In this document: positions 1 through 64,000 of the stretch, one piece after another
Layout of the letters: every line of letters begins with the position of its first letter
How positions within the stretch are numbered: the first letter of the stretch is position 1
Assembly (NCBI GenBank): GCA_045588775.1
Contig: JAZNEW010000061.1
Location: 31,884-95,883 of the forward strand
Source of the DNA: Candidatus Egerieisoma sp.
Lineage (GTDB): Bacteria; Bacteroidota; Bacteroidia; Bacteroidales; UBA932
DNA: 64,000 bases
Reading direction: 5' to 3'
Made by a program: the position numbers and the translations under genes
The notes under the pieces: generated by a model
What the model saw: only the letters and a program-made list of their open reading frames with translations
Databases searched by the model: none
Told to the model about the DNA's origin: nothing

Positions 1-26
1 GTTAAAGAGTATAAAATTTGAATAAG

Positions 27-1190
27 ATGAAAGTTCTGATTATTGATGATGAGAGAGGCATCAGGAATACGTTAAAGGAGATTTTGGAGTTTGAGGGACA
101 TGAGATTATATTGGCAGCAGATGGAAAAGAGGGTTTGGATAGTGCCATGTCGGGAAATTTTGATGTAATTTTCTGTGATATCAAAATGCCCGGAATGGAT
201 GGTATTGAGGTGCTTGAGAAACTTATTGAAAATGGTGTTGATTCTTCTGTGGTCATGATTTCCGGTCATGGCTCGATTGATACAGCCGTTGAGTGTATAA
301 AGAAAGGAGCTTTTGATTTTATTGAAAAACCGCTCGATCTTAACCGTATACTCATTACATTGAAAAATGCAACAGACAAGACATCTCTGATCAAAGAGAC
401 AAAGGTTTTGAAGAAAAAGGTGGCAGGTATTCCTGAAATTGTGGGAGAATCTGCACCTATTGTAAGAATCAAGGAGATGATTGACAGAGTTGCGGCTACC
501 GATGCCAGAGTCCTTATCACAGGATCGAACGGAACAGGTAAGGAGTTGGTTGCCAGATGGCTGCACGAAAAGAGCAATCGCAGTACAATGCCTTTTATAG
601 AGGTGAACTGTGCTGCTATTCCAAGCGAACTTATAGAGAGTGAACTTTTTGGTCATGAAAAAGGTGCGTTTACATCGGCAATCAAACAGCACAAGGGCAA
701 ATTTGAACAGGCAGATGGCGGCACGCTCTTTCTGGACGAAATCGGAGATATGAGTCTGGCAGCCCAAGCTAAGGTGTTGAGGGTATTGCAGGAGAACAAA
801 CTCACCAGAGTCGGCAGCGACAAAGATATTTCTGTAAAGGTGAGAGTAGTTGCGGCAACCAATAAGAATCTTCAGGAGGAGATACAGAAGGGCAATTTTA
901 GGGAAGACCTCTATCACCGTTTGAGCGTCATCATTATTCATGTACCACCATTGGCAGAGCGTAAAGATGATATTCCATTATTAGTCAATCATTTTATACA
1001 GATGATTAGTGGAGAGACCGGAATGCCGTTGCGTAAAATAGATGATGATGCGGTAAAACTCCTTGCAGAGCAGCCTTGGACCGGAAATATCAGGGAGCTT
1101 CGCAATGTGGTGGAGCGCCTTCTCATTCTGGGTGGCAACACCATCTCCAAAGAAGATGTGATGGCTTATGCAATAGGGTTTTCAAAATAA
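27..1190 (+). CDS. Sigma-54-dependent response regulator (REC + AAA+ bEBP core), with no C-terminal HTH
   Basis: REC motif 'VLIIDDE...DIKMPGMDG'. Walker A 'GSNGTGKE', 'GAFTSA' (GAFTGA variant), 'FLDEIGD', 'NIRELRNVVER'. The ORF-track start at 18 is TTG; ATG at 27 gives MKVLIIDD. Confidence 0.85.
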   Translation: MKVLIIDDERGIRNTLKEILEFEGHEIILAADGKEGLDSAMSGNFDVIFCDIKMPGMDGIEVLEKLIENGVDSSVVMISGHGSIDTAVECIKKGAFDFIEKPLDLNRILITLKNATDKTSLIKETKVLKKKVAGIPEIVGESAPIVRIKEMIDRVAATDARVLITGSNGTGKELVARWLHEKSNRSTMPFIEVNCAAIPSELIESELFGHEKGAFTSAIKQHKGKFEQADGGTLFLDEIGDMSLAAQAKVLRVLQENKLTRVGSDKDISVKVRVVAATNKNLQEEIQKGNFREDLYHRLSVIIIHVPPLAERKDDIPLLVNHFIQMISGETGMPLRKIDDDAVKLLAEQPWTGNIRELRNVVERLLILGGNTISKEDVMAYAIGFSK

Positions 1191-1206
1191 AAAGAGAGGG
1201 AAACCG

Positions 1207-1602
1207 CTATTCCCTCTCTATTCTAAGCTGTTGTATCTGATTGCCGCTGTTTTGCTGTGTCTTTACAAAGAGCGTAACCCTGAATGTTTCACCCCCTGCA
1301 TTGAGCTTTCCTATTGCATACTTCATAGGGGCCTTGCCGCTTTTATGAATGATTGAAAAGTTTTTTGGGGTATATGTTATAAAGAAATCCTTCATTATCT
1401 GGGTTGCCTGAACTTTGCTGCAGTCGATAGTCTTGCCCAAAATATCCAGTTCAAGATTGTTTGCAAACCAGGCCGAAAGACTCTCCGAATCTCCTTGCTG
1501 GATATACTTTCCTATTGGTACAAAAACATCCTGGGACTGTTGTGCGCCAATTGGAGCGAACGACAATAAAAACAGTGAAACGAGTAGTGCTGCAAATCTC
1601 AT
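1207..1602 (-). CDS. Small secreted protein, DUF4783-like
   Basis: Signal peptide 'MRFAALLVSLFLLSFAPIGAQQ' starts at ATG 1602. The track start at 1650 is TTG and adds a non-signal extension. The family call is from memory of similar Bacteroidetes proteins. Confidence 0.55.
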   Translation of the reverse strand: MRFAALLVSLFLLSFAPIGAQQSQDVFVPIGKYIQQGDSESLSAWFANNLELDILGKTIDCSKVQATQIMKDFFITYTPKNFSIIHKSGKAPMKYAIGKLNAGGETFRVTLFVKTQQNSGNQIQQLRIERE

Positions 1603-1678
1603 AATATCTCTATTAATTCTTTTTAGAATAATGAGTTTAAATTTTTGCAAAAATCAAGCCATATTGTTGTTTTATTGT

Positions 1679-1686
1679 TATTTTTG
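1679..1686 (+). promoter_or_regulatory. Bacteroidetes-type -7 promoter box TATTTTTG upstream of rlmH
   Basis: Matches TAnnTTTG, about 50 nt upstream of the rlmH start. Confidence 0.4.
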
Positions 1687-1737
1687 CAATAGGCACGGTT
1701 TTGGCAGATCGGACTCATTAAAATAATTTTATAAAAA

Positions 1738-2211
1738 GTGAAGATTACATTATTGTTGGTAGGTAAAACAACATTTCCATACGTTGCGGAAGGAGTGTCG
1801 GTTTATGAGAAAAGGCTCTCATATTATATTAATTATTCAAAAGTGGAAATTCCTGAATTAAAGGGAGTTTCGGCTATGAGCCAGGAGATGGTAAAGGAGA
1901 AGGAGGGTGAACTTATACTCAAAAATATAAAACCGACAGATGATGTCATTTTATTGGATGAGAGGGGAGATTGCTTCTCTTCTGAAGATTGGGCACGCCA
2001 TTTGGAGAAGAAAATTGTGTATAGTGGAAAGGATATAGTATTTGTGATAGGTGGGGCATACGGGTTTTCAAAAGAGGTTTACAAAAGGGCCAACGGAATG
2101 CTGTCGCTCTCCAAAATGACCTTTTCACACCAGATAATAAGGGTAATATTTCTTGAACAGTTATATAGGGCATTTACTATAATGAAGGGTGAACCTTATC
2201 ATCACCGCTGA
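1738..2211 (+). CDS. rlmH: 23S rRNA (pseudouridine1915-N3)-methyltransferase RlmH
   Basis: 157 aa SPOUT protein with 'GGAYGFS...LSLSKMTFSHQ...RVIFLEQLYRA...GEPYHH'. GTG start. Confidence 0.9.
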   Translation: MKITLLLVGKTTFPYVAEGVSVYEKRLSYYINYSKVEIPELKGVSAMSQEMVKEKEGELILKNIKPTDDVILLDERGDCFSSEDWARHLEKKIVYSGKDIVFVIGGAYGFSKEVYKRANGMLSLSKMTFSHQIIRVIFLEQLYRAFTIMKGEPYHHR

Positions 2212-2225
2212 CAAAATATCTGAAA

Positions 2226-5200
2226 ATGAAGCTGGCAAAGTTGTTTCATAACATAGGCAAAGGTATAAGGAGAGCGTATGATATACTGATAAAATATCAT
2301 ACTGCGGCAGCCTGTATAATGACAGCGCTGCTCTTTTCCATTTCATTCCTTGCCCCAACAAGTAACAGGTCTGTAGAGAAGGAGGCGGCCAAACTAGAAA
2401 AGAGAATAAGACAGCGTCAGCAGATACTTGAGGATTATGTGCAGAAGGCATTTGACACACCGGTAGAAGAGCGGCTTGAACTGGAGGATTTTCCGGATGA
2501 TATGGTTATCTACAGGTATAATGCCGATACTATACAATCGTGGGTGAACCAGTTCCCGATTAACAATGATGAGGTGGATGTCCTGCCATTGTGGTACAGG
2601 TTGCACTATATGAACAGCCGTAGCCTTTTCAATACCCCTTTGGCATATCTTACGACTCAGGAACAATATGTGAATCTGGGTTCTGCGTGGTATGTGGTTA
2701 AGGTTTATGTAGAAGATGGAGTGAAGATCATCTCCGGATTGCTGGTAAAGACAGAGTATTTGTCGGATAATGAGGTATTGGTAAATAAAATAAATCCTGA
2801 ATTGGGAGTGCGGCGCAAGCTCTCACTCTTTCCTGTGAATTTTGATGAAGGAAGGGTGATTACAGGCAAAGATGGTGGTGTGCTCTTTTCCGTTACAGAC
2901 GATATCTCCTCTATGCGGACGGGGCATAATACAACTCTCAAGTGGCTTTCGTTGCTGTTTGCGGCAATTGCGCTCTACTCATATTTTCTCGGGCGCAAAA
3001 CCTATCTTTCATTTGTCATATTCATTTTTGGTATAACACTGCTCAGAATATTGGCCTTCGGAATAGCCGGCAGCATGAGGCTGGATGCTTCTCTCTTTTC
3101 TCCCAATCTTTATGCCGACAGCGGTATTTTCTCCTCTCTGGGAAATCTGCTGCTGAATAATCTGTATGTCTTTCTGTTTGTATTGGCGATATACATCATA
3201 CGAAGGCAGATTGTAAGATATTGCAGAACTCCCGAGCATAAATTGAGATATCTGTTGATAGCGTTGCTGGTTATATTGCCGGTATCTGTAGCGGTATATA
3301 TTCATCACACACTCCATTCGTTGATAAATAATTCAAATATCATACTTGAAATATACAGGATAGAGGAGCTTGACATCAATTCAATTTTGTGTTACATTTC
3401 ATATGGATTGCTCTTTATTGCATTGCTGCTGCTGTTGCAGATTGTGGTGTCGGTAGCGGGATTGTCCGACAAGATCTCTCTGATGAAATCGAAATATCTG
3501 CTGATATATATATTTCTGATATCGGCATATATGCTCTCTACAATAAGTTATCTTGGATATAAAAAGGAGGTTGCCAGAAGCAGGATGTGGACAAACAGAC
3601 TCTCTGTAGAGCGTGATCTGGGCCTTGAATTGCACTTGAAATCAATTGAGGGCAAACTGCTGTCGGATCCTGTGCTGAGAAATATTATGGATGTGCAGCA
3701 GCAGGGAGCTGATGTGAGATCTTTGCTGTATAATAGGCTGAATGAGTCGTATTTGCAGGGAATAAACCAGAAATATGAGATACAACTCACTATCTGCCGT
3801 CCAAATGAAAGCCTGATTCACAACGATGGCCGGCATATTGTGGATTGTAACTCCCATTATCAGAATGAGGTAATCAGAAACGGCTCTCCACTCTCCGACA
3901 AATACATCTTCTTTTTCCTGAACAATTATAATGGAAGGGTGAGTTATCTTGGAATGCTGACCTATTATGGCAATGAAGGCAGCATGACTCTGTATATTGA
4001 GATAAATTCCCGCTTTATGAAGGATGTGATAGGTTATCCGGCTTTGCTTTTCGACTACAAGCAGGCAGATAACTTCAATATGCCCGGCATATATTCATAC
4101 GCAAAATATATAGATGACAGAATGGTCATTTACAGGGGAAACTACAATTATCCTATTGCAATTGACCAGCAGGATTATCAGGATGGATTTTCTACATTTG
4201 TAAAGGACAAATATCTTCATTTTGTAAATAAATTCTCTTCGGACAACCTGATAGTGATAAGCAGACCAAAGAGGGATATATTCATATATTTCATATCCTT
4301 CTCCTATCTGGCCCTCTTTTTTGCGGCAATGTTTTACATTTTTGGCAGAATGAGGCGGATAAACAATCGTGTGCTGAATATAAGATTGCCAAGAAACTCC
4401 TTTAGAAGGAAGGTGAATTATCTGCTCACATTCTCACTTGTGGTATCACTGCTGTGTATGGGTCTGGGTTCAATATGGTTCAGTATCAGTTATTATAATG
4501 AGGCCAACAGAATGCAGATGGAGGAGAAGCTGCAGACAGTGCAGACAACTCTGTCGGATTTTTGCAAGTATATAGGCAAGTATAATGATTTGAACACACC
4601 CGATATGTTCCAGACTATCGACAGGCTTGCCAATACAACGCAGGTTGATATAAATCTGTATGATCCGCATGGACGGCTTATCCGTTCAACACAGCCTGAA
4701 CTCTTTGAAAGGTACCTGCTTTCGTCGAGAATGAATCATGTTGCATATAAAAAACTGATAGACGACAACAAGAAGCAGGTTGTCAATAAGGAGAATATAG
4801 CAGAACTATCTTACCATTCGCTTTATGCCCCTATAATAAATGCAGAGGGCAATCTGGTTGCCATTGTGAATATTCCATACTTTACAAGAATTGCAGGTAT
4901 AAGCGGAATTTCTCCAATTGTCGCTTCAATAATGAATATCTATATATTGTTGCTGCTGGTTGCCATATTTTGTGGAACTATTATTTCCAATTCGCTGTCG
5001 CGGCCATTGGCTGAAATCAGTAACAAGATGCAGCTGCTTGATATTTCGGGTCATGTGGAGCATATCAACTATAAGAATCAGGATGAGCTTGGTGTGTTGG
5101 TAGGTGCTTATAATAAAATGGTGGACGATCTCGAAGAGAGTACCAAGCGGCTTGCACAAACGGAGAGAGAGCATGCCTGGAGCGAAATGGCACGACAAAT

Positions 5201-5849
5201 TGCACACGAAATTAAAAATCCGCTTACTCCGATGAGATTGAGCATACAGCATCTGATAAGGCTTAAGCAGAGAGGAGTAGAGGGTTGGGAAGAGAAGTTT
5301 GAAGAGGTGGCCGGCTCAATTCTGGAGCAGATAGATATTCTCTCCGAAACAGCATCCGAGTTCTCGAGCTTTGCAAAATTCTATTATGAGGAGAATATGG
5401 TTCTCAACCTTTATAATGTTATTACAGAGCAGAAAATCCTTTTTGATACCCGCGACAATATCAAGATATTGTTCAATTATGAAGGTGAAGATGCTCCGGT
5501 TTTTGCCCGTAAGGGACAGATAATAAGGGTCGTTGTGAATCTGTTGTCGAATGCTGTGCAGGCTCTGGAGAGTATCGGGCGAGGGTATGTGAGAATCTCT
5601 TTGACTCTCCAAAACGACAGCTATGTTGTATCAATTGAAGATAATGGTCATGGAGTAAAAGAGGAGGATGTTGCAAAACTCTTCAAACCCAATTTTACAA
5701 CAAAGAGCAGCGGTACCGGTCTGGGACTTGCCATCTGCCGCAATATAATAGAACAAAGCGGCGGTACTATCTGGTACAGCCGCTCGGAACTTGGTGGTGC
5801 AAACTTCTCATTCAGTTTGCCTATTTTTGTCTCAAATAAATCTGTATAG
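2226..5849 (+). CDS. Large multi-pass membrane sensor histidine kinase (HAMP-HisKA-HATPase)
   Basis: 1207 aa with many hydrophobic segments. H-box '[15 protein letters not shown]', N-box '[11 protein letters not shown]', G-boxes 'DNGHGV' and 'GTGLGLAI'. Confidence 0.85.
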
Positions 5850-7128
5850 GACATCCGCAGAAGTTAAAATGCTCCCTCAGCCTGTTTTCGAGATACCTCT
5901 TGTATGGATCCTTGACATATTGGGGCAGGTTGCAGAAGAATGCAAACGCCGGGCTTTTGCTTGGCAATTGTGTGATATATTTGATTTTAATATATTTTCC
6001 TTTAATTGCAGGCGGCGGATAATTCTCAATCTCTTCGAGCATAACTTCGTTCAATTGCGAAGTAGGGATCTTGCGTGAGTAATTTTCGTAAACCTCGTTG
6101 GCAGCTTTCAGCACATCAAAAATACGCTGCTTGTTCAGAACGGAGGTAAATATGATTGGAACATCGTTGAAAGGGGCAATACGTTTGAGAATGGCCTCTC
6201 TATATTGCTTCATTGTATTATTGTCTTTTTCAATGGCATCCCACTTGTTCACTACAATTACACAACCCTTCTTGTTACGGACAATCAGATTGAAAATCGC
6301 CATATCCTGTGCCTCAACACCATTTTGGGCATCGAGCATAAGAATACATACATCTGAATTTTCGATAGATCTTACAGCTCTCATTACCGAGTAAAACTCA
6401 AGATCCTCAGTAACCTTGTTTTTCTTTCTCAAACCGGCAGTGTCTACAAGCATGAACTCATAACCATACTTATTATAATATGTGGAAATGGAGTCTCTGG
6501 TTGTGCCTGCAACAGGAGTTACAATATTCCTTTTCTCTCCAAGGAGAGCATTTGTCATTGAACTTTTGCCTACATTCGGTTTTCCCACGATGGTAATGTG
6601 CGGCAATATCTTCTCTTCCTCCTTTTGCTCAGGCTCATCCGGCAGCAGTGAGCAGATTTTGTCCAAAAGGTCGCCTGTGCCACCGCCATTTACGGCAGCA
6701 ATGCTGAACGGTTCACCAAGACCCAATGAGTTGAACTCGTATGTTCCGTACATTTTGTCGCCGGTATCAACTTTGTTTACGGCAAGAACAACCGGTTTCT
6801 TGCATTTTCTGAGAAATCCTGCAATTTCGGAGTCATAATCGGTAATACCGGTTTCAACTTCGCACAAGAAGAGAATCACATCAGCCTCTTCAATGGCCAA
6901 AGCTACCTGACTTCTGATCTCATCCTCAAAGACATCATCAGAGTTGCTGGTGTATCCACCTGTATCAACAACTGAAAACTCTTTTCCACACCATTCTGCT
7001 TTGCCATAATGTCTGTCTCTTGTAACACCGGCAGTCTCATCAACAATTGCTTGTCTCATTCCTACCAATCTGTTGAAAAGGGTTGATTTACCCACATTAG
7101 GGCGTCCTACAATTGCTACTATTCCCAT
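5821..7128 (-). CDS. der: Ribosome-associated GTPase Der/EngA (two GTPase domains)
   Basis: '[14 protein letters not shown]' and '[14 protein letters not shown]' P-loops, 'DTGG'/'DTAG', 'NKVD'/'NKWD'. Confidence 0.95.
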
Positions 7129-7213
7129 AATAAATATATTTTCTTAAGTTGGGTGCAAAGATACAACAAAAAAGAAAAGTGAAAAATATAAAGATCTTTC
7201 ACCTGCCTGCAAC

Positions 7214-7465
7214 CTACTCACAACCTGCGCTGCAGCTGCCGCAATCACTGTTGCATCCGGCGGATTTGCCGCTTTGCCTCTCTTTCTTTTTCCCCCAGAG
7301 TTTCTTCTCTTCCATTTTGGCGCACTGTATGCCACGTTTGCGCATCTCCCTGTTATGCTCTATTTCTGTTTCGGGGAATTTGCCGTCTTTTCTGAATATT
7401 ATATTGAAACAGAGCAGGAATATGCACAAACCTACTATAACGAGAGTCAGCAATAACAATTTCAT
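7214..7465 (-). CDS. Small membrane protein with Cys-rich C-terminus
   Basis: N-terminal TM 'LLLLTLVIVGLCIFLLCFNIIF', basic middle region, C-terminal 'GCNSDCGSCSAGCE'. ATG start. Confidence 0.5.
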   Translation of the reverse strand: MKLLLLTLVIVGLCIFLLCFNIIFRKDGKFPETEIEHNREMRKRGIQCAKMEEKKLWGKKKERQSGKSAGCNSDCGSCSAGCE

Positions 7466-7494
7466 AATATTTCAGTAATAAATGTTCAGTGTAA

Positions 7495-8337
7495 CTACAG
7501 CAACCATTTCTCTTTGTGGGCAAGCGGTTTCTTGCTTATATTCAAAATCTGGGGTATCTGGTATAATTTTGAATATGAATGGCTGTGCAGTTCCATAATT
7601 TTTTCTACATCTTCCCGACAGTAGCCTTTGGCTAAAAGGTCCTCTTTGGAGCGGCCTCCCTCATTCAATTCAAAAATTATACGGTCCAGTATCGTGTAGT
7701 CGGGCAGAGTGTCGCTATCCTTCTGGTCTGTTTTAAGTTCGTCGGAGGGAGCCTTTATCATTGAAGATGCCGGAATGACCTCTTCATCGCGGTTGATGTA
7801 GCTTGCCAGTTCGTATATTTCGCTCTTATACAAATCTGCCAACACCATTACAGCACCGGCAAGATCTCCATAAAGGGTGCCATATCCCACATAGAGTTCG
7901 CTTTTGTTTGTAGTATTCAACAAAAGAGCATTGAATTTGTTGGCATAGGCCATGAGAATCGAACATCTGATTCTGGCCTGAAGATGTTCTTCTGCGACAT
8001 TCCATTTGTTGTGCGGCCCAAATATCGGCTGCAGCTCCTTCATGAATTTATTGTAGATTGTGCTGATAGGAATAATATTGTATTTGATGTCGAGATTGTC
8101 TGTGAGGTCTACGGCATCCTGTATTGAGTGAAGTGTGGAGAATTCACTCGGCATCAATATTCCATGCACATTGTTTTTGCCCAGTGCCTTTACTGCAAGG
8201 GCTGCCACTACGGCAGAATCCAGACCTCCGGAGAGTCCAATGACAGCCTGCGCGGCGCCCCTTGAACTGAAGAAATCCCTGATGCCGCAGACAAGGGCAT
8301 CATGAACAGCGTCTATCCGGAGATCACTAGATAACAT
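7495..8337 (-). CDS. nadE: Ammonia-dependent NAD+ synthetase
   Basis: PP-loop 'GLSGGLDSAVVAAL' in a 280 aa protein. Confidence 0.9.
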   Translation of the reverse strand: MLSSDLRIDAVHDALVCGIRDFFSSRGAAQAVIGLSGGLDSAVVAALAVKALGKNNVHGILMPSEFSTLHSIQDAVDLTDNLDIKYNIIPISTIYNKFMKELQPIFGPHNKWNVAEEHLQARIRCSILMAYANKFNALLLNTTNKSELYVGYGTLYGDLAGAVMVLADLYKSEIYELASYINRDEEVIPASSMIKAPSDELKTDQKDSDTLPDYTILDRIIFELNEGGRSKEDLLAKGYCREDVEKIMELHSHSYSKLYQIPQILNISKKPLAHKEKWLL

Positions 8338-8352
8338 GCCTTATATTAATTG

Positions 8353-9303
8353 TTAGAACACAAATGTTGGAGTGATTGATTTGTAGTTGTAAACTTTGTC
8401 AATTACATCACCAATGAGTTCTGCAATAGAGATAACCTTGATCTTTGATGTGTCTGCACCCTCTGCCGGACGCAATGGAATGGTATCGGTTACAATGAGT
8501 TCGGAAAGTTGCGAATTGGCGATATTCTCATAAGCTGCGCCTGAGAGAACTGCGTGGGTTGCAATGGCCCTTACGCTCAATGCGCCCTTCTCCATAAGCA
8601 TATTTGCAGCTTTGCAAAGAGTACCTGCAGTATCAACCATATCATCCACGATAACAACATTTCTGCCCTCAACATCACCAATGGCGGTCATTGAACCTAC
8701 CACATTGGCTCTCTCTCTCGATTTGTGGCATACAATAAGCGGACAGCTCAAAATGCGTGAGTAGGCATTTGCTCTCTTTGCGCCACCCATATCAGGAGCT
8801 GCAATTGAGAGATTCTCAATATTGAGGCTTCTCAAGTAAGGAAGGAAGATTGTGCTGGCATAGATGTGGTCTACAGGGAAATCAAAGAAACCTTGGATCT
8901 GGTCTGCATGGAGGTCTACAGTCATGACTCTGTCGCAACCTGCTGCACCCAACATATTGGCAACCATTTTGGCACCGATAGATACTCTTGGGCGGTCTTT
9001 TCTGTCTTGTCTTGCCCATCCGAAGTAAGGCATAACAGCGATAACTTTGTAAGCAGAAGCTCTTTTTGCAGCATCAATCATCAAAAGAAGCTCAAAAAGA
9101 TTTTCTACAGGCGGATAGGTAGACTGTACGATAAATACAGTTGCTCCTCTGACACTTTCATTGAATGCAGGCTGGAACTCTCCGTCGCTGAAAACAGTAA
9201 CTTCTGATTTTCCCAATTCCAGTTTCAAAGCTTGTGCAATTCTGTCGGCAATGTGTTTTGAGCCGCGGCACGAAAAAACTTTAATAGTATGAGTATGATC
9301 CAT
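8353..9303 (-). CDS. prs: Ribose-phosphate pyrophosphokinase
   Basis: 'MPYFGWARQDRK', 'VDLHADQIQGFF', 'VVIVDDMVDTAGT'. Confidence 0.95.
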   Translation of the reverse strand: MDHTHTIKVFSCRGSKHIADRIAQALKLELGKSEVTVFSDGEFQPAFNESVRGATVFIVQSTYPPVENLFELLLMIDAAKRASAYKVIAVMPYFGWARQDRKDRPRVSIGAKMVANMLGAAGCDRVMTVDLHADQIQGFFDFPVDHIYASTIFLPYLRSLNIENLSIAAPDMGGAKRANAYSRILSCPLIVCHKSRERANVVGSMTAIGDVEGRNVVIVDDMVDTAGTLCKAANMLMEKGALSVRAIATHAVLSGAAYENIANSQLSELIVTDTIPLRPAEGADTSKIKVISIAELIGDVIDKVYNYKSITPTFVF

Positions 9304-9325
9304 AGTGTGTTTGTGTTAAGTGTGT

Positions 9326-9949
9326 TTATTGAAATATATTCTTGTTATTCTCTTTAAGCATTTCCAGAACCGATTCGATATAATCCAGCACTTCGCTCTT
9401 GCCCATTCCGTTCTCCGAAGAGGTTATGAATATTGGTGGCAGCTCCTCCCAATATTCGAGCAGTGTCTTCTTGTTCTTTTCTATTTGGGATATCAGTGCA
9501 TTTTTGCCCAGTTTGTCACCTTTTGTGAAGATTATTGAGAAGGGAATCTGGGCTTCGCCCACAGCCATCAGGAATTCGAGATCGATTTTCTGGATGGGAA
9601 GTCTCGAATCGAGAAGTACAAACAATACCGCAAGCTCTTCTGATTTGCTCACATAGGTATTTATCATATTTGTAAGTCTCTCTCTTCCTGCCTGTGAAAT
9701 TTTGGCATATCCGTAACCCGGCAGATCTACAAGATACCAGTTGTCATTTATTTGGAAATGGTTTATGAGCAGGGTCTTACCCGGAGTGGCTGAAGTTTTG
9801 GCCAGTTTGTTGTTGTCGCACAACATATTTATGAGGGACGATTTGCCCACATTCGATCTTCCTATAAAGGCAAATTCAGGCAATTTGGCTTTTGGCCTAT
9901 CCTTCAATTGTTGGCTACTGCCGGCAAAAACAGCTTTTGTTATTCTCAT
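9326..9949 (-). CDS. yihA: Ribosome biogenesis GTP-binding protein YihA/YsxC (EngB)
   Basis: 'GRSNVGKSSLINML', 'DLPGYGYA', 'TKGDK'. Confidence 0.9.
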   Translation of the reverse strand: MRITKAVFAGSSQQLKDRPKAKLPEFAFIGRSNVGKSSLINMLCDNNKLAKTSATPGKTLLINHFQINDNWYLVDLPGYGYAKISQAGRERLTNMINTYVSKSEELAVLFVLLDSRLPIQKIDLEFLMAVGEAQIPFSIIFTKGDKLGKNALISQIEKNKKTLLEYWEELPPIFITSSENGMGKSEVLDYIESVLEMLKENNKNIFQ

Positions 9950-10063
9950 CAGACCTCAATTTTATTGCAAATGTACTAAAGCGTAGCCGAAATATCTAAA
10001 AAAAGGTTATAAATAAATAAAAAAATAGTACTTTTATACAATATTTGTCTGAGAGAAGAGAGT

Positions 10064-11272
10064 ATGGAAGAGAAGATAAGTTTGTGCGAGTTGCAGGAGA
10101 GGGTCAAACAGACTGTAGACCAATTGTCGCGTGGATATGTGTGGATTACTGCTGAGATTAGTGAGGTGAAGAGAAATGCAAACGGCCATTGGTATCTGGA
10201 GCTTGCTGATTATAGCAGTTCAAACGGAACATTGGCGGCCAAAGCAAGAGCTGTTGTCTGGAGCAGGACTGCAGCTATGCTTATTCCCTTTTTTGAAACA
10301 ACTGCCGGTTCTCCATTGATGTCGGGAATGCATGTGTTGCTGAAGGTGCAGGTGCAGTACTCGCCTGTTTATGGCTTGACACTGAATGTGTTTGATATAG
10401 ACCCTTCATTTACGGTTGGTGAGCTGGAGCTGCATCGCCAGAGGGTGTTGAAAAGGTTGCAGCAGGAGGGAATGTTTGGAGTCAATTCCTCTTTGGAGAT
10501 GGCGGTGTTGCCCAAACGGATTGCGGTAATATCTTCGGAAACGGCTGCCGGCTACAGGGATTTTCTCAAACATCTGGATGAAAATGAGTATGGTTTCAGA
10601 TTCTATGTAAAGCTGTTCAGGGCACCGATGCAGGGTAATGATGCGCCACAGGGTATAATTGAGGCTCTTGATTGGGTGCTGGAGAGTGTTTCGGCCGGAG
10701 AAAAATTTGATTCGGTCGTTATAATAAGGGGTGGTGGAAGCGCTCTGGAATTGGCTTGTTTTGATGATTACGAACTCGCTCTGAATATTGCACAGTTTCC
10801 GCTGCCCGTAATTACCGGAATCGGACATGATCATGATTGTCATGTGGCGGATATGGTGGCACATACATATCTGAAGACACCAACTGCGGTGGCAGGATAT
10901 TTTGTGGATTGCCATTTGCAGCAGGCAGCAATTGTGGACTCCCTCTGCAGAAGGATGAAAATTGCAGTGTCGGGCAAAATAAATGAGCAGAAAAATTGCA
11001 TATTGAGGTATGCCGACAGATTGGGCAACTCTGTTTTGCGTGTTACAGAAAGGGAGAGAACCCGTTTGAAGATGCTGGAGTTGCTGCTTCAGGCGAGAGA
11101 TCCCTACCATATTCTGGATAAGGGATTTGCAATAGTGGCAGATGGCGCAGGCAGGAGAATTGACTCAGTTGATGGAATTTCTGATGGCGATAGAATAAAA
11201 CTGATAATGAGGGATGGAATTGTAGAGTTGTCGGCAAAAGAGCTTGAAAAAATTAAAGATGTTGGAAAATAG
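10064..11272 (+). CDS. xseA: Exodeoxyribonuclease VII large subunit
   Basis: N-terminal OB fold 'VWITAEISEVKRNANGHWYLEL', 'IIRGGGS', 'PVITGIGHDHD'. Confidence 0.9.
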   Translation: MEEKISLCELQERVKQTVDQLSRGYVWITAEISEVKRNANGHWYLELADYSSSNGTLAAKARAVVWSRTAAMLIPFFETTAGSPLMSGMHVLLKVQVQYSPVYGLTLNVFDIDPSFTVGELELHRQRVLKRLQQEGMFGVNSSLEMAVLPKRIAVISSETAAGYRDFLKHLDENEYGFRFYVKLFRAPMQGNDAPQGIIEALDWVLESVSAGEKFDSVVIIRGGGSALELACFDDYELALNIAQFPLPVITGIGHDHDCHVADMVAHTYLKTPTAVAGYFVDCHLQQAAIVDSLCRRMKIAVSGKINEQKNCILRYADRLGNSVLRVTERERTRLKMLELLLQARDPYHILDKGFAIVADGAGRRIDSVDGISDGDRIKLIMRDGIVELSAKELEKIKDVGK

Positions 11273-11465
11273 TGGAACATATATGGAAAAGATGAGTTAT
11301 GTGGAGGCCGTAGCCCGGCTGGAGGATATTGTTGCAAAGATGGAAGATCCTGAACTGGATATTGCAGCAGTAAAAGGGCTGATGGAAAAAGGCAAGGAGC
11401 TGATAGCTTTTTGCAGAAAAGAACTGGAAGGATACGAAGAAGAATTTAAAAATATACAATTATGA
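11244..11465 (+). CDS. xseB: Exodeoxyribonuclease VII small subunit
   Basis: 'SYVEAVARLEDIVAKMEDPELDI' is typical of XseB. An alternative start at ATG 11283 would avoid the 29-nt overlap with xseA. Confidence 0.75.
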   Translation: MKKLKMLENSGTYMEKMSYVEAVARLEDIVAKMEDPELDIAAVKGLMEKGKELIAFCRKELEGYEEEFKNIQL

Positions 11466-13438
11466 TTTTTGATAATGACGCTTATCTGGAACCTTTTAAA
11501 AAGCAGATAACCGACAGATATGCCAGGCTTGTCATAAGAAGGAACGAACTTGCCGGGTATGGTAAGAAATTGAAAGATTCCATCAATAACCATTTGTATT
11601 ATGGAGTTCACAAGGAGGGTGATTGCTGGGCATTCAGGGAGTATGCTCCAAACGCTGTGGAGATATTTGTTATAGGAGATTTCAATAACTGGAAGTGTGT
11701 GCCGGAGTTTGCCATGAAGCATATAGGAGGAGGAAATTGGGAGCTGAAAGTGCCTTTGGAGGCAGTTTCTCATGGCGATCTGTTCAAATGGTTTGTGAAA
11801 TGGAATGGAGGAGAGGGGGAGCGATTGCCGGTATATGCAACACGATGTGTTCAGGATAAGAAGACATATTTGTTTGCCGCTCAGGTCTGGATGCCTGAAA
11901 AACCTTATGAGTGGAAGCATCCGTTTGCAAAGAAAGTGGACAATCCTCTCATTTACGAAACTCATATAGGAATGGCAGGCGAAGAGCTTGCAGTGGCCTC
12001 ATTCCGCAATTTTACAAAGAATGTACTGCCTCATGTGGCTGATATGGGGTACAATACATTGCAGATAATGGCTCTTCAGGAGCATCCATATTATGGCTCG
12101 TTCGGTTATCAGGTCTCAAATTTCTTTGCCCTCAGTTCGCGTTTTGGAACACCGGAGGAGTTTAAGGAGCTGGTTGATACAGCCCACTCATACGGGATTG
12201 CTGTGATTATGGATATTGTCCATTCTCATGCAGTCAAGAATGAACTGGAGGGTATAGGCAATATAGACGGCTCCGGAGGATTCCCATATTTCCACTTTGG
12301 AGAAAAGGGTGATCATCCTGCATGGGGAACGCGCTGCTTCAATTATGGAAGGGATGAGACTCTACAATTCCTTTTGGCCAACTGCAAATTCTGGATGGAA
12401 GAGTATAATCTCGACGGATTCAGGTTCGACGGCATAACAAGTATGCTCTACTGGGATCACGGACTTGGCAAATGCTTTACATCCTACGAAGATTATTTCA
12501 GCGGCAATACCGATGAAGATGCCCTTACATATCTTGGACTGGCAAATATGCTGGTTAAAGAGATCAAGCCAACTGCATTTACCATTGCAGAGGATATGAG
12601 TGGAATGCCGGGGCTCGCAGCGCCTGTGAAGGATTACGGAACCGGTTTCGACTACCGTATGAGCATGGGAGTGGCAGATCATTGGATAAAATGGATCAAG
12701 GAGCTGAGTGATGAGCAGTGGAATGTGTGCAATATGTGGTATGAGCTTACCAACAAGCGGGCCGATGAAAAGACTATCAGCTATGCGGAGTGTCATGATC
12801 AGGCGATGGTTGGCGATAAAACCATAATATTCAGACTGATGGATAAGCAGATGTATTTCTCCATGAATTGCGGTTCCCAAAATTTGATAGTTGATAGGGG
12901 AATAGCTCTTCATAAAATGATAAGGTTGCTTACCATTGCCACTTCGGGCAACGGTTATCTCACATTCATGGGTAATGAGTTCGGGCATCCGGAGTGGATC
13001 GATTTTCCGAGAGAGGGGAATGAGTGGTCTTACCAATATGCAAGACGGCAGTGGTCATTGAGCGAAAGTCCGTTTCTCAGATATGGCGCTCTGATGAATT
13101 TTGAGAGAGAGATGATAGGGCTCTTCAAAAAGAAGAAAATCCTCTCAAAAGATCCGGTTTCGGTATATAATGATGAGCAGAAACAGATATTGGTGATGAA
13201 GCGTAACGGTTATCTGTTTGTTTTCAATTTCAGCCCTACAAACTCCTACAATGATTATCTTGTCAGTGCGGATCCGGGAAAATACCGTATTGTTCTGGAT
13301 ACTGACTGGAAAGAGTTTGACGGTTTTGAGAGGAACAGCAGGAGAGTTTCCCATTTCACCAGCCTTACAGAAAAAGGGAATATGTTGTCGCTCTATCTTC
13401 CGTCGCGGAGTGCATTTGTTCTTAGATATTTAAAATAG
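11462..13438 (+). CDS. glgB: 1,4-alpha-glucan branching enzyme (GH13)
   Basis: 'GIAVIMDIVHSH', 'DGFRFDGITSM', 'TIAEDMSG', 'YAECHDQ'. ATGA overlap with the xseB stop. Confidence 0.85.
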   Translation: MIFDNDAYLEPFKKQITDRYARLVIRRNELAGYGKKLKDSINNHLYYGVHKEGDCWAFREYAPNAVEIFVIGDFNNWKCVPEFAMKHIGGGNWELKVPLEAVSHGDLFKWFVKWNGGEGERLPVYATRCVQDKKTYLFAAQVWMPEKPYEWKHPFAKKVDNPLIYETHIGMAGEELAVASFRNFTKNVLPHVADMGYNTLQIMALQEHPYYGSFGYQVSNFFALSSRFGTPEEFKELVDTAHSYGIAVIMDIVHSHAVKNELEGIGNIDGSGGFPYFHFGEKGDHPAWGTRCFNYGRDETLQFLLANCKFWMEEYNLDGFRFDGITSMLYWDHGLGKCFTSYEDYFSGNTDEDALTYLGLANMLVKEIKPTAFTIAEDMSGMPGLAAPVKDYGTGFDYRMSMGVADHWIKWIKELSDEQWNVCNMWYELTNKRADEKTISYAECHDQAMVGDKTIIFRLMDKQMYFSMNCGSQNLIVDRGIALHKMIRLLTIATSGNGYLTFMGNEFGHPEWIDFPREGNEWSYQYARRQWSLSESPFLRYGALMNFEREMIGLFKKKKILSKDPVSVYNDEQKQILVMKRNGYLFVFNFSPTNSYNDYLVSADPGKYRIVLDTDWKEFDGFERNSRRVSHFTSLTEKGNMLSLYLPSRSAFVLRYLK

Positions 13439-13458
13439 TTTTATTTGTAAAAATAGAT

Positions 13459-13466
13459 TATCTTTG
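13459..13466 (+). promoter_or_regulatory. -7 promoter box TATCTTTG
   Basis: Perfect TAnnTTTG, 24 nt upstream of the ATG at 13490. Confidence 0.4.
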
Positions 13467-13489
13467 CACCGTCAAAAAAATATAGAATA

Positions 13490-15418
13490 ATGGCTTATTT
13501 GGAATTTAATAAAGAGGAGCTTGTAAATCTTGAATATTCGTTGGAGAGAGAGATTCTTTTGACAAACAGGGCCGGCGGTTATATCAATACCACTATAGTG
13601 GGCTGCAATACCCGCAAATATCACGGTCTTCTGGTTGTGCCAATCGAAAACTTCAATAATGAAAGGCATATTCTGCTTTCAACTCTGCACGAATCGTTAG
13701 TACAGCACGGACAGGTATTCAATTTGGGAATCAGTTCATACGGCAAAGTGTATGAACCGAGAGGTCACAAGTATATTGTAGATTTTGAAATGGACTATGC
13801 TTCCACCATAACTTACAGAGTTGGTGGAATGATTTTCAGCAAAACCATAATGTTTGTAAGGGAGACAGAGGAGGTGCTTGTGAAGTATACATTACTTGAT
13901 GCTCACTCTGAGACAACTCTCCGCATAAAGCCATTTTTGGCATTCAGAAATATACATGCGCTTACATATGCAAATACTGATGCCAATACAAAATATACAG
14001 AGGTGAATAATGGTGTGGCATTCAAACTGTATGAGGGCTTTCCAACCCTTTACCTGCAGTTGAACAGATCCGGCGAGTGGGTAGCCAATCCTGATTGGTA
14101 CAAGAATATAACTTATAAAGAGGAGAGCCGTAGAGGATTTGCAGATAAAGAGGATCTTTTTGTTCCAGGATATTTTGAAATTCCAATAAAGAAGGGAGAG
14201 AGTATAATACTTTCCGCTTCGACATCAGAGATCAAGCCGCGCGGTTTGAAGACAAGATTTGCAGATGAAGTTGCAAAGAGGGTTGACAATTCAAGAAACA
14301 GTTATGAGGATTGTCTGAAACTTGCAGGACAGCAGTGTGTGCTTAAACAGAACAACAAATATAGTGTGAATGCCGGTTATACTTGGGATTATGAGGATTT
14401 GAGGTACTCCCTTATTGCAATTCCGGGCCTGACACTATACAACGATGGTGATACAAAACATTTTGAGGCTGTTCTGGAGAATCTTCTTACAGAAAAGAGA
14501 GCGCGTTTGTTCAAGGCCGGCAATGAGCCTGATCTTCCTTTGTGGTTGTTCAGAACTTTGCAGCAGTATATAGAGTATGGGGCAAAGCCGGAGTATGTGT
14601 GGAAAAAGTATGGCAAGGATTTGTCGGCACTGCTTGATACCTATACAGATGGTACCAGAAACGAAGTTGTCCTTCATGAAAACGGACTTTTGTGGTGTCA
14701 GAAACCGGGTGTGGCACTCTCTTGGATGAATGTTTGCAGCAATGGCGCTCCTGTTACAGAGCGTTACGGATATCAGGTTGAGACAAATGCTTTGTGGTAC
14801 AATGCACTGTGCTTTGCTGTTGAGATGGATGAGAAGTATGGCAAAGGTGCTTTGAGAAAGAAATGGGATAGAGTAATCAACTCTATAAAAGTCAATTATA
14901 TCAACTATTTCTGGGTGGAGGAAAGAGGTCATCTTGCCGATTTCTACAACGAAAACGGAAAGAATATATTTACCCGTCCCAACCAGTTGATAGCGGCTGC
15001 CGTAGAGTACTCTCCAATTGATGACATTACCAAGATGGAGGTGCTTAAAGCTGTTAGAAAAGAGCTGCTTACAGTTAGAGGTATCAGAACATTATCTCCT
15101 AAAAACCCGATATACAAAGGCGTTTATGAGGGTGATCAGGTTGCAAGAGACCATGCGCACCATAATGGTTGTGCCTTCCCTTGGCTGTTGGGCCCGTATG
15201 TTGAGGCAACTGTAAAATTGTTGGGCAAATCAGCAGTGAAGAAGGCAAAAGAGCTGTTCAATGCCTTTGAGGAGGATATCAATATTCATGGAATAGGCTC
15301 CATTGCAGAACTTTACGATGGAAACCCTTCGCACAAGCCACACGGTTGTATATCTTCATCAGTGAGTGTTGCTGAAGTTATTAGAGGAAAATATTTGTTA
15401 AATAAAATAAAGAAATAA
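13490..15418 (+). CDS. Glycogen debranching enzyme-like protein (amylo-alpha-1,6-glucosidase family)
   Basis: 642 aa with 'NTRKYHGLL' near the N-terminus and a C-terminal (alpha/alpha)6-type region 'AFPWLLGPYVEA...GSIAELYDG'. Lies inside the glucan cluster. Confidence 0.8.
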   Translation: MAYLEFNKEELVNLEYSLEREILLTNRAGGYINTTIVGCNTRKYHGLLVVPIENFNNERHILLSTLHESLVQHGQVFNLGISSYGKVYEPRGHKYIVDFEMDYASTITYRVGGMIFSKTIMFVRETEEVLVKYTLLDAHSETTLRIKPFLAFRNIHALTYANTDANTKYTEVNNGVAFKLYEGFPTLYLQLNRSGEWVANPDWYKNITYKEESRRGFADKEDLFVPGYFEIPIKKGESIILSASTSEIKPRGLKTRFADEVAKRVDNSRNSYEDCLKLAGQQCVLKQNNKYSVNAGYTWDYEDLRYSLIAIPGLTLYNDGDTKHFEAVLENLLTEKRARLFKAGNEPDLPLWLFRTLQQYIEYGAKPEYVWKKYGKDLSALLDTYTDGTRNEVVLHENGLLWCQKPGVALSWMNVCSNGAPVTERYGYQVETNALWYNALCFAVEMDEKYGKGALRKKWDRVINSIKVNYINYFWVEERGHLADFYNENGKNIFTRPNQLIAAAVEYSPIDDITKMEVLKAVRKELLTVRGIRTLSPKNPIYKGVYEGDQVARDHAHHNGCAFPWLLGPYVEATVKLLGKSAVKKAKELFNAFEEDINIHGIGSIAELYDGNPSHKPHGCISSSVSVAEVIRGKYLLNKIKK

Positions 15419-15420
15419 CA

Positions 15421-16713
15421 ATGAGAGTTTTAATGTTCGGGTGGGAGTTTCCTCCTCATATTGCCGGAGGTTTGGGAACTGCTTGTTACGGTCTTACGAA
15501 GGGATTGGCCAAGCATGATGTTGACATATTGTTTGTGATGCCGTCTGCATCTGGCGATGAGGACCAGTCTGCTGTAAAAATCGTAAATGCAAGTGATGTG
15601 CCTTTTACTCAGACATGGAGCGATATGCAGTCATTTCTCAATAAAGTTGATTTCTTGAAGGTGTCATCGAATCTGGTACCTTATATCGATCCACAACTTT
15701 ATACAGAGTATGCCGGTTCTAAGATAGAAAAATCGGAGTATGAGCAGTTTAAAATAAAATACGGAAGCAAATACAAATTCTCAGGCAAATATGGTACAAA
15801 TTTGATGGAGGAGGTTGCGAGCTACGCAATGGTGGCTGCAACAATCGCTTCCGAGAATCAGTTTGATGTAATACATGCTCACGACTGGCTTACATACGCT
15901 GCCGGTATTGCCGCAAAACGTATATCCGGAAAACCTCTTGTGATACATGTTCATGCAACTTCATTCGACAGGGGAAGTGCCGACAATATCGATACCCGCG
16001 TATATGAGATCGAGCGCATGGGTATGTTGGCTGCAGATAAGGTTATAACAGTAAGTAATCTTACAAGAAATATAGTAATCAATAAATACGGAATAGATCC
16101 AAGTAAGGTCATAACAGTTCACAATGCTGTGGATTTCAACGAGTTCAAACAGGTTGATGTAAAGAGGGGTGTTGATGACAAGATTGTTACATTCTTGGGT
16201 CGTATTACATTCCAGAAGGGTCCGGAGTACTTTATAGAGGCGGCTGCAAAAGTGTTGAAACGCTATCCTAAAGCCCGCTTTGTAATGGCCGGTAACGGAG
16301 ATCTTATGAACCGTTCGATAAGGCGTGTGGCAAAATTGGGTATTGCAGACCGTTTCCATTTTACAGGCTTCTTAAGGGGTGCAGATGTGAAAAAGATGTT
16401 TGCCTATTCGGATGTGTATGTAATGCCTTCCGTTTCCGAGCCGTTTGGTATTTCTCCATTGGAGGCAATGAAATCGAATGTGCCTACCATAATATCAAAA
16501 CAGTCGGGTGTGGCTGAGGTTTTGAAATATGCCATAAAGGTTGATTTCTGGGATATAGATGCCATGGCTGATGCCATGTACGGTTTGTTGGCTTATCCTG
16601 CACTATCGCAGATGAGCATGAGATGCGGTGTTGAGGAGGTAAATGAATTGAAATGGGAGAATGCTGCATTAAAAATTAAAGATGTTTACTCGATGGCAAT
16701 TGCAGGCGAGTAA
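15421..16713 (+). CDS. Glycosyltransferase family 4-like alpha-glucan (glycogen) synthase candidate
   Basis: 'MRVLMFGWEFPPHIAGGLGTA', 'HAHDWLT', C-terminal 'PSVSEPFGISPLEAM' (EX7E). Confidence 0.8.
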   Translation: MRVLMFGWEFPPHIAGGLGTACYGLTKGLAKHDVDILFVMPSASGDEDQSAVKIVNASDVPFTQTWSDMQSFLNKVDFLKVSSNLVPYIDPQLYTEYAGSKIEKSEYEQFKIKYGSKYKFSGKYGTNLMEEVASYAMVAATIASENQFDVIHAHDWLTYAAGIAAKRISGKPLVIHVHATSFDRGSADNIDTRVYEIERMGMLAADKVITVSNLTRNIVINKYGIDPSKVITVHNAVDFNEFKQVDVKRGVDDKIVTFLGRITFQKGPEYFIEAAAKVLKRYPKARFVMAGNGDLMNRSIRRVAKLGIADRFHFTGFLRGADVKKMFAYSDVYVMPSVSEPFGISPLEAMKSNVPTIISKQSGVAEVLKYAIKVDFWDIDAMADAMYGLLAYPALSQMSMRCGVEEVNELKWENAALKIKDVYSMAIAGE

Positions 16714-16743
16714 TTTTAAACAGATAAAAAATAGATAAAAGAT

Positions 16744-17979
16744 ATGGACAAGTCATTATGTTTTTATTTCCAGGTGCATCAGCCGGACAGATTGAGATTA
16801 TACCGTTTTTTTGATATTGGAAATGATTCCCAATATTTTGATGATTTTGCAAACAGAACAATTCTGAGAAGAGTTGCCGACAGATGTTATCTGCCTATGA
16901 ATGCGATAATTCTTGAGTTGATCAACAAACATAAAGGGGAGTTTAAAGTAGCCTATTCAATTTCGGGTGTTGCTTTGGAGCAGTTCGAAAAGTATGCGCC
17001 GGAAGTGCTTGAGAGTTTCAAGAGATTGGCAGATACAAAATGTGTGGAGTTCCTTGCCGAAACCTACTCGCACAGTCTGGCATCCCTGATTTCCGAGAAA
17101 GAGTTCAAAGCTCAGGTTAAAGAGCATGCTGCTGCAATCAAGAGACATTTTGGTGTAACTCCAAAAGCATTCAGAAACACAGAGCTTATCTATTCAGATG
17201 AGATAGGTGCAACTGTAGCTGATATGGGTTACAATGTAATGCTTACAGAGGGCGCAAAACATATTCTGGGATGGAAGAGTCCTAACTATGTTTATACAAA
17301 TGCAATCAATCCAAAATTGAAACTGATGTTGAAAAACTTCAATTTGAGTGATGATATTGCATTCCGTTTCTCAGACAGAAGCAATCCTAACTGGCCGCTT
17401 ACAAGTGAGAAATATGCGCAATGGCTGAATGAGGCAGGCAAGAATGATGAGGTTATCAACCTCTTTATGGATTATGAGACATTTGGTGAGCACCAGAGAC
17501 AATCTACAGGAATATTTGAGTTTATGAGAGCGTTGCCGGGAGCAGTGCTTGCAAATACAAATCTCAAGTTCCGCACACCTTCAGAGGTTGTAAAAGAGCA
17601 TCAGCCTGTAGCACCTCTGCATGTTCCGTTTGCAATTTCCTGGGCAGACGAGGAGCGTGATACAAGTGCGTGGATCGGAAATGAATTGCAGAATGAGGCT
17701 TTCCACAAATTGTATGAAATGGAGAAATCTGTAATGGCTACAAAAGATGAGTCACTGATAGCTGATTTCAGAAAATTGCAGGAGAGCGACCATTTTTATT
17801 ATATGTGTACCAAATTCTTCTCAGATGGTGCGGTGCATAAATATTTTAACCCTTATGATACTCCGTATGAGGCATTCATCAATTATATGAATGCATTGAG
17901 CGATTTTCAGTTGAGGGTTGCCAAAGTTGCAGCAAAACCGGCAAAAAGTGCTGCAAAATCTAAAAAGGTATCGAAATAA
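16744..17979 (+). CDS. Glycoside hydrolase family 57 alpha-amylase-like protein
   Basis: 'FYFQVHQPDRL', 'MDYETFGEH'. Ends in a Lys/Ala-rich tail 'AKVAAKPAKSAAKSKKVSK'. Confidence 0.85.
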   Translation: MDKSLCFYFQVHQPDRLRLYRFFDIGNDSQYFDDFANRTILRRVADRCYLPMNAIILELINKHKGEFKVAYSISGVALEQFEKYAPEVLESFKRLADTKCVEFLAETYSHSLASLISEKEFKAQVKEHAAAIKRHFGVTPKAFRNTELIYSDEIGATVADMGYNVMLTEGAKHILGWKSPNYVYTNAINPKLKLMLKNFNLSDDIAFRFSDRSNPNWPLTSEKYAQWLNEAGKNDEVINLFMDYETFGEHQRQSTGIFEFMRALPGAVLANTNLKFRTPSEVVKEHQPVAPLHVPFAISWADEERDTSAWIGNELQNEAFHKLYEMEKSVMATKDESLIADFRKLQESDHFYYMCTKFFSDGAVHKYFNPYDTPYEAFINYMNALSDFQLRVAKVAAKPAKSAAKSKKVSK

Positions 17980-18027
17980 GAAAATTATATAAAGACCTGT
18001 AAAACAGGCGCTGCCGAATAAAAAGGG

Positions 18028-18070
18028 AGAGGGTGGATCCAAATTGCAGTTTGGGTTGCCCTCTTTATAA
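18028..18070 (+). terminator. Imperfect hairpin after the GH57 gene (possible intrinsic terminator or attenuator)
   Basis: AGAGGG (18028-18033) pairs with CCCTCT (18059-18064). An inner CCAAA/TTTGG stem is followed by TTTAT. Confidence 0.4.
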
Positions 18071-18115
18071 GTGATAATGGTAGCAGACACAAACTAATTA
18101 TATTGATAAATTTAT

Positions 18116-20743
18116 ATGAAATCATTGGAAAGAGAGTTAGCAGGAAATGGAGCATTTCCGGAGTTTAAGGAAGAGGCGTTTCAAAGTTACAGCAAATATA
18201 GGGTGAATAATCCTACATGGCGTAACATGTTGATTAATAAGAAACTCCCGGAGAGATTGAAAGCATTGGATGAATTGTCAAAAAATCTCTGGTGGTGTTG
18301 GAATCAGAATGCGATAGAGTTGTTCCAAATGGCCGATGAAGAGTTGTGGACTCTGGCCAACGGAAATCCTATAGCGATGTTGGATATGATAGATCTCAAC
18401 AGATATAACCAGTTGGAGAAAGACAAGAGATTCCTTGGCAAACTTGATGAGGTTTATGCGGATTTCCAGAAATATATGGCGCAAAAGGCGGAGGCAAAGG
18501 GGCCTAATATCTCATATTTCTGTATGGAGTATGGTCTTGACACCTCTTTGAAGATTTACTCAGGCGGTTTGGGAATTCTTGCAGGTGATTATTTGAAGGA
18601 GGCGAGTGATATGAATGTGAAGATGACAGCTGTAGGATTCCTGTATAAATATGGATATTTTACACAAAAATTGTCGGGACAAGGTGATCAGGTGGCAAAT
18701 TATGATCCTCAGGATTTCTCAAAAACACCTGCTGTTCCTGTATTGGATGACAAGGGTAACTGGATGACAATAGCAGTTGCATTCCCAGGAAGAACACTTT
18801 TTGCAAGAGTTTGGAAGGTTGAAGTAGGTAGAATTAATCTCTATTTGCTCGATACCGATATTGATGAGAACTTGCAGGAGGATAGAGGCATTACCCATCA
18901 GCTATATGGCGGTGATTGGGAGAACAGATTGAAACAGGAGTTGCTGCTTGGTGTAGGCGGTATCCGCGCATTGAGAAAATTGGGTGTTCATTCAGAAGTT
19001 TACCATTGCAATGAGGGTCATGCCGCATTTATCGGACTCGAAAGATTGAGAGAGTATGTTCAGGAGAAAAACCTTTCATTTGCAGAGGCTTTGGAGGTAG
19101 TAAGAGCATCTTCACTCTTTACAACCCATACTCCTGTTCCTGCAGGTCATGATGCTTTTGCAGAGGATATGTTGAGAAAATATATATCACACTATCCTGA
19201 AAGATTGAAAATCGATTGGCATACACTTATGTCTTTGGGTATGATCGACCCATATAATCCTAACGACAAATTCTCAATGAGCAATCTTGCTGCCAATTTG
19301 AGTCAGGAGGTTAATGGTGTGAGCTGGTTGCATGGAAAGGTAAGCCAGGATATTCTTGCCAATTTGTGGCCGGGTTATTTGCCTGAAGAGCTGCATGTGG
19401 ATTATGTTACAAATGGTGTCCACTATCCTACATGGACTGCTCCTGAGTGGAAAGAGCTTCATGCAAAGGTGTTTGGAGAGGAGTTTGCGAGCCACAATTA
19501 CGACAAGAGCTGTTTTGCAGGAATCCGTAAGGTGAGCAATGAGGAGATCTGGAAAATCAGATGTGGTCTGAAGACAAAACTGATTAACAAGATCAAGTCA
19601 TATCTCTCTGATCCTGCAATAGCAAACCACTATTCTCCACACCATATTGTCGAGATCAAGAATACTTTGAGAGATGATATTCTGACAGTGGGATTTGCAA
19701 GACGTTTTGCAACATACAAACGTGCGCATCTGCTCTTCAGGGATCTCGATACTCTGAATGAGATCATAAACAATCCGGAGCGTCCTATCCAGTTTATATT
19801 TGCAGGAAAGGCTCACCCTGCAGACAAGGCAGGTCAGGATCTGATCAAACGTATTGTGGAGATATCGAAGATGCCTCAATTTATCGGTAAAATAGTATTT
19901 GTTCCTAACTACGACATTACACTGGCAAAATATCTTGTTCAGGGTGTCGATATCTGGATGAATACCCCTACAAGACCATTGGAGGCTTCTGGAACCAGTG
20001 GAGAAAAGGCTGTGATGAATGGTGTGATGCACTTCTCTGTACTCGACGGATGGTGGGTAGAGGGATACAAGGAGGGTGCCGGCTGGGCTCTTCAGATGGA
20101 GCGTACATACCAGGATCAGAACTTCCAGGATGAGTTGGATGCTGCAACTATCTACCATATTTTTGAATCGGATATTGCTCCTAAATATTACGACAAGAAT
20201 TCAAAAGGAATCTCAAGTTCATGGATTGAAACAATCAAGAATTGCGTAGCTGAGGTGGCATGTGATTTCACAACCAACAGAATGATGAATGATTACTTCA
20301 ACAAGTTCTACAATCCGTTGGCTGCCCGCTATAACAAATTGATTGAGAATGATTATTCTGTGGCGAAAACAATTGCCTGCTGGAAAAAGGGAATGAGAAG
20401 AGAGTGGTCTAAAGTTGAAATATTGGACAATTCAACTCTTGGCAACGGCTCATTGATGTTGGGCGATTCGTCTCAGGCAATTCTGAAATTGTATATAGGA
20501 AATGATATTGAGCCGGAGGATATTGGAGTTGAAATATTGATGGCTGAGTATAATAACAAAGGCAGATTGTGTATAAAAGAGGTATTCCCTTATACATTCA
20601 AGGAGTACGCAGATGGTGTAGCCACTTATGTATGCAATATGGTACCGGATAAGACCGGAGCATATCAGATTGCAGGCAGAATCTACGCTAAAAACCCTCT
20701 TCTGCCTCACAGACAGGATTTTGAATTGGTAAAATGGTTGTAG
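18116..20743 (+). CDS. glgP: Alpha-glucan phosphorylase (GT35)
   Basis: 875 aa with 'YFCMEYGL', 'GGLGILAGD', 'NGVHYPTW', 'EASGTSGEKAVMNG' (PLP-Lys region). Confidence 0.9.
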   Translation: MKSLERELAGNGAFPEFKEEAFQSYSKYRVNNPTWRNMLINKKLPERLKALDELSKNLWWCWNQNAIELFQMADEELWTLANGNPIAMLDMIDLNRYNQLEKDKRFLGKLDEVYADFQKYMAQKAEAKGPNISYFCMEYGLDTSLKIYSGGLGILAGDYLKEASDMNVKMTAVGFLYKYGYFTQKLSGQGDQVANYDPQDFSKTPAVPVLDDKGNWMTIAVAFPGRTLFARVWKVEVGRINLYLLDTDIDENLQEDRGITHQLYGGDWENRLKQELLLGVGGIRALRKLGVHSEVYHCNEGHAAFIGLERLREYVQEKNLSFAEALEVVRASSLFTTHTPVPAGHDAFAEDMLRKYISHYPERLKIDWHTLMSLGMIDPYNPNDKFSMSNLAANLSQEVNGVSWLHGKVSQDILANLWPGYLPEELHVDYVTNGVHYPTWTAPEWKELHAKVFGEEFASHNYDKSCFAGIRKVSNEEIWKIRCGLKTKLINKIKSYLSDPAIANHYSPHHIVEIKNTLRDDILTVGFARRFATYKRAHLLFRDLDTLNEIINNPERPIQFIFAGKAHPADKAGQDLIKRIVEISKMPQFIGKIVFVPNYDITLAKYLVQGVDIWMNTPTRPLEASGTSGEKAVMNGVMHFSVLDGWWVEGYKEGAGWALQMERTYQDQNFQDELDAATIYHIFESDIAPKYYDKNSKGISSSWIETIKNCVAEVACDFTTNRMMNDYFNKFYNPLAARYNKLIENDYSVAKTIACWKKGMRREWSKVEILDNSTLGNGSLMLGDSSQAILKLYIGNDIEPEDIGVEILMAEYNNKGRLCIKEVFPYTFKEYADGVATYVCNMVPDKTGAYQIAGRIYAKNPLLPHRQDFELVKWL

Positions 20744-21630
20744 CAGCTACAGGCTTTTTTGATGGTGTGCATCTTGGACACCGTAAGGTTTTGGGCTCGT
20801 TGTGTGAGATAGCTCGCAATGAGGGCAAAAGGAGTGCTGTAATCTCCTTTTGGCCTCATCCGCGCAGCGTATTGCAACAGGAGGCTTATAACTTGAGATT
20901 GCTGAATACTCTTGAGGAGAAAGAGTGCCTGCTGAAGGAGATTGGAATTGATGAGTTTATAAATATTCCGTTTACAAAAGAGTTCAGCAGACTCTCCACA
21001 AAGGAGTTCATGCAAAAATACCTTATAGAGAAGTATAATGTATCGGTACTTGTTATAGGATATGACCATAGATTGGGAAACAATATCTCGGAATCACAGC
21101 AGCAGATGATAAATACTGCCGAGTCTTTGGGATTGAGGGTGATAAGGGTTAGCGAGTTCCTGATAGATGACAATATAATAAGTTCAACAAAAATAAGGAG
21201 GCTTCTGCAGCATACAGATGTGGAGGAGGCCGCAAGATTTTTGGGATACAATTATTTTATAAAGGGAGTTGTTGTTTCGGGTAACAGGATAGGCCGCACT
21301 ATAGGTTTTCCTACTGCAAATATGAAATTGTACAATCCATTGAAGGAGGTGCCTGGAAATGGCGTATATGCAGTTTATGTAAATGTTTTGGGAAAACGCT
21401 ATATCGGCACCACAAATATCGGTACAAGACCAACTGTGGGCAATGGCAATGAGACCACTATCGAGACATACATATTGGATTTTGATGAAGATATATATGG
21501 TCTTGATATCTCTGTAGAATTTGTCCTGAAGATAAGGGATGAGAGAAAATTTGCCTCATTGGATGAATTGAAGCAGGAGCTTGCCAGAAACCGTGACTTT
21601 GCCTTTGAAAAACTCTCTGCCGGATTGTAG
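20734..21630 (+). CDS. ribF: Bifunctional riboflavin kinase / FMN adenylyltransferase
   Basis: 'ATGFFDGVHLGH', 'GRTIGFPTAN', 'RDERKFASLDELK'. 10-nt overlap with the glgP end. Confidence 0.9.
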   Translation: MVVAATGFFDGVHLGHRKVLGSLCEIARNEGKRSAVISFWPHPRSVLQQEAYNLRLLNTLEEKECLLKEIGIDEFINIPFTKEFSRLSTKEFMQKYLIEKYNVSVLVIGYDHRLGNNISESQQQMINTAESLGLRVIRVSEFLIDDNIISSTKIRRLLQHTDVEEAARFLGYNYFIKGVVVSGNRIGRTIGFPTANMKLYNPLKEVPGNGVYAVYVNVLGKRYIGTTNIGTRPTVGNGNETTIETYILDFDEDIYGLDISVEFVLKIRDERKFASLDELKQELARNRDFAFEKLSAGL

Positions 21631-21647
21631 GATTCCGCAGGATCATA

Positions 21648-22169
21648 ATGATTAATTATAAATATGATATAATGTATCGTGCCGATTCGGACATATTGAC
21701 CATAGTGCTTACGCTCCTGACATTTGCAGCCGGAATTTACTCTTCTGTCAAGAAAAAGAGGAGGGAAGATGGCGATATGGTGGAGTTGGAAGGTGATTCC
21801 GACAGCCGGCCGGATCGTAATGCAATTGATGAAGAGTCTCCTTTTTTCTCTCTGCAGAGTGTTTTTGAAGAGATTGAAAGGGAGAGCGGAGAGTTTCCTG
21901 AAGACAATTTGGTAGTTGATACTGCAGAGAACGCAGTGGAGCAGTTGCCCGATATTGTAGATACAGTAGATTCTATAGATTCAATAGAGTATTCAGATTA
22001 TACACCCGATGATACTGCAGCGCAAGATGTTGTATCTGAATCAGATGGCGGCGCAGATAAGGAGAAAGCCTGCAATGTGGGACAAAGTCTGAAAGAGAGA
22101 ATAAAAAACTCTCCCAAGGATATAGTTCTGTTTGCAGAAATAATGAATCCCAAGCATAAAGAATTTTAA
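21648..22169 (+). CDS. Hypothetical acidic protein with one N-terminal TM segment
   Basis: TM 'ILTIVLTLLTFAAGIY' followed by a D/E-rich low-complexity region. No recognisable domain. Confidence 0.45.
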   Translation: MINYKYDIMYRADSDILTIVLTLLTFAAGIYSSVKKKRREDGDMVELEGDSDSRPDRNAIDEESPFFSLQSVFEEIERESGEFPEDNLVVDTAENAVEQLPDIVDTVDSIDSIEYSDYTPDDTAAQDVVSESDGGADKEKACNVGQSLKERIKNSPKDIVLFAEIMNPKHKEF

Positions 22170-22180
22170 AAAATATTTAT

Positions 22181-22188
22181 TACCTTTG
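22181..22188 (+). promoter_or_regulatory. -7 promoter box TACCTTTG upstream of greA
   Basis: Perfect TAnnTTTG, 50 nt upstream of the greA ATG. Confidence 0.45.
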
Positions 22189-22197
22189 CACAGAAGG

Positions 22198-22230
22198 GTC
22201 CCGAATAGAATCGGGATTCTTTTTAATTTT
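22198..22230 (+). terminator. Hairpin plus T-tract between the promoter box and greA
   Basis: GTCCCGA (22198-22204), loop ATAGAA, TCGGGAT (22211-22217), then TCTTTTTAATTTT. Confidence 0.4.
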
Positions 22231-22237
22231 ATATATT

Positions 22238-22711
22238 ATGTCAAAAATACACTACTTAACAGCGGAGGGGCTGGATAAATTGAAAGCAGAGCTTGCACAT
22301 CTTGTCTCTGTGGAAAGACCATCCATTTCAAAACAGATAGCGGAAGCCCGTGATAAAGGCGATTTGTCGGAAAATGCAGAGTATGATGCAGCAAGAGAGG
22401 CTCAAGGTCTTTGTGAATTGAAAATATCACAACTACAGGATCTGATTGCAAATGCAAGAATTATAGATGAATCAAAAATCAATACAGATCATGTTCAAAT
22501 TTTGAACAAAGTAAAGATCAAGAATCTTAAAACCAATGCGATAGTTGAATATACGCTGGTTGGTGAGAGCGAGGCCAACATAAAGGAGGGCAAACTTGCT
22601 GCAGCAACACCTATCGGAAAGGCCCTTATTGGAAAGAAAAAGGGTGATATTGTTCCGGTACAGGTTCCAAGCGGTCTTATCAATTTTGAAATTCTTGATA
22701 TATCTATTTAA
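22238..22711 (+). CDS. greA: Transcription elongation factor GreA
   Basis: 'GDLSENAEYDAAREAQ', C-terminal 'PIGKALIGKKKGD'. Confidence 0.95.
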   Translation: MSKIHYLTAEGLDKLKAELAHLVSVERPSISKQIAEARDKGDLSENAEYDAAREAQGLCELKISQLQDLIANARIIDESKINTDHVQILNKVKIKNLKTNAIVEYTLVGESEANIKEGKLAAATPIGKALIGKKKGDIVPVQVPSGLINFEILDISI

Positions 22712-22716
22712 TAATT

Positions 22717-23118
22717 ATGGCTTCTATTTTTACTAAAATCGCAAATGGAGAAATTCCGTCATATAAAGTGGCTGAATCTGAGAATTATTACGCATTTCTC
22801 GATATAAATCCGCTTGTGGCAGGACATACCTTGGTTATACCCAAACATGAGGTAGATTATATTTTTGATCTCGACAGCGAGGAGTATAAAGGATTATGGA
22901 TGTTTGCCAATAAAGTGGCAAAGGCAATTGATGTTGCAATTCCTTGCAAAAGGGTAGGAGTGGCTGTGCTTGGAATGGAGGTTCCGCATGCCCATATCCA
23001 TCTTGTACCATTGCAGAGTGAGGGAGATCTGGATTTCAGAAAAGAGAAAGTTCAGCTTGCTTCTGAAGAGTTTGTTTCGATTGCAGGTAAGATAGCGGAG
23101 GCATTTGACCGTTTGTAA
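22717..23118 (+). CDS. HIT family protein
   Basis: 'VPHAHIHLVP' histidine triad in a 133 aa protein. Confidence 0.85.
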   Translation: MASIFTKIANGEIPSYKVAESENYYAFLDINPLVAGHTLVIPKHEVDYIFDLDSEEYKGLWMFANKVAKAIDVAIPCKRVGVAVLGMEVPHAHIHLVPLQSEGDLDFRKEKVQLASEEFVSIAGKIAEAFDRL

Positions 23119-23141
23119 AAATTATTCAAGATAAGAGTTAT

Positions 23142-24293
23142 ATGAAAAAGAGCATTCTTATAGTAATGGCTGCGTTGCTGGTATTTTCTTGTGCCCCAAA
23201 AGATAACGCAGTGATAGATGTGGAGGTTCAAGGTGGCGGAGAGAAAGAGATAATCCTCTCAAAACTGCATGTGAACCATATAAATGTTGTGGATACTTTG
23301 ACTTTGAATGCAAAGGGTTCTGCAAAGTATAGTGTGTCTGTGGGAGAACAGACTCCTGATTTCTTCTATTTGTCGTACAACAAAAAGAGATTGGCATCAC
23401 TGATTCTAAAAGGTGGGGACCGTGTTAAGGTTTCTGTGGATACATTGGGTAACAACCTTTCTGTTGAGGGATCCCAAGAATCTGTAAGACTTGCCGAAGT
23501 TGAGGCTAAAGTTCATAAGTTCACTTCGCAGTTCGACTCTCTCTCTTACGAGTTGGTCTCTGCGGTAGAGGCAAATGATACCAAGAAATCAGACGAATTG
23601 CAATATGCATTGGGACGCCACTTCATACAATACAAGAGAGCGGCAGTTGCAGATATAATGCAGAATCCATATTCATTTGCAAATGTTACACTTCTGTATC
23701 AGAAGCTGAGTGAAAGCCTGCCTCTTTTTGGAGCAGTTACAGATGTTGCATATTTCAAGCGCGTTTCGGATTCACTGCAGACCATATATCCAAATTCGGT
23801 ATATGTGAGATCTCTGAAAGAAGAGGTTGCCAGACTGGAAAATGTTATGGCATTGGACAATAAAATCAAAACAGCACAGGAACAGGCATATCCGGAACTT
23901 TCGTTGCCTGATACACAAGCCAAAACCCAAAAGCTGTCGTCATTGCTCGGCAAACCTTTTGTATTGGTATTCTGGACAAGCTCAGTTGCACAGCAGAAGA
24001 TGTTCAATCACGACCTTAAAGAGCTTTATGCAAAATACAATCCTAAAGGTCTTCAGGTATATCAGGTGAGCGCAGATGTTGATAAAGCTGCTTGGGCAAC
24101 AATCGTTAAGGATCAGCAGTTGCCTTGGATTAATGTTTGCGACGGATTTGGTGTGCAATCAACAGCCTTGCATACATATGGCGTAACAACATTGCCTGCA
24201 ATGTTCATTTTCGACAAAGAGGGCAATATCGTGGCCAAAAACATATTTGATAAAGTTGCTCTCGACAGAGAGTTGGGCAAGCTCTCTTACTAA
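23142..24293 (+). CDS. TlpA/thioredoxin-fold lipoprotein lacking the CXXC motif
   Basis: Lipobox 'LLVFSC'. C-terminal Trx-like region 'KPFVLVFWTSSVAQQ' stands where 'FWASWCGPC' is expected. Confidence 0.7.
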   Translation: MKKSILIVMAALLVFSCAPKDNAVIDVEVQGGGEKEIILSKLHVNHINVVDTLTLNAKGSAKYSVSVGEQTPDFFYLSYNKKRLASLILKGGDRVKVSVDTLGNNLSVEGSQESVRLAEVEAKVHKFTSQFDSLSYELVSAVEANDTKKSDELQYALGRHFIQYKRAAVADIMQNPYSFANVTLLYQKLSESLPLFGAVTDVAYFKRVSDSLQTIYPNSVYVRSLKEEVARLENVMALDNKIKTAQEQAYPELSLPDTQAKTQKLSSLLGKPFVLVFWTSSVAQQKMFNHDLKELYAKYNPKGLQVYQVSADVDKAAWATIVKDQQLPWINVCDGFGVQSTALHTYGVTTLPAMFIFDKEGNIVAKNIFDKVALDRELGKLSY

Positions 24294-24298
24294 TGCTT

Positions 24299-25015
24299 TT
24301 ATAGCAGTTTCTTAGGCTTGCCTGCAACAAAATCTTTAAGATAGAAGGGTTCAAAGTATGCTACATCTTTGAACTCTTTTTTATTGAGCATATCTGCTGC
24401 AATAACTCTCATGCCAAAGGCATGGGGCATCTGTTCTGCAAAAACTGCATTAGGATGGTTGATCAGGGCCTTGAATTTCTCTGAGCCATTGCCGGTGAAA
24501 AGGACTTTGCCTGCCTCGAGTTCCTCCTTGAAACTGTTTTCGTCGAGGATAAGTGCCTTGGTTTGGGTAAGAGCCTCTCCATTTGAATTGAAAGTAGCAG
24601 TGTAGACCTCCATACGACGGGCATCAATCATTGGCACAATCAGATATGGCTCATCTTTTTCAATCTTGTCTTGTCCACTGTTTATCAGATTGTTATCTAT
24701 GGCGCATCTGGCAATGGTATCTAATGTGCCAACGCCAATGAGCGGTTTGCCGGAACCGTAGCACAGCCCCTTGGCACACGATACGCCAACTCTCAATCCG
24801 GTGTAGGAACCTGGCCCTTCACTTACAGCTATTGCGCTGCAATCCTGAATAGTGAGGTTATTTTCGGCCAATATATCCCGGATATATTTTGCAAGCAGCG
24901 AAGCATGTGATTTGGGTTCGTTGATATATTTCTCTGCAATCAGTTTGTCTGCAGAACTTATCGCAACGGAGCATGATTCTGTTGCTGTTTCAATTAGCAG
25001 TATGATATTTTCCAT
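24299..25015 (-). CDS. tsaB: tRNA t6A37 modification protein TsaB
   Basis: 'ILLIETATESCSVAI', 'VSEGPGSYTGLRVG'. Confidence 0.85.
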   Translation of the reverse strand: MENIILLIETATESCSVAISSADKLIAEKYINEPKSHASLLAKYIRDILAENNLTIQDCSAIAVSEGPGSYTGLRVGVSCAKGLCYGSGKPLIGVGTLDTIARCAIDNNLINSGQDKIEKDEPYLIVPMIDARRMEVYTATFNSNGEALTQTKALILDENSFKEELEAGKVLFTGNGSEKFKALINHPNAVFAEQMPHAFGMRVIAADMLNKKEFKDVAYFEPFYLKDFVAGKPKKLL

Positions 25016-25025
25016 ATAATCTTCT

Positions 25026-26264
25026 TTAATTATTTTCTGTTATCTCTTTTATCTCTACAATTGAGCCATTTTTCAGCTCCCTTGTTATTGCGCTGTATGG
25101 CCCGGTAACAATAAGTGTGCTGTCCGACAATCCTTCAAGTACAACTATATTTTTCATATCCTGAATGCCTGTCCTGACAATAGCAGGCTCTACTTTTGAA
25201 GTGGCTTTATCGTATATGAAAATATGCTCTGTGATACAGTCTGTCGGCAGGCTGTCGGTCAATCCGCTTCGTGTTGTAATGGCCTGCAATGGTACAACAA
25301 GGGCATTGTGGCATATTTCTGTCTCTATTCCAACCGATGCCGACATCCCCGGTCTGAATGGAAGAGGATTCTTTTGGAGAAGGTCATTATAAGATTCCGG
25401 GCAAATGACCACATGTACTTCAAAGCTTGTAACCTGGTCGAGACTTGCTGCAGCTCCACTGTTTTTGGCCGAATTGGCAATCTCGGTAACAACGCCCCTG
25501 AACTTTCTGTTGGGATAGGCATCAACCTCCACATAGGCGGTATCTGCAATACTCAACTTGATTATATCATTCTCGTTTACATCAACAAGAACCTCCATGG
25601 CATTAAAATCGGCAATCCTCATCATCTCTGTTCCGGCCATCTGGCTGGTGCCCACCACTCTTTCTCCCTTTTCAACCTCCAGCTTTGAGACAATTCCGTT
25701 GATTGGGGCATAAATTGCAGTTTTTTGAAGACTCTCCCTGGCCTCTTTAAGTGCCGCTTCTGCACTTTTTATATTGTATCTGGCATAGTTGAGCTGTTCC
25801 ACAGCTATTTCGTATTTCGAAAGTGAGTTCTCATAATCCGCCTTAGAAATGGCCTTTTGCTCATAAAGCATCTTGTCTCTTTTGAAAGCCTGTTCTGTTT
25901 GTGCCAGCTGGCTCTTCTGTTGGGAATATTGTGCCTTTACCGAATTTAATGAGGCTTGAGCCCGCTCTACGGCAGATATGTAGAGATCCTGTCGGATTTT
26001 AATCAAAAGATCACCCTCTTTTACATTATCACCCTCTTTAACATTCAGCTCTATAATTTCTCCTGAAACATCGGGACTTATTTTTATCTCGGTAACAGGC
26101 CTGATCTTGCCATTTGCAGGGATGCTCTCTATTATAGTGGTACGCTGGGGATATCCCACACTAACCGGAATACCACCGGAACCTCTGTTCTTGGAGATAA
26201 CAATCAGCAGAATCATTACTGCAAAGGCTGCAATCAATATATGTTTTTTCCGGATCTTTTTCAT
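25026..26264 (-). CDS. HlyD/MacA-type periplasmic adaptor (membrane fusion protein)
   Basis: N-terminal TM, lipoyl-like 'VSGEIIELNVKEGDNVKEGDLL', long coiled-coil, 'IYAPINGIVS', beta-barrel region. Confidence 0.85.
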   Translation of the reverse strand: MKKIRKKHILIAAFAVMILLIVISKNRGSGGIPVSVGYPQRTTIIESIPANGKIRPVTEIKISPDVSGEIIELNVKEGDNVKEGDLLIKIRQDLYISAVERAQASLNSVKAQYSQQKSQLAQTEQAFKRDKMLYEQKAISKADYENSLSKYEIAVEQLNYARYNIKSAEAALKEARESLQKTAIYAPINGIVSKLEVEKGERVVGTSQMAGTEMMRIADFNAMEVLVDVNENDIIKLSIADTAYVEVDAYPNRKFRGVVTEIANSAKNSGAAASLDQVTSFEVHVVICPESYNDLLQKNPLPFRPGMSASVGIETEICHNALVVPLQAITTRSGLTDSLPTDCITEHIFIYDKATSKVEPAIVRTGIQDMKNIVVLEGLSDSTLIVTGPYSAITRELKNGSIVEIKEITENN

Positions 26265-26270
26265 AAACTT

Positions 26271-27596
26271 CTATAATTTTATGGGTACTCCTCTGTAGAA
26301 GTCGAGTATTTTCAGCTGGAACAGATATTGGAATCCGGCCTGATAATATTCTGATTGTGCTTTTGACAAATTTGTTTTTGCCACAATATAATCGGTACCG
26401 TTTACAATTCCCACATCAAATTTTTGTTCCACATAATTGAATGATTCCTGACTTGCCTGCATATTCTTTTCTGCAGCATTATATTTTTCATAAGCTCCTA
26501 CAGCATTATTGTAGGCGGTAGAAATATCTTTATACAATTGCTGACAGGATTTTTTCAATTCAATTTCATTATGCTCCACATTAAGTCTGGCATTGCGGAT
26601 ATTTGTATTTGTACGCCATCCGTTAAATATAGGAATATTCAGACTGAACCCGATTGATGGGTTGCGGTTTTCATTGAATTGGGTCAGAAAGGCCTGCTCC
26701 CTGCTGTCGCTGTAATATGTTCCATACCCTGCAGAAAACGATAATGAGGGGTAGGCATTCCCCTTCTGTATTTTATAGTCGTACCTGCTTTTTTCAAGTT
26801 GCAGCTCAGCCGATTTAATCTGAGGCAGAGAGCTGGCTGCCGCATATATTTCATCAATATTTTTGCCCGACAAATCATCCATTATAAAATTACCCGAAGG
26901 ATACTCCACCGTAAAATCTGAATCATTTGGAAGATCCAGCAATTGGGCAAGAACCAGAGTATTGCTTTTGACACTGTTCCCGGCCTCAATAAGTTGTACC
27001 CTCTCATTGGCAAGTTGTGCCTCTATCTCCAATAATGTGCTGTATGCCTGACTGCCCGCATCAACCAGCTTTTTTGTGCGCATAACCTGCTCCTTTACGC
27101 TGTTGTAGCTCTTTTCCAGGGATTTTTCAATCTCAATGTACAAGAGTACCTGCAGATATGCTTTGGTTATTGCAACAGATATTTCATCTTTCAGCTTTTC
27201 TGAATCCTGTATTGAAATCTCAAGCTGAAGTTTGCTGCTTTTGAGGGCATTTGTCTTTGACAGGCCCTGTATTATCGGCATCGAAGCACTGATGCTCGAA
27301 CTGGTGCTCTGTGTAAGTTGGTTTGTTATCTGGAGATCGTTGATATTAACAGATTTTCCCCAGTTCATATTGTGATTTATTCCGGCATTTACCGTTGGAA
27401 TGAAATCGAGTTTGGATTGCAGGACATTGTTCTTGGCCTGCTCAATGGAGAGAGCCTGCTGCTTTATCTGCAAATTGTTTTTATGGGCATACTCTATACA
27501 CCGTTCAAGACTCCATATATCCTGTCCATATAAATGTGAAGAGGAGAGGATTGTGTATGATAGAATAGTGATTATGAGGGGTTTGATATATTTCAT
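26271..27596 (-). CDS. TolC-family outer membrane efflux protein
   Basis: Signal peptide, 'LERCIEYAHKNNLQIKQ' opening, two repeat halves, 441 aa. Confidence 0.85.
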   Translation of the reverse strand: MKYIKPLIITILSYTILSSSHLYGQDIWSLERCIEYAHKNNLQIKQQALSIEQAKNNVLQSKLDFIPTVNAGINHNMNWGKSVNINDLQITNQLTQSTSSSISASMPIIQGLSKTNALKSSKLQLEISIQDSEKLKDEISVAITKAYLQVLLYIEIEKSLEKSYNSVKEQVMRTKKLVDAGSQAYSTLLEIEAQLANERVQLIEAGNSVKSNTLVLAQLLDLPNDSDFTVEYPSGNFIMDDLSGKNIDEIYAAASSLPQIKSAELQLEKSRYDYKIQKGNAYPSLSFSAGYGTYYSDSREQAFLTQFNENRNPSIGFSLNIPIFNGWRTNTNIRNARLNVEHNEIELKKSCQQLYKDISTAYNNAVGAYEKYNAAEKNMQASQESFNYVEQKFDVGIVNGTDYIVAKTNLSKAQSEYYQAGFQYLFQLKILDFYRGVPIKL

Positions 27597-27649
27597 AATA
27601 TGTCTCCGATACTTTTCAGCAAAGGGATTTGCCCTAAATGCAAAGATAC

Positions 27650-27701
27650 AAAAAAGAAGTGCATATCAAGATTGGCATTGGTAAAACTTGTTATGCACTT
27701 C
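27650..27701 (-). terminator. Intrinsic terminator/attenuator after the peptide genes
   Basis: On the minus strand, the GAAGTGCATAACAAG / CTTGATATGCACTTC stem (15 bp, 1 mismatch, 16-nt loop) is followed by TTTTTTG. Confidence 0.55.
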
Positions 27702-27715
27702 ACGATAAAAAAGTG

Positions 27716-27913
27716 TTAGAACTTATAGTAATAGCCATTTATTGCCTGGGTGGCAATACACTTCTGACCTTTGTTCACAAACAGATAGACCAGTCTTGCC
27801 AAAGTACCGGCACACTGGGCAACCATTTCAACAAAGGCTGCCAGCTCCTCGCTGCGTCCTCCCGAGATGAGCGAAGATTCAAATTCTGAAATTTCTACAA
27901 TCCTCTTTTTCAT
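27716..27913 (-). CDS. Double-glycine-leader peptide 1 (bacteriocin/microcin-like precursor)
   Basis: Leader 'MKKRIVEISEFESSLISGG' followed by a 46-aa core with 2 Cys that ends in GYYYKF. The ATG at 27913 overlaps the upstream TGA (ATGA). The track start at 27925 adds MEKY. Confidence 0.7.
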   Translation of the reverse strand: MKKRIVEISEFESSLISGGRSEELAAFVEMVAQCAGTLARLVYLFVNKGQKCIATQAINGYYYKF

Positions 27914-28098
27914 ATACTTTTCCATCCTTTTTCAAAACCTCTTGTTATATCCTCTTTGTATTCAGATATGAAATCCACAATAAATTTCATGTAGCGGACA
28001 ATTCTGAAGAGTTCCCGCCATGCCGTTCCGCCTCTAATCTGCAGCTCACTCTCCGAAACAGATAACAGGCTGCATTTCTTCTTCATATTTTTTTCCAT
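27910..28098 (-). CDS. Double-glycine-leader peptide 2 (bacteriocin/pheromone-like precursor)
   Basis: Leader 'MEKNMKKKCSLLSVSESELQIRGG' (LSxxELxxIxGG-like) followed by a 38-aa Cys-free amphipathic core. Confidence 0.7.
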   Translation of the reverse strand: MEKNMKKKCSLLSVSESELQIRGGTAWRELFRIVRYMKFIVDFISEYKEDITRGFEKGWKSI

Positions 28099-28143
28099 AA
28101 TATAAATTTTGTGCCTACCGGAATGGTGCGTAGGCTGCCACCG

Positions 28144-28161
28144 TTTGAGTGCGCACTCAAA
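28144..28161 (-). promoter_or_regulatory. Perfect 18-bp palindrome abutting the ABC exporter stop codon
   Basis: TTTGAGTGCGCACTCAAA lies immediately 3' of the TAA at 28162-28164. A further GCCTAC/GTAGGC stem sits at 28113-28135. Confidence 0.4.
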
Positions 28162-30252
28162 TTATTGAATTATCATGATATTGTCGGCTATTGTTTTAAA
28201 TAAACTGTTGTGTGATATTATGATAATGGTTTTGCCATTTTTCTTCAGCTCTTTAATGATATCTGCCATGAGCAATTCCGACTCTTTGTCCATGGAGGAG
28301 GTTGATTCGTCAAAAATCATGATTTCAGGATTTTTGTACAAAAGTCTGGCTATTGCCAATTTTTGCGTTTCGCCTCCCGAAAAGAGCATGCCCTCCTCTC
28401 CAATATGGGTAAGAAGACCAGCCGGCAGCCCTGCTATTTTATCTTCAAGCCCTGTAGAGCGACATATCTGTATAACCCTTTCCATATCGGGATTCTCCTC
28501 TCCACAAGTGATATTCTCCAATATCGAGGCATTGAACAGGTAACATTTTTGTGGAACAATTGATACATATCTCCTCCATTGCCCTATTGGAATTGTTGAA
28601 ATATCGGTATCTCCGCAAAATATGGCGCCGTTATCAATCCGGTAATCGCGCATAATCAGGGAGACCAACGTGCTTTTGCCGCAACCTGCCGCTCCGTTGA
28701 GCAGAGTGATTTCTCCTTTTGGAATATTCAGATCGAGCTCCTTGAACAGCTGGTTGCATCCGGGATATGAAAATGTCAATTTGTTTATCCGTATGTTTCC
28801 GGGTCTATATTTCTCCCTGTCGGAACCCTTATGCAGGTATGTATCTTCCTCCTCAAGCTCCAAAATTTCATAAAGCCTTTCTGCAGAGACTGCCGCTTGG
28901 GTAATGATGGGATTCAGACCGGTTAAATTGGAGAGAGGTGTGCAGAACAGGGAGCAGAGCGTATAAAATGAGACCAGCTCTCCAATTGTTATGCTATTGT
29001 TGAAAACTGCAAATCCGCCCGAAACTATAATTGCCGATATCATGCCTTTTGATACCGCTTCGGCAGAACATCCGAGTATAATGCCGGCTTTTGCCGCCTT
29101 GTATAGATTTTTGGCAAGTTTGCTGTAACTTCCTTTTATTTTCTGTATCGACAAATTTTCGGCAGAATAGTGCCTGCTGCAAGCAATTCCCTCAATGCCG
29201 TGCAGCAGATCGGTCTCAAATCTGGCCCCCGATTCAGCCAAATGCCGGTTATGTTTTTTATTGATTGGCCCCGACAGGACAAACAGCCCGATATACACCG
29301 GAATAAATGCCAATGACAACAGGGCCAGGTTGGTGTTGTAGTGAAACATTACAGGAACCGCCACTGCAAGAGTGAAGAGACTCGTTGCAATGGATACAAT
29401 TCCATCCGACAAAAATAGTCTTATATTGAAGGCATCTCCTATACGGGAGCTGATGTCTCCCGGCTGGTAGCGGTTAAAAAACTCCAGAGGCAGAACCGCG
29501 AGTTTGTTTACATATCGGGTTATAAGATGGTTGTCTATCTTTATTCCATGAGTTGTAATGCAGATGTTTTTCAGATAGTTTATACATAAGCCCATAATGG
29601 CCAATATGATTATTGTTGCAGAGATGGCTGTAAGGGTGGAGATATCTCCATTCGGTATGGCATTGTCGATAATCTGTTGCAGAAATATGGAGCTGCTTAT
29701 CCCAATCATAGTTGTAATGAGGGTTCCGGCAATGGCAAAAAGGATCTCCCATTTATACAGGTATGCAAGTTTGAGCAATTTCAGATAAGTGTTTCCCTTC
29801 TCATCTCTCCTTTTAAAGTGGCCCGACGGAGTAAAGGTAATGATGTACCCGGTCCAGATATTGCAGAATTCAGGCCTGCCCAGTTTTATAAACTCCCCTT
29901 TGGCAGGATCCATTACCATATAACTCTCCTTGTTGATGCTGTAAAGAACCATGAAATGCAGCATGCCATCTTCTGTTTTGGTATGTATTATTGCCGGCAG
30001 AGGAGAATCTGCCAGAGAAGAGGAATCCCTGTCGGGCGATTTGTAGGCTTTGCAACTGAATCCCAGCTTATTGCCACCCTCGATCAATCCCTTTATTGTT
30101 ATACCCTCTTTTGTGCATCCGCAGAGTAATCTGGCCTTTGCAAGAGATATCCTCACTCCATGCCATTGTGCCACAGAGCACAGGCATGCAGCTCCGCAAT
30201 CATGGAGACTTTGCTGTTCTATTTTTAAATCTTTTTTCATTTGGGCAGACAT
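28162..30252 (-). CDS. Peptidase C39 domain-containing ABC exporter (bacteriocin-processing type)
   Basis: N-terminal 'QSLHDCGAACL' (catalytic Cys), 'LHFMVLY' (His), 'MDPAKG' (Asp). Six-TM core. Walker A 'GAAGCGKST', signature 'FSGGETQ', Walker B 'IMIFDEST'. Confidence 0.9.
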   Translation of the reverse strand: MSAQMKKDLKIEQQSLHDCGAACLCSVAQWHGVRISLAKARLLCGCTKEGITIKGLIEGGNKLGFSCKAYKSPDRDSSSLADSPLPAIIHTKTEDGMLHFMVLYSINKESYMVMDPAKGEFIKLGRPEFCNIWTGYIITFTPSGHFKRRDEKGNTYLKLLKLAYLYKWEILFAIAGTLITTMIGISSSIFLQQIIDNAIPNGDISTLTAISATIIILAIMGLCINYLKNICITTHGIKIDNHLITRYVNKLAVLPLEFFNRYQPGDISSRIGDAFNIRLFLSDGIVSIATSLFTLAVAVPVMFHYNTNLALLSLAFIPVYIGLFVLSGPINKKHNRHLAESGARFETDLLHGIEGIACSRHYSAENLSIQKIKGSYSKLAKNLYKAAKAGIILGCSAEAVSKGMISAIIVSGGFAVFNNSITIGELVSFYTLCSLFCTPLSNLTGLNPIITQAAVSAERLYEILELEEEDTYLHKGSDREKYRPGNIRINKLTFSYPGCNQLFKELDLNIPKGEITLLNGAAGCGKSTLVSLIMRDYRIDNGAIFCGDTDISTIPIGQWRRYVSIVPQKCYLFNASILENITCGEENPDMERVIQICRSTGLEDKIAGLPAGLLTHIGEEGMLFSGGETQKLAIARLLYKNPEIMIFDESTSSMDKESELLMADIIKELKKNGKTIIIISHNSLFKTIADNIMIIQ

Positions 30253-30284
30253 TTGTTGTCTGCAAAAATGGCCGGCAGTTCCCT

Positions 30285-30328
30285 AAAAAAGAAACAGAAG
30301 CGTAAAATCTTGGAAATTTACGCTTCTG
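30285..30328 (-). terminator. Intrinsic terminator of cvpA
   Basis: Perfect 12-bp stem CAGAAGCGTAAA (30295-30306) / TTTACGCTTCTG (30317-30328), followed on the minus strand by TTTCTTTTTT. Confidence 0.65.
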
Positions 30329-30356
30329 GAAATATTCTGGAAATATTCTGGAAATA
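30324..30356. repeat. Three perfect tandem copies of the 11-bp unit TTCTGGAAATA
   Basis: Read directly at 30324-30334, 30335-30345 and 30346-30356. A degenerate copy TCTTGGAAATT lies at 30308-30318. Confidence 0.9.
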
Positions 30357-30379
30357 AAAGGGCCTTTAAAAAAATGGAA

Positions 30380-30874
30380 TTATGGAATCAGCGATTGCAG
30401 ATGGGGATATATTCTCTCCGACAGCATTGTGAGCTGGGGATAGAAGAGCGAATTTGCCGATAAAGAATCAGGAAGAATATTCCATGATCTGTCGAGATAA
30501 TTGAGTATAAATACAATCAGACTCAATATAATCAGCGACTTTGCAGCTGCAAATAGAATTCCCAGTAATCTGTTGAGCCATCCTAAAAGTGAAAATGTTA
30601 CTATTTTCTCGATGGCTTTCCCGATAAAAGTACATATAAGTATCATAATAAGCAGAATTATTATGAAAGATATGATGTAAATTACTGTTTCCCCGGCAGG
30701 GAACAATCCTTTTATATAGTTTGCAACCACCGGTGAAAACTTGAATGCACACCATGTTCCCAGTATCAGGGACAGGATACTTACAAGTTGTGATATGAAG
30801 CCTTTGAATGCTCCATATATTGCACTCGCAACTACAATCACAAGGATTATAAAATCGACAACTCCCAAATCCAT
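30380..30874 (-). CDS. cvpA: CvpA family membrane protein
   Basis: 'DFIILVIVVASAIYGAFKGFISQLVSILSLILG', four TM segments, 164 aa. Confidence 0.8.
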   Translation of the reverse strand: MDLGVVDFIILVIVVASAIYGAFKGFISQLVSILSLILGTWCAFKFSPVVANYIKGLFPAGETVIYIISFIIILLIMILICTFIGKAIEKIVTFSLLGWLNRLLGILFAAAKSLIILSLIVFILNYLDRSWNILPDSLSANSLFYPQLTMLSERIYPHLQSLIP

Positions 30875-30888
30875 TTCCTGTAGCTCTG

Positions 30889-32055
30889 TTATTTGTTCTG
30901 TAAAGTATCTGACTCAGGAACAAGAATACCCATCGACCAGACGGCGCGGACATTCAAATTATTGTCCAGAATTACGATATCTGCATCTTTGTCCTTTTCG
31001 AGGGAGCCTTTTTTGTCGTATATGCCCATGATTTTCGCAGGGGTTTCTGTTGCCATGCGGATAGCGTCTCCAAGAGGAATGCCCGCTTTTTGGTTCATGG
31101 TCCTGACAAGTACATCCATGGTTGCTATACTTCCTGCAAGTGATGAGTGGTCTGCATATTTGCAAACGCCATCTTCTATAATCACAGGTGAGCCCTCTTC
31201 TGGTTTTATATTGCTTCCTGCATACTTCAGTGCGTCGGTAACAAGACATGTGCGCTCTGCACCTTTGAGCTTGTATACCATTTTAAGTATGGTGTGAGGA
31301 AGGTGTCTTCCGTCGGCAATAACCTCCACAGTCATGTCGTCCATCAGGTAAACACTCTCAATGGTGCCTTCGTATTTGTACTCCTGACGTTTGTGGAAAC
31401 CTGGCATGGAGTTGTAGAAGTTTGCAGTGTGGGTAAATCCTGCCTCATACGCCGCCTTTATATCTTCAAATTCAGCCTCTGTATGTGTTATTGTAGCCAG
31501 AATGCCTTTTGAAACCAACATTTGTGCAAGTGCATGGGCTCCCGGTATCTCAGGACTGATATCCCATCTTTTTATGCAGTTTGTGCTGTTCAGTATGGCT
31601 GTATACTCCTCTTTGTCGGGATTTTTTACTTTATGCACAGGCCCCGACATTTTGGGATTGAGGTATGGTCCGGCAAGGTGCAGACCCATAACTTGCGAAT
31701 TCTCTTCGTTCATGAGTTTTTCGCAAATTTCTATGGCTTTGTGGATCGATTCTGTTGGAGATGTGCCAAGTGTGGGGAATATGCTTGTGGCTCCATATCT
31801 CAAATGTGTTGCAACAATTGTACGGAAGGCCTCTTCTGTGCAATCCCTGAAGTCAAAACCGCCTCCGCCGTATACATTCATGGCTATGAAACCGGGTACA
31901 ATGTTCATTCCCTTTGCATCAATGGTATCGGCACCTATAATGGCAAGCTCATTATCTGTAACCGCCAGGATTTTTCCATTGTTGATAAGGACAGATCCGC
32001 CTTTGATCCAGCCTTGTGGGGTAAGAATATTACCGTTTGTAATTTGTGTCAGCAT
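30889..32055 (-). CDS. NagA-like amidohydrolase paralog with degenerate metal site
   Basis: 388 aa, collinear with the neighbouring nagA. It has 'MNVYGGGG' (no HxH), 'HLAGPY' (Glu to Ala) and 'THTANFYNSM' (His to Asn), but keeps 'TDAL'. Confidence 0.8.
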   Translation of the reverse strand: MLTQITNGNILTPQGWIKGGSVLINNGKILAVTDNELAIIGADTIDAKGMNIVPGFIAMNVYGGGGFDFRDCTEEAFRTIVATHLRYGATSIFPTLGTSPTESIHKAIEICEKLMNEENSQVMGLHLAGPYLNPKMSGPVHKVKNPDKEEYTAILNSTNCIKRWDISPEIPGAHALAQMLVSKGILATITHTEAEFEDIKAAYEAGFTHTANFYNSMPGFHKRQEYKYEGTIESVYLMDDMTVEVIADGRHLPHTILKMVYKLKGAERTCLVTDALKYAGSNIKPEEGSPVIIEDGVCKYADHSSLAGSIATMDVLVRTMNQKAGIPLGDAIRMATETPAKIMGIYDKKGSLEKDKDADIVILDNNLNVRAVWSMGILVPESDTLQNK

Positions 32056-32068
32056 CGCACTACTGATA

Positions 32069-33235
32069 TTAGAATAATTTGTTGGTTCCCTCTACTAATT
32101 TACCCATCGCCCAAACGGCACGGATATCAAGATTCTTGTCCAGAACAAGGATATCGGCATCTTTGCCGCGTTGCAGAGATCCTTTGCGGTCGTATATACC
32201 CATGATTTTTGCAGGGGTCTCTGAGGCCATGCGTATGGTGTCTTCCAATGGAACTTCTGCCTTTTGTACCATGGTCTTGATGAGTCTGTCCATTGTGGCA
32301 ACACTGCCTGCAAGTGCAGAACGGTCTGCAAGTTTGCAGACGCCATCCTCAATTATGACTCTCGGGTCGAAGGCTGTCTGGCTGTCGCTGGCTGCGCACG
32401 CAAGGGCATCTGTAATCAGACATGTTCTCTCAACACCTTTTACTTTATATACAAGTCTGAGGATTGTAGGAGGAACATGGATACCGTCGGCAACAACTTC
32501 AACAGTCATGTCATCAATAAGGTAGATACTCTCAACTGTGCCTTCATATTTGTATTCGCGACGTTTGTGGAATCCTGGCATTGCATTGTAGAAGTGTGTG
32601 GCATGAGTGTAGCCTGCCTCGTATGCAGTCATGATATCTTCATATTCTGCCTGAGTGTGGCCTACAGATGCCAGAACGCCTTTTGAGGTGATGTATTTTC
32701 CAAACTGCATAGCTCCAGGCAATTCAGGAGCCGCATCCCATCTCTTTATGCAGTTTGTCTCTTCCAGTAGCGGAATATATTCGTTCGGGTCGGGATTTTT
32801 GATGTTTTCAGGAAGCTGGCCACCTGCCATCTTCATATTGAAATAGTGTCCTTCGAGGTGCAGACCCAATACAGGGCTGTCTTTCTCTGCCATAAGTTTT
32901 TCTGTTGTGGCGGCTGCCTCACGTATCATCGGTATGGTAGATGACGACAATGTTGGGAATATACTTGTTGTTCCATGTTGCATGTGGGCCTTTACAGCAG
33001 TTCTGAAGGCATCCTCTGTTCCCTCCATAAAATCTCTGCCACCGCCGCCGTGTGCATGTATCTCTATACCGCCAGGCACTATATACATGCCTTTGGCATC
33101 AATCAGGTTGGCGCCTACAACGGCCATATCGCAATTTGTTACCTCAAGGATTTTGTTGTCCCTCATTATTATGGAGCCATCTTTGAGCCATCCCTGAGGG
33201 GTAAGAATTTTTCCGTTTATAATCTGTGTTAGCAT
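32069..33235 (-). CDS. nagA: N-acetylglucosamine-6-phosphate deacetylase
   Basis: 'EIHAHGGGG', 'LHLEGHY', 'VGHTQA', 'THATHFYNAMPG', 'ITDAL'. The full ligand set is present. Confidence 0.9.
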   Translation of the reverse strand: MLTQIINGKILTPQGWLKDGSIIMRDNKILEVTNCDMAVVGANLIDAKGMYIVPGGIEIHAHGGGGRDFMEGTEDAFRTAVKAHMQHGTTSIFPTLSSSTIPMIREAAATTEKLMAEKDSPVLGLHLEGHYFNMKMAGGQLPENIKNPDPNEYIPLLEETNCIKRWDAAPELPGAMQFGKYITSKGVLASVGHTQAEYEDIMTAYEAGYTHATHFYNAMPGFHKRREYKYEGTVESIYLIDDMTVEVVADGIHVPPTILRLVYKVKGVERTCLITDALACAASDSQTAFDPRVIIEDGVCKLADRSALAGSVATMDRLIKTMVQKAEVPLEDTIRMASETPAKIMGIYDRKGSLQRGKDADILVLDKNLDIRAVWAMGKLVEGTNKLF

Positions 33236-33315
33236 AATGGTTCATTATTTATCGGACTGCAAAATTACTTCTTTTATTTATTAAATAAAATTTTGATAAG
33301 AAGAAACGTTCTGAT

Positions 33316-33323
33316 TATCTTTG
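33316..33323 (+). promoter_or_regulatory. -7 promoter box TATCTTTG upstream of ileS
   Basis: Perfect TAnnTTTG, 33 nt upstream of the ATG. Confidence 0.45.
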
Positions 33324-33355
33324 CAAATTCAAAAAAATAGCATTTTTATACAACA

Positions 33356-36300
33356 ATGGGTTTCGCAGAATACAAAAAATTGGATTTGGTAGAGATAAAT
33401 GAGTCTGTACTGAAGGATTGGAAAGAGAATAATTGTTTTGAAAATACACTAAAAGCCAGAGAGGGTGCCCCTAAGTTCATCTTTTTTGAGGGACCTCCTT
33501 CTGCCAACGGTATGGCTGGTATGCACCATGTGATGGCAAGGGCCATTAAGGACTCCTTCTGTAGGTTTAAGACACAGAGCGGATATCTTGTGCAGAGAAA
33601 GGCAGGTTGGGATACTCACGGTCTTCCGGTAGAGCTTGGCGTGGAGAAAATGCTGGGGATTACCAAAGAGGATATCGGTAAAAAGATCTCGGTAGACGAG
33701 TATAATGAGGCTTGCCGCAAGGAGGTTATGAAGTATACCAAAGAGTGGGTTTCGCTAACCGAGAGAATCGGCTACTGGGTTGATATGGACAATCCGTACA
33801 TAACTTACGACAACAAATATATAGAGACATTGTGGTATCTGCTCAAGGATATCTACAAAAAAGGATTGCTGTATAAAGGTTATACAATCCAGCCTTACTC
33901 ACCGGCTGCCGGTACAGGATTGAGCTCGCATGAGCTTAACCAGCCTGGCTGTTACAGGGATGTGAAGGATACTACAGTTGTAGGCCAGTTCAAAATAAAG
34001 AACCCTAAACCGGAAATGGCACAATGGGGTGCACCATATTTCCTTGCATGGACCACCACTCCTTGGACATTGCCTTCAAATGTGGCTCTATGTGTTGGTC
34101 CAAAAATTGAATATATTGCAGTTCAGACATATAATGCGTACACAGGTGAGAAGATAACAGTTGTGCTTGCAAAGAATCTTCTCTATACCCATTTCAACAA
34201 AAAGGCGGAGGAATTGGCTCTTGAAGATTACAAACCGGGCGACAAGCTTGTGCCTTTCAAAGTTGTAGGAGAGTATAAAGGTCCGGATTTGGTTGGTATG
34301 GAGTATGAGCAGCTTATTCCATGGGTAAAACCGGTAAGTGTTGATGAAAAGGGTAACTGGAGTGATGCGTCTGACAAGGCATTCCGTATAATTCCGGGTG
34401 ATTATGTAACAACAGAGGATGGTACAGGTATCGTGCATATTGCCCCTACATTTGGTGCAGATGATGCTTTTGTGGCAAAAGCGGCAGGCATACCTTCTCT
34501 ATTTATGATCAACAAGATGGGCGAGACCCGTCCTATGGTGGATTTCACAGGTAAATTCTACCTGATGGAGGAGCTCGATGAGGAGTTTGTAAAGAGTTGT
34601 GTAGATGTTGAGCTTTATAAAGAGTACGAAGGCCGTTGGGTAAAAAATGCCTACGATCCTCAGTTTACAGTAAATAAAGTGTATGATGAAAAGGCGGCAT
34701 CAGCAGCGGAGAATCTTGATATATACATCTGTCTGATGATGAAGGGAGCCAACAAGGCATTCAAGATAGAGAAACATACACACAACTATCCTCATTGCTG
34801 GAGAACCGACAAACCTGTTTTGTATTATCCGTTGGATTCGTGGTTTATCAGAAGTACTGCAGTGCAGGATGAACTTATAGCACTTAACAAAACAATCAAC
34901 TGGAAACCTGAAAGTACCGGTAGCGGACGTTTTGGAAAATGGCTTGAGAATTTGCAGGACTGGAATCTCTCGAGAAGCCGTTATTGGGGAACACCGCTTC
35001 CTATCTGGAGAACAGAGGACAAGAAAGAGGAGTTGTGCATAGGTTCTGCCGAGGAGTTGTATAACGAGTTGGAAAAATCGGTTGCAGCAGGCTTTATGCA
35101 GTCGAATCCATTGAAAGATAAAGGATTTGTTCCTGGCGATTTCTCTAAGGAAAATTATGATAAGATAGATTTGCACAGACCATATGTGGATGGTTATATA
35201 TTGGTATCACCAAGCGGCCAGCCGATGAAGAGAGAGCTCGACCTTATAGATGTATGGTTTGATTCGGGAGCGATGCCTTTTGCACAGGAGGGTCTTGAGA
35301 ATCTTGGCAAGCCGCAGTTCGGACAGACTGCCGATTTCATTGCTGAGGGCGTTGACCAGACTCGCGGATGGTTCTTTACCCTGCATGCAATTTCTACAAT
35401 GGTAAACAAGAAAATTGCCTACAAGACAGTGCTTTCAAATGGCCTTGTGCTTGATAAAGACGGCAACAAGATGAGTAAGAGACTCGGTAATGCTGTTGAT
35501 CCGTTCAAGGCTCTTGACGAGTATGGTGCCGATTCATTGAGATGGTATATGCTTACCAATGCACAGCCTTGGGATAATTTGAAATTTGACTTTGCAGGAG
35601 TTGATGAGGTTAGAAGAAAATTCTTTGGAACACTCTACAATACATACTCATTCTTTGCACTATATGCCAATGTAGACGGATTTACAAATAGTGCGGCCCA
35701 GATTCCTGTGGAGCAGCGTCCTGAGATTGACCGCTGGATTATATCATTGATGAACAGCCTTGTGAAGGATGTCAAAGAGTGCTACGAAAATTATGATGTA
35801 ACCACTGCCGGCCGTAAAATACAGGATTTTGTATGCGACCACTTGAGCAACTGGTATGTACGTCTGAACAGAAAACGTTTCTGGGGCGGTACAATGGATG
35901 ATGACAAACTGTCGGCATACCAGACATTATACTCTTGTTTGGAAAATATTGCAATTTTGGCAGCGCCTATCGCTCCGTTCTTCATGGAGAGATTATTCCT
36001 TGATCTGAATGCCGTTTCTGGAATGCATACCGAGAGTTCTGTGCATCTTGTGTTGATGCCGGAGTCTGTAGAGCAGTATATCAACAAAGATCTCGAGTTG
36101 CGTATGGAGCTGGCCCAAAGAAGTTCATCAATGGTGCTTGCCTTGAGAAGAAAGGTAAATATCAAGGTGCGACAGCCTCTTGCAAAACTTATCATACCTG
36201 TGCTCGACGACAATATTCAGGCCCAGTTTGAGAAGGTTAAGGAGCTTGTATTGGGAGAGGTGAATGTTAAGGAGGTAGAGTTTATCCGCAATACAGAGGG

Positions 36301-36832
36301 CCTTATAACCAAGAAGATCAAACCGAACTTCAAGACATTGGGCAAGAAGTATGGCAAGCAGATGAAAGAGATTTCTGCAGCATTCGGTTTGTTGGATCAG
36401 AAGGCAATCAATGCTATTGAACAATCGGAGTCTTATGAAATGGCTCTGACTTCCGGCAATGTAGTTCTTGAGAAGGGTGATTATGAGATTACCTCAGAGG
36501 ATATGCCGGGCTGGCTGGTAGCTACAGAGGGCAAACTGACCGTTGCGCTTGATATTACAATCACCGATGAGTTGAGAAGAGAGGGCGTGGCCAGAGAGCT
36601 TGTGAACCGTATCCAGAACTTGCGTAAGGAGTGCGATTTTGAAATTACAGACAAGATCAGAGCTGAGATTGTAAAGAGGGATGATATCGCGGATGCGCTT
36701 GCCGGATTCAACGATTATGTATGCGGACAGACTTTGTGCGAGAAGATTTCATTGGTAGATGAACTTGAAGGTGCTTCGAGGATAGAGTGGGGCAATGATG
36801 AGTTTGTGGATATAAAGATTGAAAGAGTATAG
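33356..36832 (+). CDS. ileS: Isoleucine--tRNA ligase
   Basis: 'PPSANGMAGMHH' (HIGH-type), 'KMSKRLGN' (KMSKS), 1158 aa. Confidence 0.97.
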   Translation: MGFAEYKKLDLVEINESVLKDWKENNCFENTLKAREGAPKFIFFEGPPSANGMAGMHHVMARAIKDSFCRFKTQSGYLVQRKAGWDTHGLPVELGVEKMLGITKEDIGKKISVDEYNEACRKEVMKYTKEWVSLTERIGYWVDMDNPYITYDNKYIETLWYLLKDIYKKGLLYKGYTIQPYSPAAGTGLSSHELNQPGCYRDVKDTTVVGQFKIKNPKPEMAQWGAPYFLAWTTTPWTLPSNVALCVGPKIEYIAVQTYNAYTGEKITVVLAKNLLYTHFNKKAEELALEDYKPGDKLVPFKVVGEYKGPDLVGMEYEQLIPWVKPVSVDEKGNWSDASDKAFRIIPGDYVTTEDGTGIVHIAPTFGADDAFVAKAAGIPSLFMINKMGETRPMVDFTGKFYLMEELDEEFVKSCVDVELYKEYEGRWVKNAYDPQFTVNKVYDEKAASAAENLDIYICLMMKGANKAFKIEKHTHNYPHCWRTDKPVLYYPLDSWFIRSTAVQDELIALNKTINWKPESTGSGRFGKWLENLQDWNLSRSRYWGTPLPIWRTEDKKEELCIGSAEELYNELEKSVAAGFMQSNPLKDKGFVPGDFSKENYDKIDLHRPYVDGYILVSPSGQPMKRELDLIDVWFDSGAMPFAQEGLENLGKPQFGQTADFIAEGVDQTRGWFFTLHAISTMVNKKIAYKTVLSNGLVLDKDGNKMSKRLGNAVDPFKALDEYGADSLRWYMLTNAQPWDNLKFDFAGVDEVRRKFFGTLYNTYSFFALYANVDGFTNSAAQIPVEQRPEIDRWIISLMNSLVKDVKECYENYDVTTAGRKIQDFVCDHLSNWYVRLNRKRFWGGTMDDDKLSAYQTLYSCLENIAILAAPIAPFFMERLFLDLNAVSGMHTESSVHLVLMPESVEQYINKDLELRMELAQRSSSMVLALRRKVNIKVRQPLAKLIIPVLDDNIQAQFEKVKELVLGEVNVKEVEFIRNTEGLITKKIKPNFKTLGKKYGKQMKEISAAFGLLDQKAINAIEQSESYEMALTSGNVVLEKGDYEITSEDMPGWLVATEGKLTVALDITITDELRREGVARELVNRIQNLRKECDFEITDKIRAEIVKRDDIADALAGFNDYVCGQTLCEKISLVDELEGASRIEWGNDEFVDIKIERV

Positions 36833-36879
36833 TATAAGATAATATTTATTACTATCTTTGATTATTAAAACTTAACGAT

Positions 36880-37266
36880 ATGGCAACAGAACAATTTGAA
36901 AAAGTAAGGTACAGCGACGAGGAGTTGCAAGAATTCAAAGCTGTCATTTTGCAAAAGCTTGAAAAAGCAAAAGAGGATTATGAGCAGCTCAGATCAGCGA
37001 TAACTCATAGCGCAAGCAACGGTGTGGAGGATACTTCACCTACTTTTAAAGTTCTTGAAGAGGGTGCATCTGCATTGTCTAAAGAGGAGTCCGGACAATT
37101 GGCTGCAAGACAATTCAAATTTATCCGCAATTTGGAAGCGGCTCTTATAAGAATCGAAAATAAGACTTATGGTGTATGCAGGGAGACCGGCAAACTCATC
37201 CCTAAAGAGAGATTGATGTTGGTACCTCATGCCACATTGTCTGTAGAGGCGAAGAACAAGAGATAA
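36880..37266 (+). CDS. DksA/TraR-family protein with degenerate zinc finger
   Basis: Coiled-coil followed by 'YGVCRETGKLIPKERLMLVPHATLS'. Only one Cys remains. Confidence 0.8.
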   Translation: MATEQFEKVRYSDEELQEFKAVILQKLEKAKEDYEQLRSAITHSASNGVEDTSPTFKVLEEGASALSKEESGQLAARQFKFIRNLEAALIRIENKTYGVCRETGKLIPKERLMLVPHATLSVEAKNKR

Positions 37267-37267
37267 T

Positions 37268-37888
37268 ATGAAATTGTCTAAAGGTAAGATTATAGCTCTG
37301 TCTGTAACTTTGTTGCTTCTGATAGATCAGGTGATAAAGTTTGCAGTCAAGTTGAACATGACTCTTGGTGAAAGTATTCCGGTATTTGGCGACTGGTTTA
37401 AGATCTGCTTTGTTGAAAATAACGGAATGGCCTTTGGAATGCAGTTCGGAGGCATTTTTGGAAAGATTCTTCTTACCTTGTTCAGAATAGTCCTGATAGG
37501 GCTTATCATATACTATATAAATAAAGTATTATTGAAAAAAAGTGATACTCCTACGGGTGTACTCGTTGGAGTATCGCTTATTTTAACCGGTGCTATCGGC
37601 AATGTAATAGATTGTATCTTTTACGGTCAATTGTTCAGTGCCTCTTCTTTTGGCATGTTGGCCGAATTTCTTCCTTCCGGAGGAGGTTATGCTCCCCTTA
37701 TGATGGGAAAGGTTGTTGATATGTTCTATTTTCCTTTAATTGAATCCACATTCCCTGATTGGTTACCTATATGGGGCGGTCAGGATTTTATCTTCTTCAG
37801 ACCGGTATTCAATTTTGCAGACAGCTGCATATCTGTAGGTGTTGTATATATGCTGTTGTTTCAGTATAAATATTTCTCACGCCTATAA
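37268..37888 (+). CDS. lspA: Lipoprotein signal peptidase II
   Basis: 'FVENNGMAFG', 'GAIGNVIDC', 'FNFADSCI'. Confidence 0.9.
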   Translation: MKLSKGKIIALSVTLLLLIDQVIKFAVKLNMTLGESIPVFGDWFKICFVENNGMAFGMQFGGIFGKILLTLFRIVLIGLIIYYINKVLLKKSDTPTGVLVGVSLILTGAIGNVIDCIFYGQLFSASSFGMLAEFLPSGGGYAPLMMGKVVDMFYFPLIESTFPDWLPIWGGQDFIFFRPVFNFADSCISVGVVYMLLFQYKYFSRL

Positions 37889-37918
37889 TACAGGATAACA
37901 TTATTGAATGGAGAGAAT

Positions 37919-38413
37919 TTAGTGTTTGAGCTTTTCAATGAGTTTCTGTCTTGAAAAGTGGATGCGGCTTTTTACTGTGCCCAAATGCAGGCCGAGTTCA
38001 TCGGCAATCTCCTGATATTTGTATCCGCTGTCGTGCATTTGGAAAGGTATTCTGAACTCCGGTTCAAGTGAATTTACAAGGCCGGTAAGCTCTTTAAAAT
38101 TATAGTCGCTCTCCGGATTTGCCTCAGTAGGTTTGCTGTTGATGACAAACTCCTGAACATCTTTGCTGAAAATGGCCTGTTTTTTGGCGCGGCGTCTGTA
38201 ATCATTGATGAAGGTATTCTTCATAATGGTATAAAGCCATGCTTTAAGATTTGTGCTTGAATCAAATTTTTCCTGATTGTTCAATGCTTTGAAGTATGTC
38301 TCCTGAACAAGATCTTTTGCATCGTCTGCATCTAATGTCAAGCTATAAGCGTATCTGGATAGACTCTGTTCCAAGCTTATAATTTCGTGCTCAAAGTTAT
38401 TAGTGTTCTTCAT
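37919..38413 (-). CDS. Sigma-70 family (ECF-like) RNA polymerase sigma factor
   Basis: Region 2 'DLVQETYFKAL...AWLYTIMKNTFIN', region 4 'YQEIADELGLHLGTVKSRIHFSRQKL'. The track start at 38419 is TTG; ATG is at 38413. Confidence 0.8.
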   Translation of the reverse strand: MKNTNNFEHEIISLEQSLSRYAYSLTLDADDAKDLVQETYFKALNNQEKFDSSTNLKAWLYTIMKNTFINDYRRRAKKQAIFSKDVQEFVINSKPTEANPESDYNFKELTGLVNSLEPEFRIPFQMHDSGYKYQEIADELGLHLGTVKSRIHFSRQKLIEKLKH

Positions 38414-38766
38414 AATCAATAATGTTAAATGCGACTAAATAACCGAATAGCTGCTGAAAAGTTCAGGAACCGCTCTGTATATAAGGTGTAAATCCGGCTG
38501 AGTATACTTATAAACTGCTTAAAAATATATCCGAAACGAAGATACTGCAAGGATTTTACAAAATAATTACATTATTGTTAAATCTGATTGTATTTATTTT
38601 TACATGGTAGTTTTTTTACAATTTGCATAGAAAAAACAGTGCATGATATAAATGATTTTATTTGAAAAGAGGGCGTGAAAAAATACGAAAAAGGCACAAG
38701 AAAGGTATAAAAGAGTGCAATGCAAATATTTTTATCGAAAAAACTTGGAGAATAAAAAAAAATGAT

Positions 38767-38774
38767 TACCTTTG
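38767..38774 (+). promoter_or_regulatory. -7 promoter box TACCTTTG upstream of tRNA-Ser
   Basis: Perfect TAnnTTTG, 27 nt upstream of the tRNA 5' end. Confidence 0.45.
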
Positions 38775-38801
38775 CAATCCCAAAGCAAAAGCGGAGGAAT
38801 T

Positions 38802-38886
38802 GGAGAGGTGGCAGAGTGGTCGATTGCGGCGGTCTTGAAAACCGTTGAACTGAGAGGTTCCGGGGGTTCGAATCCCTCCCTCTCCG
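38802..38886 (+). tRNA. tRNA-Ser (anticodon UGA), class II with long variable arm
   Basis: Acceptor GGAGAGG/CCTCTCC, anticodon loop CTTGAAA, variable arm GAAC..GTTC, T-loop GTTCGAATC. No encoded CCA. Confidence 0.9.
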
Positions 38887-38896
38887 CAAAAAAAAA

Positions 38897-38925
38897 CCGG
38901 ATGACGAAAATCATCCGGTTTTTTT
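38897..38925 (+). terminator. Intrinsic terminator of tRNA-Ser
   Basis: CCGGATGA (38897-38904) / TCATCCGG (38911-38918), followed by TTTTTTT. Confidence 0.75.
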
Positions 38926-38976
38926 GTATCCTGAACTGTCCGAATGCTTGTATACAGGAGGCAAGGGCAGGATGCC

Positions 38977-39001
38977 AAAAAAGATGTGCTACAAGCACAT
39001 C
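38977..39001 (-). terminator. Intrinsic terminator of the TIR-WD40 gene
   Basis: On the minus strand, GATGTGCT-TGT-AGCACATC is followed by TTTTTT. A second CCCAC/GTGGG hairpin lies just upstream. Confidence 0.6.
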
Positions 39002-39075
39002 AGGTTTGCTTTTAAGCGCCCCCCTCCCACGGCGAGTGGGAAGGATTGGGCATGGTCTAACATTGCTCCAGAATC

Positions 39076-41673
39076 TTAGTCAAGGTAGAATCTTTTTTTT
39101 GTTTCTTCCGACAGTTCCCTGTTGTGAAAGCGGTGTCTTGTTTCATTGATGAGTTCCTGAAGAGGCTTGTATCTGTAAAGGTGTATCTTGCCGTCTGCAC
39201 AAGCACCTGCAAGCAGGCTTTTGTCGGGACTAAGGGTCAGGTATGCCATGGTGCCATATCTGGACGTGAATGCCCATATCTCTTCCCCGGTTTCAGAATC
39301 GATTACCTTTATGCTTCCATTCCATGCGGTGGAGAGAATCTGTTTGCCGTCATCGGTAAATCTCGCAAAGTGTATAGTTGTATTATCCTTGTCTATGTGC
39401 GCTTTGACAGTGGTTCCTCTCTCCATATCCCATATTGCAATGCTGCCGTCTCCGGTGCCGCTGCTGAGTATCATCGTACGGTTATGAAGGTGGAGGATAT
39501 ATGGACTACTTATGATGTCTGTGTTGATAGTGATTCTCTTCCTGATTGTGAACTCTTCTGCATCTATGATGATTGCCTGCTGGCTGGTTATGGCGATGAT
39601 CTCTTTATGTTTCGGATCATAAGTTACTTTATAAACAATATCAGATCCTCCTGATATGATTTTGACCACACTGGCTTCACTGATGCTCCATATTCTTGCC
39701 GAATGGTCCATGGATGCAGAGATCAGATATTTTCCATCAGGACTGAATTCTATGTGATGGACATAGTGACTATGACCTGTAAATGTCAATACTGCTTCAG
39801 AATTGTCGATATCCCAGAGCCTTATGGTGCCGTCCTCGGATGCAGATGCAAATTGCTTGCTGTCGGGGCTTACGGCTATGTGCCTTACTTTTCCAGTGTG
39901 TCCTGTAAAGCTTCGGAGTGTGGTGCGGCTTTCTATATCCCACAACTTTATGTTATTGCCACTTGATGCCAGAAGTTCTTTATTGCTGCAGAAGGCCAGA
40001 CATGTTATGGTTTTGAAGTCGTTTTCATCGTCCAAAATGAGCTCATCGATAATTGTCTTGTGATTCCATAATTTGATTTTATGGTCCCAGGAAGCAGATA
40101 TCATGAAACGTCCGTCATTGCTGAATTGTGCGGATGATACGGCAAGGGAATGTCCCATATATGTATGGATGAGATCACCGGTTGTGGCATCCCATATCTT
40201 AACGGTATTATCCCAGGATGATGAGATTATGAGTCTTCCATCGGGACTGTATTCTGCATGTGATACTACATTTTCATGGCCTGTGAGGTTATGCAATACT
40301 TTCCCGGTCTCAGTGTCCCATATCTTTATGGTTTTGTCGTCGCTGGCTGACAGGACTGTTTTTTCATCGTTGCTGAATTTTGCTGAATTGACTGGACCGG
40401 AATGGACATGGAATGTCTTGATGCATATTTCATCAACGATGTTCCAGAGCTTGACCGTACCGTCTTCGGATGCTGAAAGAATATGTTTTCCACACTTGCT
40501 GAATTCTACTGAACTTACCCATTTTTCATGACCGCTCAATTCTCTGTACAGATTGCCTGTTTCAACTTCCCAGATGCAGATAGGACCCTCTTCGGTGCCG
40601 GATGCAATGAAGTTGCCGCAAGGGGAGTAAACTGTGCTGGAGACTTCGCAGCAGTGTTCCATGGAGTGTATTATCTCGCCTGATTTTATGTCTGTTATCT
40701 TGGTTGTTCCATCTGATGATGCAGATAGTATGTGATAACCATCATGACTGAAGCATGCGGAGTATACCGGGCCTGAATGGATTGTTAAAGTCTTGAGCTT
40801 TACGCCACTGTCAAGGTCCCAAATGATGACAGTGCCGTCTTGCGATGCTGAAACCAGATGTTTCCCGTCGGGGCTTGATGAAATTGAGAAGACTTCTTTT
40901 GTATGGGCTTTCAGAATGGCGGTTCGGAAAGAGTGTGCTTTCCTCAGAATAGCTTCCGCTTCTGGAATATATGGGCGGTCTTCGGGATCGGAGATATCTG
41001 CCGGTAGTGCCCTCAATGCAAGTAAGCATGCTAAATATGAATCTCCCTTTTGTATAGCATCTTCTGCTTTCTCTGTAAGAAAACGGCTTTCCAGACGCTG
41101 GAGACGTCGTTTTTCGTTAATCAGACGCTCTCTTTCCTCCTGCTTTTCCCTTTCATATCGTTGCCATAACTCATCAAATGAGACTCCGAGCATATATGCT
41201 ATTAATTTGATTGATGCGATCTCCTGACCGTTCTGCATATTGATCCCGAGTTGTTCGTTATCTGTTTTGCGAAGATTTATAAGCGCTTGAGGAAAACATT
41301 CTCTGTCAGGGTCGTCGGAATAAGGGATTCCGTCGATGATAAGCGGAATGATGCTGTCTGCTCTGCCAGACTGGATAAATGTCATGACTTCCTTGTTCAC
41401 CCAAGGTGATTTTGCGGAATTCGGAGAACAAAGGACAATAAGGTATTTGGAGTCGCTCAATGCCTGACTGATAGCATCAGACAGATTGCCGCCGGAGAGT
41501 TCCGCCTCGTCAAGGAACAGCGGCCGCAGTTCCTTGGGCAGTTCCGGTCTGGTCTCGCATATGTTAACAGGAAGTCGATAGTGTTCCAATTGATGATGTA
41601 GCCATCCGGCAATCTTTTCATCCTTGCGCTGATAACTGATGAATGCAAAATATTTGTAAACCTTTGTCTCCAT
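39076..41673 (-). CDS. TIR domain - coiled coil - 14x WD40 repeat protein
   Basis: N-terminal '[12 protein letters not shown]...[20 protein letters not shown]' (TIR). Linker '[23 protein letters not shown]'. Then 14 units of the type 'GH...V....FS.DG..L.SAS.D.T.K.WD'. Confidence 0.9.
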
Positions 41674-41702
41674 AGTATTTGTGTCAAATAATGATAATTA
41701 TA

Positions 41703-41710
41703 CAAATTTA
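41703..41710 (-). promoter_or_regulatory. -7 promoter box TAAATTTG upstream of the TIR-WD40 gene
   Basis: Perfect TAnnTTTG on the minus strand, about 30 nt upstream of the ATG at 41673. Confidence 0.4.
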
Positions 41711-41833
41711 GTGAATTTGTCCTGAATATCTCAATTCACCAGGGTAATCTTGTGTTTTCTGAATTAAAGATGACAGTTACCTCCGGGTATGTAATTTTTA
41801 TTTTGAAAATAAATTATAATGCATAATATTTTT

Positions 41834-41841
41834 TATCTTTG
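41834..41841 (+). promoter_or_regulatory. -7 promoter box TATCTTTG upstream of potA
   Basis: Perfect TAnnTTTG, 21 nt upstream of the ATG. Confidence 0.45.
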
Positions 41842-41861
41842 TTTCCTATAAAATATTTAAA

Positions 41862-43259
41862 ATGCAGCAATCTAGTTATATCATTGAGGTTCAGAATGTT
41901 TCTAAGCATTTTGGAGACAAGACTGTTTTGGATAACATCAATTTGAATGTTAAGAAAGGAGAGTTTGTTACTATTCTTGGTCCTTCTGGGTGTGGCAAGA
42001 CAACGCTTTTGCGTTTGATTGCCGGTTTTCAGACAACTTCTGAGGGAGAGATACGTATTGCCGGTAATGAGATAACGAAAACTCCGCCCCATTTGCGTCC
42101 GGTTAATACTGTATTCCAGAAGTATGCCCTTTTCCCTCATCTTAATGTTTTCGACAATATTGCATTTGGACTCAAATTGAAGAAGATGTCGGCTCCTGTA
42201 ATAGAGAAAAAGGTTAAGGCCGCTTTGAAGATGGTTGGTATGACAGATTATGAGTATAGGGATGTGGACTCGCTTTCGGGAGGCCAGCAGCAGCGTGTGG
42301 CAATTGCAAGGGCTATTGTAGATGAGCCTGAAGTATTGCTGTTGGACGAGCCTCTGGCAGCATTGGACTTGAAGATGCGTAAGGATATGCAGATGGAGTT
42401 GAAGGAGATGCACCAGAAGTTGGGTATAACATTCATATATGTAACCCACGATCAGGAGGAGGCGCGTACCTTGAGCGATACCATTGTTGTTATGAGTGAG
42501 GGTAAGATACAGCAGATAGGAACTCCTATGGATATTTACAATGAACCTATCAATTCGTTTGTTGCTGATTTTATAGGGGAGAGCAATATCCTTAACGGCA
42601 CAATGATTAAGGATAAGGAGGTGAATTTTGCCGGATATAATTTTGAGTGTGTAGACAAAGGCTTTGGAGAGAATGTGGAGGTTGATGTGGTTGTCCGCCC
42701 CGAAGATGTATATATTTTTGATCCTTCTGATGCAGCCCAGTTATTGGGAACTGTTACAAGTTGTATATTCAAGGGTGTCCACTATGAAATAATTGTGCAG
42801 ACCAATCAGGGTTATGAGATTATGGTTCAGGATTACCATTGCTTTGAAGCGGGAAGAAATGTGGGTTTGCGTGTAAAACCTTTCGATATCCATGTAATGA
42901 AAAAGGAGCGTTTGTGCAACACATTTGAGGGTGAGGTGATTGATGAGAATCATGTTGAATTTTTGGAGTGCGAGTTCGAATGTGCAGCTGCAAAGGGTTT
43001 TGAAGAGGGTGATAAAGTTTTGGTAGAGGTCGATTTTAAAGATGTGGTTCTGCAGGACAATGAAGAGGATGGACAGTTGAGCGGAGATGTCAATTTTATA
43101 CTTTATAAGGGCGACCATTATCATCTTACAGTAACATCTGAGTATGGTGATGATATTTATGTAGATACAAATGATGTTTGGGATAATGGCGATTGTGTAG
43201 GTATTTCTATTGCTCCTGAGTGTATACGTTTAAAAAAATTGGTGGAAGATGCTCAATAA
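41862..43259 (+). CDS. potA: Spermidine/putrescine ABC transporter ATP-binding protein
   Basis: 'GPSGCGKTT', '[14 protein letters not shown]', 'LLLDEPL', plus an extended C-terminal regulatory domain. Confidence 0.9.
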
Positions 43260-44049
43260 GATGTCCCAATTCTTTATGCGGCGCAAAAACTGGTCGATTC
43301 CTTATGCCCTGTTTTTGATAGTGTTTGTGGTTATACCGCTGCTGCTGATTGTATTTTATGCCTTTACCGACGAAGAGGGTATGTTCACATTTGCGAATTT
43401 CCGCAAATTCATGATGCATCCCGAGGCCATGAATACATTTATATACTCGATAGGTATAGCCATAATAACAACAATGGTGTGCCTGGTACTGGGGTATCCT
43501 GCCGCCTATATCTTGAGCTACAGATCTTTGAATGTGTCAAAGACAATGGTGGTGCTCTTCATTCTGCCGATGTGGGTAAATATACTTATCCGCACATTGG
43601 CAACTGTAGCATTGTTTGATTTCCTCAGATTGCCGTTAGGGGAGGGGGCTCTGGTATTCGGTATGGTTTACAACTTCCTTCCATTTATGATTTACCCTAT
43701 TTACAATACATTGCAGAAGATGGATCACAGCCTTGTTGAGGCAGCGCAGGACTTGGGGGCAAATCCGTTCAAAGTATTCTACAAAGTGATTCTCCCATTA
43801 TCTATGCCGGGTATTGTGAGCGGTATTGTAATGGTATTTATGCCAACGGTATCTACCTTTGCCATAGCTGAGTTGCTTACAATGAACAATATCAAGCTTT
43901 TCGGTACAACTGTACAGGAAAATATATATAACGGAATGTGGAACTATGGTGCTGCACTCTCTCTGATTATGTTGCTGCTCATTGGCATAATGAGTCTCTT
44001 TACAAATGAGGAGGATAATGCACAAAATGAAAGTGGAGGAGTGATATGA
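43249..44049 (+). CDS. potB: Spermidine/putrescine ABC transporter permease
   Basis: Six TM segments, EAA-like '[22 protein letters not shown]'. Confidence 0.85.
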
Positions 44050-44837
44050 TAAAGAAGATATTGGCAAAAGGGTATTTGTGGCTGTTGCTCGCACTGCTCT
44101 ATTCTCCTATTCTCATAATAATGATATTTTCATTTACCGAGGCAAAAGTATTGGGAAACTGGACAGGTTTTTCTTTTAAACTTTACAGCTCCCTTTTTGC
44201 AGGAGGAATGCACCATTCATTGCTTGATGCTATAATCAATACATTTGTAATAGCGTTAATTGCAGCATCGGTTTCAACAATTTTGGGAAGTATAGCAGCA
44301 ATTGGAATATATAATTTGCGGTCACCATACAGGGGTGTAATGAATTTTACAAATAGTATTCCAATCATGAATCCCGATATAATAACCGGTGTGTCGCTGT
44401 TTCTTCTCTTTGTCAGTTTTGGTATAGCCCAGGGCTTTACTACTGTGGTGCTTGCCCATATTGCATTTTGTACTCCGTATGTGGTGCTGAGTGTAATGCC
44501 GCGTTTGAGGAAGATGAATCCCAATATTTATGAAGCGGCATTGGACTTGGGGGCAACTCCATTTGTGGCATTGCGTAAAATAATTCTTCCTGAGATACTT
44601 CCGGGTATGATAAGCGGTTTTATACTGGCTTTTACACTCTCTATCGACGACTTTGCCGTTACAATATTTACAATAGGTAATGAGGGACTTGAGACTCTCT
44701 CCACATATATTTATGCGGATGCCCGAAAGGGTGGTCTTACACCTGAGTTGAGGCCTTTGTCTACAATAATCTTTGTTACAGTGCTCGTGCTGCTGATTGT
44801 TATCAACAAACGGGCAGAAAAGCAGAAAAAAGAGTAA
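44046..44837 (+). CDS. potC: Spermidine/putrescine ABC transporter permease
   Basis: 'IYEAALDLGATPFVALRKIILP'. ATGA overlap with potB. Confidence 0.85.
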   Translation: MIKKILAKGYLWLLLALLYSPILIIMIFSFTEAKVLGNWTGFSFKLYSSLFAGGMHHSLLDAIINTFVIALIAASVSTILGSIAAIGIYNLRSPYRGVMNFTNSIPIMNPDIITGVSLFLLFVSFGIAQGFTTVVLAHIAFCTPYVVLSVMPRLRKMNPNIYEAALDLGATPFVALRKIILPEILPGMISGFILAFTLSIDDFAVTIFTIGNEGLETLSTYIYADARKGGLTPELRPLSTIIFVTVLVLLIVINKRAEKQKKE

Positions 44838-44840
44838 AGA

Positions 44841-46190
44841 ATGAAAGTTTTAAGATATATATTCCTGGCAATATCCGTATTGTTTATTGTCTCTTGCCAT
44901 AGCTCTCAGGAGGCCCGCAGTCGTGTGCTGAAGGTTTATAACTGGGCAGATTATATAGATGAGGATGTATTGGCCGAGTTCCCTCAATGGTATAAGGAGC
45001 AGACCGGCGAAGATATCAGAATCATATATCAGGTCTTTGATATCAATGAGGTGATGCTCACCAAAATTGAACGCGGCCATGAGGATTTTGATGTGGTATG
45101 TCCGTCGGATTATATAATAGAGAGGATGATGAGAAAGGATATGCTGCTACCGATTGAGCGCAATCTTGGAACTACTCCAGACTATATTCCAAATGTCTCG
45201 CCATATATGCACCAGTTGCTCAATAATGTGAATGTTGATGACCGGAAGGGGGCTGATTATGCGGTAGCTTATATGTGGGGAACTGCCGGAATATTATACA
45301 ATACCGCTTTGGTAACAGAGGAGGAGGCTCTTACATGGAAAACTCTATGGGATCCTAAAAACAGAGGCAAGGTGTTGATGAAAGATGCCTATAGGGATTG
45401 TTATGGAACTGCGATAATTTATGCAAATACAGACCGCCTGGCGTCGGGGGAGACCTCTGTCGAAGAGCTGATGAATGATAATTCAAAAGAGGCAATAGCA
45501 TTGGTTGAGCAGAGTTTGAAGGCTATGAAACCCAATATAGCCGGTTGGGAGGCTGATTTTGGAAAAGAGATGATGACCAAGGGAAAGGCATCATTGAATT
45601 TTACATGGAGCGGTGATGCCATTTGGGCAATAGAAGAGGCTGCTGCTGTTGGTGTTGAGTTGGATTATGCAGTTCCGATAGAGGGCAGCAATGTATGGTT
45701 CGACGGTTGGGTAATCCCCAAATATGCCCGCAATGTAAAGGCTGCCAGCTATTTTATAAACTATTTGTGCCGTCCGGATATTGCAATGAGAAATATGGAC
45801 GCCATTGGTTATGTGAGTGCAATAGCTACACCCGAAATTCTTGAATCAAAGATAGATACAACTCTTACAAACTATTCCGACCTGAGCTACTTCTTCGGAC
45901 CAGGATGCGATTCTGTTCAAGTGTGTCCTATCCAGTATCCCGATGCCGATGTAATCGCGCGTTGTGCTGTAATCAGGGACTTCAGCAATAAAAAGGATCT
46001 GGAAAGGGTGCTTGAGATGTGGAGCCGTGTAAAGGGTGATAATCTCAATACCGGAATAGTGATGCTTATTTTTGCAGTATTCGGAGCCCTTTTTGTGTGG
46101 CTGATAGTCAGTAAGGTGAGAAAAGTCAGACACAATCTCAAACGCAAGCATAGGGGCATCAAGAAGAGAACCAAGAAACGCAAAAAGTAA
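44841..46190 (+). CDS. potD: Polyamine-binding lipoprotein PotD-like with C-terminal TM anchor and polybasic tail
   Basis: Lipobox 'LFIVSC', 'LKVYNWADYI', 'DVVCPSDY'. C-terminal 'GIVMLIFAVFGALFVWLIV' followed by 'KRKHRGIKKRTKKRKK'. Confidence 0.85.
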   Translation: MKVLRYIFLAISVLFIVSCHSSQEARSRVLKVYNWADYIDEDVLAEFPQWYKEQTGEDIRIIYQVFDINEVMLTKIERGHEDFDVVCPSDYIIERMMRKDMLLPIERNLGTTPDYIPNVSPYMHQLLNNVNVDDRKGADYAVAYMWGTAGILYNTALVTEEEALTWKTLWDPKNRGKVLMKDAYRDCYGTAIIYANTDRLASGETSVEELMNDNSKEAIALVEQSLKAMKPNIAGWEADFGKEMMTKGKASLNFTWSGDAIWAIEEAAAVGVELDYAVPIEGSNVWFDGWVIPKYARNVKAASYFINYLCRPDIAMRNMDAIGYVSAIATPEILESKIDTTLTNYSDLSYFFGPGCDSVQVCPIQYPDADVIARCAVIRDFSNKKDLERVLEMWSRVKGDNLNTGIVMLIFAVFGALFVWLIVSKVRKVRHNLKRKHRGIKKRTKKRKK

Positions 46191-46203
46191 ATCGTAAAAT
46201 CTT

Positions 46204-46677
46204 ATGAAGAAAATAATAAATCCATACACAGGCACTTCAGAGGGCCTGGGTTACAATTGTTTTGCGTGTGCGCCTGATAATCCGTGCGGTCTTAAAATGG
46301 AGTTCCAGGAAGATGGAGAGCAGGTGGTAAGTTATTGGACGGCGGATAAAAATTATCAGGGATGGCTCAATACACTGCATGGAGGCATTCAGGCAACTTT
46401 GATGGATGAGACCGGCGGTTGGCTGATATCAAGAAGATTCCAGACCTCGGCCATGACAACAAGCCTCAATATAAAGTACAAAAAGCCGGTTCCTATAAAT
46501 CAGCAACTCGAAATAAGGGCACATCTCAGAGAGACTAAAAAGAGTTTTGTTATAATAGATATCACACTCTCGTGCGGCGGAGAGATATGCTCTACAGCGG
46601 AGGCTGTCTATTACAAATTTCCAAAAGAAATGGCAGAAAAGGAGTTCCATTTTCTGCCATACGAAGTTGAAGAATAG
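46204..46677 (+). CDS. PaaI/hotdog-fold thioesterase
   Basis: 'NTLHGGIQATLMDETGGW' in a 157 aa protein. Confidence 0.75.
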   Translation: MKKIINPYTGTSEGLGYNCFACAPDNPCGLKMEFQEDGEQVVSYWTADKNYQGWLNTLHGGIQATLMDETGGWLISRRFQTSAMTTSLNIKYKKPVPINQQLEIRAHLRETKKSFVIIDITLSCGGEICSTAEAVYYKFPKEMAEKEFHFLPYEVEE

Positions 46678-46700
46678 TTATTTCCTGTTACAGGAGCATC

Positions 46701-48728
46701 CTATTCAAAGGAGTATTTCTCACCATATTCCATCATCTGCTCAAGGAAATCAGTTCCGTATACAACATTGTAATCTACAATTTTGCCATTCTCCTCTACA
46801 GGAACAATGGTAGGGTTGATAAATCCTTTGTATGCTTTGAGCTGCAGTGAAGCATATCTATCTTTGACCTCTTTATGAAGTTCCGGATCGATATTGATGG
46901 CATATTTTTCAATAAGCTCTTTACCGGCCTGATAATCGCCTTCTGATTTGATACGCTGGATTTCGGCAAGCAGTTCTCCAAATATTTCGCGCAGTTTCTG
47001 GTAATCGTTGATTACAAAGAATGTTTTTCCGTCGCGGATTCTCTTCTCGATGACATCCTCTGTCGCACCAGGATTGTTCTCTTTAAGACCTCTTTCATAG
47101 CTCCAGTCTGCAATAAGTTTTCTATCTTGCATATGTGCCTCTGTATTGGTCTTGCCAAGTTCTATTCTGTTGAACTGTGTAAACATACCATTTACAACCT
47201 GACCCAAATATTCAGCCTTGTAGGTCTCAGCATCAGGAATAATGCCCAACTCTACCAATTTTGGGTCTGCAAGGTAGTAGAGTGCAAAAAGGTCTGCACG
47301 TGCCTCCTCAAGGGCAGAGGTGTACTCTCCAAGAGCATTCTCCGAAACACCTGGCAACAATTGGCCCGAACCATGTCCGAGACATTCGTGAAGGTCTGTA
47401 TGCAGATCGCTTGTCAAACTTTTGTATTTTTTGAGGAGCTCTTTGTCGGTGTCATCCCAATAGAATTCATTGGTAGCACTTTTTGGCGACTCATCCGCAG
47501 CTTTGTTGTAGGCATCGGTAATATTTGCAATGGTAACGGATTTTGAACCGTAATCCTTTCTGATCCAGTTTGCATTAGGCAGATTTATACCTATTGCAGT
47601 ATAAGGATGACAATCGCCGCCAAGACTTGCCACTGTAATCACTTTGGCAGAAACACCCTTGACAGTCTTCTTTTTGAAGCGGTTGTCGATAGGGGAGTTA
47701 TCCTCAAACCATTGTGCATTTGCGCTTATGGTTTCAGTCCTCTCAGAAGCCTTGATATCTTTAAAATTGACAACAGATTCCCAAGTGGCCTTGCGTCCGA
47801 GCGGATCGTTGTAGCTCTCGATGAAACCATTTACAAAATCAACCTGCGAAAGGGTATCCTGAACCCATGCAATATTGTACTCGTCCCATTTCTCAAGAGA
47901 GCCGGTGCGGTAATACTCAATAAGCAGGTTGATATGATTTTTCTGTGCCTGGTTTTCGGCAAATTCACAAGCGGCTTCGAGATGTTTGATAATCTCTCTG
48001 ATGCTGTTGGCGTAGAGCCCCGAAGCACAATAGGTGATCTCTTTTATTTTACCGTTTTCTTTAACAAGTTTGCTGTTCAGACCATAAGAGACAGGAGTGG
48101 TGTCTTTAGGATTTTCCATCTTGTTGTAGAAGGCGTTGGCCTCATCTTTTGTAATGTTTCCGCAGTAGAAATTTACAGCAGAGCCAAGAAGCAGATCTTT
48201 ATCCTTGCCTGTATATTTGCGCTGGGTGTATAGTTCGGGATCGAATATTACAGGAAGAAGCTCCTGGCAGGCATCGGCCTGGGCTGTAGCCTCCATAAGT
48301 CCCTTGAAATACTCCATAGAGCACTCGGGAATAAATTTGTCCTCAGCATAATGGTGATGTATTCCATTGCTGAAAAATACTCTTTTGGCATAGGTGAGGA
48401 AGTTTTTGTACTCATCACACTCTTTGTCACCATTATACTCCCTTATGATTTTTTCCAGAGCTTTTCTGATTTTCAGGTTGTATTTGAAGTTCTGGTCGAA
48501 CAGAATGTCGCGGCCGCATTTTCCAGCCTCGCTCAAGTGATAAATGAGTGCCTTCTGGTTAAGCGAGAGTGATTCCCATCCTGGAATCCGGTAACGGAGA
48601 ATCTGCAGATCTGCAAACTCGTCTGCAATGTATTTGAAATCTCCCTGTTCTGGTTTGGAAGCATCGTTGCAAGATGCCAATGCTATCCCCAATCCGCATA
48701 AAATGGTCATAGTCGTAAGTAATTTCAT
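46701..48728 (-). CDS. Dipeptidyl-peptidase III-like M49 metallopeptidase lipoprotein
   Basis: Lipobox 'ALASC', 'HECLGHGSG' (HEXXGH), 'EEARADL'. Confidence 0.85.
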   Translation of the reverse strand: MKLLTTMTILCGLGIALASCNDASKPEQGDFKYIADEFADLQILRYRIPGWESLSLNQKALIYHLSEAGKCGRDILFDQNFKYNLKIRKALEKIIREYNGDKECDEYKNFLTYAKRVFFSNGIHHHYAEDKFIPECSMEYFKGLMEATAQADACQELLPVIFDPELYTQRKYTGKDKDLLLGSAVNFYCGNITKDEANAFYNKMENPKDTTPVSYGLNSKLVKENGKIKEITYCASGLYANSIREIIKHLEAACEFAENQAQKNHINLLIEYYRTGSLEKWDEYNIAWVQDTLSQVDFVNGFIESYNDPLGRKATWESVVNFKDIKASERTETISANAQWFEDNSPIDNRFKKKTVKGVSAKVITVASLGGDCHPYTAIGINLPNANWIRKDYGSKSVTIANITDAYNKAADESPKSATNEFYWDDTDKELLKKYKSLTSDLHTDLHECLGHGSGQLLPGVSENALGEYTSALEEARADLFALYYLADPKLVELGIIPDAETYKAEYLGQVVNGMFTQFNRIELGKTNTEAHMQDRKLIADWSYERGLKENNPGATEDVIEKRIRDGKTFFVINDYQKLREIFGELLAEIQRIKSEGDYQAGKELIEKYAINIDPELHKEVKDRYASLQLKAYKGFINPTIVPVEENGKIVDYNVVYGTDFLEQMMEYGEKYSFE

Positions 48729-48739
48729 AAAATAGTTTT

Positions 48740-49039
48740 TTATTGTTCTTCAGTTATATTTTCGGTATAAATTTCTTCATTTTCAGGTTTGTCGTGGCGA
48801 CGGTAGAGCAAGTCCCGTACAAATTCATACCCTTTGATAAAATATTTTGCAAGGTATTCCATATTGTAGAGTTTCTCTACAAGCCTGTTCAGGTATGTGA
48901 CAGGATTGAGTGCCTGTTTGCATGCCCCAACATCATTTTTCAGCTCACTCTCCTTTATTTTGATAATGAAATTCAGCCTTTCCCTGGCCTGTTGAAGCTC
49001 TTGCAGGGTTGATATGGAGGTATAATCATTTTTGTCCAT
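48740..49039 (-). CDS. Hypothetical protein (third gene of the YtxH/holin-like trio)
   Basis: 99 aa, predicted helical. 14-nt overlap with the upstream gene. Confidence 0.5.
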   Translation of the reverse strand: MDKNDYTSISTLQELQQARERLNFIIKIKESELKNDVGACKQALNPVTYLNRLVEKLYNMEYLAKYFIKGYEFVRDLLYRRHDKPENEEIYTENITEEQ

Positions 49040-49385
49040 TGTCGAAAAAGAGTTTGATGAATATTTTTATCAGCTGGTTGATGAAGAGTCTTTTCCTCAA
49101 AAGCCAGAGTATCATTACAGCAATGGCAAACAATGCTCCTATAATGCAGAATCCAAGTGCATTGGAACCAATCAGCTCACCTATTGCATAGCCTGCGGCG
49201 AGACCGAACAATTGCAGGGCGACACCGGCAACAATTGTGGCAACAGTTATGAAAAGAATTGTATTAAAGAGGGTAGAGAGACCCTCTACACCTCTTAATT
49301 TGTACTCATCTATTTTGAGTCTGAGGTACTCTTTTGCAGATACCGACAGATCTTCAAAAGGATTTTTTTGATCAGGTTCGTTCAT
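49026..49385 (-). CDS. Holin-X-like two-TM membrane protein
   Basis: 'LFITVATIVAGVALQLFGLAAGYAIG' and 'GFCIIGALFAIAVMILWLL'. Confidence 0.6.
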   Translation of the reverse strand: MNEPDQKNPFEDLSVSAKEYLRLKIDEYKLRGVEGLSTLFNTILFITVATIVAGVALQLFGLAAGYAIGELIGSNALGFCIIGALFAIAVMILWLLRKRLFINQLIKIFIKLFFDNGQK

Positions 49386-49405
49386 TTGAAAAAGTATTAA
49401 AAGGG

Positions 49406-49615
49406 TTACTCTACAGGTTTGCCCTCAAATTTCTCTTTAGCTTTCCGGGCCTCTTTTTCCAGCTTTTCCTTAGCTGCATAGTACTCTTCTTCGGCTTTTG
49501 CCTTGATCTTTTTACGGATGTTCGCCCCTTTGTCGGGCGCATACAACAATGCAACTGCTGCTCCGGCAAGTGCACCTGTAATAAATGCCAATAGTGTGTT
49601 TGGTTTCATACTCAT
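49406..49615 (-). CDS. YtxH domain protein
   Basis: 'LAFITGALAGAAVALLYAPDKG' followed by a Lys/Glu-rich helix. Confidence 0.75.
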   Translation of the reverse strand: MSMKPNTLLAFITGALAGAAVALLYAPDKGANIRKKIKAKAEEEYYAAKEKLEKEARKAKEKFEGKPVE

Positions 49616-49700
49616 TAAACAAATATATGCTTTTTTTTCTACTTTTGTTTTTTATTTAGGATTTAGTATACACTTTTAACCTGAAAAGTTTGCAAATGTT

Positions 49701-49708
49701 TAATTTTG
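49701..49708 (+). promoter_or_regulatory. -7 promoter box TAATTTTG
   Basis: Perfect TAnnTTTG, 20 nt upstream of the ATG at 49728. Confidence 0.4.
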
Positions 49709-49727
49709 CAGAAATTTATTTGAAATT

Positions 49728-50099
49728 ATGGGCAGAGGTTTATTGACTATATTGTTATTGATAGTGTCAAACAGTTTTATGACAATGGCCTGGTATGGAC
49801 ATCTTAAATTCAATACAGAAAAGATGTTTCCAAAATGGGGATTGTTGGCATTTATTGTAATCAGTTGGCTTATAGCATTTTTTGAGTATTGTTTCCAGGT
49901 GCCTGCAAACAGGATCGGTTTCAAGGCTTTTGGCGGTCCTTTCTCTCTTATGCAGCTGAAAATAATACAGGAAGTTATAACACTTGTGGTATTTATGGCC
50001 TTTTCTTTGTTGTTCTTCAAGACAGAGGCATTGAAGATGAATCATCTTATAGCATGTGTGTTTTTGGTGCTGGCAGTTTATTTTATATTCAAACAGTAA
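49728..50099 (+). CDS. DMT-superfamily small membrane protein (DUF486-like)
   Basis: 'SNSFMTMAWYGHLKF', four TM segments, 123 aa. Confidence 0.75.
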   Translation: MGRGLLTILLLIVSNSFMTMAWYGHLKFNTEKMFPKWGLLAFIVISWLIAFFEYCFQVPANRIGFKAFGGPFSLMQLKIIQEVITLVVFMAFSLLFFKTEALKMNHLIACVFLVLAVYFIFKQ

Positions 50100-50114
50100 T
50101 TTTAGAGGTAGTAT

Positions 50115-51398
50115 ATGAATTGGTTCAAATATATATTTTTTGTATTGGCATCATCTGCATTATTGTGCCTGTCGCAGTCGTGTGAGGAGGTTAAGGGTGA
50201 AGCTGAAGAGTTTGCAGTAAAGGAGAAGACACTGCTGGTGTATATGATTGCCAACAATAATCTGTCGGGAAATGCTGCAGGCAATTTGTCGGATATAAAG
50301 AAGGGATATATTCCTGAATATGACAAGGGAAACATAGTTGTCTATTACCATGTGCCGAATCAGGCTCCTTTGCTGCTCAATATCTTTAAAGATAAGGAAG
50401 GAATGGTCAAGACAGATACCTCATATCGTTTCCCTGCGCGGAACTCTGCAACAAAAGAGTCTCTCAAGAGCGCAATGAGTGTAACTGCAACACTTTTCCC
50501 TGCAGATGAGTATGGATTGATATTGTGGTCTCATGGAACAGGCTGGTTGCCGGAGGGTTTTTATGAAAATCCGGTGGAGGATGATCCTGCAGTTGAAAAT
50601 AATACGGCGGGCACAGCCGCTGGTCAGTTGGCAGAAATGAAGTATGCAGGAATAAAGTACATAGAAGAGAAGGATCCGTATGCAGATATGATAAAGATGG
50701 CAACCGCTTCGGAGCCCGGTGCCGCTGTACGCAGTTTCGGCAGTGATGAGGGTAAGGAGATGGAGATAGGAGAGATAGTGGAGGCTATGCCTTACAAGGT
50801 CTCTTTTATAATATTTGATGCTTGCCTGATGGGAGGTATAGAGGTTGCTTATGAGTTGAAAGACTCTACAGATTACATTATTTCATCTCCTGCCGAGATA
50901 CTCTCTTATGGTTTCCCATACTCAAAAATCATGGAGCATATCTTTGCAGACCAGACCGATCTTGAAGCCGTAGCACGTGAGTATTATGATTTTTACAATA
51001 GCCAGCATGCCACAACAAGATACGCTACAATCTCATTGATAAAGACTTCTGAGCTGGAGAATGTTGCCAATATTTCAAAAGAGATATTTGCCGCAAACAG
51101 GGAGAAAATTTCCTCACTCAATGTGTCATCGGTGCAGAGGTATTATAGAGGCCAGAAGCATTGGTTCTATGATTTCAACCATTTTATGAAACGGATTGCC
51201 TCAGAAGAGCAATATCTGCAATTTGCAGAGGCACTCGACAAGGCTGTTTTGTATAAGGCTTCAACCCCCTATTTCTTTGATATTACAATATCTGATTTCT
51301 CAGGTTTGAGCACATATATTCCAATACCTCAGAACAGTACACTGAGTACACATTACAAAACATTCAAGTGGAACCAGGATACAGGATTCATTGAGTAG
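50115..51398 (+). CDS. Clostripain-related C11 cysteine peptidase lipoprotein
   Basis: Lipobox 'LLCLSQSC', 'LLVYMIANNNL', 'LWSHGTGW' (His), 'IIFDACLMG' (Cys). Confidence 0.8.
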   Translation: MNWFKYIFFVLASSALLCLSQSCEEVKGEAEEFAVKEKTLLVYMIANNNLSGNAAGNLSDIKKGYIPEYDKGNIVVYYHVPNQAPLLLNIFKDKEGMVKTDTSYRFPARNSATKESLKSAMSVTATLFPADEYGLILWSHGTGWLPEGFYENPVEDDPAVENNTAGTAAGQLAEMKYAGIKYIEEKDPYADMIKMATASEPGAAVRSFGSDEGKEMEIGEIVEAMPYKVSFIIFDACLMGGIEVAYELKDSTDYIISSPAEILSYGFPYSKIMEHIFADQTDLEAVAREYYDFYNSQHATTRYATISLIKTSELENVANISKEIFAANREKISSLNVSSVQRYYRGQKHWFYDFNHFMKRIASEEQYLQFAEALDKAVLYKASTPYFFDITISDFSGLSTYIPIPQNSTLSTHYKTFKWNQDTGFIE

Positions 51399-51441
51399 AC
51401 TCTTTCCTCCGGAGAGATTCTTTCCTGTAGGGAGATAAATG

Positions 51442-51471
51442 AAAGGGGCTGACCTTTGGGCCAGCCCCTTT
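51442..51471. terminator. Bidirectional hairpin between convergent genes
   Basis: Perfect 10-bp stem AAAGGGGCTG (51442-51451) / CAGCCCCTTT (51462-51471). Confidence 0.65.
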
Positions 51472-51501
51472 GAAACTTAAACTCAATACACTAATCTATA
51501 A

Positions 51502-52059
51502 CTATTTATCGCCAAAGTATCTTTTGTAAAGACCTGCAAATCCCTGACCATGGCGAGCCTCATCTTTGCACATCTCATGAACTGAATCATGGATTGCATC
51601 GAGATTCTGTTGTTTAGCCAAAGTGGCAATACGTTTTTTATCTTCGCAAGCACCTGCCTCTGCTTCCCATCTTTTCTTGAGGTTTGTTTTGGTATCCCAT
51701 ACAACTTCACCAATAAGTTCTGCAAATCTTGCAGCATGCTCTGCCTCTTCAAATGCATATCTTCTGAATGCTTCAGCAACCTCAGGATATCCCTCTCTAT
51801 CTGCCTGACGGCTCATTGCCAAGTACATACCAACCTCTGTGCATTCTCCGGTAAAGTGAGCTTTAAGGCCCTCCATAATTTCCGGATCACAACCTTGTGC
51901 AACGCCCAATCTGTGCTCATCAGCCCAAGCCATTTCGCCCTCTGTTTCTGCTACCTCTTTAAATTTCTCTCTTGGAACTTTGCAAAGTGGACATTTCTCA
52001 GGAGCCTCATTACCTTCGTGAACATAACCGCATACTGTACAGATAAATTTCTTTTTCAT
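51502..52059 (-). CDS. rbr: Reverse rubrerythrin (N-terminal rubredoxin-like domain)
   Basis: '[10 protein letters not shown]...CPLC' followed by the diiron four-helix region 'EAEHAARF' and 'DEARH'. The track start at 52068 is TTG; ATG is at 52059. Confidence 0.9.
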
Positions 52060-52162
52060 AATTATCAAATTTTAATTGTTATTACTTTTTCTATTTGTTA
52101 ACTTTGATAGTTTTGTTTACTAATTAGAAAGATTATTATTTTTGAATCGTTCTAATCTAATG

Positions 52163-52170
52163 CAAAGATA
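52163..52170 (-). promoter_or_regulatory. Possible -7 box TATCTTTG for rubrerythrin
   Basis: Perfect TAnnTTTG on the minus strand, about 100 nt upstream of the ATG. The long AT-rich leader contains an ATTAGAA/TTCTAAT inverted repeat. Confidence 0.35.
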
Positions 52171-52294
52171 TAGTTATTTTTTTAATCTCCAAAATAATTT
52201 TGAATAATTTTAATTTAAAATTTAAAAATATTTGAATTTACGGTTTGACGGATAGTAAAACTCTCTAATATTTTGAGGATTGTATAAAAAAATA

Positions 52295-52302
52295 TATCTT
52301 TG
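52295..52302 (+). promoter_or_regulatory. -7 promoter box TATCTTTG upstream of rplY
   Basis: Perfect TAnnTTTG, 87 nt upstream of the ATG. Confidence 0.45.
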
Positions 52303-52388
52303 CGCCCACAATTACAAAAAGGCATCTTTTTTGGTGCAATGGGGTCTGGAAACTCCAGACTGAGTAACACATTTTTAAACAAAACAAC

Positions 52389-52979
52389 ATGGAAACAATT
52401 GTTATTAAAGGTAATGCCAGAACTATTGGCAACAAACAAGCTATCAAAGCTTTGCGCAGAAACGGTGAGGTTCCTTGCGTTATGTACGGTCACAATTTGA
52501 ACAACCTTACATTCTCAATCAACGAAAAAGATCTTAAAAAGATTACTCACACTCCTAAATCATATATCATCAAAATGGATATTGAGGGAAAAGAGTACAC
52601 TTGCGTATTCCACTCAGCTCAATACCATCCTGTAACTGATGAGGCTCTTCATGTAGACTTCCTTTCAGTTTCAAATGACAAACCGGTTGTTATTGATATT
52701 CCAATCGTACTTACCGGTAACTCAGAGGGTGTTAAACAAGGTGGTAAACTTATGGTTTCTTCAAGAAAACTTAAAGTTTCAGCTCCTATCGAGAACCTTC
52801 CAGATGAGCTTACAGTAGATATCACAAACTTGCAGCTTGGTAAAACAATCGTAGCAGGCGACCTTTCATTTGAGGGTGTTCAGATTGTATCTCCTAAGAG
52901 CACAATCATTTGCGCAGTTAAGATGACTCGTGCTGCTCTTGGTGCTGCTGCTGCCGCTGCCGCTGCTAAGAAAAAATAA
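52389..52979 (+). CDS. rplY: 50S ribosomal protein L25/Ctc
   Basis: 'LRRNGEVPCVMYG', 'YHPVTDEALHVDF', with an Ala/Lys tail. Confidence 0.9.
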   Translation: METIVIKGNARTIGNKQAIKALRRNGEVPCVMYGHNLNNLTFSINEKDLKKITHTPKSYIIKMDIEGKEYTCVFHSAQYHPVTDEALHVDFLSVSNDKPVVIDIPIVLTGNSEGVKQGGKLMVSSRKLKVSAPIENLPDELTVDITNLQLGKTIVAGDLSFEGVQIVSPKSTIICAVKMTRAALGAAAAAAAAKKK

Positions 52980-53004
52980 TTGAAAATATTATAATAAGGG
53001 TATC

Positions 53005-53583
53005 ATGAATTTTTTAATCGCAGGATTAGGAAATATTGGTGCTGAATATGCAAATACCCGACATAATATAGGATTTATGGTGCTGGATGCCTTGATAAAA
53101 GACTCCGGCACCTCTTTTATTTCGGGGCGCTACGGTTCAACAGCCGAAATTTCCTACAGAGGCCATAAACTGATATTGCTCAAACCCTCCACATACATGA
53201 ACTTGAGCGGTAAGGCTGTAAATTACTGGATGCAGGAGCTGAAAATCAAACCGGGAAATCTGCTTGTGGTAGTTGATGATCTGGCTCTTCCTTTTGGTAC
53301 ATTGCGTATGCGCAAGCAGGGAAGCGATGGTGGACACAATGGCCTGAAAAATATTACCCAAATGCTTGGAAACAACTCTTACGCACGGTTGAGAGTCGGA
53401 ATTGGTGATGCCTTTGCCAAAGGACATCAGGTTGATTATGTACTTGGCAAATGGAAATCAGAAGAGGAGAAGGAACTTCCTTTTATCCTCGACAGGGCCG
53501 GCGATGCAATTAAGGCATTTGCCTTTATGGGCCCCGACAGAGCCATGAATGTCTGCAACACCAATCCCAAAAAAGCAGAATAA
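53005..53583 (+). CDS. pth: Peptidyl-tRNA hydrolase
   Basis: 'LIAGLGNIGAEYANTRHNIGF', 'GGHNGLKNI'. Confidence 0.95.
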   Translation: MNFLIAGLGNIGAEYANTRHNIGFMVLDALIKDSGTSFISGRYGSTAEISYRGHKLILLKPSTYMNLSGKAVNYWMQELKIKPGNLLVVVDDLALPFGTLRMRKQGSDGGHNGLKNITQMLGNNSYARLRVGIGDAFAKGHQVDYVLGKWKSEEEKELPFILDRAGDAIKAFAFMGPDRAMNVCNTNPKKAE

Positions 53584-53621
53584 AGAGAGCTGACCTAAAA
53601 GGTTAAAACAGATTTACTATT

Positions 53622-54020
53622 CTAAAAATCATTGAGCTCTTCAAGAAGATTGTCAATTTCCCTTCTTTCTCTTTTGGTTGGGCGTCCTGCGCCACGCTCC
53701 CTTTTAAGGAAGATTACTTCGTTTGGTGCAACAAGCTTGTCGAGTTCGGATTGTGGGGTGATGTTTGTGGCAAAGTTTGCAACAAGTTGTGCCCCTTGAC
53801 GTTTGTCAATGGGGCATACGACTTGATATTGGAATTTTACAGGGCCTTTTCTTACAGAGATAATATCTCCGGCCTTAATTGTTTTTGAGGATTTTGCACT
53901 CTGTCCTCCAACTGTAACCTTGCCTGTACGGCATGCCTCCGCAGCTTCGGAACGGGTCTTGAATACCCTTATTGCCCAAAGATATTTGTCGATTCTAACT
54001 TCTAAAGGTAATTCTGCCAT
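53622..54020 (-). CDS. hslR: S4-domain RNA-binding protein (Hsp15-like)
   Basis: 'VRIDKYLWAIRVFKTRSEAAEACRTGKVTVGG'. Confidence 0.8.
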   Translation of the reverse strand: MAELPLEVRIDKYLWAIRVFKTRSEAAEACRTGKVTVGGQSAKSSKTIKAGDIISVRKGPVKFQYQVVCPIDKRQGAQLVANFATNITPQSELDKLVAPNEVIFLKRERGAGRPTKRERREIDNLLEELNDF

Positions 54021-54023
54021 AGC

Positions 54024-55172
54024 TTATCGTTTGAAGAAGAATTCACCCGGATGGCGCTCTTCGGTATTATCAGGGTCTATGTTATCAAGGCCGATATTAG
54101 CACCGTTATTGTTGTGCGCAGAACAACCGCATGAGCAGTTGTGGTGCTCGTGGTGGTGATGCTCGTGATGCTCTTCTTCGCAGTGGCAGTCATCTCCGCA
54201 ATGGTGGTGACCACAGTCGCACTCATCATCATCACATTCGCACTCATCGTTGCTCTCATCCTCGTAATAATTCATATAAAGATCCTCGTCCAGATCAGAT
54301 ACTTTTGGCAAATAGATCTCCAATATGCCGGTATTTTTGCAATCATTGGCCAAAGTGAAACTCTCCATGCCTGCAGGCACAAGAATCATTTCTCCTTTGT
54401 TGAGTTCATACACAGAGCCATTTGTTTCAATATGGGCTTTGCCGTTGAGACACAGATATACGATAAGACTCTCGTCGCTCTTTTTATCAACCGGATTTTC
54501 CAGATTAATATATTTTACAATGAAGGCTGAAGTATTGGCTATAGTTGTATTATCCACTATATCAGACACCAACCAGTTCTTTTCGTCTGAAGGGGTGTAA
54601 TCAACCACATCAATAGCCTCTGCAATCTCCATCGCTGCATCCTCTCCTGTGAGGTGATAGGTTATCTCTGAGTTCTGCGAAATCTCTATAAATTCGAGTT
54701 CTCCCACAACAGCATGGATACAGCCTGGTTTTATGTAGATGTAATCGCCTGCTTTTGGCGTGAACCGGTGCAGATTATCCAAAATGGAACCGTTGAGACA
54801 ACTGTTATAGAGAGTTGTGGCATCCATTTGTTTGTTGAATCCGAGATAAATTACGGTTTGTGGGGTGCTTTTGGTTATGTACCACAATTTGGCTTTGCCA
54901 ATGGACATATATCTCTCCATAGCGGTGAGGCTGTCTGGGTGCAGCTGAGGAGCAAGTCCATCGGGACCAATGCTTTTGAATGATATTTTTATAGGAAGAA
55001 TTCCTTTATAATATTGGAAATTGTCATTTCCTGCAATCTCTCCAAGATAAGTGTCAATCACATCATCAATGCTGTTTTCCGACAAAAAACCATTTGTGAT
55101 AATGCTGTTCTCATCTAAAGTGGAACACTCTGCCTCAAATTTGAATGGATACAATTTCTGCGTTTTGTTCAT
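54024..55172 (-). CDS. Type I phosphomannose-isomerase-like cupin with His/Cys/Asp/Glu-rich C-terminal tail
   Basis: 'YPFKFE', 'PQLHPD', 'GKAKLWYI', 'GCIHAV'. Tail 'ECECDDDECDCGHHHCGDDCHCEEEHHEHHHHEHHNCSCGC'. A possible TTG start at 55154 gives 'MYPFKFE'. Confidence 0.7.
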   Translation of the reverse strand: MNKTQKLYPFKFEAECSTLDENSIITNGFLSENSIDDVIDTYLGEIAGNDNFQYYKGILPIKISFKSIGPDGLAPQLHPDSLTAMERYMSIGKAKLWYITKSTPQTVIYLGFNKQMDATTLYNSCLNGSILDNLHRFTPKAGDYIYIKPGCIHAVVGELEFIEISQNSEITYHLTGEDAAMEIAEAIDVVDYTPSDEKNWLVSDIVDNTTIANTSAFIVKYINLENPVDKKSDESLIVYLCLNGKAHIETNGSVYELNKGEMILVPAGMESFTLANDCKNTGILEIYLPKVSDLDEDLYMNYYEDESNDECECDDDECDCGHHHCGDDCHCEEEHHEHHHHEHHNCSCGCSAHNNNGANIGLDNIDPDNTEERHPGEFFFKR

Positions 55173-56025
55173 TTTTCAGATTTTTATGAAGATAACAAAT
55201 TATAGCTCCAAGAGTTACAACTGAAACTATGTATATTGCCATATAAAGTGTCGGGTTATATTGTTGAATGAGAAGATCCATAAGGCTCATCTCAATATCT
55301 TGCGGAAACAGAAGAGTGAAGAGTATGCTTAAACCATTGTTTATGAAATGGATAAGTATTGTAAGCCACAACTGCCCTGTTTTATAGTAGATCCAGCCCA
55401 TAAAAATTCCCATAATAATGGCCCCGACAGCTTGTGAGAGATTCATGTGGATAAGTGCAAAGAAAAATGCGCTCCACAGAATGGCATGCCAGGTGGCCAT
55501 GTGTTGCAGCATTCCTCTGAGCATCACTCCTCTGAGCAGAAATTCCTCAATAAGAGGTGCTGCCACCGCTACTGATATTGTAGTCCAGAACGGATTTTCA
55601 ATCATCCGCAGGTATATCTCTTTTACACTTTCAGGCATAGGGAATATCATTGTAACCGGCTCTATTGCAATCATGGCTGCTATTGTGGCTGCAATAATCA
55701 GCAAAACCAGCAGGATGGGATGTATGCCGCCTTTGTATGCACGATTGAGGGGAACTCCCTTTACAATTTTATCGTGGAGACCTCTCTCTGCTGCTATGGC
55801 ATTGTTGGCAGCCGTTTCATTTCCTTTGAACAGAACATAAAGGAGGACAGGAATCATGGGAGCTACATAGGTAACTACGGGGTTCATCTCCAACATGTTG
55901 AATCCAACGGCAGCTCCTGCAACAGCCATGGCAAAACCAATACCCATTCCACCAAGTACAATGATGTAGAAAACCATTATCCAGCATTGGCGGTATGTGG
56001 GCAGAAAATATTTGATATTGTTCAT
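55135..56025 (-). CDS. CPBP family intramembrane glutamic endopeptidase
   Basis: 'APLIEEFLLRG', 'FFALIH', 'LIHFINN'. Confidence 0.85.
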   Translation of the reverse strand: MNNIKYFLPTYRQCWIMVFYIIVLGGMGIGFAMAVAGAAVGFNMLEMNPVVTYVAPMIPVLLYVLFKGNETAANNAIAAERGLHDKIVKGVPLNRAYKGGIHPILLVLLIIAATIAAMIAIEPVTMIFPMPESVKEIYLRMIENPFWTTISVAVAAPLIEEFLLRGVMLRGMLQHMATWHAILWSAFFFALIHMNLSQAVGAIIMGIFMGWIYYKTGQLWLTILIHFINNGLSILFTLLFPQDIEMSLMDLLIQQYNPTLYMAIYIVSVVTLGAIICYLHKNLKNEQNAEIVSIQI

Positions 56026-56031
56026 GCAGTC

Positions 56032-56937
56032 TTATTTGAATAGGGGCGAAGGGTAGATGCCGTTTGCTGTCATCTCCTTCAACTTCCCAATGACAATGGC
56101 CCTGTCTTCCTGATAGGTTACTCCAAACCATTTGTCGGGTGAAGAGAGAACCTTTACACTTGCCTCACCTGAATGGATGAGAGTATTCACAACGAATGGT
56201 ATATAAAACTCTTTTGTGAGGTCGTTGGCGTTTTCAGTAAGAAAATCTATGAACATACGGTTGCCATATTCAAATATGTCGGGAGTGAATCCCCACATAT
56301 TCATGGAGGCATAGGCATTGTGGTCAAGAATATGAAGTTTGCCATCCATGCCGGTGCCACTTATTGTTCCGTCGGTTTCCTTTACTTTATGATGCTCTTC
56401 AACGGCAGTAAGGTAGTGGTCTTCATTTACAGAACAGATACCTCGAGACACCTCTCCGCTTTCAGACAATGTTTTGCTCAGAGAGAACCCTACCATGGAG
56501 TAGACACCTTTTTTACCATTCTGCTCTTTTAGGAAATCGGCCAGAACTTTAAATGATTGTGCCCCGTAAAAATCATCGGCATTGATTACTGCAAACGGAG
56601 TGGCAATGGCATCTGCCGCCATTAAAGTGGCGTGGCCTGTTCCCCAAGGTTTTTTGCGTTCCGGATTTAGGGCAAAACCCTCAGGCAACTTGTCCATTTC
56701 CTGCTCAACCAATTCAACTTCAATGAAATTCTGATATTTGGAGACAATCTGTTTTTCGAACTCCTCTCTAAAGTGTCTTCTTATAACAAAAACAACTTTG
56801 CCAAATCCTGCACGCGCTGCATCAAAAACGGAGTAATCCATGATAGTCTCACCGCATGGGCCAACTCCATCCAATTGTTTCAACCCTCCATATCTGCTGC
56901 CCATACCGGCTGCCAATATTAATAAAGCAGGTTTCAT
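56032..56937 (-). CDS. Sugar-phosphate nucleotidyltransferase family protein
   Basis: 'LILAAGMGSRYGGLKQL' N-terminal NTP-transferase loop in a 301 aa protein. Confidence 0.75.
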   Translation of the reverse strand: MKPALLILAAGMGSRYGGLKQLDGVGPCGETIMDYSVFDAARAGFGKVVFVIRRHFREEFEKQIVSKYQNFIEVELVEQEMDKLPEGFALNPERKKPWGTGHATLMAADAIATPFAVINADDFYGAQSFKVLADFLKEQNGKKGVYSMVGFSLSKTLSESGEVSRGICSVNEDHYLTAVEEHHKVKETDGTISGTGMDGKLHILDHNAYASMNMWGFTPDIFEYGNRMFIDFLTENANDLTKEFYIPFVVNTLIHSGEASVKVLSSPDKWFGVTYQEDRAIVIGKLKEMTANGIYPSPLFK

Positions 56938-56987
56938 ATCGATTGAATTTTAAGTTTCAAAAATTAGAATAGTAAAATTTATATTAG

Positions 56988-56995
56988 TAATTTTG
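56988..56995 (+). promoter_or_regulatory. -7 promoter box TAATTTTG
   Basis: Perfect TAnnTTTG, 24 nt upstream of the ATG at 57019. Confidence 0.4.
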
Positions 56996-57018
56996 CAAAA
57001 ATAATAAAAAAAAGAGTG

Positions 57019-57336
57019 ATGTCCCGTAAAAAAATGAAAATAAAAGATTCTAAGTGGTTTAAAGTATTAAAGAATAAATATTTGCTTGTAACACTCTTTT
57101 TTGTGTTATGGATTCTCTTTTTTGATACCAATAATCTTTTGCGTTGGTATTCAGATTTAAAGGATGTTGCTGCACAGCAGAGGCAGAAAACATACTACAA
57201 AGAGGCAATCCAGAAGACAGATGAGCAATTGAAGGAACTGCGTTCAAATAGAGACAGCCTCGAGAAATTTGCAAGGGAACAGTACCATTTTCATGAGGCT
57301 GATGAGGATGTGTTCATTATTGCAGAAGATCAATAA
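57019..57336 (+). CDS. FtsB/DivIC-like septum formation initiator protein
   Basis: One TM 'YLLVTLFFVLWILFF' followed by the coiled coil 'QKTDEQLKELRSNRDSLEKFAREQY'. The track start at 57016 is GTG. Confidence 0.7.
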   Translation: MSRKKMKIKDSKWFKVLKNKYLLVTLFFVLWILFFDTNNLLRWYSDLKDVAAQQRQKTYYKEAIQKTDEQLKELRSNRDSLEKFAREQYHFHEADEDVFIIAEDQ

Positions 57337-58102
57337 GGTTGTCTGATTCGTATGTAGGCCCTCCATCGCATGGCCTGTGATACGGATTGTAGTAGAATTG
57401 GTCTATTCCAAAAATCTGGGCTCCCTCTATATCATTGGTAAAATCATCGCCAACCATCAGTGTCTCTGACTTTATCCTGTGCCTCAGGGCCGGATTGTTG
57501 TAATTCTCTTCTCCGCATAGGGCCGACAGGGCTTTCCTGAATATTATCGGGGAGGGCTTATGCACGCCAACCTCTTCTGATATGAAACATGCGTCGATAT
57601 ACTGCATTATATTTGAATTGCGCAGTTTGCGGTATTGTACCTCTTTAAAACCGTTGCTTATGACAGCAATCCTGCAACCTCTCTTTTTCAACTCGGCAAG
57701 AACCTTGTCGGCATTGGGTTCAAGGGCTGTTTCATAAATCATCTGCTCCAGATACTCCTTGCCGAACTCCTCACTGAAACTTTTTATTTCTTGCTCCTGC
57801 TCCCTCTGCGATGTGCCGAATTCGGAGAGTTTCCCATTCTCCTTGCAGAAAATTAGAAAAGTGTCGTGAAACCGCTGGGAGCGCAACTCCTCTTTGCAGA
57901 TCTCCCCGCATTCGTAGCGTTGCCACAATACTTTGTTGATCTCTTCGTACCTGCTGAAAAACAGCTCTTTGTCTTTAACACCAATCCTCTCTGCAAGATT
58001 GTATCTGTCGATCAGACGAAAAATTGCATTTTTGGCATTCAGATCAAAATTCCACAGCGTGCGGTCTATATCAAAAAGGTAATATTTGTACTCTTTGGCC
58101 AT
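57317..58102 (-). CDS. HAD-superfamily hydrolase (YjjG-like nucleotidase)
   Basis: 'YLFDIDRTLW' (DxDxT), 'AVISNG', 'MVGDDFTNDIEGA'. Confidence 0.8.
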   Translation of the reverse strand: MAKEYKYYLFDIDRTLWNFDLNAKNAIFRLIDRYNLAERIGVKDKELFFSRYEEINKVLWQRYECGEICKEELRSQRFHDTFLIFCKENGKLSEFGTSQREQEQEIKSFSEEFGKEYLEQMIYETALEPNADKVLAELKKRGCRIAVISNGFKEVQYRKLRNSNIMQYIDACFISEEVGVHKPSPIIFRKALSALCGEENYNNPALRHRIKSETLMVGDDFTNDIEGAQIFGIDQFYYNPYHRPCDGGPTYESDNLIDLLQ

Positions 58103-58119
58103 TGTTTGCAGGTCAATAA

Positions 58120-59520
58120 CTATTTGCAGTAGTAATCAATCATTTTTTCGATAGCTCTTTGGCATACAGGACAGAATCCTGGAGCAGTATTTGTTCTCAT
58201 GCGGCAATTGTCCACAGGCCTGTAGATGCCTTTTGTCATATAGCCTCCGCCCTCGTAAACTCCGATACGCTCTTCCTCACCCTTTTTTACAGGAGTCGGG
58301 ATTAGTGTATCCGGCTCAAGCATATCTTTCCATTTCTTGTCGAAATCAACCAGTGAGGTGATGTTCGGCTCCCACGGTTCAATGGCGGTATTATACATAT
58401 CCAAGAACGACTCGGCGGTATCATAAAAATATTCGTCGGCCAACCCGGCGAAACAGTGCCCGAATTCATGCACAAAGACCATTGGGGTTGTGGAGTGGTC
58501 GCTCATGCTCAGACCATAGAAGTTGTAAATTCCGCCTCCGCCATATTTTTCTGTATTTACAATTACATATATTATATCGCATGGGGCATTTGAAGAGAGC
58601 TTGTTAAGCAATGTATGGTCGGAAGCTGTGAGATATCTGTCGGTTTTAAAAGTATAAAAATTGGAATTGGCGACAGTCTCTTTCCAGATGTCGTGGTGAG
58701 GGATATCTGTGCCGGATTCCGGTGATACAGACTCTACTGCCCAAATGTTGAAATCATTTTTGCGGTCTTTATAAGGCTCCATTTCAAACAGATAGCCAAC
58801 ATGTTTCTCTACATCTGAGCGGAATTTGCCCATCTCTTGGGCTGTATACCCCTCGGCAATGAACACTATATCCACTTTGCTTTGCGGATGACCGTTATTG
58901 AGGATTTCAACCACAGGAAAATTATTCTCCTTATCTCTGTTTATTGATTTGTCGGAAGGATCGATTTCAAACTCTGCCAAGTGACTGTATTTGCCATTCT
59001 CCCGTAGTCTTTCAGATATTGCAACCTTTACCTTGTTCTTCGGATATGGAATGCGGCAAGAGCTTTTGAAGGCCATTGAGGTGTGTTGGGCCTCTTCCAT
59101 TGTACGCCACTCCTGAAAGAGGGTATTGAATCCTGCAGCATAGAGCATTTTGCCGCTTTCGGCATCACTAACCTCCATTTTGTATTCGCCATATTCAAAT
59201 TTTGGGATAAGGTTTGTTCTTGTGCCGGCCCATATTGCTTCAGCCTTTAATCCCGACAGATAAATCTCCTGCTTCCGGGCATTGCCTCCAAAAATGAGGT
59301 CGATGCGCAGCTGGGCATCGGTGAAGTAGGTATAATAATGGGGATTGTCGGCAATATCCTGTTTTGTAATTGCTCCGGCCCAAGGTGTAACTGCCTCTGT
59401 AACTTGTTGTGAATTTGTGCTTTTTGACAAGCAAAAGCAATTCTGCCCGCATTGGGCACTTGCCATCAGAGGCAATGCTACCAACAACGGGCAGATAATG
59501 TTCCGTATAATCAATTTCAT
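58120..59520 (-). CDS. M64 (IgA-peptidase-like) metallopeptidase
   Basis: Signal peptide, 'VFVHEFGHCFAGLADEY'. Confidence 0.85.
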   Translation of the reverse strand: MKLIIRNIICPLLVALPLMASAQCGQNCFCLSKSTNSQQVTEAVTPWAGAITKQDIADNPHYYTYFTDAQLRIDLIFGGNARKQEIYLSGLKAEAIWAGTRTNLIPKFEYGEYKMEVSDAESGKMLYAAGFNTLFQEWRTMEEAQHTSMAFKSSCRIPYPKNKVKVAISERLRENGKYSHLAEFEIDPSDKSINRDKENNFPVVEILNNGHPQSKVDIVFIAEGYTAQEMGKFRSDVEKHVGYLFEMEPYKDRKNDFNIWAVESVSPESGTDIPHHDIWKETVANSNFYTFKTDRYLTASDHTLLNKLSSNAPCDIIYVIVNTEKYGGGGIYNFYGLSMSDHSTTPMVFVHEFGHCFAGLADEYFYDTAESFLDMYNTAIEPWEPNITSLVDFDKKWKDMLEPDTLIPTPVKKGEEERIGVYEGGGYMTKGIYRPVDNCRMRTNTAPGFCPVCQRAIEKMIDYYCK

Positions 59521-59529
59521 AGAATGATA

Positions 59530-60873
59530 CTATTTTCCTACATAGTTTTGAGGAGTGATTACAAGAATTTCCTGTTTTACATCATCGCTTACTTCAAGAC
59601 CTCTTACAAACTCCTGAATGCTCTCTTTTGTAATGCCGGCATTGCCTCTTGTCAGAGCTTTAAGGGCCTCATACGGATTAGGATAACCCTCTCTGCGGAG
59701 TATGGTCTGAATACCCTCAGCAACAACAGCCCAGTTATTCTCAAGATCCCTGTTGAGAGCTGCTTCGTTGAGAATCAGTTTGCCCAATCCCTTCTTGAGC
59801 GATCTCAAGGAGATTATTGAGTGGGCCAACGGAACGCCAACATTGCGCAGAACTGTTGAGTCTGTGAGGTCTCTCTGCATTCTCGATACCGGCAATTTGC
59901 CTGCAAGGTGGGCATAAATTGCATTTGCTATACCAAAGTTGCCCTCTGCATTCTCAAAATCGATAGGGTTCACTTTATGTGGCATTGCCGATGAGCCAAC
60001 CTCTCCTGCTTTGACCTTCTGGCGGAAATACTCCATTGAAATATATGTCCACATATCGCGGGCAAGGTCTATAAGAATTGTATTTATGCGCTCAAGGTTA
60101 TGGAAAAGGGCCGCCAAATTGTCGTAATGCTCAATCTGGGTTGTTGGATATGAACGTTTGAGCCCCAGTTTGCCCTCTACAAAATTTACAGCAAATTTGT
60201 TCCAGTCGATATTTGGATAGGCAAAATTGTGGGCATTGAAGTTACCTGTAGCTCCGCCGAATTTTGCAGAGTATGGAACTTGTTCCAACAATCTCAATTG
60301 TTCGTTGAGACGGGCAACAAATACATAAATCTCTTTTCCCAGTCGGGTAGGCGATGCAGGCTGTCCGTGAGTGTGGGCAAGCATAGGCACATTCTCCCAC
60401 TCTTTGGCAAAATCCTCCAAAATTCCGATAACATCTTTAAGGGCAGGCATATAGGAATCCCTGATGCCCTCAAGCAGACTGAGTGGAACAGAGGTGTTGT
60501 TGATATCCTGCGAAGTAAGGCCAAAATGGACAAACTCGCCGAATTTTTCAATTCCCAATTTCTTGAATTCCTCTTTGATGAAGTATTCAACAGCTTTGAC
60601 ATCGTGATTGGTTACTTTTTCAATATCCTTCACTCTTTGGGCATCTTCGCAAGAGAAATTCTCGTAGATGGCCCTGAGTTTTGAAAAGTTCTCAGATCCG
60701 AACTCCTTCAGCTGCTCGAGCGGAAGTTCGCACAATGCTATAAAATACTCAATTTCAACTCTTACTCTATATTTGATAAGTGCATACTCAGAAAAGTACA
60801 AACTTAAATCCTCTACCTGTTTGCGGTATCTTCCGTCGATAGGAGATACGGCCATTAATGCGTTATTTGACAT
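59530..60873 (-). CDS. purB: Adenylosuccinate lyase
   Basis: 'SPIDGRY', 'TSQDINN', 'GSSAMPHKVNP'. Confidence 0.95.
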   Translation of the reverse strand: MSNNALMAVSPIDGRYRKQVEDLSLYFSEYALIKYRVRVEIEYFIALCELPLEQLKEFGSENFSKLRAIYENFSCEDAQRVKDIEKVTNHDVKAVEYFIKEEFKKLGIEKFGEFVHFGLTSQDINNTSVPLSLLEGIRDSYMPALKDVIGILEDFAKEWENVPMLAHTHGQPASPTRLGKEIYVFVARLNEQLRLLEQVPYSAKFGGATGNFNAHNFAYPNIDWNKFAVNFVEGKLGLKRSYPTTQIEHYDNLAALFHNLERINTILIDLARDMWTYISMEYFRQKVKAGEVGSSAMPHKVNPIDFENAEGNFGIANAIYAHLAGKLPVSRMQRDLTDSTVLRNVGVPLAHSIISLRSLKKGLGKLILNEAALNRDLENNWAVVAEGIQTILRREGYPNPYEALKALTRGNAGITKESIQEFVRGLEVSDDVKQEILVITPQNYVGK

Positions 60874-60968
60874 ATTATGTTACATATGAATAGAATTAAG
60901 CGGTAAAGATAGAAAAAATAAGTTAAATTTGTAAAAAGTGGTTTCTAATAGTTTATAAAATTGTTTTA

Positions 60969-61387
60969 TATGGCCAATCTACAGGTTCCGCCTCATACAT
61001 TGCAGCAGAAGGAGATATTGTCTCTTGTTGAAAAACTCCGCAAGGAGGATGTCTCTCCGTTTGTCATATATGAAGTAGTATAGCCGGGAAGTGCATAATC
61101 TCCGATTTGAGGATGTGTCTTGGCAAGGATGAGGATGATTTCTACAATAATGAAGAGGCCGAAGCATTTTTTGTAAGACATTCCAGGGAGCAGTTCTGCG
61201 ACAAGGATATGTATGCTGCAGGCAGAGGCTTTATGGCGGCAGCAGTAAAACTGGTGAATCCAATGTATGGTACAAGTGATTCAACCGCCGAATTTGATCT
61301 GTTGTTTGAACTTGAAGGGGAGGAGAAACCAATTCATTTTGAAAACTGCAAACTTATACTGAACCAGTTTGAATATACCAGTTACAT
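60969..61387 (+). pseudogene. Frame-disrupted N-terminal region of the downstream AAA+ ATPase (or assembly indels)
   Basis: Open reading runs in frame A from 60969 to 61076 (MANLQ...FVIYEVV*), then frame C to about 61380 (..AGKCIISDL...LILNQFEYTS), then joins the frame of 'LHMVFCGNPGTGKT'. Confidence 0.4.
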
Positions 61388-62962
61388 ATGGTTTTTTGTG
61401 GAAATCCAGGTACAGGCAAAACCACTGTTGCAGATTTTATTGGTGAAATTTATGCCTCGATGGGAATTCTGTCGGAAGGAAATGTGATAAAAGTTACCAA
61501 AAAGGATCTTGTAGGTGTGCGTGTAGGGGAGACGGAGAGGAAGATGCGCGAGGTGTTCGACAGGGCAAGGGGAAATGTTCTGTTTATTGATGAAGCTTAT
61601 GAACTCAATCCTAAAGATGATCCCGGTAATGCGGGAAAGATAGTTCTGGATGCCATTGTGGATGAACTTGGAGGAGATCATGCCAACACCATAGTTATTA
61701 TGGCTGGATATCCTGAGGAGATGGATGATCTGCTGGAGTATAATATTGGATTAAAATCGAGATTCCCAAACAGATTCCATTTTAATGATTATTCTGTAGA
61801 AGAGCTTCTGAAGATAGCGTTGCAGAGTAACGCGGCAAAAGATTTTGTCTTTACATCAAAAGCAAGGGAGAGGCTCGAAGCATATATCAGAAGGGAAGTT
61901 CTCAAAAAACAGAGGTCTTTTGGTAATGGAAGATTTGTAACACGGCTTATCACCAATATAATCCTTCCAAATATGGCTACCAGACTGGCTAAGGTTGAAG
62001 TTCCAACAGTAAAGCAGCTGAAAACTATTCTGGCAGAGGATATCCCTATTACTGCAGAGGAGGTGAGGACTATCACTGATTCAGGTTTTGATGAAAAACT
62101 GATAAACGCTTCTCTTGAAAAACTCGATGCAATGGTTGGTTTGCCAAAGGTAAAACAGGCTATCCACAATTTTGTTGATATTGCCCGTTACCGCAATTCG
62201 ATTGGAGAGAAATTTGTGGGATCGGGAGTCTTGAAATGGAGTTTTGCCGGAAATTCAGGAACAGGCAAGAGTACCGTGGCAAAGATTTTTGCCGATATCC
62301 TCAAAGGAATGAATTTGTTGGCAAAAGGAAACTTTGTGGAGGTGAAGGGTGAGCAGATTTTCAATGTCTCTGAGTATACTTGTGATCAGGTACTCAAATC
62401 AGCTGTTGACAGGAGCCGTTACGGAGTGCTCTTTATTGATGGTGATGCCCCTGAATTTAAAGACAGGAATGCATTTGCCCTCACAAATGAGCAGCTTAAA
62501 ATCAAACTTACCCAATTGACAGCCGAAATGGGAGGAGCAGGTGCAATAATAGTTGCTGAATGTGATTCTGCACGGGGAGTTCTTGTTTCGGCACTTGCCC
62601 AAAATGGTGTGTGCGAGTTTGACCATACCATTATTTTTGATGATTATACAGCGGAGGAGCTCTTTATGATTTTGCAGAAGTGTCTCTTTGCCCATAAGGT
62701 GCGCTTTACAGAGGATGCCGAGGCAAAAATCAGGAGCTATATCTGCGATATGCTCTCCGACAGAGGTGTGGAATTGGCAAATGCCAGAACAATAAAATTG
62801 CTCTCGCGTACAATTTATGAAATTGTCATGCTGCGCGAAAGCCGTCAGCACTCTTCTGCCACAATCACAGATGAAGCAACTGCACTCCCACGCCGCACCG
62901 TGTGTTTGTGTGATGTGGAGAGATTTGAGTGGAAAACGTTGCGCAAACGTGTAGGATATTGA
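61388..62962 (+). CDS. Tandem AAA+ ATPase (CbxX/SpoVK-like modules)
   Basis: Module 1 has 'GNPGTGKTT' and 'VLFIDEAYEL'. Module 2 has 'GLPKVKQAI...GNSGTGKST' and 'VLFIDGDAPE', so the Walker B Glu is lost. Confidence 0.85.
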   Translation: MVFCGNPGTGKTTVADFIGEIYASMGILSEGNVIKVTKKDLVGVRVGETERKMREVFDRARGNVLFIDEAYELNPKDDPGNAGKIVLDAIVDELGGDHANTIVIMAGYPEEMDDLLEYNIGLKSRFPNRFHFNDYSVEELLKIALQSNAAKDFVFTSKARERLEAYIRREVLKKQRSFGNGRFVTRLITNIILPNMATRLAKVEVPTVKQLKTILAEDIPITAEEVRTITDSGFDEKLINASLEKLDAMVGLPKVKQAIHNFVDIARYRNSIGEKFVGSGVLKWSFAGNSGTGKSTVAKIFADILKGMNLLAKGNFVEVKGEQIFNVSEYTCDQVLKSAVDRSRYGVLFIDGDAPEFKDRNAFALTNEQLKIKLTQLTAEMGGAGAIIVAECDSARGVLVSALAQNGVCEFDHTIIFDDYTAEELFMILQKCLFAHKVRFTEDAEAKIRSYICDMLSDRGVELANARTIKLLSRTIYEIVMLRESRQHSSATITDEATALPRRTVCLCDVERFEWKTLRKRVGY

Positions 62963-64000
62963 TTACTGCTTGTCGGTTGTTGCTTCCTGCTCCGGGATTG
63001 TTGCTGTTTGGCTTTGGGTTGCTGTCCCTTTAGTCCGTTTGTAGATTATTTTTGAAAAGAACCTGATTATTAAAATAAGGAACAATACTGTAACCAGCAT
63101 TATCTCTGCAAAGAGCTGCTCCCGGATGGTAACTTCGGCTGTGATGACTTCCGAGTCCTCGCTGAGCAATTTTGCTATATCCTCAGGATAATTGTGCCGG
63201 CTCCATTTTTTCACAACAGTACCGTTGTCGATATATGTTAGGCCACCATTGGAACGGTTAAGCGACAATACACTTCTGTAATCGGAGTAGAGTATGGTAA
63301 CAGGTTCTCCGGTAGAGTGTTGCAGTATTTTTGAAAAGAGCGGCTCTGTGTTTTCGGGAGAATTTCCGCTCAAAATGTAGAATTGCGCATTGTTGGCACT
63401 TATTGAATCGTAGAGGCGATTTATTCTTTTCAGATCACTCTTGCCTATCTTTTTATAATTGTATACCGACAAAATGAAAATAGGGTTGTCGGCCAATAAG
63501 ATTTCATCGGTAACATACACACCATGACCATTTTTGAGGATAAGTTCTGTGTTTCTGCTGGTGTACGACGAGGCACTTATGAGTTTTGTCTCTGATGTTA
63601 CAAATGTCCATGATGAATCCGGCAAATTGTCGAGAGTGAAACTCTCCTCCTTGCCATCTTTGGAGTAGGTAAAGAGTGTTTCATATTCATGCTCGGGTTG
63701 GGCCCCGTCAGATGAGGCAATATCGGTTCCAGGTTTGAAAATACCAAAGTCAATCTGAGGAAGATAGATCAGGGCATATAGTGAGATGCCGAGAATAAGT
63801 GCGGAATATCCGCCAATGTAGATATATTTCCAGCGTGGAGTGGCAATGGGTTTGAAAGCCTCTTTTTGCTGCCAGACAACAAAAGCACATCCGAGCAGCA
63901 CAACATTTTTGAAAAATGTCTCCCAGTTTGTGAGTTTGACCGCCTCTCCAAAACATCCGCAATCCTGTACCGGATTGAAAATGGCAGAGTAGAGTGTAAG
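62963..64000 (-). CDS. MauE/DoxX-like N-terminal membrane domain protein with extracytoplasmic C-terminal domain; partial, 5' end beyond the window
   Basis: The frame stays open to the window edge ('...PVQDCGCFGEAVKLTNWETFFKNVVLLGCAF...'). The track start at 63901 is an internal GTG. Confidence 0.6.
   Translation of the reverse strand, partial: LTLYSAIFNPVQDCGCFGEAVKLTNWETFFKNVVLLGCAFVVWQQKEAFKPIATPRWKYIYIGGYSALILGISLYALIYLPQIDFGIFKPGTDIASSDGAQPEHEYETLFTYSKDGKEESFTLDNLPDSSWTFVTSETKLISASSYTSRNTELILKNGHGVYVTDEILLADNPIFILSVYNYKKIGKSDLKRINRLYDSISANNAQFYILSGNSPENTEPLFSKILQHSTGEPVTILYSDYRSVLSLNRSNGGLTYIDNGTVVKKWSRHNYPEDIAKLLSEDSEVITAEVTIREQLFAEIMLVTVLFLILIIRFFSKIIYKRTKGTATQSQTATIPEQEATTDKQ

Follow-up and report, generated by a model that had tools for sequence, protein, structure and literature searches.

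What does a double-glycine (GG) peptide exporter set among the housekeeping genes of a Bacteroidales chromosome export, and by which route would the products leave the cell? The question is raised by a locus of Candidatus Egerieisoma sp. in the window analysed here, a stretch of 64,000 nucleotides of contig JAZNEW010000061.1, where five minus-strand genes encode a peptidase-containing ABC exporter (PCAT), two small GG-leader peptides (pep1 and pep2), a TolC-like outer membrane factor and a periplasmic adaptor. An earlier note had described these five genes and had taken them for a self-contained tripartite locus, inserted as a compact accessory element among tsaB, cvpA and nagA-like genes. ORFs and Pfam domains confirm all five genes with the features claimed for them, and Pfam likewise identifies the flanking genes as tsaB, cvpA and two nagA-like genes; the intergenic gaps in the locus measure 127, 63, 119, 6 and 10 nt.

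The exporter and its predicted cargo

The exporter gene (28162..30252, minus strand) encodes 696 aa, or 692 aa if translation starts four codons later, where gene callers place the start in identical contigs. The protein matches Peptidase_C39 (5e-30), ABC_membrane (1e-36) and ABC_tran (3e-24) in Pfam, and its nearest solved structure is PCAT1 (4RY2, E 2e-105), with residues 6-685 aligned end to end. The C39 peptidase domain (residues 11-143; 29824..30222, minus strand) carries QQSLHDCGAAC with its Gln and Cys, LHFMVL with the His and MDP with the Asp, which we take to be the catalytic residues from what is established for the C39 family; the Gln of the first motif stands at the oxyanion position, and DCGAAC, HF(M/V)V and (M/A)DP match the PCAT1 motifs column for column, so that the intact Cys/His/Asp set proposed in the earlier note is borne out. 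The Walker A (GAAGCGKST), signature, Walker B (IMIFDE) and H-loop (ISHN) motifs are readable in the translation, the signature being FSGGE, not LSGGQ. The best-scoring NCBIfam model is TIGR01193 (bacteriocin_ABC), at 393.3 bits, which is below its cutoff of 523.85, and the exporter is closer to the Gram-positive PCAT1 and ComA (356 and 284 bits) than to HlyB (204 bits).

The pep1 precursor (27910..28098, minus strand; 62 aa) was studied by family profile search, alignment and dN/dS. It consists of a leader, MEKNMKKKCSLLSVSESELQIRGG (28027-28098), with the GG at residues 23-24, and a predicted 38-aa core, TAWRELFRIVRYMKFIVDFISEYKEDITRGFEKGWKSI (27913-28026), of 4759.5 Da average mass. The pep2 precursor (27716..27925, minus strand; 69 aa) overlaps pep1 by 16 nt, and a second in-frame ATG at 27913 would give a product of 65 aa, with its start and the pep1 stop overlapping as ATGA. 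Its leader (27857-27925) has the GG at residues 22-23 and precedes a predicted 46-aa core, RSEELAAFVEMVAQCAGTLARLVYLFVNKGQKCIATQAINGYYYKF (27719-27856), of 5180.0 Da average mass; the GG positions thus return the same lengths, 38 and 46 aa, that had been predicted from the sequence before.

Relatives of pep1 fall into at least 39 clusters at E<1e-3 in the profile search and form an unnamed family, whose members are paired with a pep2 relative in every case where the context is visible. Carriers of a pep1 relative, down to about 32% identity, define the ten lineages compared here; in all ten a pep2 relative comes directly after pep1, overlapping it or at most 30 nt away, an adjacency like that of class IIb bacteriocin genes. 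All 37 aligned pep1-family sequences and all 11 of the pep2 family keep the GG. Further invariant positions are Y47, G54 and G58 beside G23 and G24 in the pep1 alignment, and G40 in that of pep2, where A29 and Y47 are nearly invariant; the six closest pep2 sequences share A36-x3-G40-x2-A43, with A36 and A43 kept only in the nearer lineages. Measured against lineage L009 (dS ~0.7), dN/dS is 0.14 for pep1 and 0.19 for pep2, and both ORFs are under purifying selection. Conservation in ten lineages, an invariant GG and these dN/dS values go beyond chance, and PCAT and the two small GG-leader peptides are real genes, as the earlier note had supposed.

The leaders lie within the 15-30 residues usual for GG leaders, show the hydrophobic positions and the acidic residue ahead of the GG that mark this class, and follow the consensus ME..(x)..GL....(S)EL..RGG; in the AF2 models a helix lies just before the GG, at residues 16-22 in pep1 and 14-20 in pep2. 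Hhalign relates the pep1 and pep2 leaders to one another (E 8e-6, over the leader and the first turns of the core), whereas the rest of the two cores gave no alignment, in agreement with the proposal of paralogous leaders joined to mutually unrelated cores. A few family members weakly match ComC (3e-5), BlpC (2e-4) and lactococcin G-beta (4e-3); the window peptides themselves match no curated GG-leader model, such as ComC, BlpC or TIGR01847, at E<=0.1, and for pep1 nothing appears even at E<=5. Pfam and NCBIfam searches of both cores returned no named family, so the cores are as unrecognised as they had first appeared. AF2 predicts two core helices for pep1 (27-46 and 48-61; pLDDT 79.6) and one long helix for pep2 (26-68; pLDDT 66.5). 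The pep1 core has no Cys, and the pep2 core has two in the window, just one of which is conserved across lineages; a GxxxG-type helix-packing motif is absent from the window pep1. Class IIb peptides are typically consistently cationic; unlike these, pep1-family cores range in net charge from -4 to +4 (median +1), the window pep1 and pep2 cores carrying +2 each.

The intergenic gaps of the locus hold no ORF of at least 30 aa, so an immunity-like gene is absent from the window, and neither a modification nor a regulator gene was found there, which accords with the earlier reading. None of the ten lineages has a modification enzyme, histidine kinase or response regulator linked to its copy of the locus. 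A small membrane ORF, a candidate immunity protein, lies upstream of PCAT in seven of the ten, the window not being among them.

Two adjacent transcription units

Directly after the pep2 stop lies an intrinsic-terminator-like element (27650..27701, minus strand), made of a hairpin (27656-27701) and a run of six U (27650-27655), which agrees with the terminator noticed earlier. Its stem of 14 bp is interrupted, the intergenic RNAfold energy is -27.7 kcal/mol (z = -2.6), and a simple terminator scan missed it because the loop has 16 nt. An equivalent hairpin and U-run follow pep2 in nine of the ten lineages, with unrelated stem sequences. Beyond it, 44 nt short of the TolC start codon, stands TATCTTTG (27641..27648, minus strand), a putative Bacteroidetes -7 promoter motif of the form TAnnTTTG; it is one of only two such matches on its strand in 7 kb, and the motif recurs at the equivalent place in nine of the ten lineages.

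The control region upstream of PCAT (30263..30328, minus strand) holds the cvpA terminator hairpin (30295-30328) with a T-run and then a CAnnTTTG motif, CATTTTTG (30263-30270), placed 10 nt ahead of the start codon of PCAT. The hairpin is common to the window and lineages L005, L009, L098 and L094, and the motif is shared by the same set plus L103; both this motif and the TAnnTTTG motif presumably act in promoters. In the gap from PCAT to pep1 lies a conserved non-coding element (28111..28161, minus strand) composed of a perfect palindrome of 18 bp (28144-28161, minus strand) and a 32-nt block, GGTGGCAGCCTACGCACCATTCCGGTAGGCAC (28111-28142, minus strand), nearly invariant in the window, L009, L098 and L094. 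The block is kept in L094 although protein identity there is only 44-51%, and in that lineage the element shows one compensatory pair, C-G to T-A; an Rfam search of the element gave no match.

The second group of genes begins with the TolC-family outer membrane factor (26271..27596, minus strand; 441 aa with a signal peptide), whose identity, already named in the earlier note, is supported by Pfam OEP (4e-58), while TIGR01844 reaches 150 bits, below its cutoff of 225. It is followed by the adaptor, a membrane fusion protein (MFP) of 412 aa (25026..26264, minus strand) that is anchored in the membrane at its N-terminus and has the Pfam domains HlyD_D23, HlyD_3 and Biotin_lipoyl_2. Its best model is TIGR01730 (RND_mfp), at 161 bits against a cutoff of 94.9; the MacA model NF008606 gives 109 bits, below 342, and the type I HlyD model TIGR01843 gives 74.4 bits, below 208.65. 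The best solved relatives are MacA structures (E 2e-21), with an HlyB-partner adaptor at 2e-9. An assignment to the HlyD/CvaA family of type I adaptors was therefore rejected, and of the HlyD/MacA type first suggested only the MacA half stands. Next to it is tsaB (24299..25015, minus strand; Pfam TsaD family, 6e-27), which starts 10 nt after the adaptor stop and is, judging by this spacing, probably the last gene of a TolC-adaptor-tsaB transcription unit. A TlpA-like gene beyond tsaB, on the other strand, is part of the conserved housekeeping flank.

The second unit has a distribution of its own. In 24 of 80 diverse loci from Bacteroidota, tsaB is immediately preceded by the adaptor, with or without a detectable TolC, and PCAT is present in only one of these 24, which leaves 23 others without it. 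Identity to the window proteins is 42-62% for the adaptor in the 24 loci and 29-57% for TolC in loci without PCAT. These comparisons show that TolC and adaptor have a separate ancestry, being ancestral at the site and older than the PCAT module. The adjacency of cvpA and tsaB without any PCAT (20 of 80 loci), together with the terminator that cvpA possesses, makes the cvpA linkage look historical. No MacB/FtsX pump of a MacAB system lies beside the adaptor or among the window ORFs scanned with Pfam, and PCAT is the only inner-membrane exporter beside the pair. FtsX-type genes occur upstream in L043. With a terminator and a -7 motif between pep2 and TolC, and with TolC/adaptor in 23 loci devoid of PCAT, the idea of a self-contained tripartite locus fails, and with it that of a dedicated single export unit of the colicin V (ColV) type.

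Conservation and inheritance of the locus

The order cvpA-PCAT-pep1-pep2, followed by TolC-adaptor-tsaB, is found in all ten lineages, the sequence of L101 ending within the TolC gene. In L101 five unrelated genes separate pep2 from TolC, and the other nine retain the pep2-TolC adjacency. The lineages range from 68 to 99% identity to the window in IleS and from 48 to 97% in TsaB. PCAT, pep1 and pep2 diverge together, faster than TolC, adaptor and TsaB; in L103, for instance, identities are 38, 38 and 34% for the former against 58, 58 and 63% for the latter. Such joint divergence fits a co-evolving exporter-cargo module, and the module is vertically inherited, clade-wide and at one fixed chromosomal site. 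Its carriers form a broad, mostly uncultured clade of gut, rumen and digester Bacteroidales, a single ortholog accounting for 387 indexed blocks of the sequence collection.

On its face, the gene content resembles that of a tripartite microcin system of ColV type on a self-contained, recently acquired accessory island, which is how the earlier note had read it. That origin is extremely improbable in view of the identical synteny in all ten lineages, a GC content of 0.37-0.46 without a break across locus and flanks, the absence of mobility genes from the flanks in the neighbourhoods inspected across lineages, and an adaptor that fails the type I HlyD model and that, with TolC, is ancestral at the site. 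The note had also considered that all relatives might carry the locus as a core system without peptide cargo; it is indeed core-like, but the peptides are conserved alongside.

Route of export

From the terminator before TolC and the five genes of L101 it follows that gene order does not require functional coupling of PCAT to the TolC/adaptor pair. PCAT alone might deliver the peptides no further than the periplasm, from which vesicles, lysis or some unlinked route would release them; the TolC/adaptor pair would then be an unrelated neighbour, adjacent only through PCAT insertion between cvpA and the TolC operon. We consider this somewhat unlikely. It agrees with a TolC-adaptor-tsaB unit that predates PCAT and is widespread without it, with the conserved terminator and separate promoter motif between the units, with the interrupted gene order of L101, with the MacA-like adaptor and with the higher scores of the exporter against PCAT1 and ComA than against HlyB; in addition, a four-gene bacteroidetocin region without TolC/MFP suffices for toxin production, and bacteroidetocin PCATs function without linked TolC or adaptor (PMC6671954). 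It is harder to reconcile with an adjacency held in nine of ten lineages over long divergence and with the lack of another pump for the TolC/adaptor pair among the window ORFs scanned with Pfam, and the export of GG peptides in Gram-negative bacteria normally depends on TolC and an MFP, ColV being an example (PMC10352776).

Our main reading, to which we give a probability of about 0.5, is that the PCAT operon cleaves and exports an unmodified helical pair resembling a two-peptide bacteriocin, probably through the neighbouring TolC and adaptor. The first of the two adjacent units, PCAT-pep1-pep2, would run from the promoter just after the cvpA terminator to the hairpin after pep2, and the precursors would be made in a coupled fashion because the pep1 and pep2 reading frames overlap. 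The C39 domain would recognise each GG leader of 23-24 residues and cut after the GG, and the ABC part would carry the unmodified, helical and amphipathic cores of 38 and 46 aa across the inner membrane. The second unit, TolC-adaptor-tsaB, is older and would have its own promoter; it is common in Bacteroidota without PCAT and would therefore be a general-purpose outer-membrane exit pair, which in this clade most probably also serves PCAT for passage across the outer membrane.

Function of the peptide pair

The peptides, always co-inherited, are most likely to work jointly once outside the cell, as a class IIb-like bacteriocin or microcin against related Bacteroidales. The antibacterial function is putative; strictly vertical conservation with no immunity gene leaves room for a signalling or physiological role instead. 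Bacteriocins are normally patchy and strain-variable, and a single copy passed on strictly vertically among housekeeping genes is out of character for them. With the same export chemistry, the pair could be a secreted signal conserved in the clade, or a factor of two chains with a physiological role outside the cell or in the periplasm, sensed or used by proteins encoded elsewhere. This appears unlikely, although the module is single-copy and syntenic in all ten lineages over deep divergence, selection is purifying and not diversifying, and both peptides are kept in the window lineage despite the absent immunity gene. The conserved W27, Y47, G54, F55, G58 and W59 of pep1 are hydrophilic/aromatic motifs of a surface type which, with the variable charge, fit protein recognition better than membrane disruption, and pheromones, ComC and BlpC among them, are known PCAT cargo. 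Against such a role stand the lack of a linked histidine kinase or response regulator in ten lineages, cores of 38-46 aa that exceed most pheromones in length, and the candidate immunity ORF upstream of PCAT in seven of them; moreover, we know of no peptide quorum-sensing described in Bacteroidales. A bolder form of this idea is quite unlikely in our estimate: the pair would be no bacteriocin but a secreted helical factor of two chains that defines the clade and is inherited vertically (a signal, or a structural or physiological envelope factor), and its co-evolving PCAT would have been plugged into an ancient, phylum-wide TolC/MacA-like exit operon linked to tsaB.

Relation to known systems

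The bacteriocin-like reading draws on class IIb systems such as lactococcin G and plantaricin EF/JK, which are described by paired genes, GG leaders of 15-30 residues, unmodified helical cores of 30-50 aa and C39-ABC export (PMC2850506). The window shares the two adjacent GG-leader genes, the predicted helical cores without modification genes and the C39-ABC exporter, as well as, in pep2, an invariant Gly that is flanked by small residues in the six closest sequences; it differs in its Gram-negative host, the missing adjacent immunity gene, cores that are not consistently cationic, a similarity confined to the leader, and a clade-wide, vertical and not strain-variable distribution.

Bacteroidetocins ('class IIf', PMC6671954) likewise come from Bacteroidales and are unmodified GG-leader peptides with a PCAT and no recognisable immunity gene. 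Their loci encode one peptide with a leader of 15-16 aa and a core of 42 aa (Coyne et al. 2019, PMC6671954), together with a five-TM protein and, usually, a thiol oxidoreductase, without TolC/MFP; each of the 19 family members contains two or more Cys, and bacteroidetocins A and B have four (PMC6671954). Membership of this family was rejected for the window locus, which has two peptides, leaders of 23-24 aa, no Cys in the pep1 core and one widely conserved Cys in pep2; ORFs and Pfam revealed neither a five-TM nor a thiol oxidoreductase gene in its operon.

ColV (CvaB-CvaA-TolC) resembles the locus in combining a Gram-negative PCAT and a GG leader with an MFP and a TolC-family protein nearby and an adjoining cvpA homologue, and differs from it in that here the adaptor is of MacA/RND type, the TolC/adaptor pair stands in a separate, older operon, and there is no immunity gene. 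Layouts of PCAT, MFP and outer membrane protein with GG peptides have already been reported in Bacteroidales (PMC10352776); the BGC4-type clusters described there share these components and the GG-motif precursors, but they encode RiPPs and include tailoring enzymes (rSAM, YcaO or others), none of which is present in the ten lineages here.

Significance

Two unnamed peptide families form an obligatory pair at a fixed housekeeping site in every clade member examined. GG peptides exported by PCATs are well known, and those characterised are almost all strain-variable weapons or Gram-positive pheromones. The TolC/MacA-like pair, linked to tsaB across Bacteroidota without an adjacent pump, is a candidate outer-membrane exit that could be shared by pumps encoded elsewhere or recently inserted. 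Should pep1 and pep2 form a bacteriocin, it would be a core-genome, two-peptide, immunity-less and Gram-negative one, which raises the questions of how the producer survives and what the target is; if they do not, they would represent an unrecognised secreted-peptide biology in Bacteroidales and, should they act as a peptide signal, the first peptide-based communication system in this order.

The exporter and the two peptide genes

All genes of the locus are read on the minus strand. An ABC exporter of 696 aa (28162-30252) is followed by two small genes, pep1 (62 aa, 27910-28098) and pep2 (69 aa, 27716-27925), which overlap by 16 nt, a second in-frame ATG of pep2 overlapping the stop codon of pep1 as ATGA. 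After a spacer of 119 nt come the genes for a TolC-family protein of 441 aa (26271-27596) and a periplasmic adaptor of 412 aa (25026-26264), and tsaB (24299-25015) starts 10 nt past the adaptor. Upstream of the exporter Pfam places cvpA and two nagA-like genes, and GC content has no break across the locus. The earlier note's description of the sequence was correct in every particular.

By its predicted domain content (Peptidase_C39, ABC_membrane and ABC_tran in Pfam) the exporter is a peptidase-containing ABC exporter (PCAT). The nearest solved structure is the Clostridium PCAT1 (4RY2, E 2e-105, residues 6-685), followed by ComA (284 bits) and HlyB (204 bits), and the score of 393 bits against TIGR01193 (NCBIfam) lies below the trusted cutoff of 524. 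The C39 motifs QQSLHDCGAAC, LHFMVL and MDP, which supply the oxyanion Gln and the catalytic Cys, His and Asp, match PCAT1 column for column, and the translation also contains Walker A, Walker B, the H-loop and a variant signature, FSGGE.

Word-indexed homology searches returned only 4, 2 and 5 relatives, and it took an exhaustive profile search with pep1 to reveal a family of 39 clusters (50% identity) at E<1e-3, with members of 56-88 aa, mostly ~60 aa. In an alignment of 37 sequences the leader consensus is ME..-..GL....(S)EL..RGG, residues G23, G24, Y47, G54 and G58 do not vary, and the motif (D)F..(E)Y..D...GF.KGW closes the core. The conserved 'ME' N-terminus speaks for the first ATG as the true start, favouring the 62-aa form of pep1 read earlier. 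Public gene calls for the window and the identical contigs L001-L005 take the second Met as the start of pep1 (58 aa) and, in most cases, of pep2 (65 aa), while pep1 is left uncalled in the related contigs L009-L013 and L094; the family-wide N-terminus suggests that the longer forms of both peptides are correct, and small genes of this kind are systematically under-annotated. Relatives of pep2 are hard to detect by sequence, yet one follows pep1 directly in every locus examined, with the common pattern GG-R-[DN]-E-x-[VI]-A-x2-V-x2-[VI]-A-x3-G-x2-A-[RK]-x-[VI]-Y. The dN/dS values between the window and L009 (0.14 for pep1 and 0.19 for pep2, at dS ~0.7), together with conservation in ten lineages, rule out spurious ORFs.

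That the two leaders are related, as had been proposed, is borne out by hhalign (E 8e-6, 83% probability), the match extending over the leader but not beyond the first turns of the core. AF2 models place a short helix directly before the GG in both peptides, followed by a two-helix core in pep1 (pLDDT 79.6) and a single long helix in pep2 (pLDDT 66.5). A fold search of the pep1 model against the PDB gave no match, helical hairpins so short being uninformative. The cores match no named family, again as first read: Pfam and NCBIfam were null for both window peptides, and the conserved core motifs, searched as text in the literature, were not found. Some relatives of the window peptides gave weak matches to ComC, BlpC and lactococcin G-beta, which are attributed to the shared GG-leader region, the matched residues not being displayed. 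The predicted product of pep1 has 38 aa (4759.5 Da), that of pep2 46 aa (5180.0 Da). A metagenome scan for further loci, using a pattern from a 10-sequence alignment that was too degenerate, gave no confirmed match, and a regular-expression scan found no other convincing GG-leader ORF in the window, a weak test as it also missed pep2.

A gene convergent with tsaB (23142-24293, plus strand), kept in all lineages with DNA over that flank, encodes a predicted lipoprotein of 383 aa with an AhpC/TSA-Thioredoxin_8 (TlpA-like) domain at its C-terminus. Bacteroides have been said to be without general disulfide machinery (PMC6671954) and pep2 of the window has two Cys, so that a link to this protein is conceivable. 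Conservation among the lineages does not extend to the second Cys, which is confined to the window's subclade; disulfide-dependent peptides of the bacteroidetocin kind were rejected on this ground.

Conservation and non-coding elements

Contigs of pep1-family members with 100% to ~32% identity to the window peptide were inspected, and represent ten lineages (the window and the comparison loci L005, L009, L098-100, L094, L103, L101/102, L104, L105 and L014). In 10/10 the order is ileS-(nagA)-cvpA-[small ORF]-PCAT-pep1-pep2-TolC-adaptor-tsaB-TlpA-like-HIT-greA, with identities to the window of 68-99% for IleS and 48-97% for TsaB. Two exceptions of detail occur: a GH18 gene separates cvpA and PCAT in L014, and five unrelated genes lie between pep2 and the TolC gene in L101, whose DNA ends inside the TolC gene. 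The L101 insert (9813-17808), from a hare-gut lineage, encodes an 888-aa protein of unknown kind, a small AhpC/TSA thioredoxin-fold protein, DUF6029, Omp28 and Peptidase_M64; the window's own Peptidase_M64 gene is far off (58120-59520, minus strand). The nagA-like genes of the window are tandem paralogues of 388 aa, NagA-like amidohydrolases (30889-32055 and 32069-33235, minus strand) upstream of cvpA, and none is present at this site in the more distant lineages L101, L103, L104 and L105.

The locus had been taken for a compact accessory insertion. This is contradicted by its clade-wide presence in the same gene order in all ten lineages, with no integrase or other mobility gene flanking the module in those examined. 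One ortholog, P0049, occurs in 387 indexed blocks of the assembly collection, so that the clade is abundant in rumen and gut samples. PCAT, pep1 and pep2 diverge jointly, and faster than TolC, adaptor and TsaB; for L103, identities of 38, 38 and 34% for the former stand against 58, 58 and 63% for the latter. What is new here is a pair of unnamed, obligatorily paired peptide families and the vertical inheritance of both across the clade.

Between pep2 and the TolC gene, a hairpin with a U-run (27650-27701 in the window) is found in nine of the ten lineages. The stem sequences are unrelated between lineages, so that structure is conserved and sequence is not; a simple terminator scan missed the window's hairpin owing to its loop-size limit. 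The hairpin is followed, also in 9/10, by a putative Bacteroidetes -7 promoter motif, TAnnTTTG (27641-27648 in the window). The cvpA gene ends in a hairpin terminator of its own, and this is followed by a conserved CAnnTTTG at a distance of 10 nt from the start of PCAT. Directly upstream of the terminator hairpin, and extending into it, TTTCCAGAA(T/G)(A/C) is repeated three times in tandem (~30329-30363, minus strand); L005 has three copies and L009 two. The stretch that separates the PCAT stop from the start of pep1 (28111-28161, minus strand) contains a perfect palindrome of 18 bp, TTTGAGTGCGCACTCAAA, and a block of 32 nt, GGTGGCAGCCTACGCACCATTCCGGTAGGCAC, which is almost invariant, with one compensatory stem change, in four lineages whose proteins are 44-82% identical. 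No Rfam family matches this element, which may serve in the processing or stability of the RNA or as an operator. Over the whole window Rfam detected a single tRNA, and nothing credible in the locus.

The TolC/adaptor pair

A TsaB-anchored scan of GTDB representative genomes gave at least 80 diverse Bacteroidota loci among the matches listed, which do not include the window's own species and its closest relatives; the best of these matches has 62% identity, and the window proteins were compared with 80 loci by tblastn. Among these, a homologous adaptor (42-62% identity) lies directly upstream of tsaB in 24/80 loci; in 16 of the 24 a TolC homologue can also be detected, upstream of the adaptor, and one only (L014) has a PCAT. 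In 20/80, cvpA is directly upstream of tsaB. Further adaptors encoded in these loci reach no more than 21-24% identity, so that the tsaB-linked ones form one orthologous group. L019 reads cvpA-TolC-adaptor-tsaB with nothing between, and the upstream neighbours in loci lacking PCAT are unrelated (YgjP-like, a T9SS cargo protein, a glycosyltransferase and others), L043 having FtsX-type pump genes with their own adaptor upstream. A TolC-family protein and MacA-like adaptor without an adjacent pump occur directly upstream of tsaB (~10001) in L019, L043, L044, L052, L054, L056, L065, L070, L071, L080, L084, L085, L090, L092 and L093, from Bacteroidales, Marinilabiliales, Flavobacteriales and Chitinophaga-type genomes.

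The window adaptor passes the general RND_mfp model and is MacA-like (E 2e-21 against solved structures of MacA), but fails the type I HlyD model (74 bits against a cutoff of 209). The 20 larger ORFs outside the locus region that were scanned with Pfam include no MacB/FtsX pump as its partner, and PCAT is the only exporter adjoining the TolC/adaptor pair in the window. The two form an 'orphan' exit pair, found across the phylum beside a tRNA-modification gene, and are a unit older than and separate from the PCAT-peptide module. Of the original interpretation, an export locus with GG peptides stands, and a self-contained tripartite unit gives way to a composite, itself a new feature. As for cvpA, a role as dedicated partner was rejected in view of its own terminator, a cvpA-tsaB adjacency that predates PCAT, and the L014 GH18 gene.

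Export, immunity and possible function

Gene content, catalytic motifs, the conservation and pairing of the peptides and the two-unit layout are directly supported, and a mechanism may be proposed from them. The helical leaders would be bound by PCAT and cut after GG, and both cores exported, to which we assign a probability of about 0.85; the overlapping frames may couple translation and yield the two peptides in similar amounts. The peptides could then leave through the neighbouring TolC/MacA-like pair, which would be a general exit device with the PCAT module placed beside it, a step given slightly less than an even chance. Since Bacteroidales can make GG peptides, the bacteroidetocins, with neither immunity genes nor linked TolC or MFP (PMC6671954), this precedent keeps in view the less likely alternative that PCAT acts alone.

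By analogy with class IIb bacteriocins, pep1 and pep2 would probably act jointly on related bacteria, an antibacterial function proposed tentatively. The window leaves no space for an immunity gene, the net charge of the pep1 family ranges from -4 to +4, and the peptides are strictly vertical, single-copy, at a housekeeping site and under purifying selection; these features make a signalling or physiological role a live alternative to a plain bacteriocin. Against it, the locus has no linked gene for a sensor or regulator, and we consider such a role rather unlikely. A very large sensor kinase (1207 aa, HAMP/HisKA/HATPase; 2226-5849, plus strand) lies ~20 kb from the locus and shows no tie to the peptides.

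In seven of the ten lineages a small ORF of 47-78 aa lies between cvpA and PCAT (L098:6698-6847, L101:6562-6726, L094:813-956, L103:6402-6551, L014:4287-4523, L104:~6642-6803+ and L105:6620-6793), with a hydrophilic N-terminus and one C-terminal transmembrane helix, often overlapping the start of PCAT. The window (site 30253-30379), L005 and L009 lack this ORF and have only 117-127 nt there. It could be an immunity or accessory protein lost in the window's subclade, with both peptides still under purifying selection. Members of the CPBP family act as immunity proteins for some class II bacteriocins. The window encodes an Rce1-like/CPBP intramembrane protease family protein (55135-56025, minus strand), but 27 kb from the locus amid unrelated genes, so that this is probably coincidence.

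Compared with known systems, the locus departs from that of the bacteroidetocins in the length of its leaders and in Cys content and has neither a five-TM gene nor a thiol oxidoreductase gene; from the dedicated type I system of the ColV type it departs in adaptor type and operon structure. It shares the architecture of class IIb bacteriocins but not their immunity gene nor, consistently, their cationic charge. Clusters of PCAT, MFP and OMP with GG precursors in Bacteroidales have been reported as RiPP clusters (PMC10352776); the export parts are of the same three kinds and likewise accompany GG precursors, whereas the present locus has no tailoring enzyme. The locus operates like a PCAT-dependent class II system while standing outside every characterised family.

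Follow-up and report, generated by a model that had tools for sequence, protein, structure and literature searches.

The window, which is the whole stretch of 64,000 nucleotides that was analysed, contains on its minus strand a cluster of genes for two small peptides and for a putative export system (Table 1). The order PCAT – peptide 2 – peptide 1 – TolC-like – HlyD-like is kept throughout the peptide 1 family in syntenic housekeeping surroundings, and the TolC-like gene is syntenic in all contigs that reach past peptide 1. PCAT is the sole inner-membrane transporter of the cluster. It matches the Pfam families Peptidase_C39 (5e-30), ABC_membrane (1e-36), and ABC_tran (3e-24), and the TIGR01193 model bacteriocin_ABC at 2e-117, which is under the curated cutoff of that model. 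The motifs HDCGAACL, HFMVLY, and DPAKG align with those of the PCAT from the locus of the bacteroidetocin Bd-A, and their Cys, His, and Asp are presumably the C39 catalytic residues. The double-glycine leader of peptide 1, together with the adjoining genes for a C39-peptidase ABC transporter, a TolC-like protein, and an HlyD-like protein, agrees with the original prediction that the peptide is placed for processing and export.

Table 1. Positions of the features of the peptide locus within the window
Feature	Position	Strand	Basis
cvpA (colicin V production protein family)	30380..30874	minus	PF02674 2e-31
PCAT (peptidase-C39 / ABC-transmembrane / ABC-ATPase), 696 aa, first gene of the unit	28162..30252	minus	Pfam
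Conserved non-coding element GGTGGCAGCCTACGCACCATTCCGGTAGGC, ~15 nt before the start codon of peptide 2	28113..28142	minus	Cross-lineage comparison
Peptide 2 precursor, 62 aa	27910..28098	minus	ORF and homologs
Peptide 1 precursor, 69 aa	27716..27925	minus	ORF and homologs
Peptide 1 leader	27857..27925	minus	
Peptide 1 core, 46 aa	27719..27856	minus	
Peptide 1 tail GYYYKF, beta-signal-like motif	27719..27736	minus	Translation; coil in AlphaFold2 (AF2) model
Peptide 1 stop codon	27716..27718	minus	
Hairpin GAAGUGCAUA...UAUGCACUUC with U-run, directly 3' of the peptide 1 stop codon	27649..27701	minus	RNA fold z = -2.2
TATCTTTG, octamer 5' of the TolC-like gene that fits the Bacteroidetes -7 promoter consensus	27641..27648	minus	
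TolC-like outer-membrane efflux protein, 441 aa, signal peptide	26271..27596	minus	Pfam OEP 4e-58; TIGR01844 type_I_sec_TolC 7e-44
HlyD/MFP periplasmic adaptor, 412 aa, N-terminal membrane anchor	25026..26264	minus	HlyD_D23 7e-21; HlyD_3; RND_mfp 3e-47; type_I_hlyD 8.5e-21

A cvpA gene is located directly upstream of PCAT in every lineage, with a terminator-like hairpin, read from the sequence, between the two genes. CvpA takes its name from colicin V production, and the gene may be a mere syntenic neighbour of PCAT. The flanks of the peptide genes consist of housekeeping genes and include no modification enzymes. No small transmembrane ORF besides the peptides is found between cvpA and tsaB in the window, no immunity gene is recognisable there, and small single-transmembrane ORFs that are candidates for this function are located upstream of PCAT in some other lineages only. 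The locus is vertically inherited within its housekeeping neighbourhood, and has no mobile-element context.

The non-coding element in front of peptide 2 is preceded by the palindrome TTTGAGTGCGCACTCAAA and occurs once in the window, versus zero copies expected by chance. Its core is invariant in five distinct lineages even though the identity of peptide 2 goes down as far as 40–48%, and its stem, GCCTAC/GTAGGC, contains one compensatory pair (C-G to U-A). The element might act as an operator or form a stem-loop at the 5' end of a transcript. The hairpin behind peptide 1 looks like an intrinsic terminator or attenuator that closes the PCAT–peptide 2–peptide 1 unit. A hairpin with a T-run is present at the same position in six of the seven lineages folded (none in the L013 fold), and its stems differ in sequence in L014 and L018. 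Neither the upstream element nor the terminator region has a match in Rfam. The Bacteroidetes -7 promoter consensus is TAnnTTTG, and the matching octamer between the hairpin and the TolC-like start is present in the window, L001, L009, L014, L018, and L006. Because the hairpin and the promoter-like motif separate the peptide genes from those of the TolC-like and MFP proteins, the peptides need not be regulated together with the outer-membrane components.

Peptide precursors and their family

The precursor of peptide 1 consists of the leader MEKYMKKRIVEISEFESSLISGG and the core RSEELAAFVEMVAQCAGTLARLVYLFVNKGQKCIATQAINGYYYKF. It is a double-glycine precursor, and in the translated ORF a cut after the two glycines yields, as had been proposed, a 46-aa core with Cys15, Cys33, and the tail Gly-Tyr-Tyr-Tyr-Lys-Phe. 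The span given originally, 27716..27913, belongs to the same ORF, but it starts at the second ATG (65 aa) and was given with its strand unstated; since homologs keep the N-terminus "ME..", the ATG farther upstream is no less probable as the start. The expected helical centre appears in the AlphaFold2 model as one predicted helix of precursor residues 26–62, followed by seven residues of coil (mean pLDDT 74.6, moderate confidence). The helical hydrophobic moment of the peptide is 0.45–0.52. The peptide 1 gene is real: it is kept in related contigs and its dN/dS is low, with values of 0.19 overall and 0.12 for the core in comparison with an ortholog of ~81% identity.

Peptide 2 is composed of the leader MEKNMKKKCSLLSVSESELQIRGG and the 38-aa core TAWRELFRIVRYMKFIVDFISEYKEDITRGFEKGWKSI, and the 3' end of its gene overlaps the start of peptide 1 by 16 nt. 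Its AlphaFold2 model contains helices at residues 25–46 and 48–61 (pLDDT 67.9), with a helical hydrophobic moment of ~0.6, and its invariant residues are the tryptophan at core position 3, Tyr47, G54xxxG58, and Trp59. The dN/dS of peptide 2 is 0.14, so that both peptides are under purifying selection, with values between 0.1 and 0.2. Both cores have a net charge of +2 and are predicted to form amphipathic helices with moments of 0.45–0.64. The highly charged peptide 2 may be unable to enter a bilayer.

The family of peptide 1 is small and is restricted to a single uncultured gut Bacteroidales clade, where it is without existing annotation. A profile search among 1.84 billion representatives returned eight matches at E<1e-3, and scans of the genome collection of GTDB representatives with the peptide profile and with PCAT returned zero relatives, so that the species itself is apparently absent from that set. 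The assignment of the producer to Bacteroidales comes from the GreA 90% cluster. Sequence profiles from Pfam, NCBIfam, and PDB compared with peptides 1 and 2 gave chance or coiled-coil matches only. Fifteen members of the family, 14 of them full-length, were compared, so that all statistics of conservation are based on about 15 sequences. The conserved positions of the N-terminal helix are A6, V9, A13, C15, G17, K/R21, and Y24. Gly17 does not vary among the 14 sequences that were tabulated. All 15 members contain the motif [A/S/G]xxxGxx[small], at core position 13 in 12 of them and in a shifted register in the other three. Conservation is periodic at 100 degrees, as in a helix, which places the conserved residues on one helix face.

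The two peptides and PCAT have diverged more quickly than the proteins encoded around them. Between the window and lineage L014, the identity is 42% for peptide 2, 51% for peptide 1, and 51% for PCAT, in comparison with 65% for the TolC-like protein, 68% for the MFP, 75% for IleRS, and 95% for GreA. A peptide 2 homolog is positioned directly upstream of every peptide 1 homolog for which upstream sequence exists, and the two genes overlap or abut (checked in the window, L001–5, L009, L006–8, L013, L014–17, L018–19, L020–23, and L024–26). Loci with several bacteriocins and one common PCAT are frequent, and peptide 2 is far more polar than peptide 1 (GRAVY -0.35 versus +0.25), as might be expected if the two were independent one-peptide bacteriocins with a common exporter, or if peptide 2 were an exported helper or chaperone-like partner that forms no heterodimer. 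However, the strict pairing, the constant order of overlapping or abutting genes, and the conservation of helix-packing motifs in both peptides make such independence rather improbable.

Cysteines and C-terminal tail of peptide 1

The two cysteines of peptide 1 had been suggested to form a disulfide. Cys33 is present in only four of the 13 lineages compared for this residue, and most lineages have one cysteine only. In the predicted structure, the two cysteines are 18 residues apart along one continuous helix, and helix geometry places them on the same face at a distance of roughly 27 Å. An intramolecular disulfide is thus disfavoured, and would be conceivable only in a non-helical state of the peptide. 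The peptide operon does not encode a thiol oxidoreductase. A thioredoxin-fold lipoprotein (23142..24293) was rejected as a disulfide catalyst: it has no CxxC motif and is a conserved neighbour encoded on the opposite strand.

The analogy to bacteroidetocins that accompanied the original prediction did not hold. These class IIf bacteriocins (Bd-A to Bd-D; PMC6671954, PMC8546649) resemble peptide 1 in their Bacteroidota producers, GG-leader precursors encoded beside a PCAT, mature size (42–48 aa, in comparison with 46 aa here), and lack of an evident immunity gene. In a BLASTP comparison with the Bd-A and Bd-B sequences (PMC6671954, Supplementary Fig. 2), peptide 1 aligned to Bd-A at E = 1.6 in the leader only, and to Bd-B not at all. 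Bacteroidetocins are single peptides that are rich in Trp, Gly, and Tyr and look non-helical, whereas the window encodes a pair that is predicted to be helical. Their leaders have 15–16 aa, versus 19–23 aa in peptide 1, and they contain at least two and typically four similarly placed cysteines, whereas peptide 1 has two in the window and one in most lineages. Bacteroidetocin loci, which are carried on mobile elements, are composed of a five-transmembrane protein, the peptide, a thiol oxidoreductase, and PCAT, without TolC or MFP. A contig with Bd-A encodes a transmembrane protein, the peptide, an AhpC-TSA/thioredoxin protein, and a PCAT; the window shares only the PCAT, at 28% identity. The BLASTP results, the composition of the Bd-A locus, and the low PCAT identity all argue against membership of peptide 1 in this class. 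CvpA was rejected as a counterpart of the five-transmembrane protein, since the latter lacks a Colicin_V domain and does not resemble the CvpA of the window.

The tail of peptide 1 follows the pattern G-x-x-aromatic-x-aromatic with a terminal Phe, as had been noted. When the core was shuffled 200,000 times with its composition preserved, 0.13% of the products showed this pattern, a rate that overstates the significance because the pattern was picked after the sequence had been seen. The window has 758 stop-to-stop segments with a length of 40 aa or more, and one of them, the ORF of peptide 1, contains the pattern. Apart from the TolC-like protein, the window holds no beta-barrel outer-membrane protein that could supply a native beta-signal for comparison. 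The short aromatic-rich C-terminal segment is a point of likeness to darobactin, lectin-like bacteriocins, and L-type pyocins (PMC13463100; bioRxiv 10.64898/2026.09.25.754295), and GYYYKF has an alternating aromatic triad with a final Phe. It had been proposed that peptide 1 acts as a beta-signal mimic; on this reading it would kill through its tail, which would pair with strand beta-1 of BamA at the lateral gate and block the assembly of outer-membrane proteins in the manner of darobactin or the lectin-like bacteriocins.

The C-terminus, though, is not conserved among the homologs, which is essentially the outcome that the prediction itself had set against the idea. The strict pattern is present in three of the 15 members, namely the window, L009, and P0001 (relatives at least 96% identical), and a loose version in four. 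The ortholog of ~81% identity ends in GYYYKM, with Met as the final residue, and the tails of remoter members are all off-pattern: GYFQKQ, GYYPKF, GMFPKY, GYYPK, GSQIVWK, GVYSWR, GDLSLWD, GDLMIHK, GRPVV, NPTAL, and TPSAM. The last three belong to three JGI lineages that have 39-aa cores and no Gly-aromatic tail. Across the family, the terminal residues are F, M, Q, F, Y, K, K, R, D, K, V, L, and M, and several tails have a proline at position -3. The form G-[YM]-[YF]-x-K-x is nevertheless kept within the subfamily, and the distant tails IVWK, YSWR, and LSLWD still have a dyad of hydrophobic or aromatic residues with a charged cap behind it. In the AlphaFold2 model, the tail is a free coil past the helix, and might adopt an extended conformation.

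Secreted bacteriocins with beta-signal mimics provide a precedent, since the hypervariable C-terminal peptides of lectin-like bacteriocins act in this way (bioRxiv 10.64898/2026.09.25.754295; PMC13463100). Because these mimics are hypervariable, poor conservation of the tail only lowers the probability of mimicry for the window lineage. Peptide 1, however, has no targeting domain such as the BamA-loop-binding domain of the Llp lectin type, much of the family has either no such tail or one that lacks aromatic residues, and the conservation of the peptide resides in the helix: information content drops past core residue 26, which points to selection on the helix rather than on the tail. The bacteroidetocin precedent does not transfer either, since there is no homology and Bd-A kills Bacteroidales by binding surface loops of BamA (eL3 Asp), with no beta-signal mimicry (PMC8546649). 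In the sole available structure of a Bacteroidota BAM, BamA lies beneath an extracellular canopy and has a BamP linker inside the lumen of its barrel (PMC12611786), an arrangement that may hinder entry from the outside. With GYYYKF and the second cysteine limited to very close relatives, the idea of BamA mimicry is unsupported, and we consider it very unlikely. The beta-signal-like tail and the cysteine pair characterise a single lineage rather than the family as a whole, and for the original claim the outcome is mainly negative.

The peptide pair as a candidate two-peptide toxin

Cores of 38 and 46 aa are of a size typical of class IIb peptides. As in lactococcin G and plantaricins EF, JK, and S (PMC2850506), two different peptide genes are adjacent in one unit, with leaders that fall within the range of 15–30 residues (23 and 24 aa here, assuming cleavage after the GG motif), a dedicated peptidase-ABC transporter, and no modification enzymes. 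Both peptides contain motifs of the GxxxG type, which have been reported for all characterised two-peptide bacteriocins (PMC2850506), and both are predicted to form cationic amphipathic helices. The differences from class IIb are that the peptides have no Pfam or NCBIfam match and no homology to known members, that the producer is Gram-negative and has TolC-like and MFP genes, that no immunity gene is adjacent, and that the locus is core-chromosomal and vertically inherited. By analogy with these systems, the interpretation we favour, to which we give about an even chance, is that peptide 1 is one half of an unmodified, GG-leader, two-peptide toxin of uncultured Bacteroidales, bacteriocin- or microcin-like, resembling class IIb in its design and microcins in its export.

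In such a toxin system, PCAT, peptide 2, and peptide 1 would be transcribed as a unit, and the observed overlap of the peptide genes would couple their translation and provide the two products in roughly equimolar amounts. The C39 domain of PCAT, whose motifs are present, would remove both leaders after GG, and an assembly of PCAT, the HlyD-like adaptor, and the TolC-like channel would carry the cores of 46 and 38 aa through both membranes by a route resembling that of class II microcins. Outside the cell, the two amphipathic helices may jointly attack related bacteria by disturbing the target membrane or a membrane protein, by analogy with class IIb peptides. For this, peptides of 4–5 kDa would have to get past the outer membrane of the target. 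The helices would pack through the small-residue face of peptide 1 (A6-V9-A13-G17-A20-Y24) and the GxxxG-W segment of peptide 2, again by analogy with class IIb. The variable tail of peptide 1, GYYYKF in the window, would be a lineage-specific interfacial anchor or specificity module rather than a conserved pharmacophore. A composite scenario appears highly improbable: a core-genome two-peptide system, the first of a Gram-negative phylum, whose helix pair engages a membrane or receptor and to which the window lineage has added GYYYKF as a beta-signal mimic acting on BamA.

If the pair is an active toxin, the two-peptide design, so far found described only in Gram-positives, would extend to Bacteroidota, with export via a complete PCAT/MFP/TolC route. 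The unannotated peptide family, for which there is no Pfam or NCBIfam model, would then join the few Bacteroidales-targeting peptides and would be of interest for microbiome editing.

Bacteriocin loci are not usually inherited vertically within the core genome, and this mode of inheritance would suit a role in physiology or signalling just as well. It may thus be asked whether so weapon-like a locus is in fact a weapon, or whether it serves the conserved physiology or signalling of the clade. Instead of being a toxin, the peptide pair could be exported by PCAT as a signal of the pheromone or morphogen type, or as some other extracellular factor that acts on the clade itself. The locus is syntenic among species whose IleRS is only 75% identical, has neither an immunity gene nor a mobile-element context, and its peptides and PCAT co-diverge in a pherotype-like manner. 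Gram-positives are known to export non-toxic peptides through PCATs, and in Nostoc cell differentiation depends on the action of a PCAT (PMC7018657, PMC10986499). Nevertheless, no sensor kinase, response regulator, or Rgg-type receptor adjoins the locus, and the only histidine kinase of the window is ~22 kb away. Amphipathic GxxxG cores of 38–46 aa are larger and more bacteriocin-like than typical pheromones, obligatory peptide pairs are atypical of signals, and we know of no precedent in Bacteroidota. A signalling role thus seems unlikely.

The export genes of the candidate toxin resemble those of class II microcins such as MccV, which is secreted by CvaA/CvaB/TolC (PMC12219008). The likeness comprises a Gram-negative producer, a double-glycine signal, unmodified small proteins, and genes for one-step export through PCAT, MFP, and a TolC-type channel, all three of which are in the cluster and may assemble in the same way. 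The adjoining cvpA-family gene also recalls the MccV context. Microcins differ in that they are single peptides encoded next to an inner-membrane immunity protein, whereas here the peptides are paired and no immunity gene is recognisable; the phylum is different, and there is no sequence similarity in Pfam, NCBIfam, or PDB sequences. Microcin leaders are ~15–18 aa long. The leaders of peptides 1 and 2, at 23–24 aa, are longer than the 15-aa signals of bacteroidetocins (PMC12219008). The mature cores of ~4–5 kDa are at or under the microcin range of ~5–10 kDa.

Gene cluster and its inheritance

The peptide 1 gene encodes the precursor MEKYMKKRIVEISEFESSLISGG (leader) followed by RSEELAAFVEMVAQCAGTLARLVYLFVNKGQKCIATQAINGYYYKF (core). 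The original prediction placed the gene at 27716..27913, which is the same ORF started at the second ATG; the double-glycine site, 46-residue core, cysteines at core positions 15 and 33, and GYYYKF end that it described are all present in the translated ORF. The peptide 1 gene is genuine, because it recurs in related contigs and is under purifying selection, with a dN/dS of 0.19 relative to the 81% ortholog that drops to 0.12 when only the core is considered. The start of the gene shares 16 nt with the 3' end of the peptide 2 gene. The peptidase-C39 ABC exporter (PCAT) carries the C39 Cys/His/Asp motifs, and no modification enzymes are encoded around the peptide/PCAT cluster of the window. The cluster lies among housekeeping genes, with ileS, a pair of nagA-like amidohydrolases, and cvpA at one end and tsaB, a thioredoxin-fold lipoprotein, a HIT protein, and greA at the other.

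Features of the peptide locus and its surroundings in the window
Feature	Position	Strand	Description
Thioredoxin-fold lipoprotein	23142..24293	+	383 aa; DUF4369 and AhpC-TSA/thioredoxin fold
HlyD/MFP adaptor	25026..26264	-	domain matches
TolC-like outer-membrane efflux protein	26271..27596	-	domain matches
Terminator-like hairpin and U-run	27641..27701	-	directly 3' of peptide 1 stop; followed by TATCTTTG
Peptide 1	27716..27925	-	third gene of minus-strand cluster
Peptide 2	27910..28098	-	second double-glycine-leader peptide, MEKNMKKKCSLLSVSESELQIRGG followed by TAWRELFRIVRYMKFIVDFISEYKEDITRGFEKGWKSI
Conserved non-coding element	28107..28160 (core 28113..28142)	-	palindrome TTTGAGTGCGCACTCAAA, then GGTGGCAGCCTACGCACCATTCCGGTAGGC; just upstream of peptide 2 start
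PCAT	28162..30252	-	domain matches to Peptidase_C39, ABC_membrane, ABC_tran
Region 3' of cvpA	30253..30379		own hairpin AGAAGCGTAAA...TTTACGCTTCT and T-run, then short direct repeat TTCCAGAATATTTCCAGAATATTTCCAGAA
cvpA	30380..30874	-	colicin V production protein family; directly upstream of PCAT in every lineage
NagA-like amidohydrolases	30889..32055, 32069..33235	-	tandem 388-aa paralogs between cvpA and ileS
WD40 protein	39076..41673	-	865 aa, mostly WD40 repeats (Pfam WD40 7e-103, at least 8 repeats)

Neither peptide matches Pfam, NCBIfam, or PDB sequences. A word-indexed search returned near-identical copies only, and a HMMER profile search run in full against 1.84 billion representatives yielded 8 proteins at E<1e-3. 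A peptide 1 homolog with 44% identity was reached by walking from peptide 2 homologs, and a metagenome scan added three further, more distant lineages. The order PCAT–peptide 2–peptide 1 occurs in every member with upstream sequence available, and the longer contigs have cvpA upstream and TolC–MFP–tsaB–thioredoxin-like–HIT–greA downstream. Since the gene order and housekeeping neighbors are the same across relatives, the locus is vertically inherited within one uncultured Bacteroidales clade. The 90% cluster of GreA includes "Bacteroidales bacterium" MAGs and Candidatus Egerieousia excrementavium. Amino-acid identities between the window and the related contig L014 are 95% for GreA, 77% for TsaB, 75% for IleRS, 68% for the MFP adaptor, 65% for the TolC-like protein, 51% for both PCAT and peptide 1, and 42% for peptide 2; within this region, PCAT and the peptides evolve fastest.

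The tandem NagA-like paralogs are present in L001, L009, and L018, and missing in L014 and L020, where ileS abuts cvpA. The synteny of the lipoprotein is kept in all related contigs. The WD40 protein is a beta-propeller that is unusually large for a bacterium.

The C-terminal tail and cysteines of peptide 1

AlphaFold2, given a 10-sequence alignment, predicts a single long helix for residues 26–62 of the peptide 1 precursor and a coil for the final seven residues, NGYYYKF (mean pLDDT 74.6). Across 14 lineages, sequence information is concentrated in core residues 1–26 and falls thereafter. The most conserved core positions are A6, V9, A13, C15, the invariant G17, K/R21, and Y24; conservation recurs with a period of 100 degrees, and the conserved positions therefore lie on one face of the helix. 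A small-xxx-G-xx-small motif is found in all 15 family members compared (14 of them full-length), at core position 13 in 12.

The suggested intramolecular disulfide between Cys15 and Cys33 is neither conserved nor favored, because only 4 of the 13 lineages compared have Cys33, the two residues are 18 residues or five turns apart on the same face of the modeled helix (approximately 27 Å), the peptide operon contains no oxidoreductase genes, and the nearby lipoprotein has WTSSVAQQ at the place of the CxxC active site. The lipoprotein is probably redox-inactive, judging from this sequence.

The tail had also been proposed to mimic the beta-signal of outer membrane proteins and to act on BamA. Shuffling the peptide 1 core reproduces the pattern G..[FYW].[FYW]$ in 0.13% of cases, and among 758 stop-to-stop segments of the window, the peptide 1 ORF alone has it. 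The pattern is thus rare, but it was picked after the sequence was known. GYYYKF is shared by the window and two homologs at least 96% identical to it (L009 and P0001), and the 81% ortholog ends in GYYYKM. More distant lineages have GYFQKQ, GYYPKF, GMFPKY, GYYPK, GSQIVWK, GVYSWR, GDLSLWD, and GDLMIHK, and three 39-residue cores from JGI metagenomes end in GRPVV, NPTAL, and TPSAM. The tail is thus not conserved, essentially the outcome that the original prediction had named as refuting the mimicry.

Lectin-like bacteriocins place hypervariable C-terminal peptides onto strand beta-1 of BamA (PMC13463100; bioRxiv 10.64898/2026.09.25.754295); therefore, variability is compatible with beta-signal mimicry and is alone no clean refutation of it. 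However, peptide 1 lacks the loop-6-binding lectin domain of these bacteriocins, several tails contain proline or are devoid of aromatic residues, and the extracellular canopy over BamA and the BamP linker within its barrel, seen in the available Bacteroidota BAM structure (PMC12611786), may hinder access from outside. We consider beta-signal mimicry very unlikely, and the family sequences support neither it nor the disulfide.

The analogy to bacteroidetocins fares no better. Peptide 1 has no similarity to Bd-A or Bd-B (both taken from Supplementary Fig. 2 of PMC6671954), and the argument that bacteroidetocins act on BamA is not transferable, because Bd-A binds surface loops of BamA and is contrasted by the authors with darobactin, which acts at the lateral gate as a mimic of the substrate signal (PMC8546649). 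Bacteroidetocin loci encode a 5-TM protein, the peptide, a thiol oxidoreductase, and PCAT, and reside on mobile elements (PMC6671954); we confirmed this layout on one Bd-A contig, the PCAT of which is only 28% identical to that of the window. CvpA was ruled out as a bacteroidetocin-type 5-TM protein, as the TM protein of the Bd-A contig is unrelated to it.

Pairing of the peptides and proposed function

Peptide 2 accompanies peptide 1 wherever this could be checked. Its invariant residues are the tryptophan at core position 3, Y47, G54-x-x-x-G58, and W59, and all lineages seen have a hydrophobic residue at its C-terminus. The peptide is strongly amphipathic (moment of approximately 0.6) and was predicted by AlphaFold2 to form two helices with moderate confidence. 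Position 9 of its leader is a cysteine (K-K-C-S-L-L) in six of seven aligned lineages, and a leader cysteine is likewise found in one of the three JGI lineages; a conserved cysteine within a double-glycine leader seems unusual.

The sequences show directly the gene content, order, and overlap, the double-glycine leaders, the C39 motifs, strict co-inheritance of the two peptides, conservation of the helix face and GxxxG motifs, and purifying selection. By analogy to class IIb bacteriocins for the paired peptides, and to class II microcins, exported through PCAT, MFP, and TolC (PMC12219008), for export, we give roughly even chances to the locus encoding an unmodified two-peptide bacteriocin with microcin-style export. 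Both double-glycine leaders would be cleaved and the cores exported; the peptides would be made in equimolar amounts and may pair through helix–helix contacts to attack a membrane or receptor, with the peptide 1 tail as a putative lineage-specific anchor or specificity element. It is unlikely that the peptides act independently or that one of them is a helper peptide. The window contains no immunity gene, which counts against a bacteriocin, and a locus placed in the core genome fits a physiological or signaling role equally well; a signaling or otherwise non-toxic pair is improbable in our estimate.

Short ORFs, each with one hydrophobic segment that appears to span the membrane, are located between cvpA and PCAT in L014 (2954..3112), L018 (3386..3670), and L022 (935..1078), as exemplified by MNKEKKRFSAKLNKSVEWMIINLSPGFTAVYCTALLLVAGIIITTLFILKAS, and have no counterpart in the window. 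Their products are candidate immunity or accessory proteins.

Double-glycine-leader class II peptides with PCAT are a known kind of system, thousands of which are predicted in Bacteroidota (PMC12648112), and the peptide family described here is unannotated. The family joins an obligatory pair of class IIb-like peptides to a tripartite exporter of the Gram-negative type, and its inheritance is vertical.

Non-coding elements and probable transcription units

Of the seven lineages folded, six have a hairpin with a T-run after peptide 1, the stem sequence differing in L014 and L018, and the octamer TATCTTTG is positioned between the hairpin and the TolC-like gene in six lineages. The octamer fits TAnnTTTG, which we take to be the Bacteroidetes -7 promoter consensus. 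The presence of both elements between peptide 1 and TolC makes it likely that PCAT–peptide 2–peptide 1 ends at a terminator and that a promoter then precedes TolC–MFP–(tsaB), which suggests separate transcripts for the peptide and TolC/MFP units.

The core of the element upstream of peptide 2 is invariant in five distinct lineages, despite divergence of the peptides to 40–50% identity. The element has one compensatory pair within its GCCTAC/GTAGGC stem, possibly forms a pseudoknot via GGTG/CACC, and has no match in Rfam. It is missing in L020 and L022, where the gap between PCAT and peptide 2 is only 12–35 nt. The spacer from PCAT to the element, approximately 20 nt long in the window, extends to approximately 420 nt in L014 (5358..5778), where it is A/G-rich and internally repetitive, with units such as GTGAGCGGAAGAAT and AAAGAATGTGAGTGAATG.

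Follow-up and report, generated by a model that had tools for sequence, protein, structure and literature searches.

A TIR protein with a predicted double WD40 propeller as a candidate STAND-independent defence sensor in Bacteroidales

We describe a gene whose 865-residue product joins an N-terminal TIR domain, through a helical linker, to 14 WD40 blades and a conserved C-terminal tail. On balance, we favour the reading that this protein is a cytoplasmic defence sensor and effector in one polypeptide, in which a putative NADase domain would be governed by repeat propellers without a STAND NTPase, and which would probably act by abortive infection. The gene was found in the window, that is, the whole stretch of 64,000 nucleotides from Candidatus Egerieisoma sp. 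analysed here.

Bacteroidales are, together with their phages, dominant in the gut of humans and ruminants, yet few defence systems of these gut bacteria have been tested. If our reading is true, the family, with its 1,531 clusters or more, would represent a common single-gene immune receptor in this niche. The window protein would also offer a simple case of a repeat sensor switching on a TIR NADase without the nucleotide-driven oligomerisation of NLR-type proteins. Our literature search found no function assigned to the bacterial TIR-WD40 architecture, in agreement with the preliminary description of this DNA.

A variable slot between tRNA-Ser and potA

The gene is intact and lies where the preliminary description had placed it, between a tRNA-Ser gene and the potABCD operon (Table 1). 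The nearest relative found, L001, shares the frame ileS-dksA-lspA-sigma-tRNA-Ser ... potA, with flank identities of 93% (IleS), 94% (LspA), 94% (sigma factor) and 90% (PotA). When the window was compared with this genome by blastn, homology was lost at position 38888 and resumed at 41806. The corresponding L001 slot (7486-9945) contains three unrelated genes, one of which encodes a T5orf172 protein matching the PADLOC candidate defence gene PDC-S57 (1.8e-68), and the TIR-WD40 gene is absent from it. Thus, the gene is accessory in the lineage of the window, as judged from the single comparison genome with synteny to the window. The expectation of variable occupancy holds for this lineage, where different genes fill the same slot and the TIR-WD40 gene is not core, while in Alistipes the gene keeps a fixed position (see below). 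The idea of an att-type island was set aside, as a search around the slot for directly repeated copies of the tRNA 3' end found none. At 0.43-0.47, the gene's GC content differs little from the window mean (0.42) and consequently gives no compositional trace of recent transfer.

The gene had also been credited with its own promoter and terminator. Downstream, there is indeed a terminator-like hairpin with a T run after it, and the upstream box, TAAATTTG, matches the Bacteroides-type -7 promoter element. As the window has about 0.65 matches to TAnnTTTG per kb, however, this match is weak promoter evidence. When the other 51 proteins of the window were scanned with PADLOC, only generic domain matches were obtained and no ThsA model was matched. 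The one Thoeris-labelled match, of a single window protein to ThsC ('HIT family', E 4.3e-7), was weak, and we read it as a generic domain match.

Table 1. Features of the TIR-WD40 gene and its surroundings, in window positions
Feature	Position	Strand	Basis or remark
tRNA-Ser(TGA), left edge of the slot	38802..38887	+	ARAGORN; also present in L001
Variable slot, tRNA-Ser 3' end to potA upstream region	38889..41805		Sole gene is the TIR-WD40 gene
Terminator-like hairpin, then T run	38973..39001	-	Hairpin 39001-38983; 75 nt past the stop codon
Complete CDS, 865 aa plus stop	39076..41673	-	ORF list, Pfam, AlphaFold2 model; ATG start, intact
C-terminal tail, 29 aa, residues 837-865	39079..39165	-	Conserved; two helices predicted
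WD40 propeller 2, blades 8-14, residues 544-836	39166..40044	-	Most divergent part of the family
WD40 propeller 1, blades 1-7, residues 252-543	40045..40920	-	Strand count, repeat units
Pre-propeller helical module, residues 212-247	40933..41040	-	Conserved L223, P224, R233, P234, E240, R244
Long charged helix, residues 166-208 (43 residues)	41050..41178	-	DSSP on the model
TIR domain, residues ~8-162	41188..41652	-	TIR_2 match and predicted fold
W91-V-N-K-E95, WxxxE motif with putative catalytic Glu	41389..41403	-	E95 codon 41389-41391
TAAATTTG	41703..41710	-	Matches the Bacteroides-type -7 box; 29 nt from the ATG
potA	41862-43259	+	Gene list; part of the neighbouring potABCD

Predicted fold and putative catalytic glutamate

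In a Pfam search of residues 1-257, TIR_2 (PF13676) matched residues 11-122 with an E-value of 1.2e-17 (65 bits against a cut-off of 28), ThsB_TIR matched at 8e-9 (36 bits against a cut-off of 21.2) and TIR at 3e-7. The AlphaFold2 model of the N-terminal part (pLDDT 87.3) has the flavodoxin-like, alternating beta/alpha TIR fold. This confirms the domain that had been noted at residues 1-135, although the modelled fold is longer. The best Foldseek match of this model was the TIR domain of SARM1 (TM-score 0.70-0.74, E 6e-6), and the other closest solved folds were those of active NADase TIRs, namely AbTir, TIR-1 and SPARTA TIR-APAZ.

A glutamate near residue 95 had been proposed to occupy the catalytic position of NAD+-cleaving TIR domains. 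The homologs bear this out: W91 is kept in all 59 aligned sequences and E95 in 58 of them, and the W91-V-N-K-E95 stretch aligns with 'WCLEE' of Roq1 and with 'WVHKE' of SARM1, whose glutamate we take to be the catalytic E642. F11, S13, Y14 and D18 are invariant in the homolog alignment. WxxxE motifs are common to TIR domains that make cADPR isomers. The three protein strings quoted in the preliminary description were located at residues 9-19, 77-96 and 173-195. In a comparison of two Alistipes species, dN/dS for the TIR part was 0.06 at a dS of 0.69, which indicates strong purifying selection.

The TIR domains of Brucella BtpA and TcpB also turned up as weaker PDB matches. These matches, and the occurrence of the family in gut and rumen bacteria, would fit a host-directed effector of the Tcp/Btp type, interfering with animal TLR signalling. 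We find this scarcely credible: the protein is large, of an intracellular type, and no signal peptide or secretion motif was found in its 865 residues; its homologs occur in a context of defence genes and not in virulence loci; and such an effector would not call for hypervariable propellers.

The full-length AlphaFold2 model (mean pLDDT 89.5, pTM 0.76) is helical throughout residues 166-247, leaving about 85 residues between the TIR domain and the propellers. The linker had been described as a charged coiled coil. The long helix is there and 53% of its residues are charged; after a check of composition and heptads, it may be either a coiled coil or a stable single helix. The helical module at residues 212-247 recurs ahead of the WD40 repeats in P0043 and P0081, two long WD40 proteins with PF20703 (nSTAND1) in their precomputed Pfam lists. 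No Walker A motif, P-loop or transmembrane segment was found in the 865-residue protein, and the NTPase families searched in Pfam, NCBIfam and PADLOC gave no match to it. With a helical linker, and with tRNA-Ser and potA as neighbours, the gene has neither a NACHT/NB-ARC switch nor an adjacent partner gene, in line with the original statement.

The fourteen blades counted by eye in the preliminary description, enough for two seven-bladed propellers, agree with the model, in which residues 252 to 834 contain 56 beta strands, grouped as 14 four-stranded blades. The WD40 sequence (Pfam E 7e-103) likewise divides into 14 units of 39-44 residues, and the best Foldseek matches are tandem double propellers, 2ymu (1e-50) and Apaf-1 (3sfz; 5e-39). 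The boundary check by Foldseek and AlphaFold returned a TIR domain, a helical linker and a 14-blade double propeller; like the other computational checks suggested in the preliminary description, it spoke for the interpretation given there. The DNA of the WD40 region has a 126-nt periodicity. Recent homogenisation of the repeats was considered and rejected, as Tandem Repeats Finder gives only a 20-nt repeat and the WD units are 61-75% alike at the DNA level. In the C-terminal tail, L838, Q839, L841, F849, L854 and Y863 are almost invariant in the homolog alignment.

Family distribution and propeller variation

The family, as delimited by its N-terminal module, comprises at least 1,531 clusters at 50% identity and is found mostly in gut and rumen Bacteroidales. 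No family members were found in IMG/VR viral contigs or on GenBank phage records. The whole N-terminal module was not found on plasmids either; the plasmid collection gives TIR-only matches of 32-40% identity, which sit on records of 0.24-2.4 Mb. We set aside the size of 663 members for the P0025 cluster, which is inflated by ComM proteins drawn in via fusion proteins. ComM-TIR-WD40 fusions are represented by P0055 and P0075. Compared with distant homologs, the window protein is 45-58% identical in the TIR domain, 30-39% in propeller 1 and 17-28% in propeller 2. Top-face loops of the propellers were more variable than bottom-face loops across the 59 homologs (p 7e-9); the same comparison gave p 0.65 across the 10 closest. 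Greater variability of top-face loops is a general property of WD40 proteins.

Five homolog contexts (60-72% identity) proved to be five different loci. The neighbours observed in them were a PDC-M01A gene (3.7e-132), a Gp49/HTH pair, pP_pnuc nuclease genes, an nSTAND1-TIR-FGE-sulfatase gene with SIR2-TIR, and two GmrSD_N genes. Homologs are, in this qualitative survey, associated with defence genes, the Alistipes loci excepted, and no neighbour conserved across the homolog contexts was found. At many other loci, TIR paralogs with Sel1/TPR or FGE-sulfatase fusions form arrays that adjoin DUF4062-TPR and TIR-NPHP3_N proteins.

These arrays bear on the possibility of a signal generator like that of Thoeris, in which the TIR domain would make a cADPR isomer or an ADPR conjugate for an effector encoded elsewhere, without NAD+ depletion. 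The arrangement of homologs with other TIR proteins and SIR2-TIR, which might provide common effectors, would fit such a function, as would the WxxxE motif and the above-cut-off match to ThsB_TIR. We nevertheless consider it unlikely: a partner of the ThsA-like, SLOG, Macro or SAVED kind is missing beside the gene and is not suggested by any of the other 51 window proteins, the homolog contexts share no neighbour, and SARM1, which is mainly an NAD+ consumer, is among the best fold matches.

In Alistipes, the gene lies between comM/yifB and murG-murC-ftsQ-ftsA-ftsZ, on one strand and with gaps of 10-26 nt, at every locus seen. This fixed comM-murG position is atypical of mobile defence genes and counts against an immune reading. 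Within one Alistipes species, where comM, murG and murC are 98.6-99.9% identical in nucleotide sequence, the alleles of the gene are 96-100% identical in the TIR module and 87-100% in the tail, but only 45-60% in the WD40 region, and their products measure 738, 825, 828 and 870 residues. The alleles were compared from metagenome contigs, in which chimeric assembly is possible, although two assemblies agree on one of the alleles at 99.96% identity. Thus, the WD40 region is hypervariable beside a constant TIR domain.

Across species, one WD40 allele appears to be shared. L084 and L087 share 92% identity in the WD40 region and 64-89% in the flanks, and their dS is far lower for the WD40 part (0.07-0.20) than for the TIR part (0.69). 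This difference in dS is better explained by recent exchange than by constraint. The alternative that the gene is simply a conserved core gene in Alistipes, as the 92% protein identity between the two species might suggest, was rejected, because the regional dS values confine the unusual similarity to the WD40 part.

The same loci invite a non-immune interpretation, in which the TIR domain would be an interaction module and the propellers a platform of a housekeeping or regulatory scaffold, for instance in envelope or division functions. Its position in Alistipes, the ComM-TIR-WD40 fusions and the purifying selection on the TIR part are consistent with this. Yet the gene is missing from L001, the nearest relative found, close homologs occupy unrelated loci, a catalytic-type glutamate persists in 58 of the 59 homologs, and a WD40 region this variable within one species ill fits a conserved cellular partner. 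A scaffold function therefore seems to us improbable.

Where the window protein has its long helix, 18 of 59 aligned homologs carry an inserted transmembrane helix; the window protein is of the soluble type. The transmembrane homologs average 6.7 K/R on the TIR side against 3.3 on the WD40 side, a bias suggesting that their propellers are extracytoplasmic. We also asked whether PrsW, an intramembrane protease gene, is tied to the membrane-anchored members. This was rejected: PrsW adjoins the family in 6 loci, with 5 soluble against 2 transmembrane members.

The anchored paralogs and the WD40 alleles raise another possibility, namely a receptor for self/non-self recognition or inter-bacterial conflict. 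Its propellers would sense proteins of competitor Bacteroidales or of conjugative elements (delivered toxins, for example) with no phage involved, and the anchored paralogs would sense periplasmic cues. Such a receptor would resemble the fungal WD40 NLR allorecognition genes. It would account for the within-species alleles beside a constant TIR, for the allele apparently shared across species, for the transmembrane helices with their K/R bias, and for the lack of family members on phage records and viral contigs. In contrast, the window protein is soluble, the neighbours at homolog loci and in the L001 slot are of anti-phage type (GmrSD_N, PDC-M01A, PDC-S57), and neither T6SS nor conjugation genes adjoined the family members examined. 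We judge this reading quite unlikely.

More broadly, and tentatively, the family may form a distinct class of STAND-independent bacterial pattern-recognition receptors. A constant TIR NADase and a constant tail would flank an exchangeable, hypervariable double-propeller cassette, 40-55% different within a species and shareable across species, and the anchored members would be like Toll receptors, with an extracytoplasmic sensor and a cytoplasmic TIR domain. Though this is doubtful as a general scheme, the anchored paralogs raise the question of Toll-like receptor topology in bacteria, and the within-species alleles offer a natural series with which ligand specificity could be mapped.

Proposed mechanism and comparison with known systems

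For the window protein we return to our preferred reading, a cytoplasmic defence NADase, and infer its ligand, its oligomerisation, its enzymatic activity and its abortive-infection outcome as follows. The two seven-bladed propellers, mainly the variable second one, would be the specificity module, binding an invader protein, most likely a structural or replication protein of a phage. Binding of a target that is probably multimeric would cluster copies of the protein or release an autoinhibited state, which may be held by the conserved linker helices and the C-terminal tail. The TIR domains could then pair to form composite active sites and would cleave NAD+ via Glu95 of the WxxxE motif, and the resulting NAD+ depletion would stop the growth of the infected cell. 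Our model suggests that oligomerisation would come from the target itself and not, as in NLR-like proteins, from a STAND nucleotide switch. As about one third of the family carries a transmembrane helix, this model of purely intracellular sensing leaves those members unexplained.

By analogy, the closest model for how the protein may work is DSR2, in which a NAD+-consuming SIR2 domain is joined to a repeat sensor and direct binding of a phage structural protein leads to abortive infection through NAD+ depletion (PMC11087589, PMC10981675). Both proteins fuse an N-terminal NAD+ enzyme domain, predicted in our case, to a large repeat sensor without an NTPase switch. DSR2 differs in its SIR2 enzyme, its alpha-solenoid sensor and its constitutive tetramer, and it has no sequence or fold kinship with the window protein. 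A second parallel is provided by Swarozyc and Evangelion, single-gene DUF4062 TIR-like NADases that are triggered by assembly with the multimeric phage portal (10.64898/2026.05.01.722283, 10.64898/2026.06.25.731849). DUF4062-TPR proteins occur in the same arrays as members of our family; the window protein differs in having a WD40 double propeller as its sensor, and DUF4062 (PF13271) was not reported in residues 1-257 at a Pfam E-value of 1 or below, where only TIR_2, ThsB_TIR and TIR appeared.

The logic of an effector joined to a repeat sensor is shared with the STAND proteins of the Avs, bNACHT and TIR-NLR types, in which WD40, TPR and FGE-sulfatase are among the defence-associated sensor types (PMC13581612). 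The pre-propeller segment common to the window protein, P0043 and P0081 is a further likeness. In contrast to STAND proteins, the window protein has no central P-loop NTPase, only the short helical stretch between TIR domain and propellers. With ThsB of Thoeris it shares the ThsB_TIR match, ThsB being an infection-sensing bacterial TIR protein, but it differs in having a 600-residue propeller sensor fused to the TIR domain and neither a ThsA partner nor an operon.

Among eukaryotic proteins, SARM1 is alike in its TIR structure and in the glutamate of the WxxxE motif, and differs in its oligomerisation through SAM domains and its regulation by ARM repeats. Apaf-1, one of the best double-propeller matches, differs in its NB-ARC ATPase and CARD effector. 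No eukaryotic protein joining TIR directly to WD40 was seen among the best matches.

In a search of solved structures with the family TIR profile, the top match was PDB 9m0n/9umd, a 'Tetratricopeptide repeat protein' of 824 residues (E 2.9e-5), on which a literature search for entry 9m0n returned nothing relevant. It appears to combine a TIR domain with a repeat region and, being aligned over residues 42-103 only, serves as a lead. No PADLOC v2.0 model matched the window protein over its full length; the partial matches were to HEAT-ARM_XIII, through the WD40 region, SAVED_TIR (1e-6) and PDC-S66 (7e-4).

Architecture and catalytic-type pocket of the TIR-WD40 protein

The reading that we favour, with moderate confidence, is that the 865-aa TIR-WD40 protein is a self-contained, STAND-less sensor and effector, for which we infer an enzyme activity, a ligand class, oligomerisation and an abortive outcome. 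What the analysis shows in its favour is the domain layout, the conserved motif, the accessory nature of the gene, the defence-type surroundings of homologs and the hypervariable sensor.

The open reading frame is intact, with an ATG start and 865 codons. The strings quoted in the preliminary description lie at residues 9-19 and 77-96, with the charged stretch at 173-195. Pfam placed TIR_2 at residues 11-122 (E 1.2e-17; 65 bits, cut-off 28), while dozens of WD40 or beta-propeller models matched the rest of the protein. An AlphaFold2 model was built on 59 homologs (mean pLDDT 89.5, pTM 0.76). The TIR domain proposed at residues ~1-135 is supported by the TIR_2 match and by the modelled fold, although its limits shift in the model. 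The fourteen blades counted by eye are present both as 56 modelled strands and as 14 sequence units of 39-44 residues each, which match a 126-nt periodicity in the DNA at an identity of only 61-75%. Using Foldseek, the N-terminal model grouped with SARM1 TIR (TM-score 0.70-0.74), AbTir, C. elegans TIR-1 and SPARTA TIR-APAZ; for the propeller region, the matches were double propellers in tandem (2ymu, 1e-50; Apaf-1, 5e-39). The linker, previously called a coiled coil, is one long helix, 53% charged, with an only partial heptad pattern; it could be a coiled coil or equally a single stable helix.

Many full-length relatives (~860-890 aa, 30-72% identity) were retrieved from a set of 5.8 billion proteins. 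Residues A10, F11, S13, Y14, D18, C82, S83, P84, W91 and V92 are invariant in the 59-homolog alignment, and the putative catalytic Glu expected near residue 95 is conserved, E95 being Glu in 58 of 59; the loss of conservation that had been named beforehand as refuting is therefore not seen. By phmmer, WVNKE pairs with SARM1 WVHKE and Roq1 WCLEE, whose aligned Glu residues are the catalytic ones.

Both TIR and WD40 superfamily membership were tested and found. No Walker A motif or NTPase family match was detected in the protein, in agreement with the proposed absence of a STAND NTPase. The lack of an NTPase sets it apart from STAND/NLR proteins, and the lack of a ThsA partner from Thoeris. Pfam additionally matched the N-terminal part to ThsB_TIR and TIR; a Thoeris-like role, in which the protein makes a signal for an effector encoded far away and which the ThsB_TIR match might favour, is unlikely. 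A DUF4062 identity was rejected by family profile searches, the protein is none of the PADLOC v2.0 systems, and full-text literature searches turned up no publication that describes an NTPase-free TIR-WD40 protein of bacteria. We class it as a TIR NADase defence effector type, with presumed NADase activity, varied by a STAND-less WD40 sensor.

Coordinates of the features in the window, the protein and the compared loci (L-numbers)
Feature	Position	Strand	Remark
TIR-WD40 gene	39076-41673	-	
TAAATTTG box	41710-41703	-	
Putative terminator	39001-38983		hairpin + T run
W91-V-N-K-E95	41389-41403	-	translation
TIR fold	residues ~8-162		AlphaFold2 model
Single 43-residue helix	residues 166-208		AlphaFold2 model
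Two short helices	residues 212-222, 237-247		AlphaFold2 model
56 beta strands, 14 four-stranded blades	between residues 252 and 834		AlphaFold2 model
Two terminal helices	C-terminal end, past the blades		AlphaFold2 model
C-terminal tail, 29 aa	residues 837-865; 39079-39165	-	PLQELIxxTRxRFxNRxLTxEExKxYYLD
388-aa paralogs	30889-32055; 32069-33235	-	
DUF4359-like protein, 138 aa	within L001:7486-9945		L001 slot
T5orf172 protein, 218 aa	within L001:7486-9945		L001 slot; PADLOC candidate defence family PDC-S57, full length, E 1.8e-68
321-aa protein	within L001:7486-9945		L001 slot; no Pfam match
comM/yifB - TIR-WD40 - murG	L084:6433-11727; L087:4435-9694		two Alistipes species
Hypervariable alleles	L103:1503-3990; L105:1219-3840; L130:7992-10218; L163:7992-10488		
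Members with predicted transmembrane helix	L095:10597-13506; L157:7986-10658		also homologs P0011, P0015, P0028, P0034, P0047, P0050, P0072 and others
TIR array	L089:1-14601	one strand	DUF4062-TPR (1218 aa), TIR-WD40 (909), TIR (282), TIR-WD40 (866), TIR-NPHP3_N-WHD (952), RyR, 716-aa protein, TIR
PrsW genes	L095:6121-6831; L096:10190-10906		also L111, L114, L138, L157
RyR + RCK-like pair	L172:717-3548; L089:11563-14348		

The tRNA-Ser/potA slot and the spread of the family

We scanned PotA loci in one genome per species (GTDB), keeping 10 kb of flank and the 80 best loci. None of these 80 has a gene for a TIR-WD40 relative, and only L001, a Bacteroidales bin from deer gut, shares the ileS-dksA-lspA-sigma-tRNA-Ser ... 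potA frame of the window (identity: IleS 93%, LspA and sigma factor 94%, PotA 90%). Nucleotide homology to L001 ends at 38888, just past tRNA-Ser, and resumes at 41806. The TIR-WD40 gene is the sole gene of the 2.9-kb slot in the window, and the 2.5-kb L001 counterpart holds three unrelated genes. Thus, the slot is variable, on one comparison genome. It carries a defence-type gene in both genomes and behaves as a small defence hotspot. Att-like repeats flanking the slot were looked for and none were found; the GC content of the gene is ordinary. Elsewhere in the window, two adjacent 388-aa paralogs, both beginning MLTQI.NG.ILTPQGW, form a tandem duplication whose self-similarity is also visible in blastn against L001.

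The gene was described as having its own signals. A terminator-like hairpin with a T run is there. The TAAATTTG box is present too, 29 nt from the ATG; alone, it is weak promoter evidence because the motif occurs ~0.65 times per kb.

The N-terminal 250 residues (TIR + linker), scored against 1.84 billion cluster representatives, matched 1,531 clusters at E <= 1e-30 and 9,529 at E <= 1e-10; nearly all of the best 150 cluster matches are 600-1,200 aa long. Public records label these proteins merely 'TIR domain-containing protein', and the few named members belong to Cryptobacteroides, Alistipes, Prevotella, unclassified Bacteroidales and one Methanomethylophilaceae archaeon bin. Relatives were absent from IMG/VR and GenBank phage records, and the plasmid collection gave only distant TIR-only matches. 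Ruminant guts are the source of the nearest genome bins, and human gut is that of the few metagenome contigs with a source given in the record name. A host-directed Tcp-like effector might be imagined in this niche; for the window protein, in which neither a hydrophobic segment nor a signal peptide was found, it is extremely improbable.

Several individual records deserve mention. P0104 (1117 aa) carries the TIR module in two tandem copies ahead of the WD40 region. P0058 (938 aa), the full-length homolog annotated in the gut archaeon bin, may stem from transfer or from contamination during binning. The '663 member sequences' of the P0025 90% cluster were rejected as an abundance measure; they are mostly 511-512-aa ComM/YifB, pulled in by ComM-TIR-WD40 fusion proteins. 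The top solved match to the family TIR profile is PDB 9m0n / 9umd, an 824-aa 'Tetratricopeptide repeat protein' (E 2.9e-5, residues 42-103), which may follow a similar plan, with a TIR joined to repeats; our literature search found no paper on it.

Sensor hypervariability and the membrane-anchored subfamily

In every Alistipes locus seen, the gene is flanked by comM/yifB on one side and by murG-murC-ftsQ-ftsA-ftsZ on the other, on the same strand and with gaps of 10-26 nt. Co-transcription with these housekeeping genes is possible. ComM-TIR-WD40 fusions also occur (P0055, 1333 aa; P0075, 1188 aa). Across five Alistipes-type metagenome contigs, comM, murG and murC are 98.6-99.9% identical in nucleotide sequence, and the contigs are therefore presumably one species. 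Their alleles (738, 825, 828 and 870 aa) are 96-100% identical in the TIR-linker module and 87-100% in the tail, but only 45-60% in the WD40 region; a caveat is that these are metagenome contigs, although two independent assemblies share one allele at 99.96% identity. Between two other Alistipes species, housekeeping neighbours are 64-89% identical and WD40 regions 92%. For this pair, the WD40 part has a dS of 0.07-0.20 and the TIR part one of 0.69, the latter similar to the neighbours, with a TIR dN/dS of 0.06. The high WD40 identity with low dS suggests cassette exchange. Judged from these alignments, the Alistipes sensor part behaves like a hypervariable cassette that can be exchanged, set between a strongly constrained, constant TIR and a constant tail.

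A core gene in fixed synteny had been named as contrary to a defence role. This is partly what we observed: the Alistipes locus is fixed, whereas the slot in the window lineage is swapped and the WD40 part is hypervariable. The WD40 allelism and the low WD40 dS change the reading of the Alistipes synteny as an argument against defence. A housekeeping scaffold, which that fixed position might suggest, is very unlikely.

Family-wide, identity falls from 45-58% in the TIR domain to 30-39% in propeller 1 and 17-28% in propeller 2, and is mostly 45-62% in the tail. The 29-aa tail, as conserved as the TIR domain and constant between hypervariable alleles, may have an autoinhibitory or closing role.

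A hydrophobic helix of 20-30 residues is inserted in the linker of 18 of the 59 aligned homologs and of 25 of 66 full-length members of metagenome loci; about a third of the family is thus predicted to have a single transmembrane helix. Lys/Arg residues average 6.7 before and 3.3 after it. By the positive-inside rule, this would imply a cytoplasmic TIR and extracytoplasmic propellers, a Toll-receptor-like topology. Intracellular sensing leaves this subfamily unexplained, and the subfamily feeds a bolder and less probable reading of the family as a STAND-independent class of bacterial pattern-recognition receptors. A role as receptor in conflicts with other bacteria or with mobile elements, to which such a topology might be suited, is quite unlikely; the window protein is of the soluble type.

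Genomic neighbours and the proposed function

Five homologs at 60-72% identity lie in five unrelated loci. One adjoins an AbiJ_NTD3/AAA_21 protein (PDC-M01A match, 3.7e-132); a Gp49/HTH pair, pP_pnuc nuclease genes, nSTAND1-TIR-FGE-sulfatase and SIR2-TIR genes, and two GmrSD_N genes are further neighbours in these contexts. Among more distant members and the 80 metagenome loci, same-strand arrays of TIR paralogs are frequent, placing TIR-WD40 beside TIR-Sel1, TIR-FGE-sulfatase, TIR-only, DUF4062-TPR, TIR-NPHP3_N, TPR and nSTAND1 proteins. Besides L089, such arrays occur in L083, L095, L122, L157 and L162, with TIR-Sel1 and TIR-FGE-sulfatase genes also found elsewhere. Consequently, the same TIR type is coupled to WD40, TPR and FGE-sulfatase sensors. 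Defence-associated STAND proteins use these sensor classes (PMC13581612), but here no NTPase lies between TIR and sensor.

For the self-contained sensor and effector, we hypothesize that a protein of the invader would be bound by the propellers, mainly by the second one, and that this binding would cluster the TIR-WD40 protein or lift its autoinhibition. Pairing of the TIR domains would follow, and NAD+ cleavage by Glu95 would bring the infected cell to a halt. [quoted passage not shown] This function should appear plausible to a specialist, not startling. Family size, niche, within-species sensor allelism and membrane-anchored paralogs make the protein a good experimental target.

Two further neighbours were observed. 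A PrsW-family intramembrane metalloprotease (~237 aa) adjoins family members in six loci; as a partner of the membrane-anchored type it was rejected, not being specific to those members. In two unrelated contexts, genes for a small RyR-domain protein (96 aa) and, after it, a ~680-716-aa protein with a weak RCK-like match lie beside TIR-WD40, and this pair could be a separate two-gene module.
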